Notes under the pieces: generated by a model
Databases searched by the model: none
What the model was told of the DNA's origin: nothing
What the model saw: the letters and a program-made list of their open reading frames with translations, nothing else
NCBI GenBank assembly: GCA_016191015.1
Contig: JACPPM010000200.1
Location: forward strand, 21,954-85,953
Source of the DNA: Acidobacteriota bacterium
Lineage (GTDB): Bacteria > Acidobacteriota > CAIWXX01
Direction of reading: 5' to 3'
Length of the DNA: 64,000 nucleotides
Program-made: the position numbers and the translations under genes
In this document: positions 1 to 64,000 of the stretch, piece by piece
Layout: the number at the start of each line of letters is the position of its first letter
Position numbering within the stretch: position 1 is the first letter of the stretch

Positions 1-36
1 AGACCGAGGCCCGGGGCAGACTACAAATCCAGGCTC

Positions 37-378
37 TCAATAGCTGGTGAGCGCCTCTTGCTCAGTGTCGAACACCTCGAACACCGTCAGGAGCTTCGTC
101 ATCGCCATCAGATCCTTGATCCGTGCCGTCAGGCTCAGCAGCTTCAGCTTGCCACCCTTGTCGATGACGGTCTTGTAGTTGCGGATGACCTCACCCAGGC
201 CGGTGCTGTCCATGTACGACACTCCAGCCAGATTCAGCAGAATCTTGTTGTTGCCATCGTCAAGAGACTTGCATATGGCATCCCGCAGCTCCTGGCAGCC
301 GTCACCGATAAGGATTTTCCCCTCAAGGTCCAGTACGACCACATTCCCGGCCTTCCTCGTCGCAATTTTCATGTGCAC
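37..378 (-). CDS. STAS-domain anti-sigma-factor antagonist (SpoIIAA-like)
   Basis: 113-aa ORF with a STAS-fold signature (VVVLDLEG...LDSTGLGEVI), including the conserved phospho-acceptor region. Confidence 0.75.
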   Translation of the reverse strand: MHMKIATRKAGNVVVLDLEGKILIGDGCQELRDAICKSLDDGNNKILLNLAGVSYMDSTGLGEVIRNYKTVIDKGGKLKLLSLTARIKDLMAMTKLLTVFEVFDTEQEALTSY

Positions 379-625
379 AGGCTCCTTTCTCGGAAGCTCT
401 ACCTGAGAGGTAGTTTGCCCGCGTTAGAGACCCGCCAAAAGTACCACAGCAGCCGCAGGGTGTCAACGCAGAGATCGCCTCATCGCCTCATGTCCGCGGC
501 AAAGTCGAGGCGGCTAGATCTTCCGAACTCCTCTCAGGAAAGCAGGAGGGGAGGAATGCAGGAACGGAGCGGTCGTCTCGGCCGATCGGGGTGGCTCGGA
601 AGAACGCTCTCACGCGCGGCTCCGC

Positions 626-795
626 CGCGTTAGGGTGAGGCCGTCCCGTCCGAAACCGCAGATGGCGCAGATCTCCGCGCAGATTACACGGATTTTTCCA
701 GCGCTCAACCGACGAGCGAATTCCTCCTCGCTCTCGGGTCGGCGCGAAGCAATCTGCGACATCTGAGAGTCAATCGGTGGAACTGCGGTATCCGG
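626..795 (+). repeat. Dispersed ~170-bp intergenic repeat, copy A, containing three phased CGCAGAT motifs
   Basis: About 85% identical to 11163-11342 by direct comparison. Core reads gaaaccgcagatggcgcagatctccgcgcagattacacggatttttccagc...gggtcggcgcgaagcaatctgcgacatctgagagtcaatc. An in-frame stop rules out conserved coding. Confidence 0.7.
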
Positions 796-875
796 TACTT
801 TCCGTAGCCAGTAAGATCGCCTACATGGCGGTGCGTTTCTACGAGGTTTGTAGTATAATCCCGGCAGTTTGGCAC

Positions 876-1547
876 ATGGGAAGCATACGCGCGAATGTCG
901 AAGCTGTCCGTGAACGCATGCGGCATGCGGAGAGGCGTGCCGGGCGAACCGAGGGTGCCACGGTCCTGCTCGCGGCTACCAAATCCGTCGATCCGGCATC
1001 GATCGCTGAAGCGGTCTCGGCCGGGGTGAAGGTCATCGGGGAGAACCGGGTGCAGGAGGCCGAGTCGAAGATGAGCGGCCTGCCGGAAGGGGTCGAATAC
1101 CACATGATCGGACACCTTCAGAGCAACAAGGTGAGGACGGCCATGAAGCTCTTCGACTGCATCCAGTCGGTCGATTCCAAAAAGATCGCCCAGCTGGTCG
1201 CCACCGAGGCTCTGCGCCTCGGTCATGCCCGGCGCGTGATGCTCGAAGTCAACGTGGCCGGCGAGGCCAGCAAGGGAGGCTTCGCGCCCGACGATCTCCG
1301 CCGAGACTTCGATGAGATCTCGGAGATGAAAGGGCTGATGGTCGAGGGTCTGATGACGATCCCACCGGCGGACGATCCTCTGGCGGCCCGCCCCTACTTC
1401 AAACAAATCGCCGGGCTCGCCCGGGAGCTTTTCGTCGACCGCCCTGCCCAGCTTTCGATGGGAATGAGCCATGATCTCGAGGTCGCGATCGAAGAAGGGG
1501 CCACGATCGTGCGAGTCGGGACCGCGATCTTCGGCGTGCGTAACTGA
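876..1547 (+). CDS. yggS: YggS-family pyridoxal-phosphate homeostasis protein (alanine-racemase-N fold)
   Basis: Conserved YggS motifs (LLAATKSV, VIGENRVQE, HMIGHLQSNK, EVAIEEGATIVRVGTAIFG). Start set at the internal ATG at 876. A TATAAT hexamer lies at 854-859 just upstream. Confidence 0.85.
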   Translation: MGSIRANVEAVRERMRHAERRAGRTEGATVLLAATKSVDPASIAEAVSAGVKVIGENRVQEAESKMSGLPEGVEYHMIGHLQSNKVRTAMKLFDCIQSVDSKKIAQLVATEALRLGHARRVMLEVNVAGEASKGGFAPDDLRRDFDEISEMKGLMVEGLMTIPPADDPLAARPYFKQIAGLARELFVDRPAQLSMGMSHDLEVAIEEGATIVRVGTAIFGVRN

Positions 1548-1867
1548 TGACCATCCTCGGCGCGAATTTTCTGTCGGCAATGGCTCAGATCCTCGACATG
1601 ATCCTCCAGTTCATGATCGTGCTGATCGTCGTGCGGGCCTTCATCTCCTGGGTCAACCCTGACCCCTACAATCCCATCGTCCGTTTCCTGCATAGCTCCA
1701 CCGAGCCGATGCTGCGCCCGTTCCGCCGCTTCATCTCGCCGTGGAAGACGGGCGGGATCGACTTCTCACCCCTCATCGTCATCGTGCTTCTCGTCTTCAT
1801 CCGCATTCTCATCGTACAATCTCTCGTGGACTGGGCCTTTCGCATCCGCGGCGGAAGGCCACTCTGA
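1547..1867 (+). CDS. yggT: YggT-family membrane protein
   Basis: 106 aa with two hydrophobic segments and a YggT-like motif (VRAFISWVNPDPYNP). Start overlaps the yggS stop by 1 nt (TGATG). Confidence 0.8.
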   Translation: MTILGANFLSAMAQILDMILQFMIVLIVVRAFISWVNPDPYNPIVRFLHSSTEPMLRPFRRFISPWKTGGIDFSPLIVIVLLVFIRILIVQSLVDWAFRIRGGRPL

Positions 1868-1883
1868 ATCCGGAGGGCGTCTC

Positions 1884-2390
1884 ATGAAGATCACACCATC
1901 GGATCTCCAGCATCAGTCGTTCAACGTGAAGTTCCGCGGATACGACCGCGAAGAGGTTCGCGCGTTCCTCAATTTTGTCTCGGAAGAGTACGAGATGCTC
2001 GTCAGCGAGGGCACCAGGTCACGCGAGGAGACCGTACGGCTGCGCGAGAAGCTGTCGGACCTCGAGGAGCGCGAACGGATCCTCAAAGATACGCTCCTGA
2101 GCGCCCAGCGCATGGCTGACGACCTGAAAGAGACGGCCAAGAAGGAAGCGGCGCTGATTGTGAAGGAGGCTGAGCTCCGGGCTGACGCGGTGATCGAACA
2201 GGCGCAACACCGTCTGAGGAAGCTGCAAGAAGAGGCCGCCGAGGTCCGTCTCCTGCGCACAACGCTCGAGGAGAAGCTCCAGCTCTACATCAACAACCTC
2301 CAGAAGATGCTCGACATGCATCAGGAAGAGGACTCCTCGCAGGACCGCCTTTCGCTCTTCTCGCGGCTGCAGCGGAGAGAAAAGAGCTAG
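1884..2390 (+). CDS. divIVA: DivIVA-domain cell-division protein
   Basis: N-terminal DivIVA motif (ITPSDLQHQSFNVKFRGYDREEVRAFL) followed by coiled coil. GGAGGG ribosome-binding site upstream. Sits in the yggS-yggT-divIVA order typical of the tail of a cell-division gene cluster. Confidence 0.85.
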   Translation: MKITPSDLQHQSFNVKFRGYDREEVRAFLNFVSEEYEMLVSEGTRSREETVRLREKLSDLEERERILKDTLLSAQRMADDLKETAKKEAALIVKEAELRADAVIEQAQHRLRKLQEEAAEVRLLRTTLEEKLQLYINNLQKMLDMHQEEDSSQDRLSLFSRLQRREKS

Positions 2391-2413
2391 ACCCCCGGGT
2401 GCCTCCCGACGCG

Positions 2414-3562
2414 TCAGCGCGAGACGAGCAAGCCGAGCCGATCCGAGAGCGCCTGGCAGTGCGCACGCCATGAAAATGCCTTGACGCGCTCCCGTGCCGT
2501 CCGCCCCATCGCCTCACGAAGCCCGGCATCGGAGGCCGCTTGCGTGATGGCCGCCGTGAGAGCCGTGCAATCTCCCTCGTCGTAGTAAAGCCCCCCGTCC
2601 CCCACGATCCCCACGATCTCCGGTACACGGATCGTCACAACCGGAAGTCCGACAGCCATCGCTTCGAAAATCTTCAACGGAGACCAGTAGAAGCCGAGCT
2701 GCAGATGCTTGTGGGCCGATGTGTCGAAGGGGGCGACCGCAAAATCGGCCGCCTCCATATAGGCCGGCATCTCTTCGTAGGCGACGCGGCCGGTGGAGAT
2801 GATGCGGCCGGCCGGCGCATGCTCTGACGCGTACTGCATGGCGCGGCCGAGGGTCGGGCCCTCGCCGATCAGCATCACATACAGCTGCACACCCGATCTC
2901 TGCATCACATCGCACGAGGCACGCACCAGCGTCTCCGCGCCGTGCCATCGTCGGAATGACCCCGTGAAAAGTGCGACGGCCGCATGCGGCGGGATACACA
3001 GCTTCTCGCGGATCATCGCCTTCTTCCCATCAGGCTGGAACCGGTCGGTGTTCGCTCCCCACGGGAGCCGGAGCACTTTCTGTGGATCGGTACCAGGGGG
3101 GAGGATCTGCGGCAACGGCGTCACGATCAGATCCGCGCACTCCCCGATCCAATTTCGATACCGTTCGAGCGGTCTGAAGAGGAGCAACCGATCAAGCCAT
3201 TCCTTTGGGGAGCCTCTGTAGTCGATCATCGGGGAGTTCACTTCGAGCACGAAGGGGACCGCAGTTTCGCGCTTCAACAGCGCTCCCTCACCACCGAAAT
3301 TGTAGTACCGTTCGATCACTACGTCGGGACGCAAGTTTCTCAGTTCCCTCCGAAGCCACATCCAGTTCAGCACTCGCGCCTGACGTGGCACGCGACGCGA
3401 TGAAGAGTGGTAGGCCGGGTTGCTTCCACTCGCTCGACACCTCGCCACAACATGCACATCGTGGCCCAGCGCCGCGAGATTCTCAGCGACCTCGCGCACG
3501 TGCGTGGCACCACCGTGCCCCATCCCGAGATCGACGTCGCACGCCAGGTAACACACTCTCAT
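2414..3562 (-). CDS. Glycosyltransferase family 4 (GT-B fold)
   Basis: N-terminal MRVCYLACDVDLGMGHGGATHVREVAENLAALGHDV and a C-terminal GT1/GT4 sugar-donor-binding region. Start trimmed to the ATG at 3562, since the extended ORF reaching 3748 has no homology. Confidence 0.8.
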   Translation of the reverse strand: MRVCYLACDVDLGMGHGGATHVREVAENLAALGHDVHVVARCRASGSNPAYHSSSRRVPRQARVLNWMWLRRELRNLRPDVVIERYYNFGGEGALLKRETAVPFVLEVNSPMIDYRGSPKEWLDRLLLFRPLERYRNWIGECADLIVTPLPQILPPGTDPQKVLRLPWGANTDRFQPDGKKAMIREKLCIPPHAAVALFTGSFRRWHGAETLVRASCDVMQRSGVQLYVMLIGEGPTLGRAMQYASEHAPAGRIISTGRVAYEEMPAYMEAADFAVAPFDTSAHKHLQLGFYWSPLKIFEAMAVGLPVVTIRVPEIVGIVGDGGLYYDEGDCTALTAAITQAASDAGLREAMGRTARERVKAFSWRAHCQALSDRLGLLVSR

Positions 3563-3662
3563 GAGGAATCGCCCACGGCCCGTGATCCATGGCTCACCGG
3601 GCCGCGCTGTGCCGGTCCGGCTGAAGACCCGGACCTCCGACCTCCAACCCTCGACCTCACCG

Positions 3663-6173
3663 TCACGCGCCGGGCAGGAGCACTCGGACTCGCTCGACCA
3701 GCTCCTTAAGAGTATACGGTTTCTGGAGGAATCCCAGGGCACCGGCATGCAGGAGCTGTCCGATCGAGGCGTCCATGCTATACCCGCTCGAGAGCAGAAC
3801 CCGACAGGCCGGGTATTTGGCCAGCAGGGCCGCCAAGACCTCGCCGCCGCTCATGCCGGGCATCGTGAGATCGAGGATCACGAGGCCTATCTCGTGATGA
3901 TGCTGTGCATAAACCTCCAGGGCCCCGGCGCCATCTGAGGCCTGGAAAACACGATATCCAACCTCTTCGAGCATCGTCCCCGCAGGGTCGCGGACGACGT
4001 CTTCGTCGTCAACCACGAGGATTGCACGACCTGTCGCCGCGCTTGGCGCACTGGCGGATGTCGGCTGTTGGACGCTCGCGATCGGAATATAGATGGTGCA
4101 CATCGTTCCCATACCGACACTGGTGCCGATGTCGATCAGACCGTTGTGCGCTTTCGCGATGCCGTAAACGGTGACGAGCCCAAGCCCCCGCGCCGGCAAA
4201 TCGTGCTTGGTGGTGAAGAACGGCTCGAACAGATGTGCCCGCGTGCTCTCATCCATGCCGCTCCCGGTGTCCGAGACGCGGACGAAAACATACTGACCTC
4301 CGCCGGCCCATGGACGCGTCCTGAGGAAGTCCGAGTCGAGCCACTCGGACCCGGTCTCAATCAGGATCCGCCCGCCGGTCGGCATCGCGTCGCGCGCGTT
4401 GTTGACGAGGTTCAAGAGGCCGACACGGATCTGCGCGGAATCGAGATCCACCTCAGGGAGCGCCTCCTCGAGCCTGGATTCCAGACTCACCGACGGGTCC
4501 AAAGTCCTGCCCACCTCACGCAGGAGCTCACGGACCAGAGCGTTCAGATCCGCGATGGCGAGTTGAACCATCGGGCGTCTGGAAATGGCGATCAGCTTCT
4601 GCGTCAGCCCCGCTCCTCGTTCCGCCGTCCTCAACACGTTCTCGAGGTTGCCACGGAGCTCGTGCTGAAGGCCGGCGCGGTTCAAAACCAGCGTCGTGTA
4701 GCCGATGATACCGGTGAGCAGGTTATTGAAGTCGTGGGCAAGGCCTCCGGCGAGCTGCGCGACGGTCTCCATCTTCTGCACCTGGACCAGCTGCCGTTCG
4801 AGCTCCTTTTTGTGCGTCACGTCCACAAGCGTGCCCTCAAAGTGCAGCGGTCGTCCGTCCGGGTCCCGGACGACTCTGGCGGATTCCTGCACGGTGACAA
4901 CCCGGCCGTCCTTTCGCCGCAGCACCAGATCCTCGGCTCGGAAGGCCCCCTCCTCCAGCAGTTTCGCCACATACTTCTTGCGCTCCTCCGGATTGGGGTA
5001 CAGAGCCTGGGCGATCTTGAGGGACTGCATTTCCTCGATCGAGTCGTATCCGAGCATCCGATAGAGAGCGGGGTTGCCCGTGATCAGCGTCCCATCGATC
5101 GTGGTCTGGTATATGGCCTCGATGGCATTTTCGAAAATCGAGCGGTATTTGAGCTCGGAGAGAGCCAGGCGAGCCTGCAGCGCCTCCAGCTCATTCAGCC
5201 TCCGCCGCTCCTCCTGCCGCCGCTGCACGTGGTCGATGCCGATCGCGGCAATCCGGCCGACACGACCCAGAAGCTCCACTTCCTGTGGTGTCCACACGCG
5301 CTGGCGGGAGCACTGGTGAACGAGCACGAGCCAGGTGGCGCCGGAGAGCGTGTGAATGCCGAGTCCCAGCGTCGAGCGAATGGAAAGAGCCGGGAAGGCC
5401 TCGACGAGGGCCGCGACCACCGCCGCGTGCTCGTCCAGCTCCACAGGCCCCGCCCCGTTCGCAACGCATGCGAAGAGCGCATCCAGAAGCGGTGTGTTGC
5501 GATCGGTGCAAATCTCGCCGGCGGGCGCAAGTCCCGATTCCGAGTCCTCGTACCGGGCCCCGGCGGCAGCCGATCCAGACGGCAGCACCGGTACCAGCCA
5601 GCACCGGTCGGCGCCGAATCCTGCCCGCAGACGGCCGGCCAGAATCTGCAGAAACTCGCCGGTGCCGCGCGCACTGTCCATGAGAGTGAGAATCCCATCG
5701 GTCATCGCTTCGTGGGAGACCTTCGCGGAGTACTCCTCGAGAAGCCGCTTCTGGGTCGTCACGTCCCGCTGCACGGCGAGGAACCACGCACCGGCACCGC
5801 TCGGGTTGGGAATAGGAAAAATCGATAGCTCGACCGTGAACAGATACCCCTTCTTGTGCCGGTTCACGACCTCGCCTCTCCACAAATGCCCGGCCAGAAC
5901 CGTCTCGAACATCTCTCTGTAGAAGCCCGATGGGTAGAGTCCGCTCTTCAGAAAGCGAGGGGTCTTTCCGATCGACTCCGCGAGCGTGTAGCCGGTCAGC
6001 TCCTCGAAGGCACGATTCGTGTAGCGAATCGTCCCCGCGGTGTCCGTGATGAAGACGGCATCGGAGATGAGGGCCAGTGCCTCGTCCAGCGGGATCCGCT
6101 CCCCGCGCGCCGGGCGCCGGTCGAGATACTCCCGGATGATGCGCGGCAGGAGCCGCCGCATGGACTCTTTCAT
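3663..6173 (-). CDS. Hybrid sensor histidine kinase (PAS-GAF-PAS-HisKA-HATPase_c-receiver)
   Basis: PAS signature ITDTAGTIRYTNRAFEELTGY. H-box HDFNNLLTGIIGY. G-box DTGSGMD...FEPFFTTK. C-terminal receiver ILVVDDEDVV...ILDLTMPGMSG. Confidence 0.85.
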   Translation of the reverse strand: MKESMRRLLPRIIREYLDRRPARGERIPLDEALALISDAVFITDTAGTIRYTNRAFEELTGYTLAESIGKTPRFLKSGLYPSGFYREMFETVLAGHLWRGEVVNRHKKGYLFTVELSIFPIPNPSGAGAWFLAVQRDVTTQKRLLEEYSAKVSHEAMTDGILTLMDSARGTGEFLQILAGRLRAGFGADRCWLVPVLPSGSAAAGARYEDSESGLAPAGEICTDRNTPLLDALFACVANGAGPVELDEHAAVVAALVEAFPALSIRSTLGLGIHTLSGATWLVLVHQCSRQRVWTPQEVELLGRVGRIAAIGIDHVQRRQEERRRLNELEALQARLALSELKYRSIFENAIEAIYQTTIDGTLITGNPALYRMLGYDSIEEMQSLKIAQALYPNPEERKKYVAKLLEEGAFRAEDLVLRRKDGRVVTVQESARVVRDPDGRPLHFEGTLVDVTHKKELERQLVQVQKMETVAQLAGGLAHDFNNLLTGIIGYTTLVLNRAGLQHELRGNLENVLRTAERGAGLTQKLIAISRRPMVQLAIADLNALVRELLREVGRTLDPSVSLESRLEEALPEVDLDSAQIRVGLLNLVNNARDAMPTGGRILIETGSEWLDSDFLRTRPWAGGGQYVFVRVSDTGSGMDESTRAHLFEPFFTTKHDLPARGLGLVTVYGIAKAHNGLIDIGTSVGMGTMCTIYIPIASVQQPTSASAPSAATGRAILVVDDEDVVRDPAGTMLEEVGYRVFQASDGAGALEVYAQHHHEIGLVILDLTMPGMSGGEVLAALLAKYPACRVLLSSGYSMDASIGQLLHAGALGFLQKPYTLKELVERVRVLLPGA

Positions 6174-6356
6174 CGCACGTCACCGACCGAAGTCATCTCC
6201 GGATGCCGAACGTGATCTCCGACGTCGCCCCCCGTCCAGTCGGAAGATTGGCCCGTGAACCTCGGGCCCGGGACTTCCGCCATTCTCACACTCCCTATGC
6301 TACGTCAGCCGCCTTCACTTGTCGCCTAGTTTGCGTCATCGCTGCCGTGACCACAG

Positions 6357-6385
6357 TTGCAATTCCACGGCGTCTTTTGTAGAAT
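6357..6385 (+). promoter_or_regulatory. Sigma70-like promoter upstream of yjbQ (TTGCAA, 17-bp spacer, TAGAAT)
   Basis: TTGCAA at 6357-6362, a 17-nt spacer, then TAGAAT at 6380-6385, about 85 nt upstream of the yjbQ start. Confidence 0.4.
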
Positions 6386-6470
6386 GTCAAGTTCCATGTT
6401 ATGGGAAGCACGATCGGACTGCCGACGATTTGAAACAAAAGGCCCATTGCGGGCTTGAGAAAAGGAGCCC

Positions 6471-6971
6471 ATGATGCATCTGACCGCAGTGTCTGAACTC
6501 CCTGTCGAGAAAGCCGAGGACCGCGCTCCACTAGTCAAATTCTTCTCGAAAACTTTCAAGTTCACGACCGAGAAGAGGCTCGAACTCTACAACATCACTT
6601 CCATCGTCGCCGACATCGTCAAGGAATTCAAGATAAAAGAAGGATTCATCAACATCGGTACTCTGCATACGACCACCGCTATGTTCGTCAACGAGTTCCA
6701 GAAGGCACTGCTTGACGACATCAAGGTGTTCATGAATAAGATCATCAATCCGGAGGAGGCCTGGAAGCACAACTGCCCGGATTGCTCCGACTGCGACCGC
6801 AAGAACGCCGATTCGCACTTGCGCGCACTGCTGTTCGGCCACAACCTCCAGATCCCGATCGTCAACGGCAACCTGGCACTCGGGCAGTGGCAGTCAATTA
6901 TCCTGGCCGAGCTTGACGGCCCGCGCGAGCGGACGCTGACCGCGCATGTCTTCGGAGCAGCGTCCGCCTAA
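6471..6971 (+). CDS. yjbQ: YjbQ/UPF0047 family protein (secondary thiamine-phosphate-synthase-like)
   Basis: Family motifs FINIGTLHTTTAMFVNE and LLFGHNLQIPIVNGNLALGQWQSI. Carries an unusual Cys-rich insert, CPDCSDCD. Confidence 0.8.
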   Translation: MMHLTAVSELPVEKAEDRAPLVKFFSKTFKFTTEKRLELYNITSIVADIVKEFKIKEGFINIGTLHTTTAMFVNEFQKALLDDIKVFMNKIINPEEAWKHNCPDCSDCDRKNADSHLRALLFGHNLQIPIVNGNLALGQWQSIILAELDGPRERTLTAHVFGAASA

Positions 6972-6974
6972 CGA

Positions 6975-7056
6975 GTTCAAAGTTCCAAGTTCAAAGTTCC
7001 AAGACCAACGAGTGGCGCGTTCGGGATTCTTGAACTTTGAACTTTAAACTTTGAAC
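6975..7056. terminator. Long AT-rich hairpin between convergent yjbQ and maeB (candidate bidirectional terminator)
   Basis: Left arm gttcaaagttccaagttcaaagttccaag (6975-7003) pairs imperfectly with right arm cttgaactttgaactttaaactttgaac (7029-7056). Each arm also contains a tandem repeat of its own. Confidence 0.5.
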
Positions 7057-9318
7057 TTACTTGGCCGCCGCGGCGCTCTCCTGCGCGTCCACGACCGCGA
7101 TGGCGCACATGTTGACGATGTCGCCCACCTCGGCCCCCCGCTGCAGCACGTGCACCGGCTTGCTCAGGCCCATCAGGATCGGCCCGATCGCCTCCGCACC
7201 GCCGATCCGTGCCAATAGCTTGTAAGCGATGTTCCCGGATTGGAGGTCCGGGAAAATCAGGACATTCGCCCGCTCCTTCAGTCGCGAGAAAGGGTAGGTC
7301 GATGTCAGGATGTCCGAGACGACCGCCGTGTCTGCTTGCATCTCGCCGTCGACCATGAGGGACGGGTCTTTACGCCGCACGAGATCCACCGCTCTGGCCA
7401 CGCGCTCGGTATGCGGGTGGCGCGTCGAGCCGAAGTTCGAGAAGCTGAGCATCGCCACCTTGGGCTCGACGTCGAACCGGCGAGCCGTTTCCGCGGCGCA
7501 GATCGCGATCTCGGCCAGATCTTCAGCCGACGGATCGATGTTCACCGTGGCGTCGGCAAAGAAGAAGACGTCCTTCTTGAAGACCATCATGTAGAGACCC
7601 GACACTTTCGAGAGCCCCTCGCGGATCTTGATGATCTGGAGCGCCGGGCGAATCGTGTCGGGGTAATGTTGCGTCAATCCGGCGATGACACCGTCGGCGT
7701 CTCCGAGGTGGACCATCATCGAACCGTAGTAGTTCGGATCGTGCATCAGAGTCGCCGCTTCGGCAAGTGTCACGCCGCGGCGCTGGCGGATCGCGTAGAG
7801 CGCCTGCACGTACTCGTTGAACTTGGGGGACGCCGCCGGCTCGATCGTCTCGGCGCCATCGAGCTCGAGTGCCAGCTCCTGCACCTTCGCGCGGATCGCC
7901 TCCCGGTTGCCCAGCAGGATCGGCTTTGCGATACCTTCGTCCACGATGATTTCGCACGCCCGCAGGATCTTCTCCTCCTCACCCTCGGGAAACACGATGC
8001 GTTTGGGCGTGTTCTGGGCCTTGTGAATCACCATCCGCATGATCTCGCGGCTCTTGCCCAGCCGCGCTTCAAGCTCGTCACGATACCGCTCGAGATCGAT
8101 CTTGATGCGCGCCACGCCCGACTCCATCGCCGCGCGCGCCACCGCAGGTGCCTCGCGCAAAAGGACGCGGGGATCGAGCGGCTTCGGAATGATGTAGGTC
8201 GGGCCGAACTTGAACTTCGTGTTACCGTAGGCGCGGCAGACCGAATCCGGCACGTCCTCTTTTGCCAGGTCCCGCAGCGCGTACACGGCTGCTATCTTCA
8301 TCTCTTCATTGATGGCCCGGGCCCGCACGTCGAGCGCCCCGCGGAAGATGAAGGGGAAGCCGAGAACGTTGTTGACTTGGTTTGGAAAATCACTCCTGCC
8401 CGTGGCCATGATCACGTCCGGTCGCGCCGCAACCGCATCGTCATACATGATCTCCGGGTCGGGGTTCGCCATCGCGAACACGATCGGGTTCTTGGCCATG
8501 GCCTTGACCATCTTCTGGCTCACAGCCCCCTTCACCGACACGCCGATGAAGGCGTCCGCCCCGATCATCGCCTCCTCCAGGGTCCTCAGCTTGGTCTCCT
8601 GAGCGTACTTCTCCTTATACGGATTCATCCCCTCGGTGCGGCCTTTGTAAATCACCCCATGGCTGTCACACATGGTGAGATTCCCAATCTCCACCCCGAG
8701 ACTCAGGTAGAGATTCGCACACGCGATGCCCGCGGCCCCAGCCCCGTTGAACACGACCTTCACCTTGTCGATGTCTTTCCCGACGATTTCCAAAGCATTC
8801 AGAAACGCTGCGCCCGAGATGATCGCCGTTCCATGCTGGTCATCATGAAAAACCGGGATCTGACACTCGCGCTTCAGCGTCTCCTCGATATAGAAGCACT
8901 CGGGAGCTTTGATGTCCTCCAGGTTCACCCCGCCAAATGTCGGTTCGAGCAGCTTCACCGCCTTGATGACGTCGTCCGGATCCAGCGTGTTCAGCTCGAT
9001 GTCAAAGACGTCGATGTCGGCGAAGCGCTTGAACAGGATCCCCTTCCCCTCCATCACCGGCTTCCCGGCCAGGGGGCCGATGTTGCCCAGGCCCAGAACC
9101 GCAGTGCCGTTACTCACCACCGCCACCAGGTTGCCTTTGGCCGTGTACGAGTAGACGTCATCGGGGTTCCGGTAGATCTCCATGCAGGGATCTGCAACCC
9201 CGGGCGTGTATGCCAACGAGAGGTCGCGCTGGGTTGAGCACGGCTTGCTCGAGATGACCTCGATCTTCCCCTTGCGCCCCTGAGAGTGATAATCCAGAGC
9301 GTCTTGCTTGCGTATCAT
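7057..9318 (-). CDS. maeB: NADP-dependent malic enzyme (malic-enzyme plus phosphotransacetylase-like domains)
   Basis: 753 aa. N-terminal malic-enzyme motifs ([33 protein letters not shown]) and a C-terminal PTA-like domain. GAGGAGG ribosome-binding site and an AT-rich -10-like stretch upstream on the minus strand. Confidence 0.9.
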
Positions 9319-9539
9319 GAATGCGTCCTCCTCATAACAGACGAAAATATAATACGGTTAAACGATAACCCAAAACGAGCCAGGCCACAAGCGGCGTAGA
9401 GCCGAAGCCCTGAGCGGAGGGGTAGATCGTGGAGCGAGACGTAAACCGGCGCAGGCAGCTACGGACACCCCGCGGAGCGGCAGGCAGGAACCAACCGGTC
9501 ACCTCCGGTCGTTGAGACTGGCACGAATCGCTCTACGCT

Positions 9540-11075
9540 TTACGCTCCACGCTCTCCAGGCTCGAACTCGATGTTGTTTCTCCTTAGAAGCGCCAGAAAA
9601 CCGTCCTTGTCAACGGCGCTCTTGAATGCATCAGCCGCCTCCACCGTCCCGCCCTTCACCAGCTCGAAGAGGGCATCGTTGAGTGTCACCATCCCGACAC
9701 CCTTGGAAGTCTGCATCACAGAGGGGATTTGGAATGTCTTTCCTTCCCGAACCAGATTGCTGATCGATGGGATGCCGATCATTACCTCCATGGCGGCGAC
9801 TCGTCCCCCGCCTTTCTTCTTCAGGAGCACCTGCGAAATGACCCCTTTCAAGGAGTCCGAGAGCATGACCCGGATCTGCGATTGCTGGTTCGGCGGGAAC
9901 TGGTCGATGATGCGGTCGATGGTCTGAGCGGCGCCGGAGGTGTGGAGGGTGCCGAAGACGAGGTGGCCCGTGACGGCCGTCTCGATGGCGATGGCTATGG
10001 TCTCCAGGTCTCTCAGCTCGCCGACAAGGACGATGTCGGGGTCTTCCCGGAGGGCAGCTCGAAGAGCGCGCTTGAACGATTCGGTGTGGACACCAACCTC
10101 GCGCTGGTTGACCAGACATCCCTTGTTCTCGTGAACAAATTCGATCGGATCCTCGATCGTGATGATGTGGTCCTCTCGCTTGCGGTTCACCAGGTCGATC
10201 ATCGCCGAAAGCGTGGTGGATTTGCCCGATCCCGTCGGTCCGGTCACCAGGACGAGCCCCTTGGGGAGGAAACACAGATTCTGAACCTTCGGCGAAAGGT
10301 TCAGGTCTTCGACCGTCACGATCTTCTCCGGGATGATCCGGAAGGCCGCGCCGGTCCCCTTGCGGTCCCGATAGAGATTCGATCGGAATCGGCCCACTCC
10401 CTTCAATTCATACGCAAAGTCCGTATCCCCACACTCCTGGAACTCCTTCGCATTGCGGGCCGGAACGATCTCCTTCAGGAGCTCCATGATCATCGCCTCG
10501 TGCAAGAGGGGCAGCTTGCCGAGCGCGACCATTTCGCCATCCTTCCGCAACATCGGACGCGAATCACTCGCCAAGTGCAGATCGGAGGCGCCGAGGTCAT
10601 GCATTGCGTGAAAGAGGAAGCTCATTGTCACCCGATCGATCGGCTGAAGATCGAGCGTTCTGGGCGCCGGTTCGGGCGACAACGGGAGGGGCGTCTCTTG
10701 CGGCTCACGTACCGGAGACGGCACCTCAACCTCAATCCGGGGCCTCCGCACCGGCACCTCCATCGGAGGAGCTGCCTGCGGGCGGCAGCTGACGAAGAAG
10801 GTATCCTGCTCGCGCTTGGTCATGATCAGGAAACGGTCTCCACCCGCCGGCGAATACGGAAAAGTGAACTCACGCAAGAACTGCTCGTCGAGACGGTCAT
10901 GTTCCGTGAGGATCTCATTGAGCAGGTGCAGGATCTCCCGGGCTGACAGCCCACGGCCGAAAGAATGCTGGCTGCCATCGGGCAGCTTGAAGTGTGGTTT
11001 GTGCCCGGGTCGCAGGACCAGTTCCGATGCGTCCCGCTTGGCCATGGCCGCCAATAGCTGGTCCATGAGAGGCAT
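9540..11075 (-). CDS. PilT-family type IV pilus retraction ATPase with a duplicated N-terminal domain
   Basis: Walker A LVTGPTGSGKSTT, Asp box and His box (GHLVFGTLHT). An extra N-terminal PilT-N-like domain is joined through a Pro-rich linker. The ORF extension to 11291 was rejected. Confidence 0.8.
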   Translation of the reverse strand: MPLMDQLLAAMAKRDASELVLRPGHKPHFKLPDGSQHSFGRGLSAREILHLLNEILTEHDRLDEQFLREFTFPYSPAGGDRFLIMTKREQDTFFVSCRPQAAPPMEVPVRRPRIEVEVPSPVREPQETPLPLSPEPAPRTLDLQPIDRVTMSFLFHAMHDLGASDLHLASDSRPMLRKDGEMVALGKLPLLHEAMIMELLKEIVPARNAKEFQECGDTDFAYELKGVGRFRSNLYRDRKGTGAAFRIIPEKIVTVEDLNLSPKVQNLCFLPKGLVLVTGPTGSGKSTTLSAMIDLVNRKREDHIITIEDPIEFVHENKGCLVNQREVGVHTESFKRALRAALREDPDIVLVGELRDLETIAIAIETAVTGHLVFGTLHTSGAAQTIDRIIDQFPPNQQSQIRVMLSDSLKGVISQVLLKKKGGGRVAAMEVMIGIPSISNLVREGKTFQIPSVMQTSKGVGMVTLNDALFELVKGGTVEAADAFKSAVDKDGFLALLRRNNIEFEPGERGA

Positions 11076-11162
11076 GTCAAGAATCTTATTCCCCCGGTTC
11101 GACCTCGTCAATCCGGCACGCCGGCGATCCCAGGGCTGCGGCAAAGTCGAGGCGCCGACTCG

Positions 11163-11342
11163 GGCGAGGCCGTTCCGTGCGAAACCGCAGATGGCGCAGA
11201 TTTCCGCGCAGATTACGCAGATTTTTCCAGCATTCAACCGACGAGCAACTTGCACCTCACTTTCGGGTCGGCCCGAAGCAATCGGCGACATCTGCGAGTC
11301 AATCTGCGAAATCTCCGGTTTCCGGGACTTTGCCGTAGCCTT
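11163..11342 (+). repeat. Dispersed ~170-bp intergenic repeat, copy B
   Basis: Same orientation as copy A and about 85% identical to it. Lies immediately upstream of the radical SAM gene, with a TAGAAT hexamer at 11389-11394. Confidence 0.7.
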
Positions 11343-11408
11343 GCCGGCGATCCGGCACCGTTTCCCTGCGACTCGCGGGCCGACCTGCTAGAATACAGGA
11401 GAGGATAG

Positions 11409-12479
11409 GTGTCGATGGCGGTCTCGCTCGCGCAGGCCCTCGAGGCCAGAACCCGCGAAGCGGTGCTGTATCAGCCCGAGGGGCATCGCCCCGAGGGGCA
11501 GGATAAAAAAGTCCGGTGCTTCGCATGCGGCCACCGCTGCGTCGTGCCGCCGGGCAGACAGGGCATCTGCAAGGTCCGCTTCAACCGCGACGGAGTGCTG
11601 TATGCGCCGGCCGGCTACGTGGCGGGGCTCCAGTGCGATCCGATCGAGAAGAAGCCGTTCTTCCACGCCTATCCGGGAGCGAGCGCGATGAGCTTCGGCA
11701 TGCTGGGCTGCGACTTCCACTGCGGTTACTGCCAGAATTGGATCACGTCCCAGGCTCTGCGCGACCCCGACGCCGTCTCGTCGATCCGTGAGATGACGCC
11801 GGCAGACATCGTTCGCGCCGCGATACGGTACGGAGCCAAAGTCGTGACGAGCACCTACAACGAACCGCTCATCACCAGCGAATGGGCCGTGGATGTGTTC
11901 AAGGAGGCCAAGCGCCATGGCCTTGTCACCTCCTATGTCTCCAACGGGAATGGGACGAAGGAGGTCATCGAGTTCCTCAGGCCGTGGCTCGACCTCTACA
12001 AGGTGGATCTCAAAGGGTTCAACGATGCCCAGTACCGGAGGCTTGGGGGCGTGCTGAAAAACGTCCTGGACACGATCACGCTGCTGTGGGCGGACGGTTT
12101 CTGGCTGGAAATCGTGACTCTGGTTGTGCCCGGATTCAACGACTCAGACGCGGAGCTTCGGGATATCGCCCGTTTCATCGGGGGCGTCTCCTTCGATATC
12201 CCCTGGCACGTCACCGCCTTCCACCAGGATTACAAGATGAACGATACGGACAACACCGGCGTCGCCGCGCTGCTTCGTGCGGCCGAGATCGGCAGGGCGG
12301 AAGGCCTGCGATTCGTCTACGCCGGCAATCGCCCCGGACAGACGGGCGATCTCGAAAACACCTATTGCCCGGGATGCCATGCCCTGCTTGTCGAGCGGTG
12401 GGGGTTCGAGGTCCTGCAAAACCGCGTCAAGGGCGGCCTGTGCCCGAACTGTTCGATCGCCATCCCCGGTCGGTGGTAG
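11409..12479 (+). CDS. Radical SAM enzyme, AmmeMemoRadiSam-type (PFL-activase-like)
   Basis: Radical SAM CX3CX2C motif (CDFHCGYC), with an additional N-terminal Cys cluster (CFACGHRC...C). An alternative ATG start at 11415 is possible. Confidence 0.7.
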   Translation: MSMAVSLAQALEARTREAVLYQPEGHRPEGQDKKVRCFACGHRCVVPPGRQGICKVRFNRDGVLYAPAGYVAGLQCDPIEKKPFFHAYPGASAMSFGMLGCDFHCGYCQNWITSQALRDPDAVSSIREMTPADIVRAAIRYGAKVVTSTYNEPLITSEWAVDVFKEAKRHGLVTSYVSNGNGTKEVIEFLRPWLDLYKVDLKGFNDAQYRRLGGVLKNVLDTITLLWADGFWLEIVTLVVPGFNDSDAELRDIARFIGGVSFDIPWHVTAFHQDYKMNDTDNTGVAALLRAAEIGRAEGLRFVYAGNRPGQTGDLENTYCPGCHALLVERWGFEVLQNRVKGGLCPNCSIAIPGRW

Positions 12480-12516
12480 GACCGATCCTTGACAGCGTTG
12501 GAAGCTGAGGACATAT

Positions 12517-13455
12517 TTGGTGGCCATGGACTATATCGAAGAGATACGACGGCTCAAGCGCGACAGGGGCGCGGTGATTCTCGCCCACTACTATCAGGAA
12601 TCTGAGATCCAAGACCTGGCCGACTTCGTTGGCGACAGTTTGCAACTCGCGCGCGTCGCGAAGGGAACGGATGCGGAGGTGATCGCCTTCTGCGGCGTCC
12701 ACTTCATGGCGGAGACGGCGAAGATCCTCAACCCGAGCAAACGGGTCGTCCTGCCGGATCTCGAGGCGGGCTGTTCGCTTTCGGAAAGCTGCCCGCCCGA
12801 CGCCTTCGCCGCCTACAAGCGACTCCATCCGGATCATGTTGTCATCTCGTACATCAACACGAGCGCGGCGATCAAGGCCATGAGCGATGTGATCTGCACC
12901 TCCAGTAATGCGAAGACGATCGTCGACCGCCTCCCGAAAGAGCGGCCGATTCTGTTTGCTCCGGATCGAAACCTTGGCGCGTATCTGGTGAAAGTCACCG
13001 GCAGGGAAATGCTGCTCTGGCAGGGCACGTGCATCGTCCACGAAATCTTCAGTGAGAAAAAGCTGGTCCAGTTGAAGGAGCAGCATCCTGGATCCCGCGT
13101 CCTTGCACATCCGGAATGTGAGGAGAGCATCCTGCGTCACGCGGACTACGTTGGATCGACCACGGGCATCCTGAAGTATGCCGAGAAGAGCGCCGACAGG
13201 GAGTTCATCGTCGTCACGGAACCCGGCATCATCCATCAGATGGAGCGGGCCTGCCCCGGAAAGGTCTTCATCCCCGCTCCACCCGACAACACGTGCGCGT
13301 GCAATATCTGTCCACACATGAAGAAAAACACTCTCGAAAAGCTGTACCTCTGTCTCCGCGATCTGTCGCCCGAGATCCTGATGGATGAGGCGCTCCGCCT
13401 ACAGGCGCTGCGGCCGATCGAGAGAATGTTCGAGCTGACCGATGCAGGCGCCTGA
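12517..13455 (+). CDS. nadA: Quinolinate synthase
   Basis: NadA signature regions ([18 protein letters not shown], three conserved Cys). Length 312 aa. Confidence 0.9.
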
Positions 13456-14896
13456 GAAGGCGCATCCGACCCCCTTCATGCCGCCGCCTGACTCGTCGCT
13501 TGAGCTGACGCCCGAGCAGATGCGGGTGCTCCTTGAGCAGGCCGCAAGACGCGTCTTCTCGCACATCGCCTCGCTCCCCACACAACCTTCGGCCGACACG
13601 GACCGCGGGGCTGAGCTCGCCAAATCCCTGATCGAACCGCTTCCCGTGCAGCCAACGGACGCCGCGGAACTTCTCGATCTCCTCTTCGAACGCTTGGTGC
13701 CGAAGAGTTTTACCGCGTCGGGCCCTGGCTATCTCGCTTACATCCCAGGAGGCGGGCTCTTCCATTCGGCGATCGCCGACTTCATCTCCGATTCGGTGAA
13801 CCGATACGTGGGCGTATGGGCGGCGGCACCGGCCCTGGTCCAGCTCGAAGCCAACGTCATCCGGTGGTTCTGTGAGATTGTGGGCTACCCATCGGGGGCC
13901 CGCGGGGTTCTCACGAGCGGCGGGTCACTCGCGAATTTCTCAGGCGTCGTGACGGCCAGGAGCGCTCTGCTGCCCGAGAACTTTCTTCAGGGCACAATCT
14001 ACACCTCCGACCAGGCACATCATTCGGTGCAGAAGGCAGCGGCCCTCGCCGGCTTTCCTGGGAGGAATGTTCGCGTCGTCCTGTGTGACGAGCGGTTCCG
14101 CGTCGACGTCGCGGAGATGCAGAAGATGATCTCGAACGATCGAAAGGCCGGAACGAGCCCCTTCATGATCGTTGGACACGCGGGGACGACGAATACCGGA
14201 GCAGTCGATGATCTGGTTGCGCTGGCGGATCTTGCGGGTCGGGAGCGCCTCTGGTTCCATGTCGACGCCGCTTACGGAGGGTTCTTCATGCTGACCGAGC
14301 ACGGCAGGCGTGCCATGGCCGGGCTCGACCGGGCGGATTCGCTCGTCCTCGATCCGCACAAGGGACTCTTCCTTCCTTACGGCACCGGGTGTCTGCTCGT
14401 CCGGGACGGTGACGCGTTGCGTCGTGCCCATTCACACACGGCTTCGTACATGCCCGAGTACCAGGAGGATCCGGACCTGGTCGATTTTTGCGAGCTTTCC
14501 CCCGAGCTCTCCCGGGGGTTCCGTGGACTCCGGGTTTGGCTGCCTCTGAAAATGCACGGCGTCGAGCCATTCCGGCGCAATCTCGACGAGAAGCTGCGGC
14601 TCGCCCAATGGGCCGCGGACAATGTGCGGGCGATCGATGGGATCGAGATTCTCGCCGAACCACAACTCTCGGTTGTGGCCTTCAGGCTGGTCAAGCCCGG
14701 GCTCGACGAGGCCGAGCTGAACCGGATCAACATCGACCTGCTCCGCCGCATCACCGGACGCAAGCGCGTTCATCTGAGCGGTGCGATGCTCGGCCAGCGC
14801 TTCGCCCTCCGGATCTGCGTGCTCTCGTTTCGCACCCACATGGAGCGCATGAAGATGGCGATCGAGGACATCCGCGCCGCCGTCGCGGAGTTGTGA
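13442..14896 (+). CDS. PLP-dependent group II amino-acid decarboxylase
   Basis: Lysine pocket [20 protein letters not shown] and a fold-type I aminotransferase-like core. Overlaps the 3' end of nadA by 14 nt. Confidence 0.8.
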
Positions 14897-15129
14897 TCGG
14901 TTCAGCTGCCACCGAGTAGGCAGGTTGTGCCCTGGAGACCGGTGCCACCCTCGTGAGTATAGCGATCGTGGCTGCGCTGCTGAGAGGGGATGTCAGACAT
15001 CGCGTCGACGAATGGGTTCGCGAGTCCCGTTCGCTGCGACCCCGGACGAATGTCCTTTTCGTGACTTATTGCACGATACGCGCTGATGCCTGGGAACCGT
15101 ACGGCGGACCGATCGTTGTCGTCGCTCGG

Positions 15130-15849
15130 CTATCTCCCGTATCCTGCCGATCGCCGCAACACGAAGATAAACTGCTGCGCACCGAAACCGGGCAGGATTC
15201 GACACAGCGCGTAGTCAAGCCATTTGAGCGGATAGACCCGATAAAGCCTGTAGGGCAGGATGCTAGGCGTGACCATCATCCTCTCGATCCGGAGTCCGAG
15301 CCGGGACATCATTCGCTCGGCCGTCCGGCGAGTGAAAAATCGAAGGTGCGATTCGTCGAGGATGCCGACCGATGTGTAGTCGAATCGGCCGAGCAGGAGC
15401 GAGAGGCGAACGCGCCAGTTGGCGATGTTGGGAAGCGAGCAGATCACGCGACCACCCTCCCGCAGGTAGGGGAGCAGCTTCTTCAGGTTGCCTTCAGGGT
15501 CGCGCGTGTGTTCGAGAATGTCGGCGAAAACCATGACGTCGAATATGCGACCGCAATCGAGGGCCTCCAGGCGATCCAGGTCAGCCGTCCAGACGCGATC
15601 GCAATACCTTGCCGCCTCGCTCGCAGCGTCCGGCGCGGCCTCGATGCCATAAACGCTGTACCCGCAGCTCCTCAGTTCCGCCGCGAGATACCCGGTCGAA
15701 CACCCGACATCGAGGACCACCCCGGCCACATCCGGAGACTTCGGACCTGGCCCTGGTCCCCGGACCCGGGACCCCGCCCCCAACAACTCGAGGATTCGCT
15801 GGTTGGCCGAGAACGGGCTGGGATCGATGGCCCCGTATTTGTGAGGCAT
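15130..15849 (-). CDS. Class I SAM-dependent methyltransferase
   Basis: Motif I VLDVGCSTGYLAAEL and a post-I acidic residue. Start set to the ATG at 15849. Confidence 0.8.
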   Translation of the reverse strand: MPHKYGAIDPSPFSANQRILELLGAGSRVRGPGPGPKSPDVAGVVLDVGCSTGYLAAELRSCGYSVYGIEAAPDAASEAARYCDRVWTADLDRLEALDCGRIFDVMVFADILEHTRDPEGNLKKLLPYLREGGRVICSLPNIANWRVRLSLLLGRFDYTSVGILDESHLRFFTRRTAERMMSRLGLRIERMMVTPSILPYRLYRVYPLKWLDYALCRILPGFGAQQFIFVLRRSAGYGR

Positions 15850-15908
15850 CCAGCATTGACTATACGGGAACGCGGCATCTAGAATCAACGCCACAGCAGG
15901 AGGCAGGC

Positions 15909-17480
15909 ATGACGGAAACCATCAAAGACAAACTCAGAAAGTTCGCGCCGGTTCAGATCGGGAAGCACACGGAGAGTCTGACTACGGAGGAGAATGCGAT
16001 CGTCGAGAAACTCGTAGATGCCTGCCGGCAGCTCGAGTCGGTCTTCTGGAAGCAATGCTGGAGCGGGAGCTTGGCACTGAGGGAGCGTCTATCCAAGAAA
16101 AAGTCGGACCGGGACAAGTTGCATTACGTCATGATCAATGCCGGGCCGTTCGAGAGAGTTCGGGAGAACCGGCCCTTTGTCGGGAAGACGCCCAAGCCGC
16201 TGGGTGCAGGCTTCTATCCCGAAGATCTCACCAAGAAGCAGTTCGAGAATTACGTGACCAGGAACCCTGACGTGAAGGAGGCCTTCATGAGCCCCTTCAC
16301 GGTGATCCGGCGCGAAGGTAAGAAGCTCGTGGCCGTGCCCTACCACGTGGCCTACGCGGAGCATGTCGAACCGGCGGCGGCGCTGCTTCGTGAGGCAGCC
16401 GGCATGACGCGGAATCCGAGCCTGACGAAATACCTGAACAGCCGCGCCGCCGGGCTTCTCAGCGATGACTACTTCCAGAGCGACTGCGACTGGATAGATC
16501 TGCAGGGAACGCCGATCGACGTCGTGATCGGTCCCTACGAAGTATACGAAGATCATCTGCTCTCGATCAAGGCGACGTACGAAGGCGTCGTGATGGTGAC
16601 CGACCAGACAGAAAGCCGCAAGCTCGACGTCTACGTCAGCCATCTCGAACAGATGGAACAGAACCTGCCGATACCGGAGCGCTACAAGAGCCGGCAGAAG
16701 GGACTGGCCGCGCCCATGACCGTCGTCAACGATCTGTATCGGAGCGGCGACATCCGACACGGCTACCAGGCGGTCGCCTTCTCGCTCCCGAACGATCCGA
16801 AGGTGCATGAGCTGAAGGGGGCGAAGAAGGTCATGCACAAGAACTTCATGGATGCCCGCCTCGAGAAGGTCATCGTGCCGCTGGCTTCGAGACTGCTTGA
16901 TCGCGGCCAGCTCGAGTTGGTGACGCCACAGGGCTATTTCGATTTCGTCGTGCTCCATGAGATCTCTCACACGCTTGGCCCTCGGCAGATCCGGGTGAAC
17001 GGCTCCGCCACGACTGTCAATGAAGCGCTGAAGGAGTGCTATCCGGCCATCGAGGAGGCCAAGGCCGACGTCTGCTCGCTCCACACGCTCCCCTACCTGA
17101 TCCAGCAAGGCGTTCTGCCGGCGGCGATGGAGCATCAGTACCCGGCATCCTACCTCGGGGGACTATTCCGGTCCGTCCGGTTCGGCACCGCGGAAGCGCA
17201 TGGGAAGGCCGAGATGATGATCTTCAACTTCCTGGTGGAAGCCGGCGGCGTCAGATGCGACCCCCGGGCCAAACGCTTCGTGATCGATGAGGCCAGGTTC
17301 AAACAGGGAATCGAGAAGCTCGCCGGCCGGCTCCTCACGATCGAAGCCGAGGGCGATTACGCCGGCGCACGGGCTATGTTGGATGGGCTCGGCGTCCTGC
17401 GCAAGGACCTCGGCGGGCCGCTCTCAGCGCTCAAGAGAATTCCGATCGATTTCGAACCCTTCTTTGCGTGGGCTGACTGA
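15909..17480 (+). CDS. Putative zinc-dependent hydrolase/peptidase (HExxH, DPP-III-like)
   Basis: HEISHTLG zinc motif. GGAGG ribosome-binding site directly upstream of the ATG at 15909. The 5' ORF extension that would overlap the methyltransferase was rejected. Confidence 0.55.
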   Translation: MTETIKDKLRKFAPVQIGKHTESLTTEENAIVEKLVDACRQLESVFWKQCWSGSLALRERLSKKKSDRDKLHYVMINAGPFERVRENRPFVGKTPKPLGAGFYPEDLTKKQFENYVTRNPDVKEAFMSPFTVIRREGKKLVAVPYHVAYAEHVEPAAALLREAAGMTRNPSLTKYLNSRAAGLLSDDYFQSDCDWIDLQGTPIDVVIGPYEVYEDHLLSIKATYEGVVMVTDQTESRKLDVYVSHLEQMEQNLPIPERYKSRQKGLAAPMTVVNDLYRSGDIRHGYQAVAFSLPNDPKVHELKGAKKVMHKNFMDARLEKVIVPLASRLLDRGQLELVTPQGYFDFVVLHEISHTLGPRQIRVNGSATTVNEALKECYPAIEEAKADVCSLHTLPYLIQQGVLPAAMEHQYPASYLGGLFRSVRFGTAEAHGKAEMMIFNFLVEAGGVRCDPRAKRFVIDEARFKQGIEKLAGRLLTIEAEGDYAGARAMLDGLGVLRKDLGGPLSALKRIPIDFEPFFAWAD

Positions 17481-17556
17481 GAGGAGACATCGGGAGACCT
17501 CCACGATCAGGCCGTTTCCGCGCGGCCACTCCTGAGGTCGGATTCCTGGATTTCTG

Positions 17557-18864
17557 ATGGAAAGGTACCTCTCGAGCGACCAGTTCGTTCTTGTCACGAT
17601 CCTCGTGAAGCTTGTCGTCATCGCCTCGGTTGCCGCCGTCCTCGTTCGCTATGGTACGTTCAAGCGCTTGCTGTTTTCGGATTTCAAGACCTGGCGCGAC
17701 AAAGGCACCTTGCTCCTGTTCCTCGGCATTCCCATCATCCTCTCGACGGCGGTCCGCGTTCTGCTCGGGTACAAAGCGGCGGATATCAGCCTCGAGGGCA
17801 CGCTCCTGGGCGCTCTAATCGGCGGACGGATCGTCGGGGCCGTGCTCGGCACCTGCGGCAACCTGCCGTGTCTTCTCAACGGCGAGTACCTCGCGCCCCC
17901 GTTCGGACTGGTGGTCGGGCTTGCGGGAGGCTTCCTGCACGTGCTCTCCGGACGCCGTGAGGACCTCTGGAATTTTTCGCCGCTTTTCTTTCTGCGCTCC
18001 CCTTCGAGCATCCGGCAGATGTTCTCTACCCGTCACCTCGACCGATCGCTCCTCATCTTCCTGACGGCCGTCGCGCTCGAGCTCACACGGATTCTGGCCG
18101 GAAAGCGGCTGGGCCACCTCTTCTACCTCTACTCCACCCGCCCTGTCGTCATCGTCGCCATCTTCGCATCGACCCTCGTCACTGTCGGCATCTCAATAAA
18201 GATGTTCAGCAGCACGCGGAACGAGATCAAGTTGAAGGAACAGGAGGCGCTCCTCATCCGCGCACGGCTCGAAGCGCTGATCTCACAGATCAAGCCACAC
18301 TTCCTGTTCAATACTCTCAACTCGATCGCCTCCGCCATCCGAAGCGATCCCGACAAGGCGCGTCACCTCATCTTCAAGCTCTCCCATATCCTTCGGCGAC
18401 TCATCGACAGCCGGCAGGAGTTCGTGCCGCTGAGAGAGGAGCTCGAGCTCATCGACTCGTACCTCGACATCGAAGTCGCCCGGTTCGGCACCGAAAAACT
18501 CCGGGTCGCCAAGATCATCGACTCGGCCGCCATGGACATCATGGTCCCGGCCATGCTGCTCCAGCCTCTGGTCGAAAACGCCGTCGGCCACGGCCTCTCG
18601 CCCAAGATCGAAGGTGGGACGATTCACCTGGAGGCGGCTCTCCGCGACGGAAAACTCGCCATCGAGGTGAGCGACGATGGAGTCGGGATCCCTTCATCCA
18701 GGCTGGCCATCGTCTTCCGCGATGGAGTCGGGATCAATAATACAGCCGAACGACTCAAGGTCATCTACGGAGACGACCACACATTCGACATCGAAAGCCG
18801 CCCCGAGCATGGGACCGTCTGCAGGATCACAATTCCGCAGATGCTCCCTTCACGGATCACATAG
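17557..18864 (+). CDS. LytS/YehU-type sensor histidine kinase
   Basis: N-terminal multi-TM 5TMR-LYT-like region. His_kinase motif KPHFLFNTLNSIAS. C-terminal HATPase region. Confidence 0.85.
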   Translation: MERYLSSDQFVLVTILVKLVVIASVAAVLVRYGTFKRLLFSDFKTWRDKGTLLLFLGIPIILSTAVRVLLGYKAADISLEGTLLGALIGGRIVGAVLGTCGNLPCLLNGEYLAPPFGLVVGLAGGFLHVLSGRREDLWNFSPLFFLRSPSSIRQMFSTRHLDRSLLIFLTAVALELTRILAGKRLGHLFYLYSTRPVVIVAIFASTLVTVGISIKMFSSTRNEIKLKEQEALLIRARLEALISQIKPHFLFNTLNSIASAIRSDPDKARHLIFKLSHILRRLIDSRQEFVPLREELELIDSYLDIEVARFGTEKLRVAKIIDSAAMDIMVPAMLLQPLVENAVGHGLSPKIEGGTIHLEAALRDGKLAIEVSDDGVGIPSSRLAIVFRDGVGINNTAERLKVIYGDDHTFDIESRPEHGTVCRITIPQMLPSRIT

Positions 18865-18878
18865 AAAGCAGGAATCTC

Positions 18879-19670
18879 ATGGAAATAAAAACCGTTATCG
18901 TCGACGACGAACCACTGGCCCTGGAGGAGATGGACTTTCTCCTCAAAGAGCTCAGCGACGTGCGGGTCGTCGGGCGCGCCAGAAACGGCCTCGAAGCCGT
19001 CGATGTCGTGAAGAAGACAGGTCCGGACCTGCTCCTCCTGGACATCCAAATGCCCGGTATGGACGGCTTCGGCGTCCTGAAACAGATCCTCAAGAAGGGC
19101 CGAGCACCTCACGTCGTCTTTGTGACCGCCTTCGACGAGTACGCCATCAAGGCCTTCGAATTCAACGCCGTCGACTACCTGCTCAAACCCGTGGAAAAAC
19201 GCCGTCTCGCACAGGCGCTCGAGAAGGCCCGGCGCGTGTTGGCCGGCTCCGGCGATCGCGATCGCGATCGCGAGGGCGGCGGCGACGGCCGGCTCGAACG
19301 ACTCCTCGCAACCCTCGAACGCAAGCTCGAACCCCCACGGAAGCTGACAATCAAAGTCGGCGGCCGGTATATGCTCATCGACGCCCGCGAAATCATCTAT
19401 GCCACCGTCGAGGAAGGCGCAATCGTGGTCGTCACCGATTCGCTTGCCGGCTCCTCCAACTGCAGGACCCTCGACGAGCTCCAGCAGACTCTCCCGGGCG
19501 ACCTCTTCTGGCGCGCTCACCGATCCCACATCGTCAACATCAACAGGGTCCGTGAAGTCCTTCCCATGTTCAAGCGGACCTACTACCTCAAGATGGCCGA
19601 TCCGAAGGCGGCAGAGCTTCCTGTGAGTCGCGCACAGATCTCCCGATTGAAGGAGCTGTTCAGATTCTAG
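18879..19670 (+). CDS. LytTR-family response regulator
   Basis: Receiver domain (VDDEPLALEE...LLLDIQMPGMDG) plus a C-terminal LytTR DNA-binding domain. A low-complexity DRDRDREGGGDG insert sits in the linker. Confidence 0.9.
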   Translation: MEIKTVIVDDEPLALEEMDFLLKELSDVRVVGRARNGLEAVDVVKKTGPDLLLLDIQMPGMDGFGVLKQILKKGRAPHVVFVTAFDEYAIKAFEFNAVDYLLKPVEKRRLAQALEKARRVLAGSGDRDRDREGGGDGRLERLLATLERKLEPPRKLTIKVGGRYMLIDAREIIYATVEEGAIVVVTDSLAGSSNCRTLDELQQTLPGDLFWRAHRSHIVNINRVREVLPMFKRTYYLKMADPKAAELPVSRAQISRLKELFRF

Positions 19671-20224
19671 CCTCGTCGCATGACAGCGCCTGCGACGAGA
19701 GGCCGCGTTGCGGCAGCCCCAACGCGGCTGAGGCGCAACCAAAAAGGTTGCGTCTCAGCCGCGCGTGAGAGCGTCCGGCCCGCTTCGCGGGCCTGGAGCG
19801 TGGAGCGTGAGAGCGTTCTTCCGAGCCACTCTGGTAGGTTCGAGGCGACTGCTCCGTTCCTGCATTCCTCTCCTCCTGCTTTCCTTAGAGCGATCGGGAG
19901 GATTCAGCATTGTCAAGAATCTTGCCATTTCGTGTCAACACGCAACTTGTAAGACACTAAGACCGGAAGGGAAACCGCAGATTGCACTGATGACGCAGAT
20001 TCCCCCGGGCGACGATCTCGCCTGACAACATGTTGGAGAGAACCGGCGCTGAGGCGCCTGGAGCCGGCTCCCCAAAACAATCGGATATTCGATGACATTC
20101 GCGAGCGACGTGAGACCGGCTGCCAAGCCCGGCGCAGCCTGGATTGACTCGCGCGGCTGCGGTGTTCCTTGGATCTCAGGCTGCGAATCAGGGCTGTTGA
20201 CAGGGTGACAACCGAGTGCCATAC

Positions 20225-20247
20225 TGGTCAGTGGTCAGACCACTGAC
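20225..20247. promoter_or_regulatory. Perfect 23-bp palindrome, candidate GntR operator
   Basis: ggtcagtggtc-a-gaccactgacc, 24 nt upstream of the GntR start. Has the GT-N-AC architecture typical of GntR/FadR sites. Confidence 0.55.
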
Positions 20248-20270
20248 CAGGAGGAGGGGAATCGTCACCG

Positions 20271-21026
20271 ATGCCGACGATGACGCGACGTTGGGTGCCG
20301 CCTCGCAAGCCATCGGTGCACGCCGAGCAGGCTCTGTTGGGAGCGATCCTGGACGGGACACACCCGCCGGGCTCGACGCTGCCGGGAGAGCGCGATTTGG
20401 CGAAGCGGATCGGCGTCACGCGGCCGACGCTGCGCGAAACCCTGCGCCGACTGGAACGGGACGGTTGGCTTACGGTTCGTCACGGCAAGCCGACACGCGT
20501 GAACGACTTCTGGCGCGAGGGTGGGCTGAATGTGCTGAGCGCCCTGGTGCGACACCCGGAGCATCTGCCTGCCGAGTTCGTTCTGCGCCTTCTCGAAGTC
20601 CGGCTGGTGATGGCACCAGCCTACGCGCGTGCGGCCGTCGAACGCGACCCTCGATCTCTGGTTGCGCATCTCGCGCGGCGGACCGCACTGGATGACCACC
20701 CAGACATGTATCCGGACTACGATTGGAACCTCCACCACATCCTGACGATCGCCAGCGGCAATCCAGTCTATACGCTGATTCTCAACGGATTCGCCGGGTT
20801 TTACCAGGAGATGGCGCGCGCATATTTCGCGATTCCGGCCTCTCGAGCATCGTCACGGCAATTTTATCGCAGACTCCTGGACGCGGCCCGTCGAGCGGAC
20901 GGGGCGGAGGCCGAACGCGTGACGCGGACCGTCATGAGGCACAGCATCGATCTTTGGAAAGCGGCGTCACGATCAAGCCCGCCGGCACGGAGTAAACGAG
21001 GCGCTACCTTAGGAGGGGCACAATGA
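20271..21026 (+). CDS. GntR-family transcriptional regulator (FCD/FadR-type C-domain)
   Basis: Winged-HTH signature LPGERDLAKRIGVTRPTLRETLRRLERDGWL, then an all-helical C-terminal domain. Confidence 0.85.
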   Translation: MPTMTRRWVPPRKPSVHAEQALLGAILDGTHPPGSTLPGERDLAKRIGVTRPTLRETLRRLERDGWLTVRHGKPTRVNDFWREGGLNVLSALVRHPEHLPAEFVLRLLEVRLVMAPAYARAAVERDPRSLVAHLARRTALDDHPDMYPDYDWNLHHILTIASGNPVYTLILNGFAGFYQEMARAYFAIPASRASSRQFYRRLLDAARRADGAEAERVTRTVMRHSIDLWKAASRSSPPARSKRGATLGGAQ

Positions 21027-22627
21027 GAAGATGGAACGGGTGGGGTGAAGAGAGCGTGAGCTATCCGCTGCCTTCCTCGGCGGCACAGTTCCTCGAGACC
21101 GCCCTCGGGCCCGGCTCACCCCCTCGTGACGCGACCTTCGCGAGCGTCGTCGGCACGGTGCCCCGGTCCCGCCTGCCGCAACACGACGTACGCGTCCTCT
21201 CCGATGCGGCGCCGCGCCTGCTCCATGCGAGAGGCCAGAGCCTTCCGGACTGGATCGCCTTGCGCACCGGACGGGTCGGTTCCTTGCCCGATGGCGTGGC
21301 GAATCCAGAGACGCCGGCCGATGTCCGTGGCCTCATCCGTTTCGCTCACGACGCGGGGGCGCACATCATCCCGTACGGTGGGGGAACGAGCGTCGTCGGT
21401 CACATCAGTCCGCAGCCCGGCGATGCTCCCGTTCTCACGATCGACATGGGCCGCCTGAGCCGTCTGCAGGAGCTCGATCAGAAGAGCCATCTGGCGGTCT
21501 TCGGGGCCGGAGTATACGGACCGGATCTGGAAGCGCAGCTCCGGGCCCTCGGCTTCACACTCGGCCATTTCCCGCAGTCATTCGAGTTCTCGACATTGGG
21601 CGGATGGATTGCGACGCGATCAAGCGGCCAGCAGTCCATGGGATACGGGAGGATCGAACGGCTGTTCGCGGGCGGGAAGCTGGAGTCGCCCACCGGTCCG
21701 CTCGATCTCCCCGCCTTCCCGGCCTCGGCGGCCGGCCCGGATCTCCGCGAGATCGTTCTGGGATCCGAAGGCCGCCTCGGGGTCATCACGGAAGCGACGG
21801 TGCGAGTGCGACCGCTGCCAGAGCGCGAGGACTTCCACGCCCTGTTCCTCCCGGACTGGGAATCCGCCCAGGCGGCCGCTCGAGAAATCGCCCAATCGGC
21901 CGTGCCGCTGTCGATGCTGCGAATCAGCACGCCAGTCGAGACGAGGACATCACTGCTTCTTGCAGGGCGTCCGCGCCTTATCGGCGCACTCGAACGGCTC
22001 CTTGCGGCTCGCGGAGCCGGCGAGGCGAAATGCATGCTGCTCCTCGGCCTGACCGGCCGGGAGTCGATCGTGAGTGCCGCGAGGCGAGAAGTTCTGGCCA
22101 TGTCGCGCCATCACGGGGGCATCCACGTGGGGAGGGCCTTCGGACGGCATTGGCAGAAGAACCGTTTCCGAGCTCCGTATCTGCGCAATTCGCTCTGGGA
22201 AGCAGGCTACGCTGTCGACACGCTGGAAACCGCCACCTCGTGGGCCAACGTGCCGGTCATAGTGAGCAGCATCGAAGCCGGGCTGGCCGAGGCGATCGCT
22301 CAGTGCAACGAAAAGGCCCACATCTTCACCCATCTTTCGCACAGCTACCCACACGGGTCGAGCGTCTACACAACATACATATTCCGGCTTGCCCCCGACC
22401 CCGACGAGACACTCGAGAGATGGCGCCGGCTCAAGTCAGCGGCCAGTGCAGCCATCGTCGCGTGCGGCGGGACGATCAGTCACCAACATGGAGTCGGCAT
22501 CGACCACGCCCCGTACCTCCACCACGAAAAAGGCGTCCTCGGGATGCAGGCCCTCGCCCGGATCTGCAGCTGTTTCGATCCCGATGGACTGATGAACCCG
22601 GGCAAGCTCGTCGGTCCATCCGCCTGA
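21023..22627 (+). CDS. FAD-linked oxidase (alkyl-DHAP-synthase/GlcD-like)
   Basis: N-terminal RWNGWG motif and an FAD_binding_4-type region (IIPYGGGTSVVG). Start overlaps the GntR stop by 4 nt. Confidence 0.75.
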   Translation: MRRWNGWGEESVSYPLPSSAAQFLETALGPGSPPRDATFASVVGTVPRSRLPQHDVRVLSDAAPRLLHARGQSLPDWIALRTGRVGSLPDGVANPETPADVRGLIRFAHDAGAHIIPYGGGTSVVGHISPQPGDAPVLTIDMGRLSRLQELDQKSHLAVFGAGVYGPDLEAQLRALGFTLGHFPQSFEFSTLGGWIATRSSGQQSMGYGRIERLFAGGKLESPTGPLDLPAFPASAAGPDLREIVLGSEGRLGVITEATVRVRPLPEREDFHALFLPDWESAQAAAREIAQSAVPLSMLRISTPVETRTSLLLAGRPRLIGALERLLAARGAGEAKCMLLLGLTGRESIVSAARREVLAMSRHHGGIHVGRAFGRHWQKNRFRAPYLRNSLWEAGYAVDTLETATSWANVPVIVSSIEAGLAEAIAQCNEKAHIFTHLSHSYPHGSSVYTTYIFRLAPDPDETLERWRRLKSAASAAIVACGGTISHQHGVGIDHAPYLHHEKGVLGMQALARICSCFDPDGLMNPGKLVGPSA

Positions 22628-22636
22628 GGAGGGGAC

Positions 22637-24250
22637 ATGGAGAGCTGGAGGGACGGGATCTGGAGACAGCTCGCACAGCCGTGGGACATGATCGTGGTCG
22701 GTGGTGGGATCACCGGAGCCGGCGTGCTTCGCGAGGCCACTCGGGCCGGTCTGCGGGTCCTGCTCCTCGAGCAGCGCGATTTCGCCTGGGGGACCTCCAG
22801 CCGATCTTCGAAGCTGGTCCACGGCGGGCTGCGCTACCTCAAAGAGGGGAAGATCGCGCTGACCCGTGCATCGGTCCGCGAGCGCGAACGGCTGATCGGC
22901 GAAGCCCCCGGCCTGATCGACCCCCTCGGATTCCTGCTGCCCACCTATGAGGGGGACCATCCGGGACGCTGGACCTACCGCGCGGGATTGACCGTCTACG
23001 ATCTGCTGGCGCTGCACTGGAGCCACCAGCATTACAACGTCGCTGATTTCCAGATGCTCCTGCCACGCCTATCGCCAGACGGCCTCGAGGGCGGGTTCCG
23101 GTACGGCGATGCGCAGACCGACGATGCGCGCCTCGTCCTGCGCGTCATCCACGAAGCCGTGGCCGCCGGTGGCACGGCCCTGAACTACGCAGCCGTCGAA
23201 GATCTACTACGCGAAGCCGGGAAAGTTGCGGGCGTCCGGATCCGCGACACCGTGGCGGACAAATCGATCGTGCTGCGGGCACCCGTCGTCGTGAACGCCA
23301 CGGGGGCCTGGGCCGATCGCCTCACCGGGGAGAACAAGCTGCCCGGGAAGATCCGCCCCCTTCGCGGCAGCCACCTCATCTTCCCCTTTTGGCGCCTCCG
23401 CGTACCCCAGGCGGTGAGCTTCCTCCATCCGATCGACAGACGGCCGGTCTTCGTCTTTCCGTGGGAGGGCGTGACGGTGGTCGGCACGACCGATGTCGAT
23501 CACGATCGCCCGCTGGATGAGGAACCACGGATCAGCGCGGAGGAATGCGCGTATCTGATGGCGGCAGTCGAGGCGCGATTCCCATCCCTGGCGATCACGC
23601 TCGACGACGTGCAGGCGAGTTTCGCCGGAGTGCGGCCCGTGGTGAGCAGCGGTGAGACCGATCCGTCGAAGGAATCGCGAGACCACGTCGTCATCGAGGA
23701 CCAGGGACTCGTCACCGTGACCGGCGGCAAGCTCACGACCTTTCGCCTCATCGCACTCGATGCGATCAACGCAGTGCGTCATTCTCTTCCGTCCGTCCGG
23801 AAGCTCGATGACCGCACGCCCGTTCTGGACCCGGTCGACCAGGAGCTGCCAGGATGTGCCCATCTGAGCGATTCAGTGCGTCGTCGCCTTCTGGGACGAC
23901 ATGGGAAGGACGCCGCGCGCCTGGTCGGATGCGCCTCCAGAGATGAGCTGAAGCCGCTTCCCGGGACGCTGGCACTCTGGGCCGAGCTTCGCTGGGCCGC
24001 GCGATCCGAATGGGTCGTGCACCTGGAGGATCTGTTGCTGCGCCGGGTGCGATTGGGCCTGCTGCTGCGGCAGGCAGGTCGGGAGGTGATGCCTGAGATC
24101 CGCGCGATCTGCCAGCCGGAGCTCCTCTGGGATGACGCGAGATGGGAGTCCGAGGAGGCAGCGTACGTCGATTTGTGTCGGACGAGGTACAGCCTCCCCG
24201 ATCGGGCCTCGATCCCGGACTGGAAGGAGATGCTCCGTGGCTCGCGATGA
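22637..24250 (+). CDS. glpD: FAD-dependent glycerol-3-phosphate dehydrogenase
   Basis: Dinucleotide-binding DMIVVGGGITGAGV plus a GlpD family-specific region (SSRSSKLVHGGLRYL). Confidence 0.85.
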   Translation: MESWRDGIWRQLAQPWDMIVVGGGITGAGVLREATRAGLRVLLLEQRDFAWGTSSRSSKLVHGGLRYLKEGKIALTRASVRERERLIGEAPGLIDPLGFLLPTYEGDHPGRWTYRAGLTVYDLLALHWSHQHYNVADFQMLLPRLSPDGLEGGFRYGDAQTDDARLVLRVIHEAVAAGGTALNYAAVEDLLREAGKVAGVRIRDTVADKSIVLRAPVVVNATGAWADRLTGENKLPGKIRPLRGSHLIFPFWRLRVPQAVSFLHPIDRRPVFVFPWEGVTVVGTTDVDHDRPLDEEPRISAEECAYLMAAVEARFPSLAITLDDVQASFAGVRPVVSSGETDPSKESRDHVVIEDQGLVTVTGGKLTTFRLIALDAINAVRHSLPSVRKLDDRTPVLDPVDQELPGCAHLSDSVRRRLLGRHGKDAARLVGCASRDELKPLPGTLALWAELRWAARSEWVVHLEDLLLRRVRLGLLLRQAGREVMPEIRAICQPELLWDDARWESEEAAYVDLCRTRYSLPDRASIPDWKEMLRGSR

Positions 24251-24335
24251 ATGAGCGCCTCATCGCAGTCACCCCGGCCCGCATCTATCGGCCTTCCAAA
24301 CTGTTGTAGACTGGGCGCGCGGTGGAGGCGATCCG

Positions 24336-25904
24336 ATGAGTGCAGATCATCTCTTGGCGATCGACTGCGGGACGCAGAGCGTTCGCGCGCTGCTGTTCGA
24401 TCTGAGGGGGAATCTTGTTTGCAAGGCACGGGTGCCGATCGAGCCGTACTACTCTCAGAAGCCCGGATGGGCCGAGCAGAGGCCGGAGTACTACTGGGAG
24501 TCACTCAGTCAGGCCTGCCAGAAGCTGTGGCTGAGCTCGCCGGTCCCCAAGGAGGCAGTGGCAGGGGTGGCGCTCACGACCCAGCGCGCGACCATGATCT
24601 GCGTCGATCGCGACGGGCGGCCGCTGCGCCCGGCCATCGTCTGGCTCGACCAGCGGCGCACAACAGGGCTCGACCCCGTGGGTGGGCTCTGGGGTCTCGC
24701 CTTCAAGCTTGCCCGCGCCTCCGAGACCGTGGCCTACTTCCAGGCGGAGGCGGAAGCCAATTGGATTCGCACTCATCAGCCTGATCTCTGGGCTCGGACG
24801 CACAAGTACCTCTTCCTCTCGGGCTACCTGACCAGGATGCTCACCGGCCGATACGTCGATTCCGTTGCGTGCCAGGTGGGCTACGTGCCTTTCGACTACA
24901 AGCATCTTGGATGGGCAGGCCGGCGTGACTGGAAGTGGCAGGCGGTCGCCGTGGATTCGGACCGGCTCCCGCAGCTTGTCCCGCCGGCCGGTCTCCTGGG
25001 CGAGGTGACTCGAGAGGCAGCCGAATTTACCGGCATACCCGCGGGGCTGCCCGTTGTTGCCGCGGCGGCCGACAAGGCGTGCGAGGTGATCGGGGCCGGA
25101 TGTCTCGAGCCTCACGTCGCCTGCTTGAGCTACGGCACGACAGCCACGATCAATACGACGCATAGGAAATACGTGGAGCCGATCCCGCTGATTCCGCCGT
25201 ACCCCGCAGCCGTGCCGGGCGCGTACAGCCTCGAGATCCAGATCTACCGCGGGTACTGGATGGTGAGTTGGTTCAAGCAGGAGTTCGGGCATCGCGAGAT
25301 GCGGATCGCGGAGGAGCGAGGGGTCGAGCCGGAGACGCTCTTCGATGAGCTCGTGAACCAGGTTCCGCCGGGTTCCATGGGGCTCGTCCTGCAGCCCTAC
25401 TGGTCGCCGGGCGTGAAGGTGCCAGGCCCCGAGGCGAAGGGGGCGGTGATCGGGTTCGGCGATGTTCACACGAGGGCGCATCTCTACCGTGCGATTCTCG
25501 AAGGGCTGGCATATGCGCTGCGGGAGGGTCGGGAGCGGACCGAGAAACGCAGCGGGGTGCCGATTGTCGAGCTGCGTGTGGCAGGGGGTGGCTCGCAGAG
25601 CGACGCTGCGTTGCAGATCACCGCCGATATCTTCGGTCTGCCTGCGGCCCGGCCTCACACGTACGAGGCCAGTGGTCTGGGTGCCTCCATCGACATCGCT
25701 GTCGGCCTGAAGCTGCAACCGGATTTCCGGACCGCCGTGGGTGAGATGACGCGTATTGGACGTGTGTTTGAGCCGAACCCGAGCACCTCGGCCGTGTATG
25801 ATCAGCTCTACCGCCTCGTCTACAAGAAAATGTACGCACGCCTCCAGCCGCTCTACGAACAGATCCGCCGGATCACCGGCTATCCGGCCATACCCTCGGC
25901 CTGA
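24336..25904 (+). CDS. FGGY-family carbohydrate kinase
   Basis: N-terminal [16 protein letters not shown], a C-terminal FGGY domain ([12 protein letters not shown]), and a good ribosome-binding site. Confidence 0.85.
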
Positions 25905-26063
25905 GGCGAAGAGGTCTCTCCGGCCCCCGACTCCGCGGAGGTGTGACGCAGCCCCTTACCCGACATTTATGTGCCAGGCATCACTGATTTTTTCGAGGAA
26001 ACTGCCGATATCATAGACAGATGGCGAAAAGGGAAATGATGACACAGACGAGGAAATGGGAAA

Positions 26064-26795
26064 ATGCGAAACCACTCGGTAGCACTCCTCTTCCTCGCCC
26101 TCTTCGCGTCATCGACTGAAGCCGCGCGTCATCCGGACGAATCGAAGATCGGGGAGCGCGACATCAATCGCGGCATCTACGGCTTTCCCAATTTCTACAA
26201 CACCGAAGAGGAACGCTCGACCGGTGCGGACATCGACCAGGTCCTCCAACGGTCCAACACGATCGTGGTGGGGGCAACCTTCCTGCCGCGTCTCCAGGAG
26301 ATCGCAGAAAGAATCGTGGCCAGCAGCGACTACCATGGCACGCTGGTGATTCGCGTCACTCTCGGGATCGACCGCAATGCGTTCGCGGTGATGGGAGGGT
26401 ACGTCTTCATCGATACTTCGATTGTGGCACTGGCCGATTCCGACGACGAGATCGCCGCGGTCCTCGCCCACGAAGTCGCTCACCTCGCGGCCCGCCACGG
26501 TGCTGAGCTGCTCTCGTACCAGCGCTTCCTGCAGAGTCGGCTCCCGAACCGCCAGGCCGTTACTGATGCCGTCCTCGACCGCGCCCACGATAGCGAGTTT
26601 GAGGCGGATGAGCTGGCGGTCCAGTATTTGCGCAGAGCGGCCTATCGGCCGGAGGCCCTGGCTTCGGTTCTCGTCAAAATCGCCCCCGCCCGGCAGCGAT
26701 CCGGTGATGGCACTCATACAGCGCACTTCGGGCAGAACAAGGACATTGAGGCTCGGGTCAGGCAGATTCGCAAGGCGCTCGATTCCACCAAATAG
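26064..26795 (+). CDS. M48-family zinc metallopeptidase (secreted)
   Basis: Signal peptide and an HEVAHLAARH (HExxH) motif. Confidence 0.75.
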   Translation: MRNHSVALLFLALFASSTEAARHPDESKIGERDINRGIYGFPNFYNTEEERSTGADIDQVLQRSNTIVVGATFLPRLQEIAERIVASSDYHGTLVIRVTLGIDRNAFAVMGGYVFIDTSIVALADSDDEIAAVLAHEVAHLAARHGAELLSYQRFLQSRLPNRQAVTDAVLDRAHDSEFEADELAVQYLRRAAYRPEALASVLVKIAPARQRSGDGTHTAHFGQNKDIEARVRQIRKALDSTK

Positions 26796-27129
26796 GGCGC
26801 TCGGGTGCCGGGAATCCTCCGTCCGAGCGCAGAGACACGGAGGGCGCGGAGAAGCACGGAGAGGGCTCCTCAACCGCCAGTGCGAAGACCAAAAAGCACG
26901 AGGTGTTTCACTTCTCGGAGAAGAGCCCGGGAACCCCTCACGAGACTTCTCTCCGTGTCTGCGCGGTGAACGGTAACGATCTCAAATCGCCTCACGTTTT
27001 CCTCCACACGCGAGAACGATTCTCGCGGCCTCTTGAACGCCGGGGTGAGCTATGACGCGAGGCCCTGATCTGGTAGACTGGCCGCCAGGACCGACACATC
27101 CCGTCGAGGTGGTTGCCGTGGGGAACCCC

Positions 27130-29139
27130 ATGAAATTCCGGACAAAGCTCGCGATTTGGATGAGCGGCGTCCTTATCTGCATCTCCGCGGCGACCGTCAT
27201 GGTCTTCTTCAGCCGCGCCCATCACGAGCAGCGGGAAAGCCTCCGGAACAGGCTGATCGGGATTGCCACCACTGGCGCGATGATGGTCGATAGCTCAAAG
27301 CTGGACCGCCTCCGCACCGCCATGGACGAAATGCGGCCCGAGTACGCGGAGGTCAAGGCAACCCTCCGCACGATCATGAACAGCTCGGGGGTGCGCGGGA
27401 TCTATACAATGCGCCGAGGGGCGGCACCCGACGTCTATGAGTTCATCGTGGATCCACAGGAGGACGTGGACCGCAACAACAATGGCGTCCTCGAGCCCAG
27501 CGAGCGGTACCCGCGGATCGGTGAGCGATACTCGACTGAACGATATCCGGAGATGCAGAAGGCCTTTGAGGCTCCCACGGCGGACCGCGAGATCAGCAGC
27601 GACCGATGGGGCACATGGCTCAGCGGTTACGCGCCCATCTACGATTCCGGCCATCAGCCGATAGCGATTCTGGGCGTGGATATGGCCGCCGACGACGTGA
27701 AGAAGGAGGAGCGCACGCTCGAGGTGATGGCCGTCGCCACCATCGCTCTGGCCGCGTTCCTCTCAATCGCGTCGAGCTTCTTCCTGGCGCACCGTCTCAC
27801 GCGACCCCTGGGCCAACTGAGCCACGCCCTGGCTGAGGTCGCCCGAGGGAACCTGCAGACCAAACTGCCGCGCAAGGGAGCAGACGAATTCGCGCAGCTT
27901 GCGCTCTCCTTCAACGACATGTCTGCCGCTCTCGTTCAGGCACGGGACGAAATCGATGCGCAACAACGGCTGCTCGAACAGCGAATCGCCGAGAAGACCG
28001 ATGAGCTGGCGAGAACTCGGGAAGCGGCCATCGAGTCCGAGAAACTGGCCGCCCTCGGCACCTTCGCCGGAGGCATCGCCCATGAGTTCAACAACATCAT
28101 CTGCGCGGTCCGCGGCCAGGTGGACCTCGCCGCGATGGCCCCAACCCCCGAGCGGATCCGTCAGGCGGCCGAGACGGTCTCCGCGTGTGCGGAGAGATCA
28201 CGCAGAATCACAGATGCCCTGCAAACATTCTCACGGCGCGGGCCACTCCGCGTCTTTCCGACCGATATCCAAAAAGCCGTCGAAACCGCGCTGGACCTCT
28301 TCAAACACGATCTCAATACCCTCAATATTACCGTCTTCAGAAAATTCTCGGACGTCGACACGATCGGGGCTGAGCCGGAACGCCTCGTGCAGGCATTCGG
28401 CAGCGTCATCGGCAACGCTCGGGAGGCCATGCGCGGGAAAGGCGGTAGGCTGACTGTCATCATCCGGCCCATCGACCAGGATATCGAGATTTCGTTCCGC
28501 GATACGGGGCCGGGGATCAGACTCGACAGCCTGCCACACCTTTTCGAACCCTTCTTCACGACCAAGGGGCCGCTCGGATCCGATCTGACCACGGGGACGG
28601 GCCTGGGGCTCGCCGTGGCGCAGGGAGTCGTGAAGAACCACGGGGGGGCAATCACCGCGGAGAACAACGACGAGGGCGGTGCGACGATCAGGATCCGGCT
28701 GCCGGTGAGACCTTGGCCTGGAAAAGGGACTCGCCCCACGCTCAAACGCCGGCCTCTCCTGGCAAAAAGAAAGCTGCTGGTTGTCGACGACGAACCGGAC
28801 ATTCTCTCGGCAGTCCGCGATATCCTCCTCATGCGCGGCTGGGAGGTAACTACGGCCTCGAGCGGCGACGAGGCGCTCGAGCTGGCCGCACGGTCGGAGT
28901 TCCCGCTTTTCCTGGTCGACATCGCGATCCCCGGCATCAGTGGGATTGACCTCATTCGCCGACTGCGTGAGATGAATGAGGATGCTGTGTTTGTCGTGAT
29001 CTCGGGCTTCGCGCTCGATCAGCTCGCGGCGCGGTTTACCAACGACGAGGTCGCCGCATTTGTCTCGAAGCCATTCCGCGTGGCCGAGTTGATCGCCACC
29101 CTGGACTCCATGGCCACTCCCCCCGAGGCCTCCTCCTGA
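27130..29139 (+). CDS. Hybrid sensor histidine kinase with periplasmic sensor domain and C-terminal receiver
   Basis: TM, periplasmic domain, TM, HAMP. H-box HEFNNIICAVRG. G-box DTGPGI...FEPFFTTK. Receiver LLVVDDEPDIL...LVDIAIPGISG. Confidence 0.85.
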   Translation: MKFRTKLAIWMSGVLICISAATVMVFFSRAHHEQRESLRNRLIGIATTGAMMVDSSKLDRLRTAMDEMRPEYAEVKATLRTIMNSSGVRGIYTMRRGAAPDVYEFIVDPQEDVDRNNNGVLEPSERYPRIGERYSTERYPEMQKAFEAPTADREISSDRWGTWLSGYAPIYDSGHQPIAILGVDMAADDVKKEERTLEVMAVATIALAAFLSIASSFFLAHRLTRPLGQLSHALAEVARGNLQTKLPRKGADEFAQLALSFNDMSAALVQARDEIDAQQRLLEQRIAEKTDELARTREAAIESEKLAALGTFAGGIAHEFNNIICAVRGQVDLAAMAPTPERIRQAAETVSACAERSRRITDALQTFSRRGPLRVFPTDIQKAVETALDLFKHDLNTLNITVFRKFSDVDTIGAEPERLVQAFGSVIGNAREAMRGKGGRLTVIIRPIDQDIEISFRDTGPGIRLDSLPHLFEPFFTTKGPLGSDLTTGTGLGLAVAQGVVKNHGGAITAENNDEGGATIRIRLPVRPWPGKGTRPTLKRRPLLAKRKLLVVDDEPDILSAVRDILLMRGWEVTTASSGDEALELAARSEFPLFLVDIAIPGISGIDLIRRLREMNEDAVFVVISGFALDQLAARFTNDEVAAFVSKPFRVAELIATLDSMATPPEASS

Positions 29140-29284
29140 GAGGTCCGTTCAAACGGCCGTTGACCAAGGCCGCGAGGCAGATGAGCCCTCGTTCGTGGAT
29201 CTGCGCGGATTCCCCACGCTTGCGCCTTCCCCGCGTTGGGGTAGACTGGACCAGGTGGCCTGTAACGACGTGGTGACAGAGAGC

Positions 29285-30586
29285 ATGGGAGCCGTGGTTC
29301 TCCCGAGACGGGAGCACGGCATCTCCCGATCGCGCATCGATCCCGACGCGCTCAAGGTGCTCTACCGCCTCCACAACAGCGGCTTCAAGGCCTATCTCGT
29401 CGGCGGCAGCGTGCGGGACCTGCTCCTGGGCAAAGTCCCAAGAGACTTCGACATCGGGACCGACGCGCATCCGAACCAGGTCCGGCGGCTATTTCGGAAC
29501 TGCCGGGTCATCGGGCGGAGGTTCCGCCTCGCACACATCTTGTTCGCGGGTGGCAAGATCGTCGAAGTGGCCACATTCAGGCGGCTCGCCGATCCATCCG
29601 AAGATCTCACGCCCGATCAGAAGATCAACTTCAACACCTTCGGGACCCCGGCCGAAGATGCCCGCCGCCGCGATCTCACAATCAATGGCCTCTTTTACGA
29701 TATCGCGACCTTCTCGGTCATCGACTATGTCGGCGGGCTTCAGGATTTGAAGCACCGTGTCATCCGAACGATCAAGGGGCCGGCCGCGAGCTTCCAGGAG
29801 GACCCGGTGAGGATCATCCGCGTGATCCGGCACGCGGCGCGGAATGATTTTCGCGTCGAGCCGGTGACGTGGCGTGAGGTGATGGCGAGGCAGAGCAGCG
29901 TCATGGGATGTTCCATGGATCGGGTGCGCGAGGAGTTTTATAAAGACCTGAAAAGCGGAAGTCTCGCCGCCGTGCTGGAGCTCTTCCACGCCTCCGGGTT
30001 TCTGTACAGCCTCTTCCCCGAATTTGAAATGCCCGGCCGCGGGCGATTTGCCGACAGGATCGATTTTCTGCACCGCCTGATGGAGGCCGCGTCGACCATC
30101 GATCGACAGTGTGAGGGAGGTGCGACCGCGCCTGATGTGGACCTGCTTCTAGCGCAGCTCTTCTTGCCCTATTTCAGCCTGCACGCCTGGCGGGCCCACC
30201 CCCGGGCGGAGCAGTCTCTGGTCACGTATCTGCTCGAGCGCATGGATACTTTGCTCGAGCCTGTCTTCCAGCGCATCAAGATTCCTGGAGACACCCGGAA
30301 GCGAATCCGAAGCAGGATCCTCCTCTGCGAGCGAATCCGCCAGGCGATCCACAGCCTGGGTTCCATTCCGGCTCCTCTTCGGGCGAGGCCGTTCTTCGAA
30401 GAGGGGCTTGCCCTCTATCGGGCCGATCTCGAGCGCAGGGGCGAGGCGTTCAGAGAGGAGCTGTTGGCGGGCGAAACAGAAGGGAAACAGGAGCATCCCA
30501 GGAAACGACGGCGCCGGTTCCACCGAGGCCGCGGAAGGGGCGCCCCTGTGCCCTCAGCCGCCCGCCCGCCACGAAACGCGGGTTGA
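29285..30586 (+). CDS. pcnB: Poly(A) polymerase I (NTase/CCA-adding family)
   Basis: NTase motif [22 protein letters not shown] and the PcnB-specific FRLAHILF...VATFRR region. An alternative GTG start at 29195 is possible. Confidence 0.8.
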
Positions 30587-30624
30587 CACCCTTTCAATCG
30601 CTATGCTATTTTGCCCTCCTCTAC

Positions 30625-30701
30625 GCGCCCGTAGCTCAGTTGGATAGAGCGACTGACTACGAATCAGTAGGTCGGGGGTTCGAGCCCCTCCGGGCGCTCC
30701 A
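30625..30701 (+). tRNA. tRNA-Arg (anticodon ACG)
   Basis: Manual cloverleaf fold. Acceptor stem GCGCCCG/CGGGCGC, D-arm GCTC..GAGC, anticodon stem ACTGA/TCAGT with loop CTACGAA, T-loop TTCGAGC, 3' CCA. Confidence 0.9.
30653..30701 (+). repeat. attL: 49-bp direct repeat, the 3' half of tRNA-Arg
   Basis: ctgactacgaatcagtaggtcgggggttcgagcccctccgggcgctcca is repeated at 54382-54430 with 3 mismatches. Confidence 0.85.
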
Positions 30702-30747
30702 TTCCCCTCAATAACTTAGCGGTCTCAGCGGGACGGCGAGATTTCTC

Positions 30748-30768
30748 GGGTACCACCCGGGTACCACC
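30748..30768 (+). promoter_or_regulatory. Tandem GGGTACCACC arm-type repeat, left end of element
   Basis: gggtaccacc-c-gggtaccacc, 47 bp inside attL. The same tandem sits near attR. A 15-bp palindrome tgacgcactgcgtca follows at 30789-30803. Confidence 0.6.
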
Positions 30769-31001
30769 GTCGCGTGATTTCGCCGTCATGACGCACTGCG
30801 TCACAGGTCGAATTGGTGCCATCGAATTCACCAGCCGCGGGTTGCCTCCGTGCTCTGTCGCGTGATCGTAAATAATTGATTCTTCGACATACATAAAATA
30901 AATTTGTGATAAAGAGAGTGGCCTGAAATCCCCTTTATAGGGGATTCTTTGGTGGGCGGGCGCTATTTGACCGGCGTCGGCCGACGTCCTATGTAGGTGG
31001 C

Positions 31002-31307
31002 ATGCGACGCGATACGCACGCTGCTACCCCGCACCGCAGGACTGAGCCGCGCGACGCGGACCGCCTCGTCTCGACGGCCGAAGCCGCCGCATACCTGGGT
31101 ATCAGCGCACAACACATGCGCGCCATGCGGTCCGCCGGCACAGGGCCCGAGTACCACCGGTACTGCGCCGTCGGGACCCGTGGCCGGGCGTATTATCGGT
31201 TGAGTGCCATCGAGTCATGGCTCGCGGCCAGGCGCCACCACTCGACGGCCGACGAGGAGGCCCTGGCGGCGCCCGCCCCACCCTCAAATAACTATCCGGA
31301 GGATTGA
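31002..31307 (+). CDS. Excisionase/AlpA-like HTH DNA-binding protein
   Basis: Signature LVSTAEAAAYLGISAQHMRAMRSAG. First gene inside attL, preceded by an AT-rich region. Confidence 0.6.
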   Translation: MRRDTHAATPHRRTEPRDADRLVSTAEAAAYLGISAQHMRAMRSAGTGPEYHRYCAVGTRGRAYYRLSAIESWLAARRHHSTADEEALAAPAPPSNNYPED

Positions 31308-31308
31308 G

Positions 31309-31407
31309 ATGCCGACACAGAGACACAGCGAGTACGTGCTGATCGGGGCACTCCCCGACGACCCCACCGACTACGACCACGAGACCGTGGATTGCTGGGA
31401 CCGATGA
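31309..31407 (+). CDS. Small ORF (32 aa), translationally coupled to the helicase gene
   Basis: GGAGG ribosome-binding site upstream. Its stop overlaps the next gene's start (ATGA). No homology was assessed. Confidence 0.35.
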   Translation: MPTQRHSEYVLIGALPDDPTDYDHETVDCWDR

Positions 31408-32294
31408 CCACGGACCCCCTCGATGGCAGCCTCGCGAGACGTGTCCCGATCTCGCTGCGGGCCCTCGTCGACGCGTCGCTGCCCCCACTCGATTACGTCT
31501 TGCCCGGTATGCTTGCTGGGACCGTTGGCGCACTGATCTCGCCGGGCGGCGTCGGGAAGAGCTGGTGGGCTCTCCAGGCGTCCGTCTATCTCGCCGGCGG
31601 CCCCGACATACTTGGACTGGACGATCCCAGAGCCCGGCAGCTTCGCCCGGGTCCCGTCGTCTATCTCGCAGCCGAAGACCCCGAGCTGCCCTTGCTGTAC
31701 CGTCTCCAGGCCCTCGCGCGGATGATGGACGATGCCACTCTCGACCGCGTGGATCGCAACCTCCACGTCATCCCGCTCCTTGGGGAATCGCTCGATGTGA
31801 TGACGCCACCTTATCGGCAGGCACTCACCCACTATGCGAAGGGCACGCGGCTCATTGTGATCGACACCCTCCGCCGCGCGCACACCCTCGACGAAAATTC
31901 GAGTGGCGACATGGCCCGTCTCCTGGCTGTCCTAGACCAGGTCGCCGTCACAAGCAACTCGGGTGTGCTCTATCTGCACCACACCACGAAGAGCGCGGCC
32001 CTGTCGGGCCAGGGCGACCTGCAGCAGGCCGCACGCGGATCGTCCGTCCTCGTCGACAACATTAGATGGCAGGCATACGTCTCGGGGATGTCCGAGGCAG
32101 AGGCCGACCGGTACGGGATCACCGACGAGGATCGACGGCTCTACGTCCGAGCCGGCGTAGCCAAGATCAACTACGGTGCTCCTCTACCTGAGCGGTGGTA
32201 CCGTCGTGATGAGAGAGGCATCCTGCGGCCAGCCGATCTCCGTCCGATAGCTACTCGGACGAGGAGGACGCGGCAGGAGGCCCTCTCCGTATGA
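31404..32294 (+). CDS. RecA-like AAA_25 ATPase (RepA-helicase-like replication protein)
   Basis: Walker A SPGGVGKSWWAL and Walker B LIVIDTL. Resembles phage/plasmid RepA-like helicases. Confidence 0.7.
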   Translation: MTTDPLDGSLARRVPISLRALVDASLPPLDYVLPGMLAGTVGALISPGGVGKSWWALQASVYLAGGPDILGLDDPRARQLRPGPVVYLAAEDPELPLLYRLQALARMMDDATLDRVDRNLHVIPLLGESLDVMTPPYRQALTHYAKGTRLIVIDTLRRAHTLDENSSGDMARLLAVLDQVAVTSNSGVLYLHHTTKSAALSGQGDLQQAARGSSVLVDNIRWQAYVSGMSEAEADRYGITDEDRRLYVRAGVAKINYGAPLPERWYRRDERGILRPADLRPIATRTRRTRQEALSV

Positions 32295-32298
32295 CGCG

Positions 32299-33423
32299 GT
32301 GCGGCACGGAGACGGGAGGCCAGACATGAGCGGACGCCCCACAACGCAAACCGATCACGCCCGGCACCACCCCGCGCACTGCATGGCGCCAGGGTTGTTT
32401 CGATCACTGAAGGGCCGGAGTCGCACGGACCGCCCCGCCCTCGACATCAGATACACCTGGGGCGACGCTGAGTACCACTTCCTTGGCGTGGCACTTGGGG
32501 TCGAGGACATGCGTGTCTTACAGGCGCTGACCGCGATCGCGGGTGTGCGCGGTCTACAGCTCCCGCACGAGTCGACTCGGCCGCGAGACCCGCACTGGGA
32601 GCGTCTGCGCCGCACACTCGAGGATACGCCTGCCGACGGCAGTCCGCGGGACCACCGCTCCGCTACCGCTGCGGCTCTCGTGACGAGTCGCTATCGTCTA
32701 GCGGTCGAGGCCGGCTGGGAACCGCACTCCGCCCGCCGCATGCACCTCCTGCTGGAGGCGCTGGAGCGCCTTGGCGCGATCTCGCTCTACGTCACGCACG
32801 GCGCCAAGATCACGGGTCCGTACCGGCTGCTCGCCTTTTTGCTTGATCGAGACACCGACAGACTGCTGATCGCTCTCAACCCGCACATCGCCGCCACAAT
32901 CCTCGGCACCATACCCAGCGTGGCCTATGTCTCGCTCGTCGAGGCACGCGCGCTCACAACCGACCCCAGCCGCCTGCTGCACCAGTGGCTATCCGCGTGG
33001 ATCGGACCCGGCCAAGCGCGCCTCATCTCTATCGACGCAATCTGCTCGCATATCTGGCCCGACAGGGCCACGGACCGGAAGCTACGTGATCGGCGTCTCA
33101 AGGCCCGGGCCAGTCTCGACGAGATCGCCGCACTACCGTACTGGCAGGTCACCCCCCTCCGTCCTGACACCTGGCGCATTTCGCGCCGACGGGGCCTCCC
33201 CTCCGTCGGGGTGTACCGACATCGTCGTTGGGGTGTACCGGCATCGACGTTGGGGTGTACCGGCATCGACGCCCCCCCAGATGCCCATCCGCATCACAGC
33301 CGCTACCAGCGCGGGTCCCAGCCACCAGCGTCACTACCGGACGAAACCGCTCTAGTAGATACTAGAGAGTATCTAGGGCGCGAGGCCCTGGATGACCTCG
33401 CGCCCTCTGGGCCATGGAGATGA
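32299..33423 (+). CDS. Putative replication initiator-like protein holding internal iterons
   Basis: No recognizable catalytic motif. Placed between helicase-like and primase-like genes, and its 3' end holds three 22-bp direct repeats. Confidence 0.4.
   Translation: MRHGDGRPDMSGRPTTQTDHARHHPAHCMAPGLFRSLKGRSRTDRPALDIRYTWGDAEYHFLGVALGVEDMRVLQALTAIAGVRGLQLPHESTRPRDPHWERLRRTLEDTPADGSPRDHRSATAAALVTSRYRLAVEAGWEPHSARRMHLLLEALERLGAISLYVTHGAKITGPYRLLAFLLDRDTDRLLIALNPHIAATILGTIPSVAYVSLVEARALTTDPSRLLHQWLSAWIGPGQARLISIDAICSHIWPDRATDRKLRDRRLKARASLDEIAALPYWQVTPLRPDTWRISRRRGLPSVGVYRHRRWGVPASTLGCTGIDAPPDAHPHHSRYQRGSQPPASLPDETALVDTREYLGREALDDLAPSGPWR
33208..33273 (+). repeat. Three tandem 22-bp iteron-like repeats (ggggtgtaccgRcatcgWcgYY)
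   Basis: Units at 33208-33229, 33230-33251 and 33252-33273. The 22-bp period is not a multiple of 3, so this is a DNA-level repeat. Followed by a C7 run. Confidence 0.7.
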
Positions 33424-34220
33424 GGCGTCAGCTCGCGTGGTACGACTCCGTGGGCGTGGACCGGTTCGATATCGCCGTCTCTCTGAGCGCCGACAACAGC
33501 GACGGCATGATCTGGCACCGCGACATCACCGCCGATCGAGTCATCGCGCTCAGACCCTTCGCCGCGGCGCGCAACGCCGCTGGCGCGAACATCTACGTCC
33601 GGCCGGCTCGTGGTCACGACTGGCCGGTTCTCCTGCTCGATGACATCACTCGCTCTTGGGCGGATCGGATCCAGCGCGCCCGCGCCTGCTGCCTGGTCGA
33701 GACCAGTGCCGCCAATCACCAGGCGTGGATCCACTGCGCTCGTTCCCTGGATGAGCCGGAGCGGTGCGCGTGCCAGCGCGCGATCGCAACCAAGATCGGT
33801 GCGGATATCGGCTCGGTCAGTGGGGAGCACCTCGGCCGCCTCGCAGGCTACCGGAACAACAAACCCGGGCGCGGAGGGCACTGGGTACGCATCCATGCGA
33901 TCGGCGCCGGCCCAGCGTGGGATCCGTCGCGCGTCCTCGCCGCTCAGAGTCCCGGCGATCTCCCGCAGCCGACTCCACCCCCAGGGGGGGCTGTGGTTCA
34001 CGGCGGCGGCGGACCGGATGAGAGCGCCGACGAGTGGGGCTATGTATGCGGCCGGCTGACGTGGCTACGCGACTCGCACGCCTCGGACTCACGCATCACG
34101 GCCGAGCTCGCGGCGATGTCGGCGCAGCTGGAGCGACGCGCGGTCGCACGCCACAAAGCAAAGCCGGCACAGTACGCGGCCCGCACCGTCGCCAACGCAC
34201 GCCGGAGGATCGGGGTGTGA
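33414..34220 (+). CDS. Putative primase/replication protein (RepB'-like)
   Basis: Motifs NIYVRPARGHDWPVLLLDDI and QAWIH. Start overlaps the upstream stop. Assignment is tentative. Confidence 0.4.
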   Translation: MEMRRQLAWYDSVGVDRFDIAVSLSADNSDGMIWHRDITADRVIALRPFAAARNAAGANIYVRPARGHDWPVLLLDDITRSWADRIQRARACCLVETSAANHQAWIHCARSLDEPERCACQRAIATKIGADIGSVSGEHLGRLAGYRNNKPGRGGHWVRIHAIGAGPAWDPSRVLAAQSPGDLPQPTPPPGGAVVHGGGGPDESADEWGYVCGRLTWLRDSHASDSRITAELAAMSAQLERRAVARHKAKPAQYAARTVANARRRIGV

Positions 34221-34287
34221 CCCAGATGTAATCACGATCGACTTGCGCTTCTTTGCACATCATCATCAACGTCGGAGGGCAGCTCTA

Positions 34288-34500
34288 ATGGGATTCGAGT
34301 TCGAGGAAGAGACGAAGGAAACCACCAAAGCAATCAACGTCCGCGTGCCCCTGAGCCTATGCGCTGACTACGAGTCGGAGGCAACAGCTCGTAATACAAC
34401 TGTGAGCAATCTGATCGTCCAGGCGATGCGGTTTGCAATACGAGAGGCACAACGGCACAGACGACAGACTGCGAAGCCTGCGGCACACCGGGAGAGCTAA
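34288..34500 (+). CDS. Ribbon-helix-helix (CopG/Arc-like) DNA-binding protein
   Basis: About 70 aa with a beta-strand and two helices (KAINVRVPLSLCADYESEATARNTTVSNLIVQAMRFAI). GGAGGG ribosome-binding site upstream. Confidence 0.5.
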   Translation: MGFEFEEETKETTKAINVRVPLSLCADYESEATARNTTVSNLIVQAMRFAIREAQRHRRQTAKPAAHRES

Positions 34501-34687
34501 CCGATGACTCCGGAATTCCGGACCGGGAAGGACCCGCTTTGCGGGGGCAAGTTATCGTGTCCACTGCGTGTCCACATCACTGTTGTTTTTGCTTGGCGCT
34601 ACAGCACAAATCGCGTGGACAAATCCGGCCGCAGCATGCGGCGGAATGCGGAAGAGCTAAGTAGCTGATCCCAGGAAAGGGGACAAA

Positions 34688-35221
34688 GTGTCCACAAACA
34701 AGACAGTGCGGCGTCACGAGGTCCGGGCGCGTCTCACGGACGAGGAGTACGGCGCGGTAGCGCATCTCGCGCAGGAGTCCGGGCTCTCGCAGGCGGATGT
34801 CTTGCGGAGGCTCGTCCTCACGCACTCAAAGCGAAAGTGGGAGCGCGCCGCAGCGGGCGAAATAGAGCAGATGACAACCGATGTTGAGGCGCTGAGCAAG
34901 CGCGTCGAAGCGCTCCACAGCAGGCTCGGCGGTGTGGAGCATGGACTCATGGCAGGCATCGAGACCTTGTCAAAGGACATCGTCATCGCGCGGAACGCCG
35001 CCCTCGAAGTCCAGGCGGCGCGCGGAGGAAGCGGCAAGACTGCCCAAGCAATCGAGGCCGGCATCCAGGATCTCTCCGCAGCGGTCCGGGAGCTGATACG
35101 CATTGACTCCCTGACCGCTCTCCGCGTCCAGGCGGTGGTCGATCTACACCCGAGTGAGACGGTCCGCCAGCGATTCGGGCAGTTGGTCGAGCAGGTCCGC
35201 GCCCAGGGAGGCGAAGTCTGA
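34688..35221 (+). CDS. mobC: MobC-family mobilization (relaxosome accessory) protein
   Basis: N-terminal RHH (VRARLTDEEYGAVAHLAQESGLSQADVLRRLV) followed by a helical C-terminus. GTG start. Confidence 0.65.
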   Translation: MSTNKTVRRHEVRARLTDEEYGAVAHLAQESGLSQADVLRRLVLTHSKRKWERAAAGEIEQMTTDVEALSKRVEALHSRLGGVEHGLMAGIETLSKDIVIARNAALEVQAARGGSGKTAQAIEAGIQDLSAAVRELIRIDSLTALRVQAVVDLHPSETVRQRFGQLVEQVRAQGGEV

Positions 35222-36570
35222 TGCCGATCGTTAAGGCCGGATTTTCGGCCGGCTTGCACGGCCGGGCATCGCCGGCATCCTGGGGTCGCCGCGTAGCATA
35301 TCTCGGCCGCGATCAGGATCAGGCCGCACTGCTCCTGGCGCGAGACGGCACGATCTCCAAGACCGGGGCGCTAGCAGAGCTGGGCGGTAAGCAGGCCGAG
35401 TATCACGAGGCGATCGTCGCGTGGACCCCAAATGAATGCCGCGCACTGGCCGAGCGATTCGGATCAGCCGAAGCGGCGAAGGAGGGGATCGCGAGGAGTA
35501 TCGCGCGCAACCTCGCGGGTGAAGACGGCCATTATGTCGTCGCGATCCACGCCAAACGCCTCAGCACCGGCGAGCAGGCGTGGCATCTCCACGTCGCCAT
35601 CCAGGGACGGGAGCCCGCGCAGTTTCTGGGCGCGAGAGGCCGGGCCCAGCGTGCCGTCGATGCCGCATGGCGCGAATGCGCCCCGAAGCTGCCGATCAAC
35701 GACTGGACCAAGCACGCCCAGTTTGTCTGCATTCGTGCGGAGCTTTGCGCTCTGCAGACCCAGCAGAATAAGCTCTCCGGCGAGCGACGCAACGCACTCC
35801 GGCGAGCGCGCGGGCCGGCAAAGCTCGAGGTCGACAAGGAGTATGCCAGCAAGATGCAGGCGCTTGTCGAGCGTCGCCATGCCCTCGAGCTTGCGGCCGC
35901 CCAAGCCCGGTACGATGCTCGCGGGATCGGCGGGGGCGCGGAGCACCTTGTGGAGATCGAGCGCGCCGACATGCGTCGAGCGCAGGCGCTCTCGGTCATC
36001 GAGCGCAGATCGGAGGCGGTCCGGGCGCGGGGTGGTGCACTGACCCGTACGGATCGCCTGTGGCGCTCCGCACGCGCACAGGACGCCGGCGTCGGCCGAG
36101 GTATCGCGGCCGCCCTACGGGGCGTCCAGCGCGCCCAGCGGGGCATATCTGCCGGGATATCAGGCATGGCCGCGTCGGCGGCGATGTCGGCTCTGCCTGC
36201 GCCCATGCGGGCGATGGTCACGCCATTCCGCCTGGCCGGCCGTCTGATGGCCACCACGACACAGCCGGCACAGCGGGACGTCGAGAGTCCGCTTGCGCCG
36301 CTCCGCGCGCTGCGCCCCGTCATGGCAGGACTACGGTGTGTCGTGCACCTGGGGTCCGCTGTGCTCGGGCCTGCTCTCGCGCCCGCCAAGATTCCAACGG
36401 AGGTCGTCAGCTCCCCACGCAGCGCGATCACCAATGCTGCCGAGCACGCCGCCGGAGCGGCCGTGGGAGTCGTCGGCGGACCCATAGCTGGTGGCGCTGC
36501 CAAGGCGCTGACCGCTGTTCTGCGGGTCCTGAGTTCCGCCCCCCAAGTCATCCAAGAAGTCGAGATATAA
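35221..36570 (+). CDS. Relaxase/mobilization nuclease
   Basis: Follows mobC with a TGATG overlap. His-rich motif HLHVAIQGRE plus an Ala-rich C-terminal tail. Family assignment is tentative. Confidence 0.55.
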   Translation: MPIVKAGFSAGLHGRASPASWGRRVAYLGRDQDQAALLLARDGTISKTGALAELGGKQAEYHEAIVAWTPNECRALAERFGSAEAAKEGIARSIARNLAGEDGHYVVAIHAKRLSTGEQAWHLHVAIQGREPAQFLGARGRAQRAVDAAWRECAPKLPINDWTKHAQFVCIRAELCALQTQQNKLSGERRNALRRARGPAKLEVDKEYASKMQALVERRHALELAAAQARYDARGIGGGAEHLVEIERADMRRAQALSVIERRSEAVRARGGALTRTDRLWRSARAQDAGVGRGIAAALRGVQRAQRGISAGISGMAASAAMSALPAPMRAMVTPFRLAGRLMATTTQPAQRDVESPLAPLRALRPVMAGLRCVVHLGSAVLGPALAPAKIPTEVVSSPRSAITNAAEHAAGAAVGVVGGPIAGGAAKALTAVLRVLSSAPQVIQEVEI

Positions 36571-36592
36571 CGTCACGGAAAAGGAGTCACCA

Positions 36593-37117
36593 ATGAGCAC
36601 CCATGACCCGAATCCACCCCAAGGGGGGGCTGTGGTTCATCCGCGCGACAACATGTCGCCCCCATCGCCTCAGGCACTGGCTGCAGAAGAGAGGCGTTTG
36701 CGTCGATGGATCGATCAATGGTACCGAGATCGCGCGCCCGGCCGGTGCGCCCGATACGGATCCCAGATGCTGGATCCGGTGTGGCTGGAGATCGAGGCCA
36801 CGGACTGGGGCTGGTGCTCAGTGCCTCTCATCTCCGTGGCGGAGTCATGGCGTAGGCACGGCCTCACGCGGCGTCTCCTCCAGTACCTGGAGTCGTTGCG
36901 AGGGATGCGGACGATCATGGTGAGGAATGTTCACTCTGACCATCTCCGAGAGGCTCTGGCGCGCTACGGTTACACAGATCTCGGCGGCGGCACGCACTGG
37001 CGGCGAGATTTGAGGTCGCCGGCGTCTTGGCTGCGTGGTCTCGCCATGCTCCGTTCTTGGTCGCGCCAGGTGTCATCGCCAGGACTCAGGGCAGGCGATG
37101 TTGCGCGGCGTGACTGA
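36593..37117 (+). CDS. Hypothetical protein (possible GNAT-like fold)
   Basis: AAGGAG ribosome-binding site. Weak motif-A-like RRHGLTRRLLQYL. Confidence 0.35.
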   Translation: MSTHDPNPPQGGAVVHPRDNMSPPSPQALAAEERRLRRWIDQWYRDRAPGRCARYGSQMLDPVWLEIEATDWGWCSVPLISVAESWRRHGLTRRLLQYLESLRGMRTIMVRNVHSDHLREALARYGYTDLGGGTHWRRDLRSPASWLRGLAMLRSWSRQVSSPGLRAGDVARRD

Positions 37118-37182
37118 CCGCGGCCGGCGGCAGAGACGTGGGTAGTCCGGTCCGAACAACATTGCAGCAAGGAGGAGCACAG

Positions 37183-37788
37183 GTGGCGTCAGAAGAGATG
37201 AATCAATCAGCGGTTCGCTGTCCGAAATGCAACGAAGGAGAGATCGTCGAGCGCGACAAATTCTGGGGGTGCTCCCGATGGGGCCGAGACGCGGATGGTG
37301 CCGTGACGGGGTGCGACTTCAAAGTGTGGAAGGAAGTCGCACATGGAAAGATCACGGAAAAGGACCTGAGGGAACTGGTTGCGGGCGAAATAACGCGCAA
37401 GATCAAGATGCGCAACAAAGCTGGCAAGGATTTCGAGGCGCCGTTGCACCTGAACCAGGAGACGTGGCGGGTCGATTTCCTGTTTGGGGAGGATGTGAGC
37501 ACGACCAACGGCGGCCCGACGCCTGGGGCCGCGATCGGCGCTTGCCCTCAGTGCCATGAGGGGAGCGTGATCGCCTTCGGGGCCGGCTGGCAGTGCAGCC
37601 AATGCAGCTGGAAGCTGTGGCGGCGCAAGTGCGATGCGGAGCTCAGCGAGGATATGGCAAAGACCCTGATCTCCGGGGGCGTGACGCCGGTGCTCGCGAT
37701 GACGAGTCGCGAAGGAAAGAAATTCAAGGCGGCGATGTCCCTTAAAGAAGACGGATCGGTGGAGTTGCGATTCGAGGACGATCACTAG
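37183..37788 (+). CDS. Stand-alone tandem topoisomerase-type C4 zinc-ribbon protein (YrdD-like)
   Basis: Two CxxC..CxxC ribbons (CPKCNEGEIV...WGCSRW and CPQCHEGSVI...WQCSQCSW). AGGAGGA ribosome-binding site before the GTG at 37183. Confidence 0.55.
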   Translation: MASEEMNQSAVRCPKCNEGEIVERDKFWGCSRWGRDADGAVTGCDFKVWKEVAHGKITEKDLRELVAGEITRKIKMRNKAGKDFEAPLHLNQETWRVDFLFGEDVSTTNGGPTPGAAIGACPQCHEGSVIAFGAGWQCSQCSWKLWRRKCDAELSEDMAKTLISGGVTPVLAMTSREGKKFKAAMSLKEDGSVELRFEDDH

Positions 37789-37815
37789 CGCGCCGTGCCA
37801 GGACAAGGAGAAGTA

Positions 37816-38019
37816 ATGCTAATCCGCATCGAAGTCAATACAGCCGCCGAGGCAGACGAGGTCCTTGACGCGTTGCGTCATCGCTTCTGGGGCCGCATCC
37901 GGGAAGTCGCCCACACACCAGTGTGCCGAGATGTGTATCTGATGCCTCAAAGTGTCGAGGTGCCAGGCCGGGAGGGACGCACATGCAGAGCGGACAGGCA
38001 GGACGAATCGCAATCATGA
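37816..38019 (+). CDS. Small hypothetical protein
   Basis: 67 aa. Its stop overlaps the metzincin start (ATGA). Confidence 0.3.
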   Translation: MLIRIEVNTAAEADEVLDALRHRFWGRIREVAHTPVCRDVYLMPQSVEVPGREGRTCRADRQDESQS

Positions 38020-40646
38020 CTACGCGCGGAAGGATGGCGAGTAGGAAGGGATTACCCTGGAGGGTACTCATGGGATGCGTATTGGTGTTGTTGGCGCTAT
38101 TGGGTGCTAGTTGCGTCGAGGGTGTGGGGGCTGAACTCTTCCCCTCGAGTGCGGCGTCCGTGATTGGCGAGCCGCTTCGGGTATCCCGCGTGGAGGTCGT
38201 CACCGTCAATCCCGATGTACTGACGGAACAAGGGCCGACGCGCATCGGCCTGCGGATTTTCGGCGTGGAGCGCGTCGCCGAGCGCACCAAGATGGAACGG
38301 CGATCACGCACCAATTGGAGTTGGTTCGGGCACCTCGAGGGGGATAGCAGCAGTTCGGTGATCCTGGTCAACTGGGACGGGGATCTGTACGGCACGATCT
38401 CTGGATCGGCCGGCCGCTTCGCGGTCCTGCCGGGGTGGGAGGCCGGAACTTGCCGGTTGCTCGAGCCGGTGGTATCCCCCGGCCCGCAGTGCGCTGCCAT
38501 CGAGTTCGGGGACATCCTCCCCGCGGAATACACGGCGATCGGCCCGGAGCCGATCACGCCGGCCGCTCCGGATGTGGTGACGGTCAACGTCCTAGTGATG
38601 TATACACAAGGCGCCGAAGACCGCGCCACCCAACTCGGTGTCACGATCCCAGCTGTGATTCAGGTGCAGGTCGACTCTACGAACCAGGCTTATGCTCAGA
38701 GCCAGGTTAGCCACCGGATTGCTCACACATTGGCGAAGGTGAGCTACGCCGACAGCGGATCGCTCTACACAGATCTGACGCGCATGGTGGTTTATGGCGA
38801 TGGCTACTTCGACGACCTGCTCGTACAGAAGCAGGCGGTGGCAGCGGACATCCCTGTGTTGGTCGTGGGATTGTCGAGTGACGCCGGCGGCCTCGGCTCG
38901 CTCATGACGGTGGTGAGCGAGGCCTTCGCGCAGGACGCCGCAGCAGTCCTCAACACTGACAACGTGGCATTTGCCTGGGCATTTTCATTCGCGCATGAGA
39001 TCGGCCACGTGATGGGAGTGCGGCACAACTGGGAGGACGATCCACAGACCACCCCATACATCTACGCGCACGGCTACGGCAAACAAGAAGCCGATTTCCG
39101 GGATATCATGAGTTATCCCAACGCATGTCCATCGGGATGCGTTGCGAGGAACTACTTCAGTAACCCGAATCTCAATTTCAACGGCTATCCGATGGGGATC
39201 GCGGAGGGAGCGGGCCCTCAGCCAGCGGATGCCGTGCGAGCACTGAACAATACAGCCCCCACGGTCGCAACGTTCCGGAACTATCTTGCCACCTGCACCT
39301 ACGCTCTCAACGCTTACTCGCGCAGCGTGAGCTCTGCGGCGGGCAGCGGGTCATATGGTGTAACGACCACCGATGGGTGCCGGTGGTCAGTCAACACCAG
39401 CGACTCCTGGATCACGATCACATCGGCGCCATCTGCCTATGGCACCAGCGTAGTAACCTATACGTACGGGGAGCACGGCAGCCAGTCGAGCCGCGCCGGC
39501 ACGATTACCGTGACCCCGGTTGATGGTAGCAGCGGCACCATCAGCTATATCCTCACTCAGTCCCCGGCCGGTGCATGCACCGTGTCAACCAATCCGACAG
39601 GCAGCGTGTTCTTCGCGACAGCTGGTGGCATCGGCAGCTTCGCGATCAACGTGAACAGCCAAGGCTGCGCCTGGACCGTAAGCAACGGCCTGCCGTGGGT
39701 CACGATCACGAGCGCCACCAGCGGGACGGGGAACGCCACGGTGACGTACACCGTGGCGCCGAACGCGAACTCAATGCGGAGCGGATACATCCAGGTGAAC
39801 GCCGGCGGCTTTCAGGCGCAGTACGCTGTAGCGCAGCAGGGCAGGAGCTGCCCTGTTGTGCTCACACCGGGATCGGCCAGCTATGCGTCCGGTGGTGGAA
39901 GCGGATCATTCGGCATCACCGAAACGAGCGGGTGTGGCTGGACCGCGACGAGTTACGATTTGTGGCTCACGATCACTGGCGGAGCGTCCGGCACCGTGAG
40001 CTACTCCGTGGCCTCCACGAGCTCCACCACCGGACGCACCGGCTCGATCGTGGTTGATACGGGGGCGGGGAATCAGACTTTCATCGCCATGCAAAATGGG
40101 GTGGGCCAGACATGCGCTTACGCCGTGACTCCGTTCTCAGAGACATGGGATGACGACGGGGGATCGACATCGGTGTCGATCACCACAACCACCGGCTGCG
40201 CATGGAACTCCGTGAGTAACGATGCCTGGATCTCGTTCTCGGCTGGCTCCGGGAGCGGCAGCGGCTCGGTCACGATGAGCGTGGATGCCAACCTGGCGCC
40301 GGCTGCGCGCACGGGGTCGGTGGCGATCGCGGGCACCACGTATGCGATCGCGCAGGAAGCCTACGACAGCGGCGGGGGCGGCGGTGGCACGACCCCTGTG
40401 ATCAACACGATCAGCAGCAAGAAGGCGAAGCCGAAGACGAGCGCAAAGCTCGTCGGCACGAACTTCTCTGCAACCAAGACGCAGAACACGGTTTACTTCG
40501 GCAAATACACAGCCACCATCAAGAGCGCCGGCACGAGCCAGCTCAAGGTCACGATCCCATCGCAGTGCAAGTCCGGGAAGACGTATCAGGTCTCCGTCAA
40601 TACCAATGACGTCCGCAGCAACACGATCCCCTTTCAGGTCAAGTAG
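38016..40646 (+). CDS. Secreted metzincin zinc protease with four BACON-like repeats and a C-terminal IPT/TIG domain
   Basis: Signal peptide. Metzincin motif HEIGHVMGVRH (HExxHxxGxxH). Repeated GC[AGR]W..W[IL]T[IF] modules. C-terminal TIG-like beta domain. Confidence 0.75.
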   Translation: MTTRGRMASRKGLPWRVLMGCVLVLLALLGASCVEGVGAELFPSSAASVIGEPLRVSRVEVVTVNPDVLTEQGPTRIGLRIFGVERVAERTKMERRSRTNWSWFGHLEGDSSSSVILVNWDGDLYGTISGSAGRFAVLPGWEAGTCRLLEPVVSPGPQCAAIEFGDILPAEYTAIGPEPITPAAPDVVTVNVLVMYTQGAEDRATQLGVTIPAVIQVQVDSTNQAYAQSQVSHRIAHTLAKVSYADSGSLYTDLTRMVVYGDGYFDDLLVQKQAVAADIPVLVVGLSSDAGGLGSLMTVVSEAFAQDAAAVLNTDNVAFAWAFSFAHEIGHVMGVRHNWEDDPQTTPYIYAHGYGKQEADFRDIMSYPNACPSGCVARNYFSNPNLNFNGYPMGIAEGAGPQPADAVRALNNTAPTVATFRNYLATCTYALNAYSRSVSSAAGSGSYGVTTTDGCRWSVNTSDSWITITSAPSAYGTSVVTYTYGEHGSQSSRAGTITVTPVDGSSGTISYILTQSPAGACTVSTNPTGSVFFATAGGIGSFAINVNSQGCAWTVSNGLPWVTITSATSGTGNATVTYTVAPNANSMRSGYIQVNAGGFQAQYAVAQQGRSCPVVLTPGSASYASGGGSGSFGITETSGCGWTATSYDLWLTITGGASGTVSYSVASTSSTTGRTGSIVVDTGAGNQTFIAMQNGVGQTCAYAVTPFSETWDDDGGSTSVSITTTTGCAWNSVSNDAWISFSAGSGSGSGSVTMSVDANLAPAARTGSVAIAGTTYAIAQEAYDSGGGGGGTTPVINTISSKKAKPKTSAKLVGTNFSATKTQNTVYFGKYTATIKSAGTSQLKVTIPSQCKSGKTYQVSVNTNDVRSNTIPFQVK

Positions 40647-40655
40647 GAGCAAGTG

Positions 40656-43508
40656 ATGAAACGATTGGTTTTCGCATTCTGTGTTTTCGGGCTAGGGATT
40701 TCGGCGCACAGGGCAGGCGCGCAAAGCGGTACGATCGCGATCACGGGTGTGGTGCCGGATGCGAATGGCCATACCGCGACCGTGAACTACAGTTGGAGCC
40801 AGACCGGGCCGGGGTCCAACAAACTCATGACGGGCGACCTCTACGTGCGCATCCTACAGGGTGTGTCACTAGCGCCTGACATCTACAATGATGGGTTCGG
40901 CACCATGTGTACCCAAGCCGCGTCCATGACGTGCGCTGGCACAACCGCGTACTTGGTGGGCTACGGCCGCTTCGGGGTGTGTGTGAACAGCGCCAGCAGC
41001 ACAGGTTCCTTCACCATGGACGGCCTCCTCCCGGGCGTTGGCTACACAGTACAGTTGATCGGGTACCTCGAATGGACAGCAGATTGTGCGAGCCCTGTGC
41101 CCGTGGCTACGCTCTGCATCACGAGTGGTGTCAGCGCCTTGACGATGGGCGCTGGTCAGCCTCCTGTCGTCACAACGCTCGCTGCTTCCAGCGTCACTGG
41201 AACCACCGCAACGCTGAACGGAACGGTCAACCCGAACAACCTCAGCACAAGCCACTACTTCGAATGGGGCACAACTGTTGCGTATGGTAATACCACGTCT
41301 GTCGGACTCCTGTCCCCAGGCCCTCTCAACGGGGCCTGTACCACTCTAGCCACCGCCGGAGGATGGATAGCGAACGCGGTATCAGCGGGGCTGACCGGCT
41401 TGACGGGCGGGCAGACGTACCATTTCCGGGTCGTGGCCACCAACGCACAGGGCACGACCTACGGCGGCGACCAGCAGTTTGCGGCCGCCCAAGTTCCTTC
41501 TCTCACAACCAACCCTGCAACGGGCGTTGGCAGCACCACAGCCACCCTTAACGGTGTCGTCACGACCAACGGCTTAACCGCGAGCTGGTGGTACGAGTAC
41601 GGCACCGGCAGCGGTGTCTATCCCAACAGCACACCAGGCGGGACCGTGCCGGGCGGCACGCCCAGCGCGGCAGTCAGCGTGACTCTCAGTGGGCTACTGC
41701 CCAACAGCACATACTATTTCCGTCTCGCTGGTGCGAATGCGAACGGGACGGGATACGGGATCGAGCGCAGCTACACGACTGGCAGCGCCGCTCCTCCTAC
41801 GGCTATCACGGGTGCAGCATCGGGGGTGAGTACCGTGTCGGCGATACTGACAGGGACCGTCAATCCCGCAGGATCCGCAACCATGTATTGGTTCGAGTGG
41901 GGGACATCGGTCGGCTACGGCAACACGACCCCATCGCAATCCGCTGGCAATGGCACGAGCAACGCGTACGGCAGCTATCCGCTGAGCGGACTCACGAGCG
42001 GCCAAACCTATCACTATCGGGTCGTCGCGCAGAACGCATCAGGTACCGGGTACGGCTCGGATGTCGCCTTCACGACAGGCGCGACTAATCCCCCGGCCGT
42101 GACGACCGGCTCCGCATCGAGTGTGGGCACGACGTCCGCAACCCTTGGAGCCACCATCAATCCGAATAGCTCCGCCACGAGCTGGTACGTCGAGTATGGT
42201 CCGACCACCAGCTACGGGCAGACCGCCTACGGCGGCACAGTCCCGCCAGGCTCCTCGAACGTCTCAGTCAACGTTACCATAACAGGACTGACCCCAGGCA
42301 CTCTCTACCACTGGAGGCCCGTCGGCACGAACGGCATTGGCGGACGCAGCTTCGCGCCGATGGCGTATGGCACGACGTACGGCGCCGACTCGACGTTCAG
42401 CACGACGAGCGTGAGCTATCCCGGGCCTACGGTGACGACGGAAGCAGCGTCGAACGTGGGTTACACAGGCGTGGTTTGCAACGCGACCGTGAATTTCCAA
42501 GGCGACAGTGGCACCTACTGGTTCGAGCTGAGCACATCACCGGGCGGTCCATACACGATCACCTCATCCACCGGCTCCGGTGCGGGAGCGACGGACGTGT
42601 ACGTAAGCCGCGCTGTCTCCACGCTCTCCCAGGGGACGACTTACTACGCTCGCGCCGGTGCACAGAATTCGGGAGGAACTACGTACGGTGCGGATGTCTC
42701 CTTCGTCACAGACACTGCCGGCGTGGGCGTACCCATTGCGAACACGCTCGACGCCAGCAACATCACGACTACGGGTGCTGTGCTCAACGGCACGTACCAG
42801 CCGAACGGGGCGTCGTCGAGCCAGGTGTGGTTCGAATGGGGCACCAGCGCATCGAGTCTCTCAAACGCCACGAGCATCCAAAACGGAGTTGGTGGATCCA
42901 CCGAAACCAGCTACAGCCGGAGCCTCACCACTCTCACCGCGGGAGGCACCTACTACTTCAGGCTGGCGTGCAGCACGCCTACGGGAGGCACTGCCTACGG
43001 CGCCACGCTCACTTTCACCACCAGTACCACGCCGGTCACGTATCTCGAATTCAGCAACTTCAAGTGCAAGTGGAAGGATGTAGCCAACTCCAATCTGCTT
43101 GGTGGTAGCGGAAAGCGTGGTCTCGCTCGCAAGAGCCGGGCCTCGCTCACGTTCACCGGCACCGGCATCGATCTCTACTCGATGCTCGACAAGACACTCG
43201 GCAAGATGAAAATCACGATCGACGGTGCCGCGCTTCGGCATCCCGTCACAATTAGACGGCTCACCGCCGACCGTGGGCTCGTCACGGACATCATCAATCC
43301 CACGAAGCTCGGTCGGAAATCCGGGAAGGGATCTCCGCTCTCCACCACGGTGGATCTTTACACACCGGGAGCGACACAGTTCCAAGAGATTCTCTACTCG
43401 ATCTCCGGGCTATCCAGCGGACAGCACACACTGCGAGTCGACGCGGTCGCGCCCAAGGGGACGAAGCGCTACCACATTTTCGTGGACGCGGTGCGAGTGC
43501 GTGAGTGA
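40656..43508 (+). CDS. Secreted protein with about nine FN3-like repeats and a C-terminal beta-sandwich domain
   Basis: Signal peptide (MKRLVFAFCVFGLGISAHRAGAQ). Repeated ~90-aa modules (T.TL.GTVNPN...YWFEWGT...YG.TT...GQTYH[FY]RVVA.N..G). AGGAGC ribosome-binding site. Confidence 0.75.
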   Translation: MKRLVFAFCVFGLGISAHRAGAQSGTIAITGVVPDANGHTATVNYSWSQTGPGSNKLMTGDLYVRILQGVSLAPDIYNDGFGTMCTQAASMTCAGTTAYLVGYGRFGVCVNSASSTGSFTMDGLLPGVGYTVQLIGYLEWTADCASPVPVATLCITSGVSALTMGAGQPPVVTTLAASSVTGTTATLNGTVNPNNLSTSHYFEWGTTVAYGNTTSVGLLSPGPLNGACTTLATAGGWIANAVSAGLTGLTGGQTYHFRVVATNAQGTTYGGDQQFAAAQVPSLTTNPATGVGSTTATLNGVVTTNGLTASWWYEYGTGSGVYPNSTPGGTVPGGTPSAAVSVTLSGLLPNSTYYFRLAGANANGTGYGIERSYTTGSAAPPTAITGAASGVSTVSAILTGTVNPAGSATMYWFEWGTSVGYGNTTPSQSAGNGTSNAYGSYPLSGLTSGQTYHYRVVAQNASGTGYGSDVAFTTGATNPPAVTTGSASSVGTTSATLGATINPNSSATSWYVEYGPTTSYGQTAYGGTVPPGSSNVSVNVTITGLTPGTLYHWRPVGTNGIGGRSFAPMAYGTTYGADSTFSTTSVSYPGPTVTTEAASNVGYTGVVCNATVNFQGDSGTYWFELSTSPGGPYTITSSTGSGAGATDVYVSRAVSTLSQGTTYYARAGAQNSGGTTYGADVSFVTDTAGVGVPIANTLDASNITTTGAVLNGTYQPNGASSSQVWFEWGTSASSLSNATSIQNGVGGSTETSYSRSLTTLTAGGTYYFRLACSTPTGGTAYGATLTFTTSTTPVTYLEFSNFKCKWKDVANSNLLGGSGKRGLARKSRASLTFTGTGIDLYSMLDKTLGKMKITIDGAALRHPVTIRRLTADRGLVTDIINPTKLGRKSGKGSPLSTTVDLYTPGATQFQEILYSISGLSSGQHTLRVDAVAPKGTKRYHIFVDAVRVRE

Positions 43509-43598
43509 GTCAAACGACGCGCCAGGATGGCCCAGGACGCGTCCGGAGAGGCGAGGTAGGGGTCTAGGCATCCCCCCGAACAACGAAGGAGGACGGGC

Positions 43599-44060
43599 AT
43601 GAAGAATGAGTTGGACGACCAGATTGCGCGGACCGCGGAGCGGCTGTCGCGGCGTGGGGCCTGCCGCCGGCGACGCATGCGGCACCAGAAGAAGTCCATG
43701 CGCGCTGACCGCTGGGCGATTCGAGCTCGCGAAATTGTCCCGCCAGAGCATGGGCGCATGGCGTGGGCATCCGATGCGGCGCGTGAGATCCTGCAGGACC
43801 TCTTGCGTGTGGGTAAGGTGCCAACGCAGATCTTCGGCGTCTTGGAGCGTGAGTTGGGTGTGTGCAAGAGGCGCGGAGCAAATTCGGCATTATTGCTGAA
43901 TGAGCCGCTCGCGGTAACGATCCTCGAGGCGGCTGCGCAGCGCGTAAATGGACGGGATCGCCTCGCGCGTGTCGTTGCCGTCCTGTTCCTCTCACTCGAG
44001 GAGTGCCTGCTGGCGACGGGGACGCGGAAGGTAGTCTCTGGCGCAGCGGTGGAGCGCTAG
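43599..44060 (+). CDS. Hypothetical protein
   Basis: 153 aa, basic N-terminus, no recognizable motif. Confidence 0.35.
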   Translation: MKNELDDQIARTAERLSRRGACRRRRMRHQKKSMRADRWAIRAREIVPPEHGRMAWASDAAREILQDLLRVGKVPTQIFGVLERELGVCKRRGANSALLLNEPLAVTILEAAAQRVNGRDRLARVVAVLFLSLEECLLATGTRKVVSGAAVER

Positions 44061-44061
44061 G

Positions 44062-45876
44062 ATGAGTGCTGGCGTTATGCTGGAGCAGGTGTGGCCATGG
44101 ATCGCGGCGTGGCCCTTCCGCCTCGTGGCTGCCGTCGTCGCGCGCAAGCCCGAGGTCCTCGCAGTGGTGCCGCACCTGCCAGCCGTTGCGCTGGCGTGCT
44201 GGGGACTCTGGTTGTGGGCTCGTCTCACGCGCAGGCAGCTACTCCATACGTGGCCGCGCCTCTCGAATTTCCTGGGCTCGGGATGGCTCGCGCCTATCGC
44301 GACATGGTTCACTGCGCTCACTCTGATGCTCATTCGCGGCACCTGGCTCGTGCGAGTCCTGCCAGGCCACGAGGTCGGTGCAGTATCGCACGCCGGCGCC
44401 CTCATGCTCTATCCGGCCGCGGCGTTCTGCGCATGGCGGATTCTGCCGCCGCTGGCGCGCAAGGGCAACCTCGGATCGGCCGTGTGGGCCGCGGTGAGGA
44501 ATGTTCGGGTGCGGTCCGGCGCTCCCTTCCTTCTGCCGGTGCGCATACCTCTTCGGCCGTGCAGAAGGCCCCGAGCGTGGGACATGGGACCCGCTGTGCT
44601 GGCACCTGACCGCGGCACCGTCTGCCGGCACACGCTGGTCCTTGGAGGGTCCGGAGCCGGAAAGGGTGCGTCGGTGCTCGGTCACATCATACAGAGCACG
44701 CACCTGCCGCTCATCTATCAGGACGTCAAGGCGGAGTGCCCGCTCCTTGTTGACCGGTGGCAGCGCCGCGGCAAGCCGCCGATTGTGTGGGGCGCGTCGC
44801 GTCCGGGCGGCTGGCCGTCGCTCAGCTGGAATCCTCTCCAGGAGGCATACGACGACCCAGATTTCGAGGATGCGTGCGGCGGGCTGGCAGGTGCGCTGCT
44901 ACCAGTGGTCAAGGGCGAGAACGCATGGGTCACCGACACGGCCCGTCTGCTCCTCACGCACATTTTTTCGCAACGCGTGTACAGAGCCCTCAGCGAGATT
45001 CGCGACGAGCTGAAGGGGCACGGAATCGCGGCGGTTCTCACGAGAGTCGGTTCGGCGGCTGGGCTCGACGAGCAGCTCGCCGGAAAGAACGCGAAAGAGT
45101 ACGCGTCGAACGCCCTCCAGACGACCCTTGATCACTTTGGGGTCGGGTGGGCGCGCGCCGCCACGACTCTGCACAACTTCAGTCTGTCAGATGTCCTGAC
45201 CACCGACTGCTACGTGCTATCGAATGAGTCCGATGAGAAGCGGCGTCTTCCCCTGCAGGTCTTCTGGCGGATGTTGTTCCGCAGAATGCTCAAGGCGTCC
45301 GAGCTGGGAAATATGCTATTGCTGGATGAGGGGCTCGCCGCAGGCTACATCCCGGGCTTGGCAGATGCGCTGAATACGATCCGCAGCAAGGGTGGTGCGA
45401 TCGTCTTCGCGATTCAGAATAGCGGGGGACTCAAGGCCGTCTACCGGGACGAGGCGGAGGCCGTGTCGGAGGCTTTCGCCTCAAAGATTGTCCTGCTCAG
45501 CGGGCTTAATCCGGAGGACCTCCAAGCACTCACGAAGCAGATGGGCGAGTTCACAGTGGTCCGCGGACGGCCGCTGCTCCCAGTCAAAGGTGAGCAGATT
45601 GCATCCTTGCTGCCGATCGAGTACGCGAGCAAGCTCGCGCTCCTCCCGAAGCAGTGGTGGGGCGTCATTCGAATCCCGGGTGTGGTGCGGACGGGCCGGC
45701 CCATCCTGGCGCGGATGATGGCGAGTAGTTTCGCCGTCCAGGAGCCGCACCCACACCTGGCGGAGGCGATGCAGCGGGCCTATCCCGCCCGACCATTCGC
45801 AGGCACAGCTGTGAATATCGTCCCGGAGGCTACTCCGGCCGAGCCAGACTCCACACCGCAGGCATTCGGACTATAG
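44062..45876 (+). CDS. Type IV secretion coupling protein (VirD4/TraG/TrwB-like)
   Basis: N-terminal TM helices. Walker A LVLGGSGAGKGASVL and Walker B MLLLDEG. Confidence 0.7.
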   Translation: MSAGVMLEQVWPWIAAWPFRLVAAVVARKPEVLAVVPHLPAVALACWGLWLWARLTRRQLLHTWPRLSNFLGSGWLAPIATWFTALTLMLIRGTWLVRVLPGHEVGAVSHAGALMLYPAAAFCAWRILPPLARKGNLGSAVWAAVRNVRVRSGAPFLLPVRIPLRPCRRPRAWDMGPAVLAPDRGTVCRHTLVLGGSGAGKGASVLGHIIQSTHLPLIYQDVKAECPLLVDRWQRRGKPPIVWGASRPGGWPSLSWNPLQEAYDDPDFEDACGGLAGALLPVVKGENAWVTDTARLLLTHIFSQRVYRALSEIRDELKGHGIAAVLTRVGSAAGLDEQLAGKNAKEYASNALQTTLDHFGVGWARAATTLHNFSLSDVLTTDCYVLSNESDEKRRLPLQVFWRMLFRRMLKASELGNMLLLDEGLAAGYIPGLADALNTIRSKGGAIVFAIQNSGGLKAVYRDEAEAVSEAFASKIVLLSGLNPEDLQALTKQMGEFTVVRGRPLLPVKGEQIASLLPIEYASKLALLPKQWWGVIRIPGVVRTGRPILARMMASSFAVQEPHPHLAEAMQRAYPARPFAGTAVNIVPEATPAEPDSTPQAFGL

Positions 45877-45886
45877 AGGAGGACAG

Positions 45887-46849
45887 ATGAGACAGAGAAT
45901 CGAAACACTGATCGTGCAATTGCGCCTTCGGGCAGGTTGGCGCGCACCGCTCGTTGTCGCTTGCGTATTGGCCGCTTGGATGTTTCTGCTGCCAACCACG
46001 GCTTATGCCCAGGAGACTATTGGCAGCAAGTTTATGGAGGACACGATGCGCAAAGCGCTCGTGCCCGTCGTCATGGCGTTCATGACCAAGGTCAGTAACT
46101 TCGTGACCCCATTGCTGGCGGGGTTGGCTACAATCTTCGTAATCTGGACCGCGATCAAGAACTTCCTCGCAGACAGGCCCTTCCAAGAGACCTTCGCAGA
46201 GATTCTGATGACACTGCTCATCGTCACGGCCCTCACGAACACGGACAACTACAGGTGGCTCTTCTGGGACATGATGTATGGTGGGCTCTACACGGAGCTT
46301 GTTGTCCCTGCCGGCGAAGGGGATACGGGCTTCCCGGCGGCTGTGCAAGAGCTGGCTCACCAGCAAGCGGAACGCTCCGCGAAGTGGAACCTCAGCACCG
46401 GCATGACGATCATCCAGCGCATCGGCGAATCCATCAACACACTCGAGACAGGAGGCGTTGCTTGGCTCATGCAAATCGGCGCACTCTTTGTCGAGCCCCT
46501 CATGACGTCCGCCACCATCTTTGCGATAATGTCGATCGCTTTCTTCGGGGCGATCGGCCAGATATTTCTCTCCATGTGGCTACTCGACTTCACGAAGGAC
46601 TATACGAAGAAGTGGTTCGGCTGCTATATGGGCGCGATATTCTCGTTGGTAGCAATCAGCTTCTTCGCGCCATTTCTGAGCGGGTGGTGGAGTGATGTTG
46701 TGGCCGAAGCGGTACAACTCGAGAACGCGAACAAGGGCATCACGGAAAAAATGCTTACTCCTGGCCTCATGAAGCAGTTCGTGTGGAGTTTCTTCGGCAT
46801 CATGGCAGCCCTCAAGGCGCCCAGTTTGGGGAAGGAGCTGTTCCGGTGA
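45887..46849 (+). CDS. Polytopic membrane protein (VirB6/TrbL-like candidate)
   Basis: GAGGAGG ribosome-binding site. At least five hydrophobic helices. This region is visibly AT-richer than the rest. Confidence 0.45.
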   Translation: MRQRIETLIVQLRLRAGWRAPLVVACVLAAWMFLLPTTAYAQETIGSKFMEDTMRKALVPVVMAFMTKVSNFVTPLLAGLATIFVIWTAIKNFLADRPFQETFAEILMTLLIVTALTNTDNYRWLFWDMMYGGLYTELVVPAGEGDTGFPAAVQELAHQQAERSAKWNLSTGMTIIQRIGESINTLETGGVAWLMQIGALFVEPLMTSATIFAIMSIAFFGAIGQIFLSMWLLDFTKDYTKKWFGCYMGAIFSLVAISFFAPFLSGWWSDVVAEAVQLENANKGITEKMLTPGLMKQFVWSFFGIMAALKAPSLGKELFR

Positions 46850-47796
46850 GTGTGATGATGATGGATGCGACGCGACAGCGGTTGGTAGCAGCGCTCATCG
46901 CTCTCGCAATCATGATGGCAATTGTCGTTCCGTGCGCGAGCGCAATGCCTCCGGTCTTCATGAACGAAGTCATCGACATGGCTCAAGACAACCAGAAGGT
47001 AGCGAGAATTCTGAGCGAGCTCGGGAGCTGGCACGCCACGGTGTCATCCGCTATTCAAACCTACCAGATGATGCGTCGGATGACCGAGACACTCACATCG
47101 GTTGTGGGGTCACTCGACAATCTCAGTCTGCGGGTAGTCCCACGTATCAAGTTGACGAGCCTCCTTGGGCTCGCATTCAACAACACAGAAATGCAGAAGT
47201 TTTTCGAGCTGATGGAAGGTGGGGCTAAGCTCAGCGATCTAGCGGAACTCTCCGGTTTCATGCAGAACCACTTTCTCACGCAGTACGACACTATTTTCCC
47301 TGACAGCTACAATCCGGTCAGCACAGACCCCGAGACCCCTCCCTTGCGTGCGAAGGATTGGGAGTTTGTGTGGGGGTGGGGGACGCTGAACCCGACCGAC
47401 GCGGAGCGCGGCATGCTAACTGCCGCCGAAGGTCGGATGGCTTGGCGCAAGATGCTCGCCGTCCGTAACCAGGCCAACCTCGCATCCATGCGCGGCATGG
47501 CGGAAGACAACACAACCGCGCTCTCTGCCTTGGCGGACAAGGTCAGGGAGGCCGAGAAGAGCGGAAAAGCTTACGACGCGATCATAGCGCAGGTCGGTGC
47601 CATGCTCGGCGACGTGCAATTGCAGACCGAACTCATCACCGGCCAGCTCGAGATGCTGGTCCAGGCAGGGGGCGAGGAAGTTGACCACATCGGCGCGGTT
47701 CGCAACGCCACACCAGAGGCTGTTGAGGCGATTTGCAAAGACGCCGGTGACGGATTGAATGGCTCGGCCTCGCTCTACTTCAGGCTGGGGTGGTGA
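46846..47796 (+). CDS. Hypothetical exported protein (possible VirB5/TrbJ-like)
   Basis: GTG start overlaps the upstream stop, 8 nt after AAGGAG. N-terminal hydrophobic segment, helical/coiled-coil rest. Confidence 0.4.
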   Translation: MSVMMMDATRQRLVAALIALAIMMAIVVPCASAMPPVFMNEVIDMAQDNQKVARILSELGSWHATVSSAIQTYQMMRRMTETLTSVVGSLDNLSLRVVPRIKLTSLLGLAFNNTEMQKFFELMEGGAKLSDLAELSGFMQNHFLTQYDTIFPDSYNPVSTDPETPPLRAKDWEFVWGWGTLNPTDAERGMLTAAEGRMAWRKMLAVRNQANLASMRGMAEDNTTALSALADKVREAEKSGKAYDAIIAQVGAMLGDVQLQTELITGQLEMLVQAGGEEVDHIGAVRNATPEAVEAICKDAGDGLNGSASLYFRLGW

Positions 47797-48093
47797 TCGC
47801 CGCCATGCCCCGGTGCGAAGACGGAGTGCCGGCAGTCACGACGAGTCCTTCGCCGTCGCTCGCCTGGGCCCGCTCTCACGCCCCGCGTCTCGGGCACGCT
47901 TCGCTCTCCGGCTCCGTTGCAGACGGGTCCCCTCCCGCCTTCGGCGGGAACCCTCCCCATCTTCACTCCGCCTCCGGCCTGAGAAGCGGGGACGCGGGCC
48001 TTTAGGGCGAGGCGACGGCGAAGGACTCATCGTGAGACAGGCGGCGGCAGACAATACACAGTAATGCGTGTATTGCCGCCAAAGCCGCACGAG

Positions 48094-48120
48094 GCGCCGG
48101 CTCAGGATCTATCGTGAGAC
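48094..48120 (+). repeat. Element-internal repeat family B, partial copy (…caggatctatcgtgagac)
   Basis: Matches the 3' part of the copies at 48967-49034 and 50277-50335. Confidence 0.55.
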
Positions 48121-48135
48121 AACCGTAAGAACTCC

Positions 48136-48330
48136 ATGAAGACGATTATCTGTCCGAATCCGAACTGCGGATACCGAGGTACGCCACGAAGAGAAGCGCG
48201 GGGGAGCGCCTTACTGGGGTGCTTTCTGATGTTCCTGTTTCTGCTTCCAGGCATCTTCTATTTCATGCTCAAGAGCGGGTGGCGCTACTACTGCCCGCGA
48301 TGCGGCCTGCAGATGGGCGTGCAGAACTGA
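48136..48330 (+). CDS. Small zinc-ribbon membrane protein
   Basis: CPNPNC...CPRC ribbon flanking a central TM helix (LLGCFLMFLFLLPGIFYFML). Confidence 0.45.
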   Translation: MKTIICPNPNCGYRGTPRREARGSALLGCFLMFLFLLPGIFYFMLKSGWRYYCPRCGLQMGVQN

Positions 48331-48468
48331 GGTGATGCCGCCAAGCCTGGCACCCCGAGTTGGCGAAATGCGTCAGCTGCGTCGGGCGGAGTATAATACA
48401 CATGTGACCGCAGCCCTCGGGAATTGCAAACGATTTGGCATCTTAAACCCCTATCGAGGTTGGCGCAC

Positions 48469-48948
48469 ATGAAGATTCGCCTAAATTCCACTCCATCGTC
48501 CAAGGAGCCGAGTCCGATCACTCCGCCAGTCATTCTTCATCTCAGCCCAGAAGTTATCGCATGCGCTGAGAAACAGCGGGAGGACTGCCTGAGAGAGCAG
48601 CGACGGAAAGAAGACGCTCTGAGAGCGGACGAAGAAGAAGAGGCACAACGAGAGGAACAGCGCCAATCGGGCGCGCGCCTCCATGAGTCTGTAGCTTTGC
48701 GGCAGCTGGCAAATGCTCGAATCGAAGAAGAAAGGGCGGCCCGAACGAAGGCGGACGAGGCGCACACAAGGGAAGAAGAAATCCGAAGGCAACGACTCGG
48801 TGAAAGGGAATCTGTCTCCGTCGGAGCCGGAGGTAAAACCGGAGGCTCCAAGGCCAAGGAGAATGCGGAGGATGAGGATGAGAAAGGCGGCTCAACCCCT
48901 TCGACCTTCATCAGCTTCTTCCGTCGTTTCTTCGCGCCCCGGGGATGA
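48469..48948 (+). CDS. Hypothetical highly charged (E/R-rich) protein
   Basis: Coiled-coil-like EEEEAQREEQR composition. Confidence 0.3.
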   Translation: MKIRLNSTPSSKEPSPITPPVILHLSPEVIACAEKQREDCLREQRRKEDALRADEEEEAQREEQRQSGARLHESVALRQLANARIEEERAARTKADEAHTREEEIRRQRLGERESVSVGAGGKTGGSKAKENAEDEDEKGGSTPSTFISFFRRFFAPRG

Positions 48949-48966
48949 CCGTTGGAACTGTAGGTC

Positions 48967-49034
48967 CCCCTATCCCCCGCCCGGGGTAACGCGGAACGGA
49001 GGCTCGGGCGCCGGCGCAGGATCTATGGTGAGAC
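48967..49034 (+). repeat. Element-internal repeat family B, full copy 1
   Basis: cccctatcccccgcccggggtaacgcggaacggaggctcgggcgccggcgcaggatctatggtgagac. Confidence 0.6.
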
Positions 49035-49063
49035 GGGGGAACGGAACAGCCGGCGAATGAAGT

Positions 49064-49315
49064 TTATAGTTGGCGCTCCTTTAGGTACTGCGCAAGTGCC
49101 TCGATCACAATATCGACCATTTCGCGTCGGGTGCTCGCTGCGGCCACCTTCAGGCGATAGTGGAGCTCTTCCGGCAAATTGAACGTAGCCTTTTTCATCG
49201 CCGCTTTTCCGAATGGCGACTGCGCCTCTATACGCTGTATAGCTGTAGCCTGTATGCCTGTATGTCCAGCCTGCCTTTGTCCGGTGACTCCTGCCAATCC
49301 TACGCGCTTAGACAT
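49064..49315 (-). CDS. RHH/ParG-like partition DNA-binding protein
   Basis: C-terminal RHH (KKATFNLPEELHYRLKVAAASTRREMVDIVIEALAQYL). Lies immediately downstream of parA on the same strand. The start could instead be the internal ATG at 49198. Confidence 0.5.
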   Translation of the reverse strand: MSKRVGLAGVTGQRQAGHTGIQATAIQRIEAQSPFGKAAMKKATFNLPEELHYRLKVAAASTRREMVDIVIEALAQYLKERQL

Positions 49316-49953
49316 TTTCTCAACTCCTTTACGAGTAGTCGCAATTCCTTGGTCGCCGCTGAGTGTGGCGCAAGACCGGAAACGGTCCGCCCCGCGACAG
49401 ATGCCTCTGCTAGGGCCACCCGTTGTGCTATTTCGGCACGGCAGACAGGCAGTCCGATGCTTCTGGCAGCTTCGCGAGCCTCATCGCCGATTGCCGTGCC
49501 GACGATCCGCCGGCTGATCACGATGTAAGCACGCAACCCCGCATTGCTGCTCCGGGCGCGTGCGATCATCTCCGCCATCCCTTCGCCGCTCCACAGGTCG
49601 AACGCAGACGGCTGGATCGGAACAAGAACGAGATCCGCGACAGCCAGGGCCGACCGCGTAATGCTCTCGGCGCCCGCTGGTCCCCCAGGGGGGCAGTCAA
49701 TCAGGATCATGTCGTACTTGTGGCGGAGTTTGGGCACCTCAGCATGGAGGATTGGCGCCGGCATAGCGACGACATGGAAAGGGATTGAACCCTCCGATCG
49801 AACGCCACGCCAGCGAACAACGGATCCCTGCGGATCGGCGTCAACGAGAAGTGCCTCAAGCCCTTCTTCCCCCAGGATCCCAGCCAATCCGAGCGCGATC
49901 GTGGTCTTGCCACATCCGCCCTTCTGGTTGGCAATCACAATAACGTGACCCAT
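49300..49953 (-). CDS. parA: ParA/ParF-family partition ATPase
   Basis: Deviant Walker A NQKGGCGKTT. ParA motifs VDADPQGS and ILIDCPP. 217 aa, small plasmid-type. Confidence 0.85.
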   Translation of the reverse strand: MGHVIVIANQKGGCGKTTIALGLAGILGEEGLEALLVDADPQGSVVRWRGVRSEGSIPFHVVAMPAPILHAEVPKLRHKYDMILIDCPPGGPAGAESITRSALAVADLVLVPIQPSAFDLWSGEGMAEMIARARSSNAGLRAYIVISRRIVGTAIGDEAREAARSIGLPVCRAEIAQRVALAEASVAGRTVSGLAPHSAATKELRLLVKELRKCLSA

Positions 49954-49990
49954 ATGTCTGTAGATACAGACTACAGCGATACAGCGATCT
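49954..49990. promoter_or_regulatory. CTGTAG/CTACAG repeat cluster directly upstream of parA (candidate operator or centromere)
   Basis: tgtctgtagatacagactacagcgatacagcgatc. Related CTGTAT repeats lie at 49225-49270. Confidence 0.5.
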
Positions 49991-50276
49991 TGTCAAGTCG
50001 CGCCGTGCGTCGCCGGCGCGAGAGAGCGACAGCGGAGTTCGGACCGCCGCTCGCCCAGAGTCCCTGGGCTCCCTCCTCAACCCCGCTGGGCGGGGACCCG
50101 ATGCCCCCTAGCCCCGTCGGGGAACCCGGACCCAGCGAGGGCGATGGACGACGAGGTGTCAGGACCTTCGCGCAGATCCACCAGGACCGTGGCTTCGAGG
50201 AGCCGCGGAATTCCGGACCTGCGCGCGGCCGGGCGGCCGTGCTACTCCAGGGGCAAGCCCCTGGACCCATGTCCCA

Positions 50277-50335
50277 CCTATCCCCCGAAGGGGGTAACGC
50301 GGACGGAGGCTCCGGCTCAGGATCTATCGTGAGAC
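50277..50335 (+). repeat. Element-internal repeat family B, full copy 2
   Basis: cctatcccccgaagggggtaacgcggacggaggctccggctcaggatctatcgtgagac. Confidence 0.6.
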
Positions 50336-50600
50336 ACGATCGATCGATCGACATAGCCCCGGCCGCGGGATCGGAAAGGAGTTGACTTTTGACCCCACAA
50401 GTGCCAACCTTCGCCTATGGGTACCCGTAGGGCAGACAGGACCGCGTTAGATCTGCGCGAAGCACTCGGCGCGTCGCAAGAGACATCGGATTTCTCCACC
50501 GCCTCGGGCCGGAAACGAATCAAGGCGAGGTCGTTGTGGAGTTCGATGGGCGGTTTTACCGCATTACGAAATTCGATTCAGCGTGAATTAGGAGGATCTC

Positions 50601-50978
50601 ATGGCTAGAATCCACGACACCAGCAAGAGCCTGCCGCGTGTGCGCGATACGAGCACGGCCCTCGCGTGTATACCAGCCAAGAAAGTGACGACGACCCTGG
50701 GCGCTAATCGTACGCCTCACTTGAGGCAGGGTGCAAAGGGGCCCATCAGCTTGCTCGCGTTAGCGGAGCTCCTGAGCCAACAGTTGGCGTCCACAGGCGG
50801 CCGACCAGGTCTCGCAAACGCAGAGCGGCGCCAAAAGATCCCTACGTTGAAGGGGGACTGGCAAAGGCTCAAGCATATCGCGTCCCAGCTGCAGCAACGA
50901 GGCGTTCCCTGCACACCGGGGCAGGTGGCGGGCATATTGCTCCACGAAGACATTAATTGGCTCGAGGCCGCGATATAG
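50601..50978 (+). CDS. Hypothetical protein
   Basis: Strong AGGAGGA ribosome-binding site. No recognizable domain. Confidence 0.4.
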   Translation: MARIHDTSKSLPRVRDTSTALACIPAKKVTTTLGANRTPHLRQGAKGPISLLALAELLSQQLASTGGRPGLANAERRQKIPTLKGDWQRLKHIASQLQQRGVPCTPGQVAGILLHEDINWLEAAI

Positions 50979-51325
50979 AGAGAGAAGCCGGAAGGACGCT
51001 CTCCGGGAAAAGCAACCTGAAGAAGAACGCCAGAGGAACTACGATCGCTAGACCGTTGACGGCGAAGCAGCGGCGGGAGGTTGCGGCGCTCGCTCAGCGA
51101 CCCGACGGCGAGATCGACTACTCCGACATTCCACCGCTCGAAGACAAGTTCTGGAGGGACGCCGTCCGGAATCCTTTTTATCGTCCGGTCAAGCGACAGC
51201 TCACCGTGCGGTTGGACGTGGATGTGCTCGTGTGGCTGCGCAGCCAGGGCAGGGGATACCAGACGAGAATCAACGCCCTGCTGCGTGAGGAGATGCTCAA
51301 GAGGATGGGCAAGAAAACAGCGTAG
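50957..51325 (+). CDS. BrnA/DUF4415-family antitoxin-like protein
   Basis: Family motif DYSDIPPLEDKFWRDAV...LDVDVL.WLRSQGRGYQTRINALLR. Start codon uncertain (possibly TTG). Confidence 0.5.
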   Translation: MARGRDIEREAGRTLSGKSNLKKNARGTTIARPLTAKQRREVAALAQRPDGEIDYSDIPPLEDKFWRDAVRNPFYRPVKRQLTVRLDVDVLVWLRSQGRGYQTRINALLREEMLKRMGKKTA

Positions 51326-51404
51326 CAAATCCCCCCAGACCCCCCTCCTAATACTAATATGCGCTGTCTCCGCAGCGCATCTATCTGATGCGGCTCAGAG
51401 TGAT

Positions 51405-51442
51405 GTTACCTGGGAGGTAACATTTGTTACCTCCCAGGTAAC
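51405..51442. other. Perfect 17-bp-stem hairpin (gttacctgggaggtaac-attt-gttacctcccaggtaac)
   Basis: Inverted repeat read directly. Lies between the brnA-like gene and brnT. Confidence 0.6.
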
Positions 51443-51480
51443 ATCCCTTCTCCTCGTGCCCGTCCTGCCATCCGGGCCAC

Positions 51481-51545
51481 GGTGAACCACTGCCCCCCCC
51501 CTGGGGGTGGAGTCGGCGGCAGAGAGCTTCCGGGATTCCTGCCGT
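51481..51545. repeat. Element-internal repeat family C, copy 1, with a C9 homopolymer
   Basis: gtgaaccactgccccccccctgggggtggag...gagagcttccgggattcctg. Related to 52225-52290, and the core recurs at 33970 and 36620. Confidence 0.6.
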
Positions 51546-51619
51546 GGGACGGTGGCGCTAAGAAGGAGCCCTCGCGCACAGCCCTGCAATTGTAGCTACA
51601 GAAGGAGTTATAATGGTTC

Positions 51620-51903
51620 GTGAGGTTCGCGTGGGATGAAACTAAGAATACGGAGAACATTCGGAACCACGGCTTCGACTTTGCCGATGTGTGGGAGCTC
51701 TTCGAAAATGCACTCCTCGTGGACCTGGATACTCGCGAGATTATGGCGAGGACCGGTGGATAGGGATCGGACTGCTCAAGAGTGTGGCGGTCGTGGCCGT
51801 CGTCGTGTTTGCCGAGAGAGGACCGGAAACCGTGCGAGTCATCTCGCTCACGAAGGCAACGAAGCATGAAAAAGAAAGATACGAAAACGCCGTCAAGGAC
51901 TGA
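51620..51903 (+). pseudogene. brnT: brnT (DUF497 RNase toxin) disrupted by a -1 frameshift
   Basis: The N-terminal part (VRFAWDETKNTENIRNHGFDF...) stops at 51748. The C-terminal part (DYGEDRWIGIGLLKSVAVVAVVVFAERGPETVRVISLTKAT) continues in the -1 frame. Confidence 0.6.
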
Positions 51904-52141
51904 CTGGAAGCGAGTCAAGGCCATGTCCGATCCTGAGATTGATTGCTCCGATGTCCCTGAGCTCGGCGAGGATTTCTTTGCGCGAGCGGTTCTCTGGCCC
52001 GGGCCCAAGAAGCAAATCACTCTACGGCTTGACCCTGACGTCTTGGATTTCTTCAAGCACCAGGGCCGTGGCTATCAACGGAACATCAACACCGTGCTGC
52101 GGCGATACGTCGAGCTCCAAAGGCAGCGACACGCCAGCTAA
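51866..52141 (+). CDS. brnA: BrnA antitoxin
   Basis: MKKKDTKTPSRTDWKRVKAMSDPEID...ITLRLDPDVLDFFKHQGRGYQRNINTVLRRYV. Overlaps the 3' end of brnT. Confidence 0.7.
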   Translation: MKKKDTKTPSRTDWKRVKAMSDPEIDCSDVPELGEDFFARAVLWPGPKKQITLRLDPDVLDFFKHQGRGYQRNINTVLRRYVELQRQRHAS

Positions 52142-52224
52142 AGCCGATTCCTCACAAACGATGGCACGCCCCAGCGTGCCATCGCCTCACCTCGTGACTT
52201 TCTCGGTGGGGCCGGAATGGATGT

Positions 52225-52290
52225 GAACCACAGCCCCCCCCTGAGGGTGGAGGGGGCTGCGGAGAGCTTCCGGGATTCCTGGAGTGGGGC
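52225..52290. repeat. Element-internal repeat family C, copy 2, with a C8 homopolymer
   Basis: gtgaaccacagccccccccctgagggtggagggggctgcggagagcttccgggattcctgg. Confidence 0.6.
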
Positions 52291-52340
52291 GGCAAAGACC
52301 AATCGTCCGGCTCGCCGCGTGAGACAGCTTGAAGACAAGG

Positions 52341-52691
52341 CTAGCGCAGTGGCAGGTACTGGACGCGCTGTGCCAGTTCGCCCGGTTCGGCGAGCACGGC
52401 CAGCAGGTGGAGATCGGCGACGAACTGCCCGATTGTCATGCGCAATTGGTGGGCATAGATCACGCCGGTGAACGGGCGTCCTGCATTCTGCCACGCGTGA
52501 GCATGCCTAAGGAAGTCCTCGTCTTGGGTCACCACCACCCTCTCGAGCTCGCAAGCTCTGGCAAGCACGGCAGCGTCGCTCTCGCCAACGTGTCCGTCCT
52601 GCTGGACACTCAAAACATCTATGCCAGCCATGCTCAGAGCCGCGGTGACCGCGGCCGGCACGTGCTCGTCCATGTAGAGCCGCAGGCCCAC
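52341..52691 (-). CDS. DUF5615-family (PIN-like) putative toxin
   Basis: About 116 aa with a conserved acidic/His core. Paired with an upstream DUF433 gene through an ATGA overlap. Confidence 0.55.
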   Translation of the reverse strand: MGLRLYMDEHVPAAVTAALSMAGIDVLSVQQDGHVGESDAAVLARACELERVVVTQDEDFLRHAHAWQNAGRPFTGVIYAHQLRMTIGQFVADLHLLAVLAEPGELAQRVQYLPLR

Positions 52692-53050
52692 TACAAGCGG
52701 CCCTCAGCCTTCATGCGAGCAAGGAATGGAGATTCGCCTTCTCGCGCGCGAAGATCCTCCACGCGTCGGACCTGGGCACCGATTTCTACATCCATCTCAG
52801 GCTTGTGATCGTAGTAGTACGAGAGCGCGGCATGAATCTGCGCCAGGCTGATCTGCCGATAGTGCTGAATGAAGATCTCCTCGGGGCTCCATCCGTGGGC
52901 GAGGTGATCGAGCGCGATCTCCACAACTTTGCAGGAGGTTCCCTCGATCGTGGCTCGTCCCTCCGCGTCGAGCCGGATATGTGGAACTGACGTGACAGCT
53001 TTGGACAACTTGCTTTCCTCCTCCCTCGAATATACTACGTGCTCTCTCAT
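52691..53050 (-). CDS. DUF433-family putative antitoxin
   Basis: DUF433-like region IRLDAEGRATIEGTSCKVVEIALDHLAHGWSPEEIFIQHYRQISLAQIHAALSYY. Confidence 0.55.
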   Translation of the reverse strand: MREHVVYSREEESKLSKAVTSVPHIRLDAEGRATIEGTSCKVVEIALDHLAHGWSPEEIFIQHYRQISLAQIHAALSYYYDHKPEMDVEIGAQVRRVEDLRAREGESPFLARMKAEGRL

Positions 53051-54204
53051 CCAGCTTTGCTGATCGGCACAATTTTCTCGGTCGTTCGTCTCTCAACGGC
53101 CTCGCGCCGTTCCTTGATATCCATCGGAGAGTAATGCAGCTCCGCAATCCGGACGTCGGTCCGCAGCACGCGTGCCGCCATAAGCAACCCAGCTTGCTGC
53201 GTGATGTCACGGCCGAAGGTTCTCCGGAGGTCGTGGATGTTAACATTCGGGATGTGTGCTGTCGTCCGGATCCAGTTCCAGTGGTTCTTCAAGTCTTGTC
53301 TCCCGCGATCCGGATCTTGACCGGGAAACACGAAAAGAGAACGCCTGGGTACTTGCCTGAGCTTCCCGATCGTATACGCCGGGAGTGGGACTTCCTGGGA
53401 TTTGCCGGCCTTTGTTTGCGGAAGTGTCCAGATTGCTCGCTCGAAGTTGATGTCATCCCACTTCGCCCTCAGTACTTCGCTCTTGCGAGCTCCCGTCGTC
53501 ACAAGCATGAGGAACGCGGTGCGTACGAAGGGTTCGGGAATTTGCTCGATCGCGATGAGGACGCGCTCGAGCTCCTCTTCAGTCAACGCCCGCTTGCGAG
53601 GGGGCGGCTCGGGGTACCGACGGACCTTTCTCGCCCGATTCTCCATGATCAAGCTGCGCCTCCATGCCTCTTGCAGGCATCCGCTCACACTGGCCAGAAA
53701 CCTGTTGGCCGCGGCGTTGTGACCTTCAGCAGCCAGCCTCGCTGCCGGCTTCTCGATGTCTTCCACGCTCACTTGGTCGAGTCTCTTCTCTCCGAATTCT
53801 GCCGATGCCTTGCGGAGATAATTACGGTCCTCTGATGGCCTTTTCTTCCGCAAAGCTATTCGCTCGAGGTACTCGGTGATCCATTCGCGCATCAGGGGTA
53901 TCGCCTGACGGCGTTGCTTATCAGCGAGAGGGTCGCCGCCCTTGATCACGCACGCGAGCTTTTCGATCGCCATCTGACGTGCGGCTTCAACCGTGAGGGG
54001 ACCGTAAAGACCGAGAGTGATTCTGCGCCTCGTCTTGCGACCGCCGTACCGCAGCACGAATGCCTTACGACCACGCGGAGCCTCCTTGCTCCCGGGATAG
54101 GCAACGACACCGAGACCGGGGATCTCGTTGTCCCAGACGTAAGCACGATCGCCCGCGTTTGTCTCGAGAGAGTCAATCAGGCGCTTAGTGAGTCGACCTT
54201 TCAT
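53047..54204 (-). CDS. int: Tyrosine-type site-specific integrase (P4-like)
   Basis: N-terminal arm-binding domain (LTKRLIDSL...AYVWDNEIPGLGVVAYPGS), a core-binding domain, and a C-terminal catalytic domain with a conserved H..R...Y region. Confidence 0.9.
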   Translation of the reverse strand: MKGRLTKRLIDSLETNAGDRAYVWDNEIPGLGVVAYPGSKEAPRGRKAFVLRYGGRKTRRRITLGLYGPLTVEAARQMAIEKLACVIKGGDPLADKQRRQAIPLMREWITEYLERIALRKKRPSEDRNYLRKASAEFGEKRLDQVSVEDIEKPAARLAAEGHNAAANRFLASVSGCLQEAWRRSLIMENRARKVRRYPEPPPRKRALTEEELERVLIAIEQIPEPFVRTAFLMLVTTGARKSEVLRAKWDDINFERAIWTLPQTKAGKSQEVPLPAYTIGKLRQVPRRSLFVFPGQDPDRGRQDLKNHWNWIRTTAHIPNVNIHDLRRTFGRDITQQAGLLMAARVLRTDVRIAELHYSPMDIKERREAVERRTTEKIVPISKAG

Positions 54205-54245
54205 CCTACTCCTCCTGTGTCAGTGCGCTGGTCAGTAGGTTGCTC

Positions 54246-54266
54246 GGGTACCACCAGGGTACCACG
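54246..54266 (+). promoter_or_regulatory. Tandem GGGTACCACC arm-type repeat, right end of element
   Basis: gggtaccacc-a-gggtaccacg, in the same orientation as the left-end copy at 30748-30768. Confidence 0.6.
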
Positions 54267-54381
54267 CACTCATAGTAACCCGCCGACACCAGAATACGCT
54301 TCACACGACTAAGTGTAACATAACTATGAATGTCGTCAACACCCAAATACGCCCGGCAACGTATAAAACGTTTACAGCCTA

Positions 54382-54430
54382 CTGACTACGAATCAGTAGG
54401 TCGGGAGTTCGAGCCTCTCCGGGCGCGCCA
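54382..54430 (+). repeat. attR: partial tRNA-Arg 3' half
   Basis: ctgactacgaatcagtaggtcgggagttcgagcctctccgggcgcgcca, with 3 mismatches to the intact tRNA. Confidence 0.85.
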
Positions 54431-54564
54431 TGTTTTCAATATTTTGCGAGAGATCGACCGGTTCGATGCTTCGGCTGGCGACCGCCGGGCAACCAGTGGG
54501 GTGGCAACGGCCACGGATGGCGCGCTTCACCAGCTCTCGCGACGCGATCTCCTCGCACACAATG

Positions 54565-54836
54565 GGTAGGTCCCGCCCCGGCAGCGGGAGACTGCGGCCC
54601 TCGCCCAGAGACCCGACAGCGACATCGACTATTCCGACATTCCCCCGCTCGAAGGCAAATTCTGGAGGACCGCCGCCCGAAATCATTTTTACCGCCCGAT
54701 CAAATGACAGCTCACCGTACGGTCGGACGCGGATGTGCACGTGTGGCCGCGCAGCCAGGATGGGGGTAACAGACCGGTATCAACGCCCTGCCGCCTGAGG
54801 AGATGCTCAAGAGCATGGGCAAGAAGACAGCATAGC
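54565..54836 (+). pseudogene. Decayed brnA-like (DUF4415) antitoxin copy
   Basis: About 85% nucleotide identity to 51040-51325. Contains an in-frame TGA and an indel. Lies outside attR. Confidence 0.6.
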
Positions 54837-54890
54837 GAGGACTCGAAATCCCCCCACAGCCCCCGTTGGGGTCGAGTCCGTCGCGCGCGT

Positions 54891-55526
54891 CTATGATCGT
54901 GCGGCCTGTGCCACCAATTGATCGAATCTGGCGATCAATCTCTTCGGAGCGTGCTTGAGCAAGTAGTCACGAACGCGCTGCGCGTCGATCCCTACGAGGA
55001 TAAGCTGCGACACATCCCGGTGATCATCCGGCCGGGGCGATTTGAGTTTCAGATAGACCACAACCTCAACGGGGGCCACCGCGATGCCCTCGCTACTGGG
55101 CGCGCTGGCGAACGCTTCCGCGAGGTGCTCTTCGCCCGGTCCGATCGAGAGATAGTCGATCGGCACGTCACCGACCATGAGGGGCACCTCCGGGTGCATC
55201 GTCACGACGCCGCCCTCGTGCTTGATGAATGCTTCCTCGCCCACAAGGTAGTCGACGTCTTTCGTCGTCCGGGGGTGACCGTAAGCTCCAACCGCCATCC
55301 CCCCGACGAGAATGTGTCGCACCCCGGCCTTCTTGAGCAGCTCGTTGGAAGTTCTGGCAGCGTTGACTATGCGCGGCGCGACCAGGTCGAAGACTCGGTT
55401 GAGGTCAACCTCGGCATCCTCGGTTGGCGGATTGATCTGGATCCGAGCAGAAGGGCCAGACGCGTCGGTATCGTCGGGGGGCTCTCCGCCGGGATCTTGC
55501 GGAGCTCCGAATCGTATGCTGGGCAT
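54891..55526 (-). CDS. Hypothetical nucleotidyltransferase-fold protein
   Basis: GG.A...G..R.T.D.D-like motif (LVGGMAVGAYGHPRTTKDVDYLV). Confidence 0.4.
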   Translation of the reverse strand: MPSIRFGAPQDPGGEPPDDTDASGPSARIQINPPTEDAEVDLNRVFDLVAPRIVNAARTSNELLKKAGVRHILVGGMAVGAYGHPRTTKDVDYLVGEEAFIKHEGGVVTMHPEVPLMVGDVPIDYLSIGPGEEHLAEAFASAPSSEGIAVAPVEVVVYLKLKSPRPDDHRDVSQLILVGIDAQRVRDYLLKHAPKRLIARFDQLVAQAARS

Positions 55527-55566
55527 GCTCTCACTTTACCACCAATCCAGCTCGCTGATCGGCGCG

Positions 55567-55757
55567 ATCTTCACTGTCGTGCGTTTCTCTGCCGCCTTGG
55601 GCGGTCCTCTGGCCTGGCCCAAAGAAGCAGATCACCTTGCGACTTGACCCCGACGTCTTGAAGTTCTTCGAGCGCCGGGGCCGTGGCTATCAACGGAACA
55701 TCAATACAGTGCTCAGGCGGTACGTCGAGCTCCAAGAGCACCGATGCGCCGGCTGAG
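55567..55757 (+). pseudogene. 5'-truncated brnA remnant
   Basis: About 88% identical to the 3' part of brnA at 51960-52141. Encodes ...PKKQITLRLDPDVLKFFERRGRGYQRNINTVLRRYVELQE. Confidence 0.6.
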
Positions 55758-55773
55758 ACGGCGCGCCCTGGCT

Positions 55774-56343
55774 TCAAACCTGTGCAATTCCAGGATGCTC
55801 CCGCGACAGAAAATTCAAGCCCGCGTACACCTTCAGGTCGATCAGGGCGCCGTCGCGCCGTTTCTGATCGAGCCACTCCGGGATCCCGGCCAGCGGAACC
55901 GCGTGAACGGCGATGTCCTCGTGCTGATCGCCGCCGCCCTCGCCGGACCTGACCAGGCCGCTCGCTCGAAAGACCGCAATCACCTCACTCGAAACCCCCG
56001 CCGAGACGACACCTTCCGTCAACAGGGTCAACGACCGCGCCTGGTAGCCCGTCTCTTCGAACAACTCCCGCGCGGCTGCCGCCGCCAGGTCCTCCTGGCC
56101 GCCGGGGTGTTGATCACCAGCCAGACCGGCCGGGAGCTCGACGACCCGCTTCTGAACCGGCGGGCGGTACTGTTCGACCAGGATTAGCTTGTTGTCATCG
56201 GTGACCGCGATGATACCGACAATGCCGCAGATCTTCTGTCGTTCGACGTACTCCCAGGCGCCTCTGCGGACAAACCGCAGGTGCTTGCCCTCGGCGATGA
56301 GGATTTTTTCCCTGGAATCCAGATGACGCGGGGTGTGCCTCAC
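55774..56343 (-). CDS. NUDIX hydrolase (ADP-ribose pyrophosphatase-like)
   Basis: Nudix box GLAGDQHPGGQEDLAAAAARELFEETGY. GTG start at 56343 preceded by GGAGG. Longer ORF extensions were rejected. Confidence 0.8.
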   Translation of the reverse strand: MRHTPRHLDSREKILIAEGKHLRFVRRGAWEYVERQKICGIVGIIAVTDDNKLILVEQYRPPVQKRVVELPAGLAGDQHPGGQEDLAAAAARELFEETGYQARSLTLLTEGVVSAGVSSEVIAVFRASGLVRSGEGGGDQHEDIAVHAVPLAGIPEWLDQKRRDGALIDLKVYAGLNFLSREHPGIAQV

Positions 56344-56371
56344 AGTACCTCCAACTGCCTCTCCGTGGGCC

Positions 56372-57508
56372 TCAACCAGCCGCCGATCGCAGCGGCTCGT
56401 CGGGCGAGTAAGGCAGAATGCCGCGGACGGCCTCGCCCTCGGACAACCGCACCAGCACGAAGCCGTGCGACCGTGGCGCCGGTGCGTCATAGTTCGCCAC
56501 GAAACGGTAGAGATGTCCCTCAAACTCGATCGTGCGCGCATTCGTCCATGTGGATTTTGGACGGCACGACTCCACCTTGAGTTGCCAGCCGTCCGCTCCA
56601 TCGCCGTGGATGACACGATCGACGACCAGAGGCGAGGCTGGCGTCAGCCGTTGTTTCCGCCACGACCGCACGAACACGGGGAGGAACCCCTCTCCGCCTG
56701 CATCATGCAGCAGCACGTCCTCCGGATCATAGTCGATGACTCCACGGAACGCCTCACCTTCTGCAGGGCGTCGAAGCAGGAACACATAGGGCCGCTTCGA
56801 CGGGCGCCTCTTCTTCCCCCCACGCACCACCGTGAAGAACTCCCCCTCGAAGCGAACGGTCCTCGGTGGCGTCCAGTCGGGCTTCGTCCTGCACGAAGCG
56901 ACTCGCAGGTCCCACCCACGCGAACCGATCGCTCTGGTGACGTGGTCACGCACGAGAGGGATCCTGAGGTCATGACTGAGCCGCTTCAGACGGGCGGCGG
57001 CGCGATCCAGGAGGGCCAGCGGTAGTGTCCCGGGAGTTTGCCCGGCGTGCCCGGCGGCTAGCGCCCGCACCAACCCCTCGATCACAAAGAAGCTCAAGAT
57101 CCATGTAACGGGATGGAAGACGAACGCGACGAACCCCGAGAAGCCCGAGCTGACGGCAGCAAACTCGACCGGAATGTCTTGTCCCTTATCCACGGCGGCC
57201 GCGAGCAGCGGGTCCATCTGGCTGTCCACCGCGATATGGATCACCCTCATGTACCAGTCAAAGAGCACGAAGAATCCAACGAGGAATTCAACCAGCCCCG
57301 ACGTCACCGTGGCCGGACCCCACTCGACGGCAAGATCGCGAAAGACCCGACGACGCCACTGGCCGGGCAAGAGGGCGAGGAAGGGACCCGCCAGGAAGGT
57401 CCACGCCGCTGATCTCCGATCCACCGAGAAACCCTTCAGGCCGGATATTTTCCCGAGATGTAATCGGTGAGCATCCGGATTTCGAACTCCTGGTTTCTGC
57501 TGGCCCAT
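56372..57508 (-). CDS. Membrane protein with two tandem ~65-aa C-terminal repeats
   Basis: N-terminal TM helices. The repeats W[DQ]L[RK]V[AE]SCR.K..WT..RT[VI][RE]FEG share pattern. Confidence 0.45.
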   Translation of the reverse strand: MGQQKPGVRNPDAHRLHLGKISGLKGFSVDRRSAAWTFLAGPFLALLPGQWRRRVFRDLAVEWGPATVTSGLVEFLVGFFVLFDWYMRVIHIAVDSQMDPLLAAAVDKGQDIPVEFAAVSSGFSGFVAFVFHPVTWILSFFVIEGLVRALAAGHAGQTPGTLPLALLDRAAARLKRLSHDLRIPLVRDHVTRAIGSRGWDLRVASCRTKPDWTPPRTVRFEGEFFTVVRGGKKRRPSKRPYVFLLRRPAEGEAFRGVIDYDPEDVLLHDAGGEGFLPVFVRSWRKQRLTPASPLVVDRVIHGDGADGWQLKVESCRPKSTWTNARTIEFEGHLYRFVANYDAPAPRSHGFVLVRLSEGEAVRGILPYSPDEPLRSAAG

Positions 57509-57876
57509 CGCACCAAGTCGCCAATCGAGATCATCCCCACTACTTTGCCCTCATTCACGACAGGCAAGTGCCGGCACCGCCTCTGCGTCATGATGGCCAT
57601 CGCTTCGGCTGCGGCCGTTCCAGGCTCGATGCAGACCAGTTCCCTGGTCATCACATCGGCCACTTTGGTTGTCGATGGGTCCTTTCGTGTCAGGATCACT
57701 CGTGACATCACGTCCCGCTCGCTGAATATCCCCGCGGGCGCCCCGTCCCTTTCGACCAGCACAGCCCCGATCTTGTGTGCGCACATTGCCTCGACCGCCT
57801 GCAAAACAGTCGCCTCCGCTGGTGTCGTGAGCACAGACGATCCCTTTTCGCGAAGAAGGGTTCCGACGGTATCCAT
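57436..57876 (-). CDS. CBS-domain pair protein
   Basis: Two CBS motifs. GGGAGG ribosome-binding site 7 nt before the ATG at 57876. Confidence 0.8.
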   Translation of the reverse strand: MDTVGTLLREKGSSVLTTPAEATVLQAVEAMCAHKIGAVLVERDGAPAGIFSERDVMSRVILTRKDPSTTKVADVMTRELVCIEPGTAAAEAMAIMTQRRCRHLPVVNEGKVVGMISIGDLVRWASRNQEFEIRMLTDYISGKYPA

Positions 57877-57947
57877 CGCATTGCCTCCCGATGTGTTCTG
57901 ATGCTTAGAGTATGAAAGAAAGGGAGCCTCGTTTGCAAGGGGCTGAG

Positions 57948-58811
57948 TCATTTGCCGCGGTCTCGAGCCCGCCGCTTCCTGGTCCCTCGGCGCGGCTTTC
58001 GCTCCTCCCTGATTCCCTCGACCGCATCGGCCGCCTGTCCCGCCTGCTCGCCATACCTCTGCTTGAGATAATAGAGATGGTCCATCGTGAAAAGATAGAG
58101 ATCCGTCTCGGTGTCGTCGGGAAAATCCGCCATGATCTCGCTCGTCCGAATCGTCTCGACCACCGGGCCGTATACCGTGTCCCTCCATGAAGCCACGGCC
58201 TCCTCCCATGTAACATCCCGGCCCAGCTCGATCCCACGGAAATACCGATGGACGCTGATGTGATCCAGGAGACGCTCGTATCCATTGCCTTGGGTCGTTC
58301 TGTAATCATCCACACGATCGGCCACGAGTCCTGTCGTCTCCAGGAAATCCGCCTGCCCCTCACGCAACACCACATCCTGGACCGTGGCATCTGCCGGCAG
58401 TGGCACGGGGGTAAGAAACTCCTTCACGCGCGCCTCGATCGAGGGCGCCGCATTGACTCGCGCCACCGACACCCGATGATGGCCATCGACCACGAAGTAT
58501 GCCTCACCAACCAGATACAGCTCGACCGGCGGAAACCCTCGCTGTCCCTCAGCAAGCTCGCTGATCTCCTCCCACCGCTCACGCAGCGACTCCTCGCGCG
58601 GGAGAAACGCCCGGCTGAACTCGCGCTCGCGTCCGATCGTCCCGACAATCCGGTCGATGGGCACCTCCTGCGTTCCGCGATCGACCACATGCTTGAGGCG
58701 CAGCCGCTCCCGCACATCGTCGAACCTCAAAAGGTCCTCGGGGCGGCGCAGCAGGCGGGCCAGAAGGTCGCGCATCAGGGCGGCGAGGCGTGCGGAGTCG
58801 AACCGGCTCAT
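57948..58811 (-). CDS. ParB-like nuclease domain protein
   Basis: ParB/Srx motif YFVVDGHHRVSVAR. Confidence 0.55.
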   Translation of the reverse strand: MSRFDSARLAALMRDLLARLLRRPEDLLRFDDVRERLRLKHVVDRGTQEVPIDRIVGTIGREREFSRAFLPREESLRERWEEISELAEGQRGFPPVELYLVGEAYFVVDGHHRVSVARVNAAPSIEARVKEFLTPVPLPADATVQDVVLREGQADFLETTGLVADRVDDYRTTQGNGYERLLDHISVHRYFRGIELGRDVTWEEAVASWRDTVYGPVVETIRTSEIMADFPDDTETDLYLFTMDHLYYLKQRYGEQAGQAADAVEGIREERKPRRGTRKRRARDRGK

Positions 58812-58861
58812 GATAACATCCTCGTGCGGCGCTGCGATGCCGCGCACAGGAGGCGCCTGTC

Positions 58862-60526
58862 ATGTCTCGCCATCATGCATTCATCATCCTCTGGCTCGCC
58901 CTTATTCTTAACACATGCACGCCGGCCACGACCGGCGAACATCCCGCTCGGCCAGCGCTCGCGCCGGATGCCGGCGGCGTCCCCCAGTGGAACAACGGCT
59001 GGTCTCGAGGAGGCGTCTTCTATGAGCTCTTCGTCAGAAGTTTTGCCGATTCCAACGGAGATGGGATCGGCGATCTGCGCGGGCTCATCTCGAAGCTGGA
59101 CTACCTCAACGACGGCAATGCCACGAGCACAACCGACCTGGGCGTCGACGCTCTGTGGCTCATGCCGATCTTCAAGTCTCCGAGCTACCATGGCTACGAC
59201 GTGACCGACTACGAGACGATCAATCCCGAGTACGGGACCAACGATGATTTCGTGAAGCTTTGTCAGGAGGCACACAAACGCGGGATCCGGATTATCATCG
59301 ACTATGTGATCAACCACTCGGCCGCGGATCATCCCTGGTTTATCGACTCTGCGTCGTCGCCGAATTCGGCTCGCCGCAACTGGTACGTGTGGAGCCCCAC
59401 GGATTTGGGATGGAAACAGCCCTGGGGCGGGAACTACCCGACGTGGCACCCGATGAATGGAGCCTATTTCTACGGCGTCTTCTGGAGCGGGATGCCGGAC
59501 CTGAACTTCACGACCCTTGCGGTCCGCAAGGAGATCAAGCGCGTGGCCAAGGTGTGGCTCACACGCGGAGCCGATGGGTTCAGGCTGGATGCGACCCGCT
59601 ACCTGATCGAAACGGGCCCCGGCCCCGGACAGGCGGACGTCGTCGACACTCACAACTTCCTGAAGGAGCTCTCCAGACACGTTCGCATCGTCAAGCCTGA
59701 AGCGACGCTGGTCGGCGAGAACTGGACCGAGACGCCGATCATAGCGACATATTTCGGCAGCACCTCCGTTGTGGCCGGTGGCGACGAGCTGCCGATGAAT
59801 TTCAATTTCCCGCTCTCCGACAGGATGATCGAGGGGGTCAGTGAGGCGAACGCGACGGGGATCGCGGAAAAAATCGCCGAGGTGAAGGCGCTCTACCCGG
59901 CCGGAGCCACCGACGCTCCGTTCCTCACCAATCACGATCACGTCCGTATCGCGACGCAGCTCGCCAGCGACGCTGGCAAACTCCGCAACGCGGCAGCCGT
60001 CCTGCTGACCATGCCAGGCTCCCCCTTCCTCTACTATGGCGAAGAGATCGGATTGCAGAACGGCACGACGGGCAATGATGAGGCGAAGCGGACGCCGATG
60101 CCGTGGAACGGGAGCCCGGGCGGCGGGTTCACGACCGGGACGCCGTGGTTTCCGTTTGCGCACGGCCATGAGGTGACCAACGTGGGCGCGCAGACCGGGG
60201 ACCCGAAATCGCTGCTGTCGCGGTATCGGTCCCTCATCCGTGCTCGAAAAAAATCCCCGGCCCTGACGAGCGGCAGCATCGATCTCCTGACCTCCACGAC
60301 CGGCACATCCCCGGTCCTGGCCTTCATGAGATCAGGATCGGGAGAGCGCGTCCTGGTCGTGCACAACCTCAGCGATGGCTTCGCCATCGGTGGCCCGCTT
60401 GCCGTGACAATGACCTCCGCAGAAAAGCTCTTCGCCGATGCGAACGTCGGCGATCCGTCCGGGTCTCCGAACAACATCCGTGTGACTCTCCCGCCGCGAT
60501 CATCGGGCGTCTGGCGGTTGAAGTGA
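58862..60526 (+). CDS. GH13 alpha-amylase-family glycoside hydrolase (secreted)
   Basis: Signal peptide. GH13 regions (DGIGDL.GL..KLDYL, GVDALWLMPIF, GFRLDATRY, EVKAL catalytic region). Confidence 0.9.
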   Translation: MSRHHAFIILWLALILNTCTPATTGEHPARPALAPDAGGVPQWNNGWSRGGVFYELFVRSFADSNGDGIGDLRGLISKLDYLNDGNATSTTDLGVDALWLMPIFKSPSYHGYDVTDYETINPEYGTNDDFVKLCQEAHKRGIRIIIDYVINHSAADHPWFIDSASSPNSARRNWYVWSPTDLGWKQPWGGNYPTWHPMNGAYFYGVFWSGMPDLNFTTLAVRKEIKRVAKVWLTRGADGFRLDATRYLIETGPGPGQADVVDTHNFLKELSRHVRIVKPEATLVGENWTETPIIATYFGSTSVVAGGDELPMNFNFPLSDRMIEGVSEANATGIAEKIAEVKALYPAGATDAPFLTNHDHVRIATQLASDAGKLRNAAAVLLTMPGSPFLYYGEEIGLQNGTTGNDEAKRTPMPWNGSPGGGFTTGTPWFPFAHGHEVTNVGAQTGDPKSLLSRYRSLIRARKKSPALTSGSIDLLTSTTGTSPVLAFMRSGSGERVLVVHNLSDGFAIGGPLAVTMTSAEKLFADANVGDPSGSPNNIRVTLPPRSSGVWRLK

Positions 60527-60553
60527 GCGGCGCCGCGAGGGGAAAGCAATACG

Positions 60554-61501
60554 TCAGTGGCTCGGGATGGGGACAACTCCTGGTAGTTTCACCCGCCGCC
60601 CGTTGCGGAGATCGTAATCCTTCAAAACCTCTTCCTGCTTCTTTCCTTCCGGCACGATGATGTCGATGAGCGGCGGGAGGAGGTTGTCGTCCTCGTAGCC
60701 GCCACCGAAGCGGTCACGCCATGTGCCGGGTGAAACCGGCAATATCATGAGGCTTTCCGGGGCAGCCTCGGCCAGGCCCAAAGTGGCCGGGATGTCGAGG
60801 CGCTGCTGGATGTCGGCTCCGGAGATCGCGACGACATAGCTCCACGAAAGCTTCGCCTGCCCGCCCAGGAACGCCGCCGGCACGAGGAAACGGATCTTCG
60901 GGCCGATGACGCGGATGCGCGTCGGAAAGAAATAGCGGACCTTCACGTCGCGATCGATGGAGGCTTCGATGATCGTGAGCTGGTCGTCGTCGATGGACCC
61001 TCGCTTCTCTTTCATCTCCCGTTTGGCACGCGCTTTCAGGATGCGCCGCAGAGCGTCCTCGGTTTCGAAAGGTCGTGGCGTCAAGCATATGACCTTCTCC
61101 CACGCATGTGCCGGATCGATCTCAGCGCGGCGCCCGGGGAGCGCCTCAACCGAGCCCATGCCGGCTTCGCGATCCGTGTCGATGTAGATGTCGAGATTGA
61201 ATGTATAGAAACCGAAGCGGGCGACGGTGTCGAGAGACGTGCCGGTCGAGTCGATGGTTCGGCGCGCCGTCGGCACGACCGGGCTGGCGAACACAGCCTC
61301 GAACATCGTGCCTTCACCATCGGGGTAAGCGGAGAGCGAGATGAGATCGAGGCTGCCCGGGTGCAAGTCATCCCGGAGCGGATAAGTCATCTTCCCCCAG
61401 CCGTGGTCGTCGCCACGAGGATCGGTGAGCGTGAAGATAGCGTCGCTTGCGAAAGCGACGGGTGATACCGAAAGCATGAGGGTGCAGATGATGATTCTCA
61501 C
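60554..61501 (-). CDS. Secreted glucodextranase-like C-domain protein
   Basis: Signal peptide from the GTG at 61501, with AAAGGA ribosome-binding site. Family placement is tentative. Confidence 0.5.
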   Translation of the reverse strand: MRIIICTLMLSVSPVAFASDAIFTLTDPRGDDHGWGKMTYPLRDDLHPGSLDLISLSAYPDGEGTMFEAVFASPVVPTARRTIDSTGTSLDTVARFGFYTFNLDIYIDTDREAGMGSVEALPGRRAEIDPAHAWEKVICLTPRPFETEDALRRILKARAKREMKEKRGSIDDDQLTIIEASIDRDVKVRYFFPTRIRVIGPKIRFLVPAAFLGGQAKLSWSYVVAISGADIQQRLDIPATLGLAEAAPESLMILPVSPGTWRDRFGGGYEDDNLLPPLIDIIVPEGKKQEEVLKDYDLRNGRRVKLPGVVPIPSH

Positions 61502-61616
61502 GGATGGTCCTTTAATGGCGAGGCCTGATGGCCGGATTGAATGCAAAGTGCAAAATGAAAGAGGGGAGTAGGAGCCTGTGCGCCTACTCCCCTGGAGAGC
61601 ATGTCCCGAATTTCTC

Positions 61617-63947
61617 CTAGAACTGGACCTTCATGAAGGCCTTGAGTCTGTTCTGGGTGAAATCACGTGACTCGAGGCTGTTCCAGCCGCCGAACCGGCC
61701 TTCGAAACCGAGCGAGCCGACGGGAACATTGTGATCGGCCGCGATCTGCTCACTGGCAACTTGCGGCACGAATCCGCCGCCGAAATCAGGATCGAAAGTC
61801 CCGAAGTTGTACTGCCACTCGAGGCCGAACTCGGCGCCGGCCAGAATGTACCGGAACTTCGCCATGAGCTTGTTCTTCGTATGCTTGCCGGACGCCATCT
61901 CGTGCAACTGATAGGCCTGGAAGGCCGTGTTGCCGTCCTTCAGATCCGCGTTGTAGTACTCGTACGTGAGCGATCCGTAGAGATCGCTCGAGAGCTGGTA
62001 GCCGGCCCCGATCTGGAGCATCGTGTAGCTCAGATCGCGATCGTCATCCGAGATGCTGTCGAACGGTTTCCACTTGTTGCCGGTCACACCATTGACCGTG
62101 ATCTCGGGAGGGGCGCCGTACAGATCGGCCGTCGTATTACTACCGAAGTAGTAATGCTTCGATCCATCTGCATTGTACGGCAGGTAGTTCGGATTGTTCA
62201 TGCGCAGGTCGGTCTCGCTGATCCGCTTGATCTTCCCGAACAGGTCGACGCCCTTGCCGACGTTCGCGACGTACTTGAACCTGGCCAGTGCAATGTGGGT
62301 CGTCTTGTCCTGGAACGGCGCGTAGGCCGACCGGAAGTTGTGACCGACGCCCGAATCCACTTCCATAGTCGGATAGTAGCTGTCGAGGATCGGTCGGGTG
62401 TCGTCGCCGAACGCTTGCCAATTGGTGTTGTAGGTAAGGTACGTGTATTCGGCCGCCAGATCGAACGCTCCGGTACCGTAAACCGGGGCCACGGTGACCC
62501 CCTTCCATCCGATGGCGGTTTCGGCCATCGGCTCATCGAAGTCGGTGAACTCGTTGTCGACGTTGATCGTGGCCACCTGCTGAGCGTTCCCGTCCCAACC
62601 GCCGTAGCCGATCCGGGTCGGGTTGCCCTTGAACACGCCGAAGGCCGCGTTCGACGGCCCCGGGAAGGCAAACGCTGAATCGTGTCCTTCGGTCAGGAGC
62701 ACGTCCGCTTCACGCCGTGATGCCATCATCGAGGCGTAATCGGCACCGAAGCTGAACGCTTCGATATTGAGCGACAGACCCGCGCCCATCGGGTCGTTGA
62801 GGTCGAGATTGACCTTCCAAATGTTGTCGTCGTGCTTGCCCTGAATCACGGGCGAGAATCCCGCGATCCCGAACATCCCGGGTTCGGGTTTCGTGTCATC
62901 CTGGTCGACGTCGGTTTCAGAGTTCGAGTGATAGATGGCGGCCCGAATGTCGAACTGCGCACTCGGGTGGATCCCGACCTTCGCGCCGATGACCGCGTTC
63001 TTGAACCGGAACCGTAGATCCCGGCCGTCGTCGAGGTTGAGATCGCGCGCATCGACCTCCTGGTCATTCACGTACTGGAAGATCGCCCCGACGTCGAAAG
63101 TCCGGTTCGGTGTGGCCTTCGCCTGCAGACCATAGGCGGCGTCGGACGCGTGGAGGATGCCAGTGTTGAAATTAGGTCCGGCCCAGAGACGCGGCAGCGA
63201 AATGCGCGTTGCATCCCACGTGAACTTGCGTTCGGCGGCCGAGCCTTGGAAAAGCAGCCCGGCGGCGTTGTCGCGGTCGATATAGCGGAGACGCCCGATG
63301 ACGAACGGATCGAACTGCCCAAAATCGTTCGCGCCGATCGTCGCGGAATCGAGCCAGCTATACCCGGGGGTCAGCGTCACGGCGACACCGCGAAGCTTCA
63401 CATACTGGTTCGAACGCGGATCATACTCACCGCAATCTCCCGATGTGCATCCCTTCGTGATGTCGTTGCGGCCGCCGAACCCGCCGAAATTCGTCCAGAA
63501 GTTCTGGTTGAACCGGCTGTGCAGGCGTGCCTTCACGTCGACCTGCTTGCTCATCTTCGCGCTCAGAAGCAGCTCGACCTCGGATCCCTGCCCGTTGTCG
63601 CTGTAGCCCTCGCCCGGCACTGTTGTGAAGTTGTAGATCGACCCCGAGTCGCGCTGTGTGCCCCAGAGCCACTTGGTGTAGGTGGTGCCGCCCATGACCA
63701 GCTTGGTCGCCGGCGCGGGCGCCGCGGGCCTCATGACCGGCGCTGCCATTGCGGGCGCAGCCTCGGCCGCCGGTGCCACTTCGGCGGCCGCCGCTTCCGC
63801 GGCCGGCGCGTGCCCGGAGAGGTAGACCATCTTCAGCATGGCCTGGCGAACCGGCGTCCCGTCGGGTGCGGCCTCGTAGCCGAGCATCGTGTGCTGCGCA
63901 TCGGCCTCGGCTGCCTCGCCGGCGCCGTTCCCCGCCAGGATGTCCAC
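61617..63947 (-). CDS. Putative outer-membrane beta-barrel protein (porin-like); N-terminal start uncertain
   Basis: C-terminal ...KAFMKVQF ending in Phe. Alternating aromatic/hydrophilic strands. Ala/Pro-rich N-region. Candidate ATG starts at 63887, 63839 and 63830. Confidence 0.55.
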   Translation of the reverse strand: MDILAGNGAGEAAEADAQHTMLGYEAAPDGTPVRQAMLKMVYLSGHAPAAEAAAAEVAPAAEAAPAMAAPVMRPAAPAPATKLVMGGTTYTKWLWGTQRDSGSIYNFTTVPGEGYSDNGQGSEVELLLSAKMSKQVDVKARLHSRFNQNFWTNFGGFGGRNDITKGCTSGDCGEYDPRSNQYVKLRGVAVTLTPGYSWLDSATIGANDFGQFDPFVIGRLRYIDRDNAAGLLFQGSAAERKFTWDATRISLPRLWAGPNFNTGILHASDAAYGLQAKATPNRTFDVGAIFQYVNDQEVDARDLNLDDGRDLRFRFKNAVIGAKVGIHPSAQFDIRAAIYHSNSETDVDQDDTKPEPGMFGIAGFSPVIQGKHDDNIWKVNLDLNDPMGAGLSLNIEAFSFGADYASMMASRREADVLLTEGHDSAFAFPGPSNAAFGVFKGNPTRIGYGGWDGNAQQVATINVDNEFTDFDEPMAETAIGWKGVTVAPVYGTGAFDLAAEYTYLTYNTNWQAFGDDTRPILDSYYPTMEVDSGVGHNFRSAYAPFQDKTTHIALARFKYVANVGKGVDLFGKIKRISETDLRMNNPNYLPYNADGSKHYYFGSNTTADLYGAPPEITVNGVTGNKWKPFDSISDDDRDLSYTMLQIGAGYQLSSDLYGSLTYEYYNADLKDGNTAFQAYQLHEMASGKHTKNKLMAKFRYILAGAEFGLEWQYNFGTFDPDFGGGFVPQVASEQIAADHNVPVGSLGFEGRFGGWNSLESRDFTQNRLKAFMKVQF

Positions 63948-64000
63948 GACATGCGGGTCTGCGTCGCCATCGGTGCCGCCCCCGAACCTGTGCTGACCCT

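Follow-up and report, generated by a model that had tools for sequence, protein, structure and literature searches.

Gene content of the island

The window analysed here is a 64-kb stretch of DNA from an Acidobacteria MAG. It contains a 23.8-kb genomic island (30652-54431), of which the transfer operon is only one part. A tRNA-Arg (ACG) gene was predicted by ARAGORN at 30625-30701 on the plus strand, and its 3' half (attL, 30652-30701, plus strand) is repeated at the other end of the island as a displaced tRNA-Arg 3' half (attR, 54381-54430, plus strand), with 47 of 50 positions identical. The island encodes a tyrosine integrase with an arm-DNA-binding domain on the minus strand (53047-54204; Pfam Phage_integrase, 5.4e-14, and Arm-DNA-bind_3, 2.8e-10) and an AlpA/excisionase-like HTH_17 protein on the plus strand (31002-31307; Pfam HTH_17, 3.8e-9). 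Motif counts showed that GGGTACCAC occurs four times in the whole window, as one plus-strand doublet per element end; the first, with a spacing of 11 nt and also reported by TRF, is located immediately inside attL (30748-30767), and the second immediately inside attR (54246-54265). These doublets are probably arm-type sites of the integrase. Pfam further identified a ParA/ParG-like partition pair (49064-49953) on the minus strand, which consists of ParA (49300-49953) and its ParG-like RHH partner (49064-49315), and a set of toxin-antitoxin genes (50957-53050) with two BrnA antitoxins, a BrnT toxin, and DUF5615 (PIN-like) and DUF433. The flanks of the element contain housekeeping genes, and no helper type IV secretion system (T4SS) was seen in the 64-kb window.

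All components of an IncQ-type replicon, namely a RepA helicase, a RepC initiator, a RepB primase, and iterons of 20-22 bp, are present on the island. The RepA helicase (31392-32294, plus strand; Pfam AAA_25, 2.9e-30) shares 47% identity with IncQ RepA along 95% of its length, and the RepC initiator (32299-33423, plus strand; Pfam RepC, 1.4e-52) shows 38-40% identity to IncQ RepC. The RepC domain covers amino acids 17-296, and the rest of the open reading frame runs across three 22-bp iterons (33204-33271; repeat family D1; TRF period 22, 3.1 copies, 93% matches), which represent a candidate oriV. The RepB-type primase follows at 33414-34220 on the plus strand (Pfam RepB_primase, 1.2e-14).

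Candidate oriT, accessory proteins, and relaxase

A candidate oriT is located at 34533-34583 on the plus strand, within the interval 34500-34690 where the preliminary description had placed it. It consists of a hairpin, CCCGC-TTT-GCGGG (34533-34545), followed by GGCAAGTT (34546-34553), 21 nt, and CATCACTGT (34575-34583). In the relatives L001 and L003-L013, the same arrangement precedes the accessory gene by 88-209 nt, except that it is placed at the called start in L009, and hairpins are enriched at these sites over the background. A search with the motif only retrieved five Acidobacteriota contigs, four of which encode the relaxase downstream. Members of the family share the motif, and in out-of-sample genomes its presence predicted the relaxase gene, which supports the interpretation of the island as mobilizable. 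The only copies of (G)TGTCCAC in the element, three direct and one inverted (at 34615), are located at 34557-34695 and are conserved in L001; they are candidate binding sites for one or more RHH proteins.

Two such proteins are encoded on the plus strand around this region. The first is a small RHH protein (34243-34500; Pfam RHH_5, 1e-3, under the cut-off) that is 79% identical to its counterpart in L001 and possibly serves as a second relaxosome or regulatory factor. The second is a 177-aa relaxosome accessory protein (34688-35221), described earlier as a MobC with an RHH N-terminus. While Pfam supports the RHH N-terminus, the weak matches point to a NikA/MbpA-like protein rather than the MobC family (Pfam NikA-like, 7.3e-5, and RHH_1, 1.3e-3, both under the gathering score; NCBIfam MbpA, 3e-3). 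All relatives have a small open reading frame at the accessory-gene position, and BLAST similarity to the protein in the window was found in L001 and L003 only.

The TGA stop codon of the accessory gene and the ATG start codon of the next gene overlap by one base (35221). This gene (35221-36570, plus strand) encodes a 449-aa protein with WHLHVAIQG at residues 121-129, in agreement with the preliminary description, which had noted a relaxase candidate with the motif HLHVAIQG overlapping the RHH gene. The protein was classified as a MOBQ-like HUH relaxase, and it has the relaxase fold. The catalytic domain covers approximately amino acids 1-160, and the C-terminus is helical and then of low complexity. 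Loss of the catalytic Tyr and His triad had been named as grounds for rejecting the candidate, but Y27 is invariant in 37 relatives with identities down to 25%, as are H110, H122, and H124 of the H...HxH metal-binding motif, which HHalign aligned onto MobA LAIHAGGGENPHCH. The 449-aa protein has no match to the relaxase profiles in Pfam (PF03389 MobA_MobL, PF03432 Relaxase) or NCBIfam, and only six of the 37 relatives match PF03432, all weakly (best 1.7e-3). As judged from these sequence comparisons, it represents a previously unannotated, MOBQ-like HUH family that is new within the relaxase fold and falls outside the existing profile families. Among named genomes, the family is found only in Acidobacteriota.

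Coupling protein and other genes in the operon

The operon genes are co-oriented on the plus strand and tightly packed, their intergenic distances ranging from -1 to 134 nt. Downstream of the relaxase gene are genes for a 174-aa protein with a weak GNAT signal (36593-37117; Pfam Acetyltransf_7, 5e-3), which is 37% identical to its homolog in L001, and a 216-aa zinc-ribbon protein with topoisomerase C-terminal repeats (37138-37788; Pfam Toprim_Crpt, 1.1e-25), which is absent from L001. These are followed by two large secreted proteins. One is a Zn-metalloprotease (37923-40646) with a signal sequence, a HEIGH motif, and BACON and TIG domains (Pfam), which is not present in L001 and was classified as cargo. 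The other is a 951-aa fn3 protein (40653-43508; Pfam fn3, 4e-16) with a signal peptide, which is 46-54% identical in L001 and was classified as cargo or an adhesin. A 153-aa protein with no family match in Pfam (43599-44060) is encoded 1 nt upstream of the coupling protein gene, and a protein with 54% identity is found at the same position in L001.

The 604-aa protein at 44062-45876 is a VirD4/TraG-type coupling protein (T4CP). It scored above the gathering scores of three Pfam T4CP families, T4SS-DNA_transf (5e-12, 45.8 bits; cut-off 20.1), TraG-D_C (43; cut-off 22), and TrwB_AAD_bind (37; cut-off 20.5), and TrwB was the sole match in a PDB sequence search. The Walker A motif GGSGAGKG is located at residue 195, the N-terminal segments are hydrophobic, and LLLDEG, picked by eye in the translation, is a DE-containing Walker B candidate. 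The next gene (45887-46849) encodes a polytopic membrane protein of the TrbL/VirB6 family with about five hydrophobic segments (Pfam TrbL, 1.3e-12, 48.4 bits, cut-off 25.9; profile positions 1-191 of 215). Its N-terminus has a sub-threshold match to VirB2/TrbC pilins (1.3e-4), and no BLAST-level relative was found in plasmids (tblastn, IncP included) or JGI metagenomes. The last gene (46855-47796) encodes a 313-aa exported protein, predicted to be mostly helical, with a signal-peptide-like N-terminus, which probably starts at 46855; the start previously given, 46783, is probably too far upstream. A homolog search with this protein returned only itself, and there was no Pfam match even at E<=10, no NCBIfam match, and no VirB5/TrbJ signal. 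The signal peptide and the helical content are its only features compatible with VirB5/TrbJ, and the single-sequence AF2 model (pLDDT 39.6) was too poor for a fold search. The T4CP, VirB6-like, and exported protein genes are separated by 10 and 5 nt and belong to one operon. The preliminary description of these three proteins, as VirD4-like with a Walker A motif and N-terminal transmembrane segments, polytopic and VirB6-like, and helical and exported, is thus supported by the profile matches, the transmembrane segments, and the predicted signal peptide and helices, respectively. Family membership and gene position suggest a role in transfer for the VirB6-like protein and perhaps for the exported protein.

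Absence of a mating channel

We scanned against Pfam every open reading frame in the element, on either strand, that was 60 aa or longer (154 in total). None of them matched VirB4, VirB11, VirB8, VirB9, or VirB10, nor the VirB4-family ATPase profiles CagE_TrbE_VirB, AAA_10, and DUF87, and the only open reading frames longer than 500 aa encode the T4CP and the two secreted proteins. The scan thereby agrees with the earlier observation that VirB4, VirB11, and VirB9/10 are missing. Absence at the Pfam level rules out an ATPase of the size of VirB4, while the element may still encode extremely divergent small channel components.

A core of accessory, relaxase, and T4CP genes is shared by about twelve independent relatives, in small integrase-bearing elements with no recorded Pfam match to a mating-pair-formation (MPF) family, although several open reading frames of 470-650 aa in these elements have no Pfam match whatsoever. 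This MPF-less core was found in L003, L005-L011, L013, L016, and L018, often with an adjoining integrase gene, and L013 is an apparently complete element of about 12 kb. The T4CPs of the relatives are encoded after the relaxase and are 29-41% identical to the T4CP in the window. The VirB6-like and exported protein genes were not found in other members of the relaxase/T4CP family.

With an integrase, an HTH_17 protein, and att repeats, together with a candidate oriT, a relaxase, and a T4CP, and no complete MPF set, the island is in all likelihood an integrative mobilizable element (IME) in a tRNA-Arg gene that depends on a helper. The gene content suggests the helper dependence, and the mobilizable lifestyle proposed previously is supported by the lack of VirB4 and VirB11, the conserved candidate oriT, and the MPF-less relatives.

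Comparison with known mobilizable elements

The element differs from the IncQ plasmids (RSF1010/R1162) in that it is integrated at a tRNA gene by a tyrosine integrase and has a host in the phylum Acidobacteriota. Moreover, its relaxase and primase are separate proteins, the relaxase has diverged too far to be matched by Pfam or NCBIfam profiles, the accessory protein is of the RHH/NikA-like kind and not a MobB or MobC, and the element encodes both a T4CP and a VirB6-family protein, neither of which is present in the IncQ plasmids.

With GIsul2, the IncP islands, and the PIMEs, the element shares a tyrosine integrase, an AlpA-like HTH protein, RepA (and RepC), an optional relaxosome, and a partial MPF set with TrbL/VirB6 but no VirB4. 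The layout is PIME4-like: the core genes are opposite int, and the other end is occupied by alpA/repA (bioRxiv 10.64898/2026.01.12.698999; PMC5704250). All genes of the PIME five-gene core (int, alpA, repA, trbJ, trbL) except trbJ were matched, by Pfam/NCBIfam rather than PIME HMMs; neither TrbJ nor TrbK is recognisable in the element with Pfam or NCBIfam. However, these elements are reported only from Pseudomonadota, with IncP helpers, whereas the element studied here is from an Acidobacteria MAG. They lack a T4CP, and any relaxase they carry is of the MOBP type, whereas a MOBQ-like relaxase and a T4CP are present here. Their TrbJ/K/L are recognisably IncP-like, while the VirB6-like protein shows no similarity to any plasmid TrbL at the BLAST level. 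Membership of the PIME family, as defined by host and IncP transfer genes, was ruled out by the Acidobacteria host and the lack of a plasmid tblastn match for the VirB6-like protein.

CloDF13-type plasmids and the Streptococcus IMEs with their own VirD4 also combine a relaxase and a T4CP with no MPF genes, and these elements are thought to substitute their own T4CP for that of the helper (PMC5704250). However, the partner in the known mobilizable cases with an own T4CP is a non-HUH MOBC relaxase (PMC5704250), whereas this element combines a VirB6-family gene with an HUH relaxase that is MOBQ-like. SGI1 is similar in being an IME with a few MPF subunits, including the VirB6 homolog TraG, that re-shape the helper apparatus (PMC5704250), but it has no canonical relaxase or T4CP, an IncA/C helper, and MPF_F-type subunits.

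Proposed life cycle and alternative explanations

From the gene identities we infer a life cycle of excision, replication, relaxosome formation, coupling, and transfer, although the element may be inactive. The tyrosine integrase and the HTH_17 (AlpA/Xis-like) protein would recombine the 50-bp att repeats, the excised circle would be copied from the three 22-bp iterons by RepC, the RepA helicase, and the RepB primase, and the replicated circle would be segregated by ParA/ParG. The RHH accessory protein(s) would occupy the TGTCCAC repeats and the MOBQ-like HUH relaxase would recognise the hairpin-GGCAAGTT site (34533-34553), nick nearby by means of Tyr27 and a metal ion coordinated by His110, His122, and His124, and remain covalently bound to the nicked 5' end. 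The element's own T4CP would take the relaxase-DNA complex and, because VirB4, VirB11, VirB2-3, VirB7-10, and any other channel or pilus gene are missing, would have to engage the mating-pair-formation machinery of another conjugative element in the same cell. The helper would most plausibly be an MPF_T (VirB/Trb-type) system; MPF_T T4SSs are known in Acidobacteria (PMC3548315). The VirB6-family protein, perhaps with its exported neighbour, would most likely enter or replace the inner-membrane platform of the helper, analogous to TrbJ/K/L of GIsul2, the PIMEs, and the IncP islands, or TraG/H/N of SGI1. Such a swap would favour the IME in the helper machine or evade exclusion, and IMEs with VirB5/VirB6 genes or an own T4CP have precedents (PMC5704250; bioRxiv 10.64898/2026.01.12.698999).

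It is conceivable, albeit unlikely, that the element is a helper-dependent IME in which the VirB6-like and exported proteins are cargo or have an entry exclusion or unrelated membrane function. Their absence from other members of the relaxase/T4CP family, the lack of detectable close homologs of either gene, and the lack of a VirB5/TrbJ signal in the exported protein would fit such a role. On the other hand, the TrbL/VirB6 match, at 48.4 bits and with 191 of the 215 profile positions covered, is solid, and both genes trail the T4CP gene closely in the same operon. Given the precedents of TrbJ/K/L and TraG/H/N (PMC5704250), a role in transfer is the simplest explanation.

That the island is the remnant of a decayed ICE, with the relaxase, T4CP, and VirB6 as relics of a mostly lost T4SS, is rather improbable. 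The T4CP gene beside a VirB6-family gene does resemble the edge of an MPF_T cluster, the two large cargo genes in the middle of the operon could mark a rearrangement, and the disrupted copy in L015 shows that family members do break. However, an MPF gene is recorded in none of the approximately twelve independent relatives that share the core, and the MPF-less state is therefore ancestral for the family. This speaks for a mobilizable way of life and against both a decayed ICE and a hidden channel. Moreover, every open reading frame is intact, the genes are closely packed and have coupled starts, and the same integrity is seen in the att repeats, arm-type sites, iterons, and candidate oriT. The 117 shadow or small open reading frames contain no T4SS pseudogene fragments.

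It is very improbable that the element transfers itself by means of a strongly reduced, non-canonical channel whose parts would be the T4CP, the VirB6-like protein, and the exported or secreted operon proteins. Features in favour are the DNA-pumping ATPase and the polytopic inner-membrane platform protein with its sub-threshold pilin match, along with three exported or secreted products of the operon, namely the helical protein and the two large proteins whose domains (BACON, TIG, fn3) are adhesin-like. Acidobacteriota are presumably diderm, yet nothing in the element resembles an outer-membrane core complex. The non-proteobacterial T4SS hosts covered by one study, Acidobacteria included, are classed there as diderms (PMC3548315). 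Furthermore, VirB4, the one T4SS component found everywhere (PMC4027160), is missing, the large secreted proteins belong to the variable cargo, and the family relatives do not even have the VirB6-like gene. There is hardly any probability that the 449-aa protein is instead a rolling-circle replication initiator (HUH Rep).

Taken together, the helper-dependent IME may tentatively be placed in an undescribed lineage, seen among named genomes only in Acidobacteriota, that always carries the new MOBQ-like relaxase and its own T4CP, with a signature oriT consisting of a hairpin, GGCAAGWT, about 10 nt, and CATGACTGT. In the same tentative reading, this member has acquired a VirB6-family gene and a replicon of the IncQ type and follows a PIME-like strategy. 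If so, the element would itself provide the complete inner-membrane path in contact with the substrate (relaxase, T4CP, and VirB6) and would take from the helper just the ATPase, the pilus, and the outer-membrane core. It would also mean that a PIME-like strategy has evolved outside the Pseudomonadota.

Boundaries and gene content of the integrated element

The interval 34688-47796, which the preliminary description presented as a group of mobilization genes, does contain a mobilization operon, but it is not a whole unit. The att repeats, the integrase and the terminal GGGTACCAC doublets identify it as the central operon of a 23.8-kb element that extends from 30652 to 54431. The 3' half of a tRNA-Arg(ACG) gene (30625-30701) at 30652-30701 recurs at 54381-54430, where 47 of the 50 positions are identical, and the distal repeat adjoins a minus-strand gene (53047-54204) for a tyrosine integrase with an arm-binding domain. 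Only four copies of GGGTACCAC are present in the 64-kb window, arranged as one doublet with 11-nt spacing just inside attL (30748-30767) and another just inside attR (54246-54265). These doublets probably serve the integrase as arm-type sites. attL and attR differ at three positions, two of which (G/A at 30677 and C/T at 30687) are located ten positions apart in the T-arm region of the tRNA (30677-30697 versus 54406-54426). Provided that positions 30677 and 30687 pair, the displaced copy would be the genuine 3' half of a slightly different tRNA-Arg. The flanking DNA is ordinary chromosome with pcnB, sensor kinase genes and genes for glycerol and malate metabolism, and the G+C content of the window is about 62%.

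The left end of the element contains an HTH_17 AlpA/excisionase-like gene. The IncQ-type replication module consists of a RepA helicase (47% identity to IncQ RepA), a RepB-type primase and RepC (38-40% identity to IncQ RepC). Three 22-bp iterons at 33204-33271 represent a candidate IncQ-type oriV, and their period matches that of IncQ. The iterons are placed within a 3' extension of the repC ORF, past the RepC domain, which ends at about residue 296 of 374; either the DNA for a C-terminal tail of RepC doubles as the binding sites of the protein, or the ORF has been annotated too long. A small RHH_5 protein is encoded between the replication module and a 187-nt intergenic region.

The operon contains eleven genes in the same orientation, separated by -1 to 134 nt. 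Its start encodes, in order, the RHH accessory protein (34688-35221), the relaxase (35221-36570), a 174-aa protein and a 216-aa protein, followed in the middle part by a 907-aa secreted protein, a 951-aa secreted fn3 protein and a 153-aa protein, and at the end by the coupling protein (T4CP, 44062-45876), a TrbL/VirB6-family protein (45887-46849) and an exported 313-aa protein. The 216-aa protein (37138-37788) contains only the C-terminal zinc-ribbon repeats of a topoisomerase (Toprim_Crpt, 1e-25) and lacks the topoisomerase core. It has no counterpart in the 90%-related element L001 and may assist transfer by binding DNA. The 907-aa protein, a HEIGH Zn-metalloprotease, also has BACON and TIG domains. 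The two large secreted proteins (37923-43508), which are encoded centrally in the mobilization operon and of which only the fn3 protein is kept in L001, could be cargo or cell-contact factors.

Neither a sigma-70 promoter nor an intrinsic terminator was detected 3' of the operon. The gene-poor stretch there contains a 32-nt imperfect direct repeat of 81% identity (48008-48039 and 48090-48121). The right arm carries genes for ParA/ParG, the toxin-antitoxin genes BrnT/BrnA and DUF433/DUF5615, and the integrase. The toxin-antitoxin cluster at 50957-53050 contains two BrnA antitoxins, one BrnT toxin and a DUF5615 (PIN-like) protein with DUF433, and there is a 21-nt tandem repeat between the BrnA genes at 51404-51444. 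The 32-nt and 21-nt repeats are possible centromere or operator sequences.

A new family of HUH relaxases

Queried as a single sequence, the 449-aa relaxase yielded no match in Pfam, NCBIfam or PDB, and a word-indexed protein search retrieved one relative only. With residues 1-210 as the query, an exhaustive HMMER search identified 43 cluster representatives. In an alignment of 37 relatives, with identities down to 25%, only Y27, H110, H122, H124 and G140 are invariant, so that the catalytic tyrosine and histidine triad on which the relaxase assignment depended are both present. The placement of Y27 upstream of the three-histidine motif is the arrangement of relaxases and not that of Rep proteins. 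An AlphaFold2 model inferred from the 37-relative alignment has a mean pLDDT of 94.5; a Foldseek search with this model gave no significant match. HHalign of the family profile against MobA, taken from an RSF1010-like IncQ1 plasmid, aligned the histidine block with LAIHAGGGENPHCH of MobA (P = 6e-4), and Pfam PF03432 was weakly matched by six of the 37 relatives. A profile of the full-length relatives matched only designed helical proteins in PDB, through low-complexity C-termini, and these matches were treated as noise. The invariant residues, the structural model, the alignment to MobA and the weak PF03432 matches thus identify the protein as a genuine HUH relaxase that is closest in fold to MOBQ, and its family is new and falls outside the current curated profiles. 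The relaxase and the exported 313-aa protein are each 100% identical to hypothetical proteins at NCBI, HYX75_15125 and HYX75_15165, from an Acidobacteria MAG.

A conserved candidate origin of transfer

The spacer between 34501 and 34687 contains blocks that are perfectly identical to those in L001, the 90%-related element. The loci share an architecture upstream of the accessory gene, consisting of a short GC-rich hairpin, whose loop is in most cases 3 nt long, and GGC[AG]AG[AT]T directly after it. At most loci, CAT[GC]ACTGT is located 9-11 nt past this motif, and in the window the distance is 21 nt. The hairpin and motifs define a candidate oriT at 34533-34583, within the interval 34500-34690 where an oriT had been expected. 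In L001 and in the relatives L003-L007, the site precedes the accessory gene by 134-209 nt. The prediction was checked on six loci obtained later (L008-L013): the site is placed 88-141 nt 5' of the accessory gene in L008, L010, L011 and L013, in L009 it falls at the border of a gene that was called too long, and L012, the most distant relative, has a hairpin followed by GGCAGGAT. The stem sequences vary across the loci with pairing preserved, and fully paired stems of 5 bp or more that end no more than 3 nt from the motif are found in 7 of 11 lineages, compared to 2% of background positions.

A scan with the DNA pattern GGTGGCAAGWTN{9,11}CATGACTGT against one genome for each of 185,579 species matched, by the pattern alone, five contigs, all of them from Acidobacteriota MAGs (two contigs from Solibacteraceae, Holophagaceae, Geothrix and “Acidobacteria bacterium”). 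In four of these, a relaxase of the family is encoded directly downstream on the same strand (HMM E-values 1e-64 to 1e-109), and a T4CP comes next in both pattern-matched loci that are long enough to show one. In the fifth contig, L015 (60-1599), the oriT motif is exact, but the RHH accessory ORF is truncated after its start by an integrase gene on the opposite strand, which takes the place of the relaxase gene, as expected of a disrupted copy or of a nested insertion.

Four (G)TGTCCAC repeats, which are unique to the spacer, flank the candidate oriT and may be bound by the RHH protein or proteins. The nic site of R1162 is located 8 nt 3' of its hairpin, and by analogy the nick would be placed at or just past GGCAAGTT. 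Two other features of the spacer were rejected. L001 does not share the CCGGAATTCCGG palindrome at 34510-34521, and a second hairpin, GCCGCAGCATGCGGCGG at 34627-34645, is kept in L001 only and not in the distant relatives, and was thus not taken as the core oriT.

A conserved core with exchanged modules

A small ORF precedes relaxases that are 27-46% identical to that of the window in L003-L011, L013 and L016-L019, and a T4CP follows the relaxase wherever the contig reaches past it (L003, L005-L011, L013, L016 and L018). These T4CPs show 29-37% identity to that of the window where BLAST was run. The loci are often located a few kb from a gene for a tyrosine integrase, ParA or an HTH_17 protein. 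No Pfam families of mating-pair formation (MPF) were recorded at these loci, which also contain several ORFs of 470-650 aa without any Pfam match. The approximately 12-kb L013, placed between an integrase gene and housekeeping genes, looks like a complete element.

From this recurrence across gene neighborhoods, we infer that the accessory protein, relaxase and T4CP, together with the oriT, form the core that is conserved in a family of small integrative mobilizable elements (IMEs). To this core, the lineage of the window has added the IncQ-type replicon, the VirB6-family gene, the exported orphan and the large secreted proteins. In L001, the relaxase is 90% identical but the T4CP (6414-7259) only about 41%, and two cargo genes are missing; relaxase and T4CP modules thus appear to have been exchanged between otherwise close elements. 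The restriction of the family to Acidobacteriota rests on five named genome matches and the source MAG, nearly all relatives being metagenome contigs.

The coupling protein and its neighbors

The T4CP (604 aa) scores above the gathering thresholds of three T4CP Pfam families and has a GKG-type Walker A motif and a hydrophobic N-terminus, while LLLDEG was read as a Walker B candidate. Its only sequence matches in PDB are to TrwB, and its alignment against species-representative genomes gave no relative. The polytopic protein of 320 aa, previously suggested to be VirB6-like, indeed matches Pfam TrbL/VirB6 with 48.4 bits, above the cut-off of 25.9, and has no BLAST-level relative among 72,556 plasmids or in a JGI metagenome scan. 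Its N-terminal part (45887-46230, residues 19-115) shows a sub-threshold match to the TrbC/VirB2 pilin (1.3e-4, 22.6 bits versus 27.9), which may reflect sequence composition or else a pilin-like leader joined to VirB6.

The exported protein, which most likely starts at 46855 and ends at 47796, is an orphan that retrieved itself alone in a homologue search. No VirB5 or TrbJ signal was obtained for it, matches up to E = 10 included, and its compatibility with VirB5/TrbJ is limited to the signal peptide and the helical content. Its single-sequence AlphaFold2 model, with a pLDDT of 39.6, is not reliable. A transfer function for the VirB6-like and exported proteins is suggested by one solid Pfam match and by the position of the genes.

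Absence of a mating channel

The element has 154 ORFs of 60 aa or longer when both strands and shadow ORFs are counted, and in Pfam scans none of them matched the VirB4, VirB11, VirB8, VirB9, VirB10 or VirB1 families, in agreement with the earlier statement that VirB4, VirB11 and VirB9/10 are missing. The sole additional find was the BrnT toxin. Only the T4CP and the two secreted proteins exceed 500 aa, which leaves no hidden ATPase of VirB4 size. A T2SSE ATPase at 9540-11291 on the minus strand was considered as a possible VirB11 and rejected: it has 583 aa, the size of PilB/GspE, and is located 20 kb outside the element.

This gene content supports helper-dependent transfer, as proposed for a mobilizable element. 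The element would excise itself, replicate itself, assemble its own relaxosome and hand the DNA to its own coupling protein, and it would borrow the channel of a co-resident conjugative element. We consider it unlikely that the element is instead a decayed ICE, and still less likely that it has a minimal autonomous channel, since the core without MPF is conserved family-wide, every cis site and ORF is intact, and VirB4 is absent. The element is therefore filed as an IME, that is, a known kind of element, whose combination of parts and relaxase family are new.

TrbL/VirB6 belongs to the MPF_T-type machine. To our knowledge, conjugation in Acidobacteriota is essentially unstudied. MPF_T-type secretion systems are known from Acidobacteria (PMC3548315), and no helper system was identified in the 64-kb window.

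Comparison with known mobilizable elements

Other mobilizable elements also encode some of the channel components: GIsul2 and the IncP islands carry TrbJ/K/L, and SGI1 carries TraG/H/N (PMC5704250). The PIMEs, a recent description, have the module set int/alpA/repA/trbJ/trbL, in which they resemble this element (bioRxiv 10.64898/2026.01.12.698999). However, GIsul2, the IncP islands and the PIMEs lack a T4CP and have a MOBP relaxase, if any, whereas the element described here has its own T4CP and a MOBQ-like relaxase. Elements of the GIsul2/PIME type have been reported to be exclusive to Pseudomonadota (bioRxiv 10.64898/2026.01.12.698999), and a similar design, with integrase, AlpA, IncQ replication and VirB6, is here found outside that phylum. 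In all known cases of mobilizable elements with their own T4CP, the partner is a MOBC relaxase (PMC5704250, section 3.3), while the partner here is a MOBQ-like HUH relaxase. This is evidence against a limitation of elements with a relaxase and their own coupling protein to MOBC relaxases.

If the pair of T4CP and VirB6 substitutes for components of the helper, the subunits of the type IV secretion system that govern substrate choice would be better defined. The oriT signature is precise and alone suffices to recover members of the family from genomes. The relaxase family escapes the standard profiles, which presumably detect too few of the mobilizable elements that encode it.

Follow-up and report, generated by a model that had tools for sequence, protein, structure and literature searches.

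A gene pair inside a tRNA-integrated island

The window analyzed here, a stretch of 64,000 nucleotides from an Acidobacteriota bacterium, contains two long open reading frames (ORFs) on the same strand (37923/38016–40646 and 40653/40656–43508), referred to below as gene 1 and gene 2. Both predicted proteins begin with hydrophobic signal sequences, in line with the first-pass annotation, which had described two large proteins with signal peptides; no PEP-CTERM or other C-terminal sorting signal is visible at the C-terminus of either. Three candidate ATG starts are present for gene 1 (38016, 38034 and 38070), the last of which is the NCBI start (858-aa form) and has the best GGAGG spacing of the three; GC3 of this ORF is ~0.76. 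The gap between the genes is 9 nt if gene 2 starts at ATG 40656 or 6 nt if it starts at GTG 40653, and not the 7 nt given originally. Gene 2 is preceded by GGAG, and no terminator-like site was found between the two genes.

The pair is carried inside a 23.7-kb island integrated at a tRNA-Arg gene, with the following features:

30625–30701: tRNA-Arg(ACG) gene
30652–30702, + strand: attL, the 3' half of tRNA-Arg
31392–34220, + strand: IncQ-type replicon with RepA-like helicase (AAA_25), RepC and RepB primase
33204–33269: three 22-nt iterons
34688–36570, + strand: NikA-like RHH protein and 449-aa putative relaxase (orphan family)
35221–36570, + strand: ORF of the 449-aa putative relaxase, following the NikA-like gene, with a Tyr and an H-x-H motif seen by eye
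38016–40646, + strand: gene 1, predicted secreted multidomain metzincin of 876 aa (NCBI HYX75_15140)
40656–43508, + strand: gene 2, predicted secreted FN3-array protein of 950 aa (NCBI HYX75_15145)
43599–46849, + strand: downstream transfer-side genes (orf153, coupling protein, TrbL/VirB6-like protein)
44062–45876, + strand: coupling protein (T4CP)
45887–46849, + strand: TrbL/VirB6-like membrane protein
53047–54204, − strand: tyrosine integrase (Arm-DNA-bind_3 and Phage_integrase)
54381–54431, + strand: attR, a 51-nt direct repeat of the tRNA 3' half (94% identity, exact 25-nt core)

A direct repeat of the tRNA 3' end thus bounds the unit, with a tyrosine integrase at one end; together with the replicon and the coupling protein, these features define an island around both genes and bear out the mobile-element location proposed at first reading. 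The pair had also been placed between relaxase and coupling-protein genes. The coupling protein does lie downstream, whereas the identity of the relaxase rests on its position and on the motif seen by eye: this ORF matched no Pfam or NCBIfam model, has a single relative in a set of 5.8 billion proteins and, used as an anchor, retrieved nothing from genome, viral or plasmid contig collections. Of the mating pore of a self-transmissible ICE, just the coupling protein and the TrbL/VirB6-like protein were found, and Pfam and NCBIfam scans of the island's larger called ORFs detected no VirB4 ATPase; the island, itself probably mobilizable, is therefore probably helper-dependent. It resembles IncQ-type integrative mobilizable elements in having RepA/RepC/RepB, iterons, a NikA-like protein, a tyrosine integrase and tRNA integration with a direct repeat, but differs from them in its orphan putative relaxase and in encoding its own coupling and VirB6-like proteins. 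Plasmid, viral, genome and metagenome collections yielded no relative of the island except one element (L003, see below); the T4CP search of viral contigs gave no match, and no close relative turned up in which the tRNA-Arg site is unoccupied.

Domain architecture of the two proteins

The product of gene 1 combines a predicted metzincin-type protease with putative binding modules, arranged as follows:

38148–38468, + strand: N-terminal all-beta, prodomain-like domain (aa ~45–151; AF2 and Foldseek)
38574–39290, + strand: catalytic domain, adamalysin/M12B-like (aa ~187–425; Pfam Reprolysin_4/3/5)
38994–39026, + strand: zinc-binding motif HEIGHVMGVRH (aa 327–337)
39108–39110, + strand: Met-turn Met365 (DIMSYP)
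39288–40361, + strand: four tandem BACON modules (aa ~425–782; Pfam BACON, BACON_2)
40395–40637, + strand: C-terminal TIG/IPT domain (PF01833; aa 794–874; Pfam TIG)

An AF2 model of the N-domain and catalytic domain (pLDDT 82.6, pTM 0.86), with a low-confidence linker after the N-domain (aa ~155–186), gave 74 PDB matches at E ≤ 1e-3 in Foldseek and matches zymogen forms, namely ADAM17 prodomain with metalloprotease, profragilysin-3 and MPII. Within the N-domain, W103 and G105 are conserved in an alignment of 19 homologs. The catalytic region has the adamalysin-type alpha/beta fold, with model matches to CpaA, ADAM8/17, snake-venom metalloproteases and fragilysin; the top Foldseek match is CpaA (6o38, E 1e-9), and in the model this M72 enzyme is the closest in fold. 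The Reprolysin_4/3/5 families score above their gathering cutoffs, but a gene 1 profile aligned with the CpaA sequence in the zinc-site region only (E 0.008), even though CpaA is the best fold match, and a sequence search of the PDB with the whole protein gave no match. The sole NCBIfam match, Mep72 (NF052434), covers the N-terminal part only (model positions 1–232 of 573 against aa 189–421, E 1.2e-20) and, at 73.6 bits against a cutoff of 645 bits, places the protein outside that equivalog. Several homologs are named ‘peptidyl-Asp metalloendopeptidase’ by JGI.

The zinc-binding motif and the downstream NWEDDPQT, both reported earlier, were located together at aa 327–345. The H, E, H, G and H of HExxHxxGxxH and the M of the Met-turn are all invariant across the 19 homologs (alignment A2, in which M365 is the invariant column M326). 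The four ~90-aa repeats noted previously are indeed four modules, and they are BACON domains (PF13004; E 5e-19, 68.5 bits versus a cutoff of 25, in four stretches); the GC[RAG]W motif (aa 454, 550, 639 and 727), however, lies ~28 residues into each module and not at its start. Each module contains two Cys (427/455, 521/551, 612/640 and 700/728), and this pairing in all four fits an extracytoplasmic protein. The TIG-like C-terminal domain also stands (E 2.5e-5, 24.6 bits versus a cutoff of 20.9); it is preceded by a poly-Gly linker and is kept in the ortholog from a second genome (L004). A lipoprotein assignment through LLGASC was considered for gene 1 and rejected, with Gly at position −3 and the Cys missing in the L004 ortholog.

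Gene 2 encodes an array of beta domains:

40722–41162, + strand: N-terminal Cys-rich, degenerate FN3-like domain (aa 23–169)
41163–43028, + strand: six PhoD_N/Pur_ac_phosph_N-type FN3 repeats (aa 170–791; Pfam and repeat alignment)
43029–43505, + strand: C-terminal beta jelly-roll, CE2_N-like, putative glycan-binding (aa 792–950)

The six regular repeats share 30–50% pairwise identity, with Pfam matches all above cutoffs (fn3, PF00041, 59.4 bits; Pur_ac_phosph_N, 48.9; PhoD_N, 46.0; E-values 4e-16 to 8e-12). The N-terminal domain aligns weakly with them (17–27% identity) and is kept only in protein P0080 and in the L004 ortholog. The original count of about nine FN3-like repeats thus reduces to six clear ones and one degenerate, whereas the distinct C-terminal beta domain, then put at ~150 aa, was recovered at ~160 aa. 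This last domain gave no Pfam match, including no direct HMM match to CE2_N (PF17996), and has a low-confidence structure model (pLDDT 57); among 1.84 billion representative proteins searched, two others matched it over its full length. Its assignment to a CE2_N-like jelly-roll family, with predicted glycan binding, is putative. A PDB sequence search with the whole protein returned titin/myomesin FN3 matches only. Gene 2 has its own predicted cleavable signal peptide, no transmembrane segment, a Ser/Thr content of 26% and Pro-Ser/Thr-rich inter-repeat linkers. It resembles the CE2_N/PhoD_N-type FN3 arrays of large secreted ‘beta strand repeat-containing’ proteins, but has no esterase or phosphatase domain and a C-domain below Pfam detection; by its domain content, it appears to be a non-catalytic binding array. 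Arrays of this kind are very frequent in non-mobile contexts (3003 matches with gene 2).

Orthologs and related loci

A second Acidobacteriota genome (MAG131, locus L004) has full-length orthologs of both genes side by side and with their order reversed, at end-to-end identities of 41% for gene 1 and 40% for gene 2; this similar divergence fits joint inheritance. Judged by this adjacency of full-length orthologs, gene 1 and gene 2 are a genuine pair. A PKD-repeat protein also lies beside the L004 pair, and no transfer, replication or integration genes occur within 10 kb of it, so the pair is not element-specific. The sole related element found, L003, bears a gene 2 ortholog (54% identity) at the same position, between the putative relaxase and orf153/T4CP, and lacks gene 1 as well as the Zn-ribbon gene; the pairing is therefore not obligatory. 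Identities between the window and L003 are 71–90% for RepB, NikA and the putative relaxase, 54% for gene 2, 54% for orf153 and 41% for T4CP. Gene 2 thus groups with the transfer-side genes. As to whether the pair travels with related elements, a check suggested at the outset, the pair does not do so in L003, which has gene 2 only.

The pair was seen in two genomes only, and the exact architecture of its proteins is rare. A word-indexed search with gene 1 recovered partial relatives only (BACON-only or protease-only) and missed L004, making it unfit for counting orthologs, and exact look-up of the 876-aa and 858-aa forms in the contig index gave no record. Locus context of related contigs was obtained via gene 2 instead; the L004 gene 1 ortholog, the one ortholog found with the full-length architecture, was met by chance beside the gene 2 ortholog. 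The C-domain of gene 2 as an anchor retrieved L004 alone from genome contigs and gave no match in metagenome or viral contigs. A catalytic-domain search of metagenome contigs returned eight loci (≤36% identity, covering the N-domain and catalytic domain only), and no gene 2 homolog was found near any of them; nor did more distant M12B+BACON proteases have an FN3-array neighbor.

In relatives of gene 1, FN3 repeats are frequently part of the protease chain itself, those of P0060 aligning with the repeats of gene 2; in P0207, fn3, CE2_N and PhoD_N modules accompany an S8 protease. These architectures indicate that the modules of gene 2 are typical accessory parts of secreted proteases, although such fusion support is weak, FN3 and BACON being promiscuous modules. 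P0182 (an M12 protease with a PhoD_N array) was considered as a Rosetta-stone fusion and rejected, its protease domain not being detectably related to that of gene 1.

Proposed function and alternative explanations

Several known systems resemble parts of this locus. CpaA (6O38), an Acinetobacter O-glycoprotease of family M72 with a catalytic domain and four Ig-like repeats, is secreted by a T2SS and cleaves O-glycoproteins at P-S/T* sites (PMC7542363). Like gene 1, it has HExxHxxGxxH, a Met-turn and a tandem array of four beta-sandwich repeats with a presumed role in glycan binding; it also has, as may hold for gene 1, a functionally linked adjacent gene. However, sequence similarity is marginal, the catalytic domain is C-terminal in CpaA (matched residues 369–513 of 578) and ahead of the repeats in gene 1, and gene 1 has BACON domains as its repeats, accompanied by a prodomain-like N-domain and a TIG domain; the neighbor is a 950-aa FN3 array in one case and CpaB, a membrane-anchored chaperone (PMC7542363), in the other. 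Mep72 of Pseudomonas aeruginosa, a T2SS-secreted metzincin followed by tandem carbohydrate-binding domains, is co-transcribed with its partner BamI, which is predicted to be partly natively unfolded (PMC4334185); its accessory part consists of two CBMs instead of BACON/TIG, and BamI is not an FN3 array. The fragilysin and MPII zymogens (B. fragilis) share with gene 1 the layout of prodomain-like beta domain and catalytic domain, but identity to adamalysin/fragilysin-type enzymes is 11–18% in structural alignments, and the tail of four BACON modules and TIG is absent from them. BACON-bearing metallopeptidases (M60-like) include BT4244, in which BACON has been suggested to deliver glycoprotein substrates to the active site, glycan binding by BACON being only putative (PMC3267712). 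BT4244 is an extracellular zinc metallopeptidase with BACON, as is predicted for gene 1; it is a gluzincin M60 lipoprotein from gut Bacteroides, whereas gene 1 is a predicted metzincin from an environmental Acidobacteria MAG.

We favor, with slightly better than even confidence, the reading that the pair travels as accessory cargo and forms a portable extracellular module of two genes, in which a protease and a binding array act together outside the cell. Gene 1 would be a zymogen-like metzincin endopeptidase (beta N-domain, flexible linker and adamalysin/M72-like catalytic domain), exported by means of its signal peptide and tethered or targeted by its four disulfide-stapled BACON modules and TIG. 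Gene 2, exported separately and with no catalytic domain, would form a rod in which one degenerate FN3 domain is followed by six regular ones and, at the end, by the CE2_N-like jelly-roll, whose probable ligand is a glycan or polymer surface. The array may thus bind a polymeric or glycoprotein matrix or surface in which gene 1 cleaves protein or glycoprotein, for nutrient acquisition or matrix remodeling; the target is probably (glyco)protein matrices. The original proposal of a protease plus adhesin or binding array on a mobile element is in keeping with the predicted export, the metzincin, the non-catalytic array and the island location, but the pair is not confined to such elements, and the roles put forward with that proposal (predation, biofilm remodeling or surface degradation) are speculative.

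That gene 1 and gene 2 are ordinary chromosomal genes merely appearing to sit in a mobile element is scarcely credible: although their GC content (62%) and codon-position GC resemble those of the flanking chromosome and the L004 pair lies outside any recognizable element, the idea is contradicted by the att sites, since the 51-nt tRNA-Arg repeat encloses the pair in a unit that has an integrase near one of its limits. It also conflicts with the position of the pair between replication/mobilization genes and a coupling-protein gene of the same strand, and with the recurrence of this gene string on independent Logan contigs. Gene 2 could instead be a long-standing transfer-side component alongside orf153, the coupling protein and the VirB6-like protein, serving as a mating adhesin or a modifier of the helper apparatus, with gene 1 inserted later. 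SGI1 and similar mobilizable islands carry genes for replacement mating-pair proteins, and large adhesins are products of conjugative plasmids in Gram-positive bacteria; the L003 ortholog in the same slot between the putative relaxase and orf153/T4CP without gene 1, its grouping by identity with orf153 and T4CP, and the probable helper dependence of an island with no detected VirB4 all point the same way. We nonetheless consider this unlikely, if far from fanciful, since it draws on one related element only, PhoD_N-type arrays abound outside mobile contexts, the L004 ortholog sits beside a gene 1 ortholog and a PKD-repeat protein with no transfer genes within 10 kb, and the adjacency in two genomes is more simply accounted for if the genes were captured together and gene 1 was then lost from L003.

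Two further alternatives concern the relationship between the proteins. Gene 1 might cleave gene 2, as a surface adhesin, for maturation or release, in a functional analog of LapA/LapG. Tight linkage in two genomes and the Ser/Thr-rich composition of gene 2 and its linkers would suit such processing, as would the P-S/T* specificity of CpaA, the closest structural relative, for O-glycoproteins (PMC7542363). It is rather improbable, however: L003 has gene 2 without gene 1, no LapD-type regulator or retention module is present, the four BACON modules and TIG of gene 1 point to an external polymeric target, and glycosylation and surface anchoring of gene 2 are hypothetical. By analogy with CpaB for CpaA or BamI for Mep72, gene 2 might also be dedicated to the protease as its chaperone or inhibitor, both enzymes needing an adjacent partner gene, for secretion or against toxicity (PMC7542363; PMC4334185). 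Gene 2 is neither a membrane-anchored nor a partly unfolded neighbor of that type, but a 950-aa FN3 array with a predicted cleavable signal peptide and no membrane anchor; with a prodomain-like N-domain already within gene 1 and related proteases having no such neighbor, we judge this very improbable. Distinctly improbable, too, is a combined scheme in which the array is the contact or mating adhesin in the transfer module of an undescribed family of acidobacterial integrative elements (IncQ-type replicon, orphan putative relaxase, coupling protein and VirB6-like protein, no VirB4 detected) and gene 1 processes or releases it; if true, adhesin and protease would be a pair linked to conjugation, in a diderm phylum whose transfer systems have hardly been studied.

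Built from widespread extracellular modules, the pair likely has a conventional function; nothing points to an unusual mechanism, and current understanding is unchallenged. The carrier itself, which joins an IncQ-type replicon and an orphan putative relaxase to an integrase, is an oddity for specialists in mobile genetic elements, and the specificity of gene 1 could be useful, its closest structural relative being an O-glycoprotease that serves as a tool in glycoproteomics. If the favored reading of a portable extracellular module is true, mobilizable islands would carry a ready-to-use kit for extracellular degradation, with a protease and a separate binding scaffold, from one member of the Acidobacteriota to another, which bears on the ways in which bacteria so abundant in soil and sediment gain the ability to degrade polymers.

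The gene pair and its predicted products

The two genes lie in close succession on the forward strand:

37923/38016-40646, forward strand, gene 1 ORF (locus tag HYX75_15140)
40653/40656-43508, forward strand, gene 2 ORF (locus tag HYX75_15145)

With a GC3 of ~0.76, the gene 1 ORF is GC-biased at third positions in the way of real genes (the window has 62% GC), and two independent Logan contigs also carry this string of genes. The gap between the genes measures 9 nt (to ATG 40656) or 6 nt (to GTG 40653), rather than the 7 nt of the first-pass annotation. A GGAG is overlapped by the gene 1 stop codon, and no terminator-like site was found between the two genes, nor between the pair and the downstream coupling-protein gene. 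Possible starts of gene 1 are ATG 38016, 38034 and 38070; the last of these, used by NCBI, has the best Shine-Dalgarno spacing of the three.

Family models, motif conservation and structure prediction together point to gene 1 encoding a zymogen-like, putatively active metzincin of adamalysin/M72-like type, followed by four BACON modules and a TIG tail:

Domains and motifs of the gene 1 protein
aa ~189-387, Reprolysin_4/3/5 (Pfam)
aa 327-337, zinc motif HEIGHVMGVRH
four stretches, BACON (Pfam, E 5e-19)
aa 794-874, TIG domain (Pfam)

The metzincin motif and the C-terminal TIG-like domain had both been recognized by the first-pass annotation, which also described four modules each starting with GC.W; the four repeats stand, but the GC[RAG]W motifs (at aa 454, 550, 639 and 727) are internal to the BACON modules, which carry two Cys residues apiece. 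The first 232 positions of the NCBIfam Mep72 model match aa 189-421 with 73.6 bits, far under the model's cutoff of 645 bits. Alignment of gene 1 with 18 relatives shows complete conservation of the zinc-motif residues H, E, H, G and H, of the DIMSYP Met, and of W103 and G105 in the N-terminal domain. In the AlphaFold2 model of aa 40-430 (pLDDT 82.6, pTM 0.86), the N-domain is all-beta, the catalytic domain is alpha/beta, and the linker between them has low confidence. The top PDB match of this model in Foldseek is 6o38 (E 1e-9), followed by ADAM17 with prodomain, B. fragilis MPII and profragilysin-3 and, further down, by ADAM8, ADAMTS-5 and snake-venom metalloproteinases. At the sequence level, the gene 1 family is tied to adamalysins and CpaA in the zinc-site region only, and a plain phmmer search of gene 1 against the PDB gave no match.

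Pfam matches in gene 2 are to fn3, Pur_ac_phosph_N and PhoD_N. When delimited at recurring P-x-[VI]-x-T boundaries, aa 170-791 comprise six repeats with pairwise identities of 30-50%, while the Cys-rich N-terminal domain (aa 23-169) reaches just 17-27% in alignment with them; the earlier figure of about nine FN3-like repeats was therefore too high. No Pfam family matches the final ~160 residues. A profile of this C-domain, run against 1.84 billion representative proteins, retrieved 585 proteins, among which only two homologous database proteins (P0080 and P0086) matched over the full length. Since Pfam CE2_N is present in all ten remote matches scanned, we refer to the C-domain, whose predicted structure is weak, as CE2_N-like and putatively glycan-binding, albeit not itself a member of Pfam CE2_N.

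The carrier element

The pair lies within a 23.7-kb island bounded by two att sites:

30625-30701, tRNA-Arg(ACG)
30652-30702, attL, the 3′ 51 nt of tRNA-Arg(ACG)
54381-54431, attR, a recurrence of the tRNA-Arg 3′ 51 nt with 94% identity

The att copies have an exact 25-nt core in common, followed by a compensatory change in the T-stem (GGGGG/CCCCT versus GGGAG/CCTCT); because this difference is compensatory, both versions would fold as valid tRNA 3′ halves. The core and the T-stem difference are as expected if one copy is element-derived and the other chromosomal. From left to right, the island encodes an HTH_17 protein, a RepA-like helicase, RepC, RepB primase, a NikA-like protein and a 449-aa ORF; then a small ORF, a stand-alone topoisomerase Zn-ribbon protein, gene 1, gene 2, orf153 and the coupling protein; and finally a TrbL/VirB6-like protein, ParA, BrnA, DUF433 and a tyrosine integrase. 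Positions 30652-54431 are best regarded as an integrative element with an IncQ-type replicon that, once excised, may replicate as a plasmid. We call it probably mobilisable and go no further because VirB4 was not detected among the element ORFs scanned. Almost no relatives of the element were found in plasmid, viral, genome or metagenome collections.

The gene taken for a relaxase in the first-pass annotation is the 449-aa ORF (35221-36570), which has no Pfam, NCBIfam or plasmid match and, among 5.8 billion proteins, a single relative (84-90% identity, on the Logan contig described below). Relaxase motifs I and III could be represented at its N-terminus by a Tyr (in RRVAYLGRD) and by WHLHV, and its C-terminal half is Ala/Gly/Arg-rich and of low complexity. 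The assignment thus finds no backing in family models, but position and the Tyr/WHLH motif keep it as a putative relaxase.

Several further features accompany these genes. Directly 5′ of gene 1, positions 37138-37788 encode a 216-aa protein that consists solely of topoisomerase I/III C-terminal Zn-ribbon repeats (Toprim_Crpt, E 1e-25). Three tandem 22-nt repeats (CGTYGGGGTGTACCGRCATCGW) at 33204-33269, within the 3′-terminal part of repC and just before repB, are probably oriV iterons. Around the ParA gene, the intergenic DNA contains a 31-nt sequence (GAGGCGCCGGCTCAGGATCTATCGTGAGACA) in four copies (81-100% identity; 48009-48039, 48091-48121, 49005-49035 and 50306-50336), which are candidate centromere or operator sites. 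A 32-nt sequence with the palindrome CCCC(C/A)AGGGGGG, located at two gene ends (33969-34000 and 36608-36639, 94% identity), could be a terminator or REP-like element; looser motifs of this type occur in the element near 49664, 51494 and 52234.

Just past attR, 54581-54864 and 55601-55754 duplicate the BrnA-antitoxin region (51070-51345 and 51986-52139) with 82-83% identity. In addition, 54237-54265, on the left of attR, repeats 30739-30767. The duplications (54432-55760) may be what is left of a related second element that had inserted in tandem; a third att copy was not seen. In the right chromosomal flank (58862-61546), a 554-aa alpha-amylase family enzyme adjoins a protein with a glucodextranase C-terminal SLH-like binding module.

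Occurrence and history of the pair

The pair was found in two genomes only, and a single related element, on a 7.3-kb Logan contig (L003), was available for comparison; a word-indexed protein search missed one gene 1 orthologue, so the rarity of gene 1 is not firmly established. Identities between the window and L003 are 71% for RepB, 86% for NikA, 84-90% for the putative relaxase and 37% for orf174, followed by 54% for the gene 2 orthologue (N- and C-domains included), 54% for orf153 and 41% for the coupling protein. The comparison is thus mosaic, with 71-90% on the replication/mobilisation side and 41-54% on the side of gene 2, orf153 and the coupling protein, a pattern that points to modular recombination or to very unequal evolutionary rates. 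That the pair might travel with related elements did not hold here: L003 has the gene 2 orthologue and lacks both gene 1 and the Zn-ribbon gene.

The second genome is Acidobacteriota MAG131 (locus L004, contig JBFMAF010000022.1). Its gene 2 orthologue (1080 aa) is 40% identical end to end and is followed after 47 nt by a gene 1 orthologue (860 aa, 41% over its whole length) that shares the Reprolysin, BACON and TIG architecture. Upstream lies a gene for a 970-aa protein with two SH3_3 and five PKD domains, giving a three-gene row (6016-18100 of L004). Three putative toxin-antitoxin pairs (RHH; UPF0175 with DUF3368; PhdYeFM) lie around this row, which suggests that it is a variable island lacking recognisable mobility genes. 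Within 10 kb of the pair, no tRNA and no gene for replication, transfer or integration was found. No FN3-array neighbour occurs beside more distant protease relatives (28-36% identity over the N-domain and catalytic domain, or M12B+BACON proteins).

Among the gene 2 orthologues, the window and L003 group together (54%), and L004 is ~40% identical to each. Judged on these sequences, the most economical history would be that the pair predates its capture by the element lineage, that L003 subsequently lost gene 1 and that gene order was permuted at some point. Alternatively, gene 2 could have long belonged to the transfer-side module, with gene 1 joining it later; this would need the same two orthologue groups to have become adjacent twice independently.

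Function of the pair

Relatives of the gene 1 protease often have FN3 repeats in the same polypeptide, according to Pfam annotation and family-profile FN3 positions. In one such homologue (P0060), an N-domain and catalytic domain with 28% identity to gene 1 (E 1e-32) precede three FN3 repeats that align with those of gene 2 (E 5e-9), and in another database protein (P0207) an S8 protease is joined to fn3, CE2_N and PhoD_N modules. The gene 2 modules are thus typical accessory parts of secreted proteases, here placed on a separate protein. The structure 6O38 is that of CpaA, a T2SS-secreted O-glycoprotease and M72 metzincin that carries four Ig-like repeats in tandem and whose gene adjoins a chaperone gene, cpaB (PMC7542363). 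BACON modules occur with mucin-type metallopeptidases and are thought, though not proven, to bind glycans (PMC3267712). CpaA/CpaB and Mep72/BamI are two characterised analogues, both of them T2SS-secreted metzincins with glycan-binding repeats and a linked partner gene.

Because of these FN3-bearing relatives, the BACON modules and the two analogous systems, we consider it on balance probable that gene 1 and gene 2 would form an extracellular module in which a secreted enzyme and a binding array cooperate on a protein or glycoprotein within a polymeric matrix. It is unlikely, if still conceivable, that gene 2 is instead a mating adhesin of the transfer module: such a role would suit both the L003 element, where gene 2 occurs without gene 1, and the mosaic identity pattern, but is weakened by L004. 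We think it quite doubtful that gene 2 is a substrate of gene 1 or an adhesin released by it, and improbable that it acts as a chaperone or inhibitor; that both are ordinary chromosomal genes is contradicted by the att sites and is scarcely credible.

Each domain of both proteins belongs to a known family. Familiar, too, is the overall type: a metzincin that is secreted and bears glycan-binding repeats, an FN3 array without catalytic function, and location on an island integrated at a tRNA gene. What is new is the combination of N-domain, M72-like domain, four BACON modules and TIG domain, found in two genomes and linked to an FN3/CE2_N-like array protein, together with its placement within the run of mobilisation/transfer genes of an acidobacterial element that is itself unusual.

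Follow-up and report, generated by a model that had tools for sequence, protein, structure and literature searches.

The locus considered here raises the question of where the DNA sites of a two-gene cassette, encoding a ParA-type ATPase and a small ribbon-helix-helix (RHH) protein, are located, and whether one of them could be a centromere that at the same time codes for protein. The cassette lies on the minus strand of the window, by which we mean the whole 64,000-nucleotide stretch of Acidobacteriota DNA that was analysed, and it is carried by an integrated element of ca 23.7 kb. An initial annotation had proposed candidate operator and centromere sites, and this operator-plus-centromere reading of a type Ib system is supported by the sequence comparisons given below. 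Type Ib partition systems are textbook knowledge, and it is not remarkable that a mobile element carries one. The unusual features are the position of the second site and the extent to which it shapes the protein: the same nucleotides serve as a candidate DNA-binding array and as a protein linker, and an 8-residue period in the peptide is traceable to an 8-bp register in the DNA.

The parA gene (49300–49953, minus strand) encodes, according to the ORF list, a 217-aa small Walker-type partition ATPase of type Ib. The protein begins with MGHVIVIANQKGGCGKTT and its Walker A motif is KGGCGKT. It scores 212.9 bits against the NCBIfam model NF041546 ('ParA family partition ATPase', the ParA_partition equivalog; cutoff 180), covering model positions 1–203 of 203, it is matched by the Pfam families AAA_31 and CbiA, and it aligns over its full length to TP228 ParF (4dzz) and to ParA 5u1g with E values of ca 3e-18. 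The features that define a type Ib ATPase, that is, a length of ca 200–230 aa, the deviant Walker A motif KGGxGK[ST] and the lack of an N-terminal HTH domain, are all found. The next gene is an 83-aa ORF (49064–49315, minus strand) for a ParG-like candidate centromere-binding protein, and its start overlaps the stop region of parA by 16 nt (ATGTCTAAGCGCGTAG). A Shine–Dalgarno sequence, AAGGAG (49324–49329, minus strand), is located 8 nt 5' of the parG ATG at 49315, within the end of parA. The order of the genes, with parA followed by the small centromere-binding protein gene in one operon, is that of a type Ib locus, and it is also found in 11 related loci. Both the 217-aa ParA and the overlapping small RHH gene after it, as initially annotated, are thus borne out, the former by the NF041546 score above the cutoff together with the full-length ParF alignment.

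We now consider the RHH protein, which consists of an N-terminal basic peptide, a disordered linker and a C-terminal ribbon-helix-helix. The core (49064–49195, minus strand) comprises the KKATFNL β-strand, the two helices and the stop codon, and K41, K42, A43, T44, F45 and N46 are invariant alignment columns. In the AF2 model, the pLDDT is below 50 at residues 1–37, and the confident helical region, given as residues 41–80, has helices at 49–62 and 66–80. A Foldseek search with this model returned ParG (1p94) as the best match, with a probability of 0.99, followed by CopA, Arc, AmrZ and CopG. Model and search thus agree with the architecture of ParG, namely a disordered N-terminal tail and a C-terminal RHH fold. 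The Pfam ParG model (PF09274) gives the protein 20.0 bits, which is under its gathering threshold of 21.4, and 56B_RHH (23.4, threshold 27.2) and RH3 (15.8) are also below threshold, while no NCBIfam model scores above its cutoff. A profile of the RHH family matches the structures 2kel, 4aai and ParG 1p94 (E = 0.0075), and also, marginally, omega (E = 0.14). The label 'ParG-type' given to the protein initially is therefore justified by the architecture and the nearest fold (1p94), but not by the sequence score, which stays below the Pfam ParG threshold.

By analogy with characterised systems, the N-terminal tail would act as the stimulator of the ParA ATPase. The window peptide, MSKRVGLAGV..., is the most divergent of its family. 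K3, R4 and R14 are present, but the peptide has a glycine where more than 90% of the members have Ser6, and the DAFV/EFV stretch is missing, so that the coupling to ParA could be weakened in this case.

It is important to establish where translation of this protein starts, because with a start at the internal Met40 the array discussed below would fall between the genes. This option was rejected, since in relatives the KKKATF core is not directly preceded by a start codon. It is also contradicted by the N-terminal peptide, which is conserved and always in frame, and by the Shine–Dalgarno site of the upstream ATG; the ATG of Met40 has no comparable ribosome-binding site. These features indicate that the tail is translated, from the ATG at 49315.

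Two arrays of short boxes were found at the cassette. The intragenic array (49228–49263, plus strand), a candidate centromere, consists of four CTGTAK boxes on the plus strand at 49235, 49243, 49250 and 49258, set 8, 7 and 8 nt apart, and a degenerate inverted half-site, TATAC (49228–49232). The boxes sit in codons ca 18–27 of the RHH ORF, that is, in the linker, and are read in frames 2, 1, 2 and 1. The other array, the putative operator (49958–49984, minus strand), has boxes at 49958 (plus strand) and at 49964, 49971 and 49979 (minus strand). Aligned with each other, the arrays make up an inverted repeat of 23 nt, in which 21 of 23 positions match (91%) and the arms are 708 nt apart. The whole window contains 35 CTGTAK words, compared to 19 ± 4.5 expected, and two clusters of at least four boxes within 35 nt, compared to zero in 150 first-order Markov simulations. 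No other pairs of 5-mer boxes within 17 nt were found across the window, except for the overlapping CTGTACAG at 30002. The CTGTAG/CTACAG cluster that had been noted directly upstream of parA is thereby confirmed as four boxes, and the CTGTAT cluster placed 'within or after' the RHH gene proves to be within it, not after it. The description of the arrays as flanking the whole cassette does not hold, since with the second array inside the RHH ORF they bracket parA only.

The possibility that the boxes are RepA iterons was considered and rejected, as identical boxes form the operator of relatives without repA and of relatives without parA. It is also unlikely because the boxes of the window accompany parAG and are 15 kb away from the IncQ-like rep genes.

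In gene orientation, the region upstream of parA reads TTGACA-N13-CTGTAT-cg-CTGTAG-t-CTGTAT-CTACAG-acat-ATG, such that the last, inverted box ends 4 nt before the ATG. TTGACA (49991–49996, minus strand) is a perfect −35 hexamer, and 17 nt downstream of it there is a weak −10 candidate, TAGTCT (49968–49973, minus strand), which overlaps the boxes. The boxes thus span the likely −10 region and start site. A strict scan for sigma-70 promoters and terminators called no sites at the cassette, and none at parA, so that the parA promoter is a candidate, inferred from the perfect −35 hexamer, which is conserved. The same layout is common to seven parA-linked loci, where it lies upstream of parA, and to 13 short-form loci (see below), where it lies upstream of the RHH gene. 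Its conserved elements are TTGAC(A/T), two to three CTGTA boxes 8 bp apart, an inverted TACAG ca 10 bp further on, and the ATG 5–6 nt later. This is what would be expected of an autoregulatory operator of the RHH protein, and the layout also suggests a very short leader that lacks a Shine–Dalgarno site. An Rfam search, performed with gathering thresholds on the whole window and with E-value thresholds on 47900–50500, gave nothing near the cassette, and RNA folding of the 70-nt flanking repeats showed no significant structure in the two long copies (copy 1: z = −2.8).

We then turn to the relatives of the RHH protein, which form a small family. A word-indexed search gave 186 matches, and a library of 1.84 billion cluster representatives yielded 585 with E ≤ 1e-3, of which 87 reach E ≤ 1e-10. 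As related sequences are not independent, such family-wide counts overstate the number of independent events. The DNA was read for ca 20 loci, and the other evidence on the family comes from protein sequences. In the long forms, a conserved N-terminal peptide, MxKKxSL(KDAFV), is followed by a linker whose length varies widely and then by an invariant KKKATFNL...REMVDIV core, while the short forms (52–76 aa) are the core alone and are found in front of repA or in prophage-like contigs. The conserved peptide is confined to the parA-linked forms. In the 11 loci where a gene for ParA (NQKGGCGKT) immediately precedes the RHH gene, the N-terminal extension is always present and, with linkers of 38–110 residues, always in frame with the core. 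Conversely, parA is missing upstream in all 10 short-form loci whose upstream sequence extends for 690 nt or more. The operator is retained in the short forms examined, and both the tail and the intragenic boxes are lacking.

As to the boxes themselves, CTGTA is found at both positions, before parA and within the RHH gene, in related cassettes whose RHH proteins are 44–54% identical to that of the window and whose GC contents range from 35 to 62%. These include L002, with the RHH protein 54% identical to the window protein, L087, with the gene order parA-RHH-repA, the loci L093, L094, L095, L100, L121, L122 and L125, and the AT-rich distant loci L130 and L131 (35% GC). In L100 and L125, the number of perfect intragenic copies reaches nine. 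Absence of the repeats from homologous cassettes had been named in the initial annotation as the finding that would speak against its proposal; the opposite was found, as boxes are present in every readable parA-linked locus of the KKATFN type. A second subfamily, KKTTFN, differs from KKATFN in the DNA-reading β-strand. It has the tail and the parA partner, and the one locus of it read as DNA (L124) has no intragenic boxes. A box-laden linker is thus not obligatory for this protein architecture; the tail can exist without boxes, and the peptide does not require them. Other collections gave little: PLSDB contains just five weak matches to the RHH protein, IMG/VR only short, parA-less forms of the family, and in a ParA search of GTDB genomes the relatives did not exceed 47% identity, were paired with another small protein and lacked CTGTA clusters.

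Next, we ask whether the boxes in the linker follow from the peptide or are selected as DNA. In nine independent long-form loci, the linker codons contain 1.1–3.8 boxes per 100 nt, compared to 0.00–0.18 outside the linker in eight of the nine (L094 has no other sequence). The linker boxes occur in both orientations and in two to three reading frames, and four further loci as well as the two distant ones with 35% GC are alike. Depending on the frame, the box word is translated as Ile-Gln (ATA CAG), x-Thr-Ala (xAT ACA GCx) or Val-Gln, and this reading of one DNA word in different frames explains how the peptide varies while the DNA motif is constant. Among linker codons, the rare ATA, GTA and ACA predominate: ATA is used for 16 of 21 isoleucines there and for 8 of 122 in parA and the RHH core of the same loci, GTA for 26 of 57 valines compared to 11 of 156, and ACA for 28 of 55 threonines compared to 9 of 92. 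When the same peptides were synonymously resampled in 2000 trials, the mean was 2.4 boxes and the maximum 9, while 42 are observed. These results indicate that the selection in the linker acts on the DNA.

The consensus from 115 boxes is a-T-a-G-CTGTA-T-a-k-C, and neighbours in the same orientation among them are spaced by 8 nt in 23 cases, by 16 nt in seven and by 24 nt in four. Since the 8-bp register is read in 3-nt codons, it should result in a linker period of 24 nt, that is, three boxes or eight residues. The period can be seen in the peptides of the 41 long forms of the KKATFN type, where linker identity reaches 0.185 for an offset of 8 residues and 0.144 for one of 16, compared to 0.087 ± 0.007 for shuffled linkers. 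Ten linker peptides of the KKTTFN subfamily have no 8-residue period. In a set of 95 long forms, the linker shows 4.6 peptide signatures of the box per 100 residues, compared to 0.6 in the remainder of the protein, and 62 of the 95 have at least two signatures.

It is useful to compare the cassette with two well-described systems. The TP228 parFGH system likewise combines a small ParA that lacks an HTH domain with an RHH protein whose N-terminal tail is disordered, and has an operator array plus a second array, with short boxes in a regular 8-bp register for which direct and inverted orientations are tolerated (PMC3130281). There, one ParG dimer binds per ACTC box, the boxes being spaced by 4 bp and placed in either orientation (PMC3130281), and the N-terminal tail docks in the ParA dimer (PMC5393062), the tails recruiting and stimulating ParF (PMC3130281; PMC5393062). 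In the window protein, the tail would by analogy be the ParA-contacting part as well. The differences are that the box is CTGTA rather than ACTC, that the spacers of the window are not AT-rich, that the OF operator and parH both lie upstream of parF whereas the second array of the window is inside the parG-like ORF, and that the host replicon is here an integrative element. With the delta/omega system of pSM19035 the cassette shares an RHH centromere-binding protein that doubles as repressor, a role that is putative in the window, and contiguous 7–8-bp repeats of mixed orientation. At least four contiguous repeats are required at the pSM19035 centromere to activate the ATPase (PMC9499535), and exactly four are present in each array of the window. 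However, the omega sites are found in the promoters of several operons, whereas the window has only two clusters, one of them in coding DNA, and the sequence similarity of the window protein to omega is marginal, as noted above.

On the basis of these comparisons, the cassette is probably a type Ib (ParF/ParG-like) partition system of the element, with the boxes as operator and centromere. By analogy with ParG and omega, we infer that the RHH dimers recognise the 5-bp CTGTA boxes (consensus G-CTGTA-T) in the 8-bp register, with one dimer per box. Bound to the four boxes between TTGACA and the parA ATG, over the −10 region and the start site, they would repress parAG and thereby autoregulate the operon. 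The intragenic four-box array, inverted and 708 nt away, would serve as the actual partition site or, failing that, as an additional loading site. It is proposed as such because, among the loci read, intragenic boxes are found only in those linked to parA, with up to nine perfect copies. Dimers coating this array would display their N-terminal basic peptides (MSKR...), which could then contact nucleoid-bound ParA-ATP and stimulate its ATPase, and the ATPase would in turn drive segregation of the excised, replicating form of the element by a diffusion ratchet.

On sequence alone, either the operator or the intragenic array could be the centromere. On balance, we lean towards a reading in which the centromere of the family is embedded in the codons for the flexible tail of the protein that binds it. 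Superimposed on the 3-nt codon register, the 8-bp register of the boxes would impose the 24-nt, 8-residue period on the linker, and because the boxes are part of translated DNA, their number and the length of the tail would change together, each gain or loss of a box altering centromere and tail alike. Transcription and translation of parG would then pass through the partition complex. The dual coding would be a property of the whole family, occurring in lineages of 35–62% GC, and not an accident of a single locus.

The main alternative to an intragenic centromere is that the array inside parG is a second regulatory site, which blocks or pauses RNA polymerase or loops to the operator, while partition proceeds via the upstream array only. 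The effect would be to adjust the ratio of ParA to ParG and, where repA lies downstream in related plasmids, its expression too. This would be in line with the two arrays being near-identical inverted copies, with repA directly following parG in relatives, where the start and stop codons overlap or are closely adjacent, and with TP228, in which the operator array by itself also has centromere activity (PMC3130281). However, the short forms in front of repA use the upstream operator alone, with no internal boxes, and in the loci read the intragenic boxes are present only where parA is the partner. Furthermore, the window parG has no repA downstream of it, and the nine perfect boxes of L100 and L125 seem to be more than a simple roadblock needs. 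We consider the regulatory explanation unlikely.

Another option is that the cassette is a non-functional or re-purposed remnant, with a role in the excision, transfer or regulation of the integrated element, or with no role. The element is indeed found integrated, the N-terminal peptide of the RHH protein is atypical for the family, and the closest genomic ParA relatives (46–47% identity) are in apparently chromosomal contexts with a different small partner. Against this, both ORFs are intact, all ParA motifs and the full-length match to the NCBIfam equivalog are retained, each array has four perfect boxes with 21 of 23 nt identical between the two, and the element has a complete IncQ-like replication module, which makes decay or re-purposing quite improbable. 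Finally, the intragenic repeats could be the DNA shadow of a repetitive low-complexity peptide, the linker being repetitive in its IQ and TA motifs, or could pair as RNA with the parA leader, the two arrays being complementary on one strand, but this explanation has hardly any probability left and is already contradicted by the frame, codon and resampling data, as one motif in several frames and orientations gives different peptides (HTG, IQ, ATA), the rare codons are specific to the linker, the boxes are lost on synonymous resampling, the majority of the operator boxes precede the likely start site, and the mixed box orientation inside the linkers of relatives means that the pairing is not conserved.

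Returning to the preferred reading, with operator and intragenic centromere, a distant parallel to its two-site plan is found on the cyanobacterial plasmid pMIC7113.03 of Allocoleopsis franciscana (NC_019740). The annotated ParG of this plasmid is 34% identical over 92% of the window protein, one array lies near the parA promoter, and an array with an 8-bp period (ATGTCTAA, ca five times) lies at the other end of the operon. The differences are that this second array extends from the parG stop codon downstream, outside the coding sequence, and that the box sequence is another one. The two-site plan would thus be general, and the intragenic position peculiar to the present RHH family.

Partition sites inside genes are familiar from HTH-ParB systems, where parS also occurs inside spo0J/parB. 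Those intragenic sites are single 16-bp palindromes bound by HTH ParB proteins, unlike the multi-box arrays of the RHH family, which shape the periodic, variable-length linker of their own binder. The parS sites of repABC replicons, which lie within ORFs, likewise demonstrate that a partition site can be located in coding DNA (PMC9040568). In our literature search we found no report of an RHH system whose centromere lies within the gene for the protein that binds it. Should the intragenic array indeed be the centromere, it would provide a clean natural system for overlapping codes, in which synonymous recoding could separate the site from the protein. It would also offer a rule for finding uncharacterised RHH partition centromeres from the protein sequence alone.

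Finally, we consider the carrier of the cassette. The element is integrated in a tRNA-Arg gene and is delimited by 25-bp direct repeats, the left att at 30652–30676, inside the tRNA-Arg, and the right att at 54381–54405. It encodes a tyrosine integrase (53047–54204), an IncQ-like RepA helicase, RepC and a RepB primase, as well as an HTH_17 protein, a type IV coupling protein and toxin-antitoxin pairs. The combination of integrase, att repeats and replication and transfer genes is that of an integrative mobilisable or conjugative element. It is plausible, in view of the IncQ-like repA/repC/repB genes, the coupling protein, the integrase and the att repeats, that the element spends time as a plasmid, as the initial annotation had suggested. 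The partition cassette fits an element that replicates at low copy number after excision, although it is seen here in integrated form, and cassette and IncQ-like replication genes together argue for persistence as a low-copy plasmid after excision. As a separate observation, a public contig is identical to 40136–54412 and ends 7 nt beyond the right repeat, which is suggestive, at most, of heterogeneity at the junction.

The cassette is carried by an integrated element of ca 23.7 kb, which is bounded by two 25-bp direct att repeats at 30652-30676 and 54381-54405, the first of them lying within a tRNA-Arg gene (30625-30701). The element encodes a tyrosine integrase on the minus strand (53047-54204), an HTH_17 protein (31002-31307), and an IncQ-like replication module (31392-34220) with a RepA helicase (AAA_25), RepC and a RepB primase domain. 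It is unusual for such a module to share an element with both a tyrosine integrase and a partition system of type Ib. L085, a public contig that Logan assembled from a different run, matches 40136-54412 at 100% identity and ends 7 nt past the right att repeat. This end might mean that the sample contained a mixture of forms (integrated, excised or empty-site).

The gene order integrase, ~165-aa ORF, parA, long parG-like gene and repA is shared by five related loci encoding long-form RHH proteins (L002, L121, L125, L087 and L122). The integrase is here Xer-like or phage-type, and the repA is of the RPA/RepA_C type. These loci thus have the same par cassette as the window, boxes included, with another replication type. 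In L122, ca 260 nt of additional DNA (4080-4343), called as an 87-aa ORF, separates parA from the parG-like gene and contains seven further boxes, which means that the box arrays need not be confined to the linker codons.

The first gene begins, in almost all loci of the family, with a start codon 4-6 nt after the last box (TACAGc-N-atATG; 49951-49957 in the window), with no Shine-Dalgarno sequence ahead of it. This arrangement suggests that the first gene is leaderless or near-leaderless.

We now turn to the N-terminal peptide of the RHH family. The nearest genomic relatives of the ParA, at 46-47% identity, are found in L005 and L006, loci from Nitrospirae and Leptospirillum MAGs, where parA is followed by a gene for an unrelated small protein. 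The N-terminus of this partner, K-P/S-R-P-[ST]-L-[KR]-E-[IT]-[VI]-R, is similar to the MxKKxSLKDAFVR peptide of the RHH family. This similarity is consistent with the peptide being the ParA-contacting motif.

A repeat with the core GGCKCCGGCKCAGGATCTATSGTGAGAC occurs in the sequence in three plus-strand copies, at 48090-48120, 48966-49034 and 50274-50335. Copies 2 and 3, which have ca 70 nt in common (87-89% identity) and are 1308 nt apart, enclose the parA-parG cassette. A plus-strand ORF starts immediately after copy 1, at 48136, copy 2 is followed after 23 nt by the start (49057) of a 41-aa ORF that runs antisense to parG, and the next ORF beyond copy 3 starts 82 nt away, at 50417. The copies at 48090-50335 have no match in Rfam; in RNA folding, copies 2 and 3 gave no significant fold, and copy 1 gave z = -2.8. 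The three copies may represent a promoter or a regulator site that is present more than once; copy 2 would then fire antisense into parG.

Two very large cargo proteins are also encoded within the element (37923-43508), one of 907 aa with reprolysin-like metallopeptidase, BACON and TIG domains, and one of 951 aa with fibronectin-III and PhoD_N-like domains. A BrnA antitoxin gene (50957-51325) is present as well, and a second one (51782-52141) lies beside a BrnT toxin frame that is apparently split (51620-51903). Here, a 47-aa ORF aligns to BrnT positions 1-35 and the rest of BrnT is in a different frame (51691-51903), so that the gene is either a pseudogene with a frameshift or intact and misread in sequencing.
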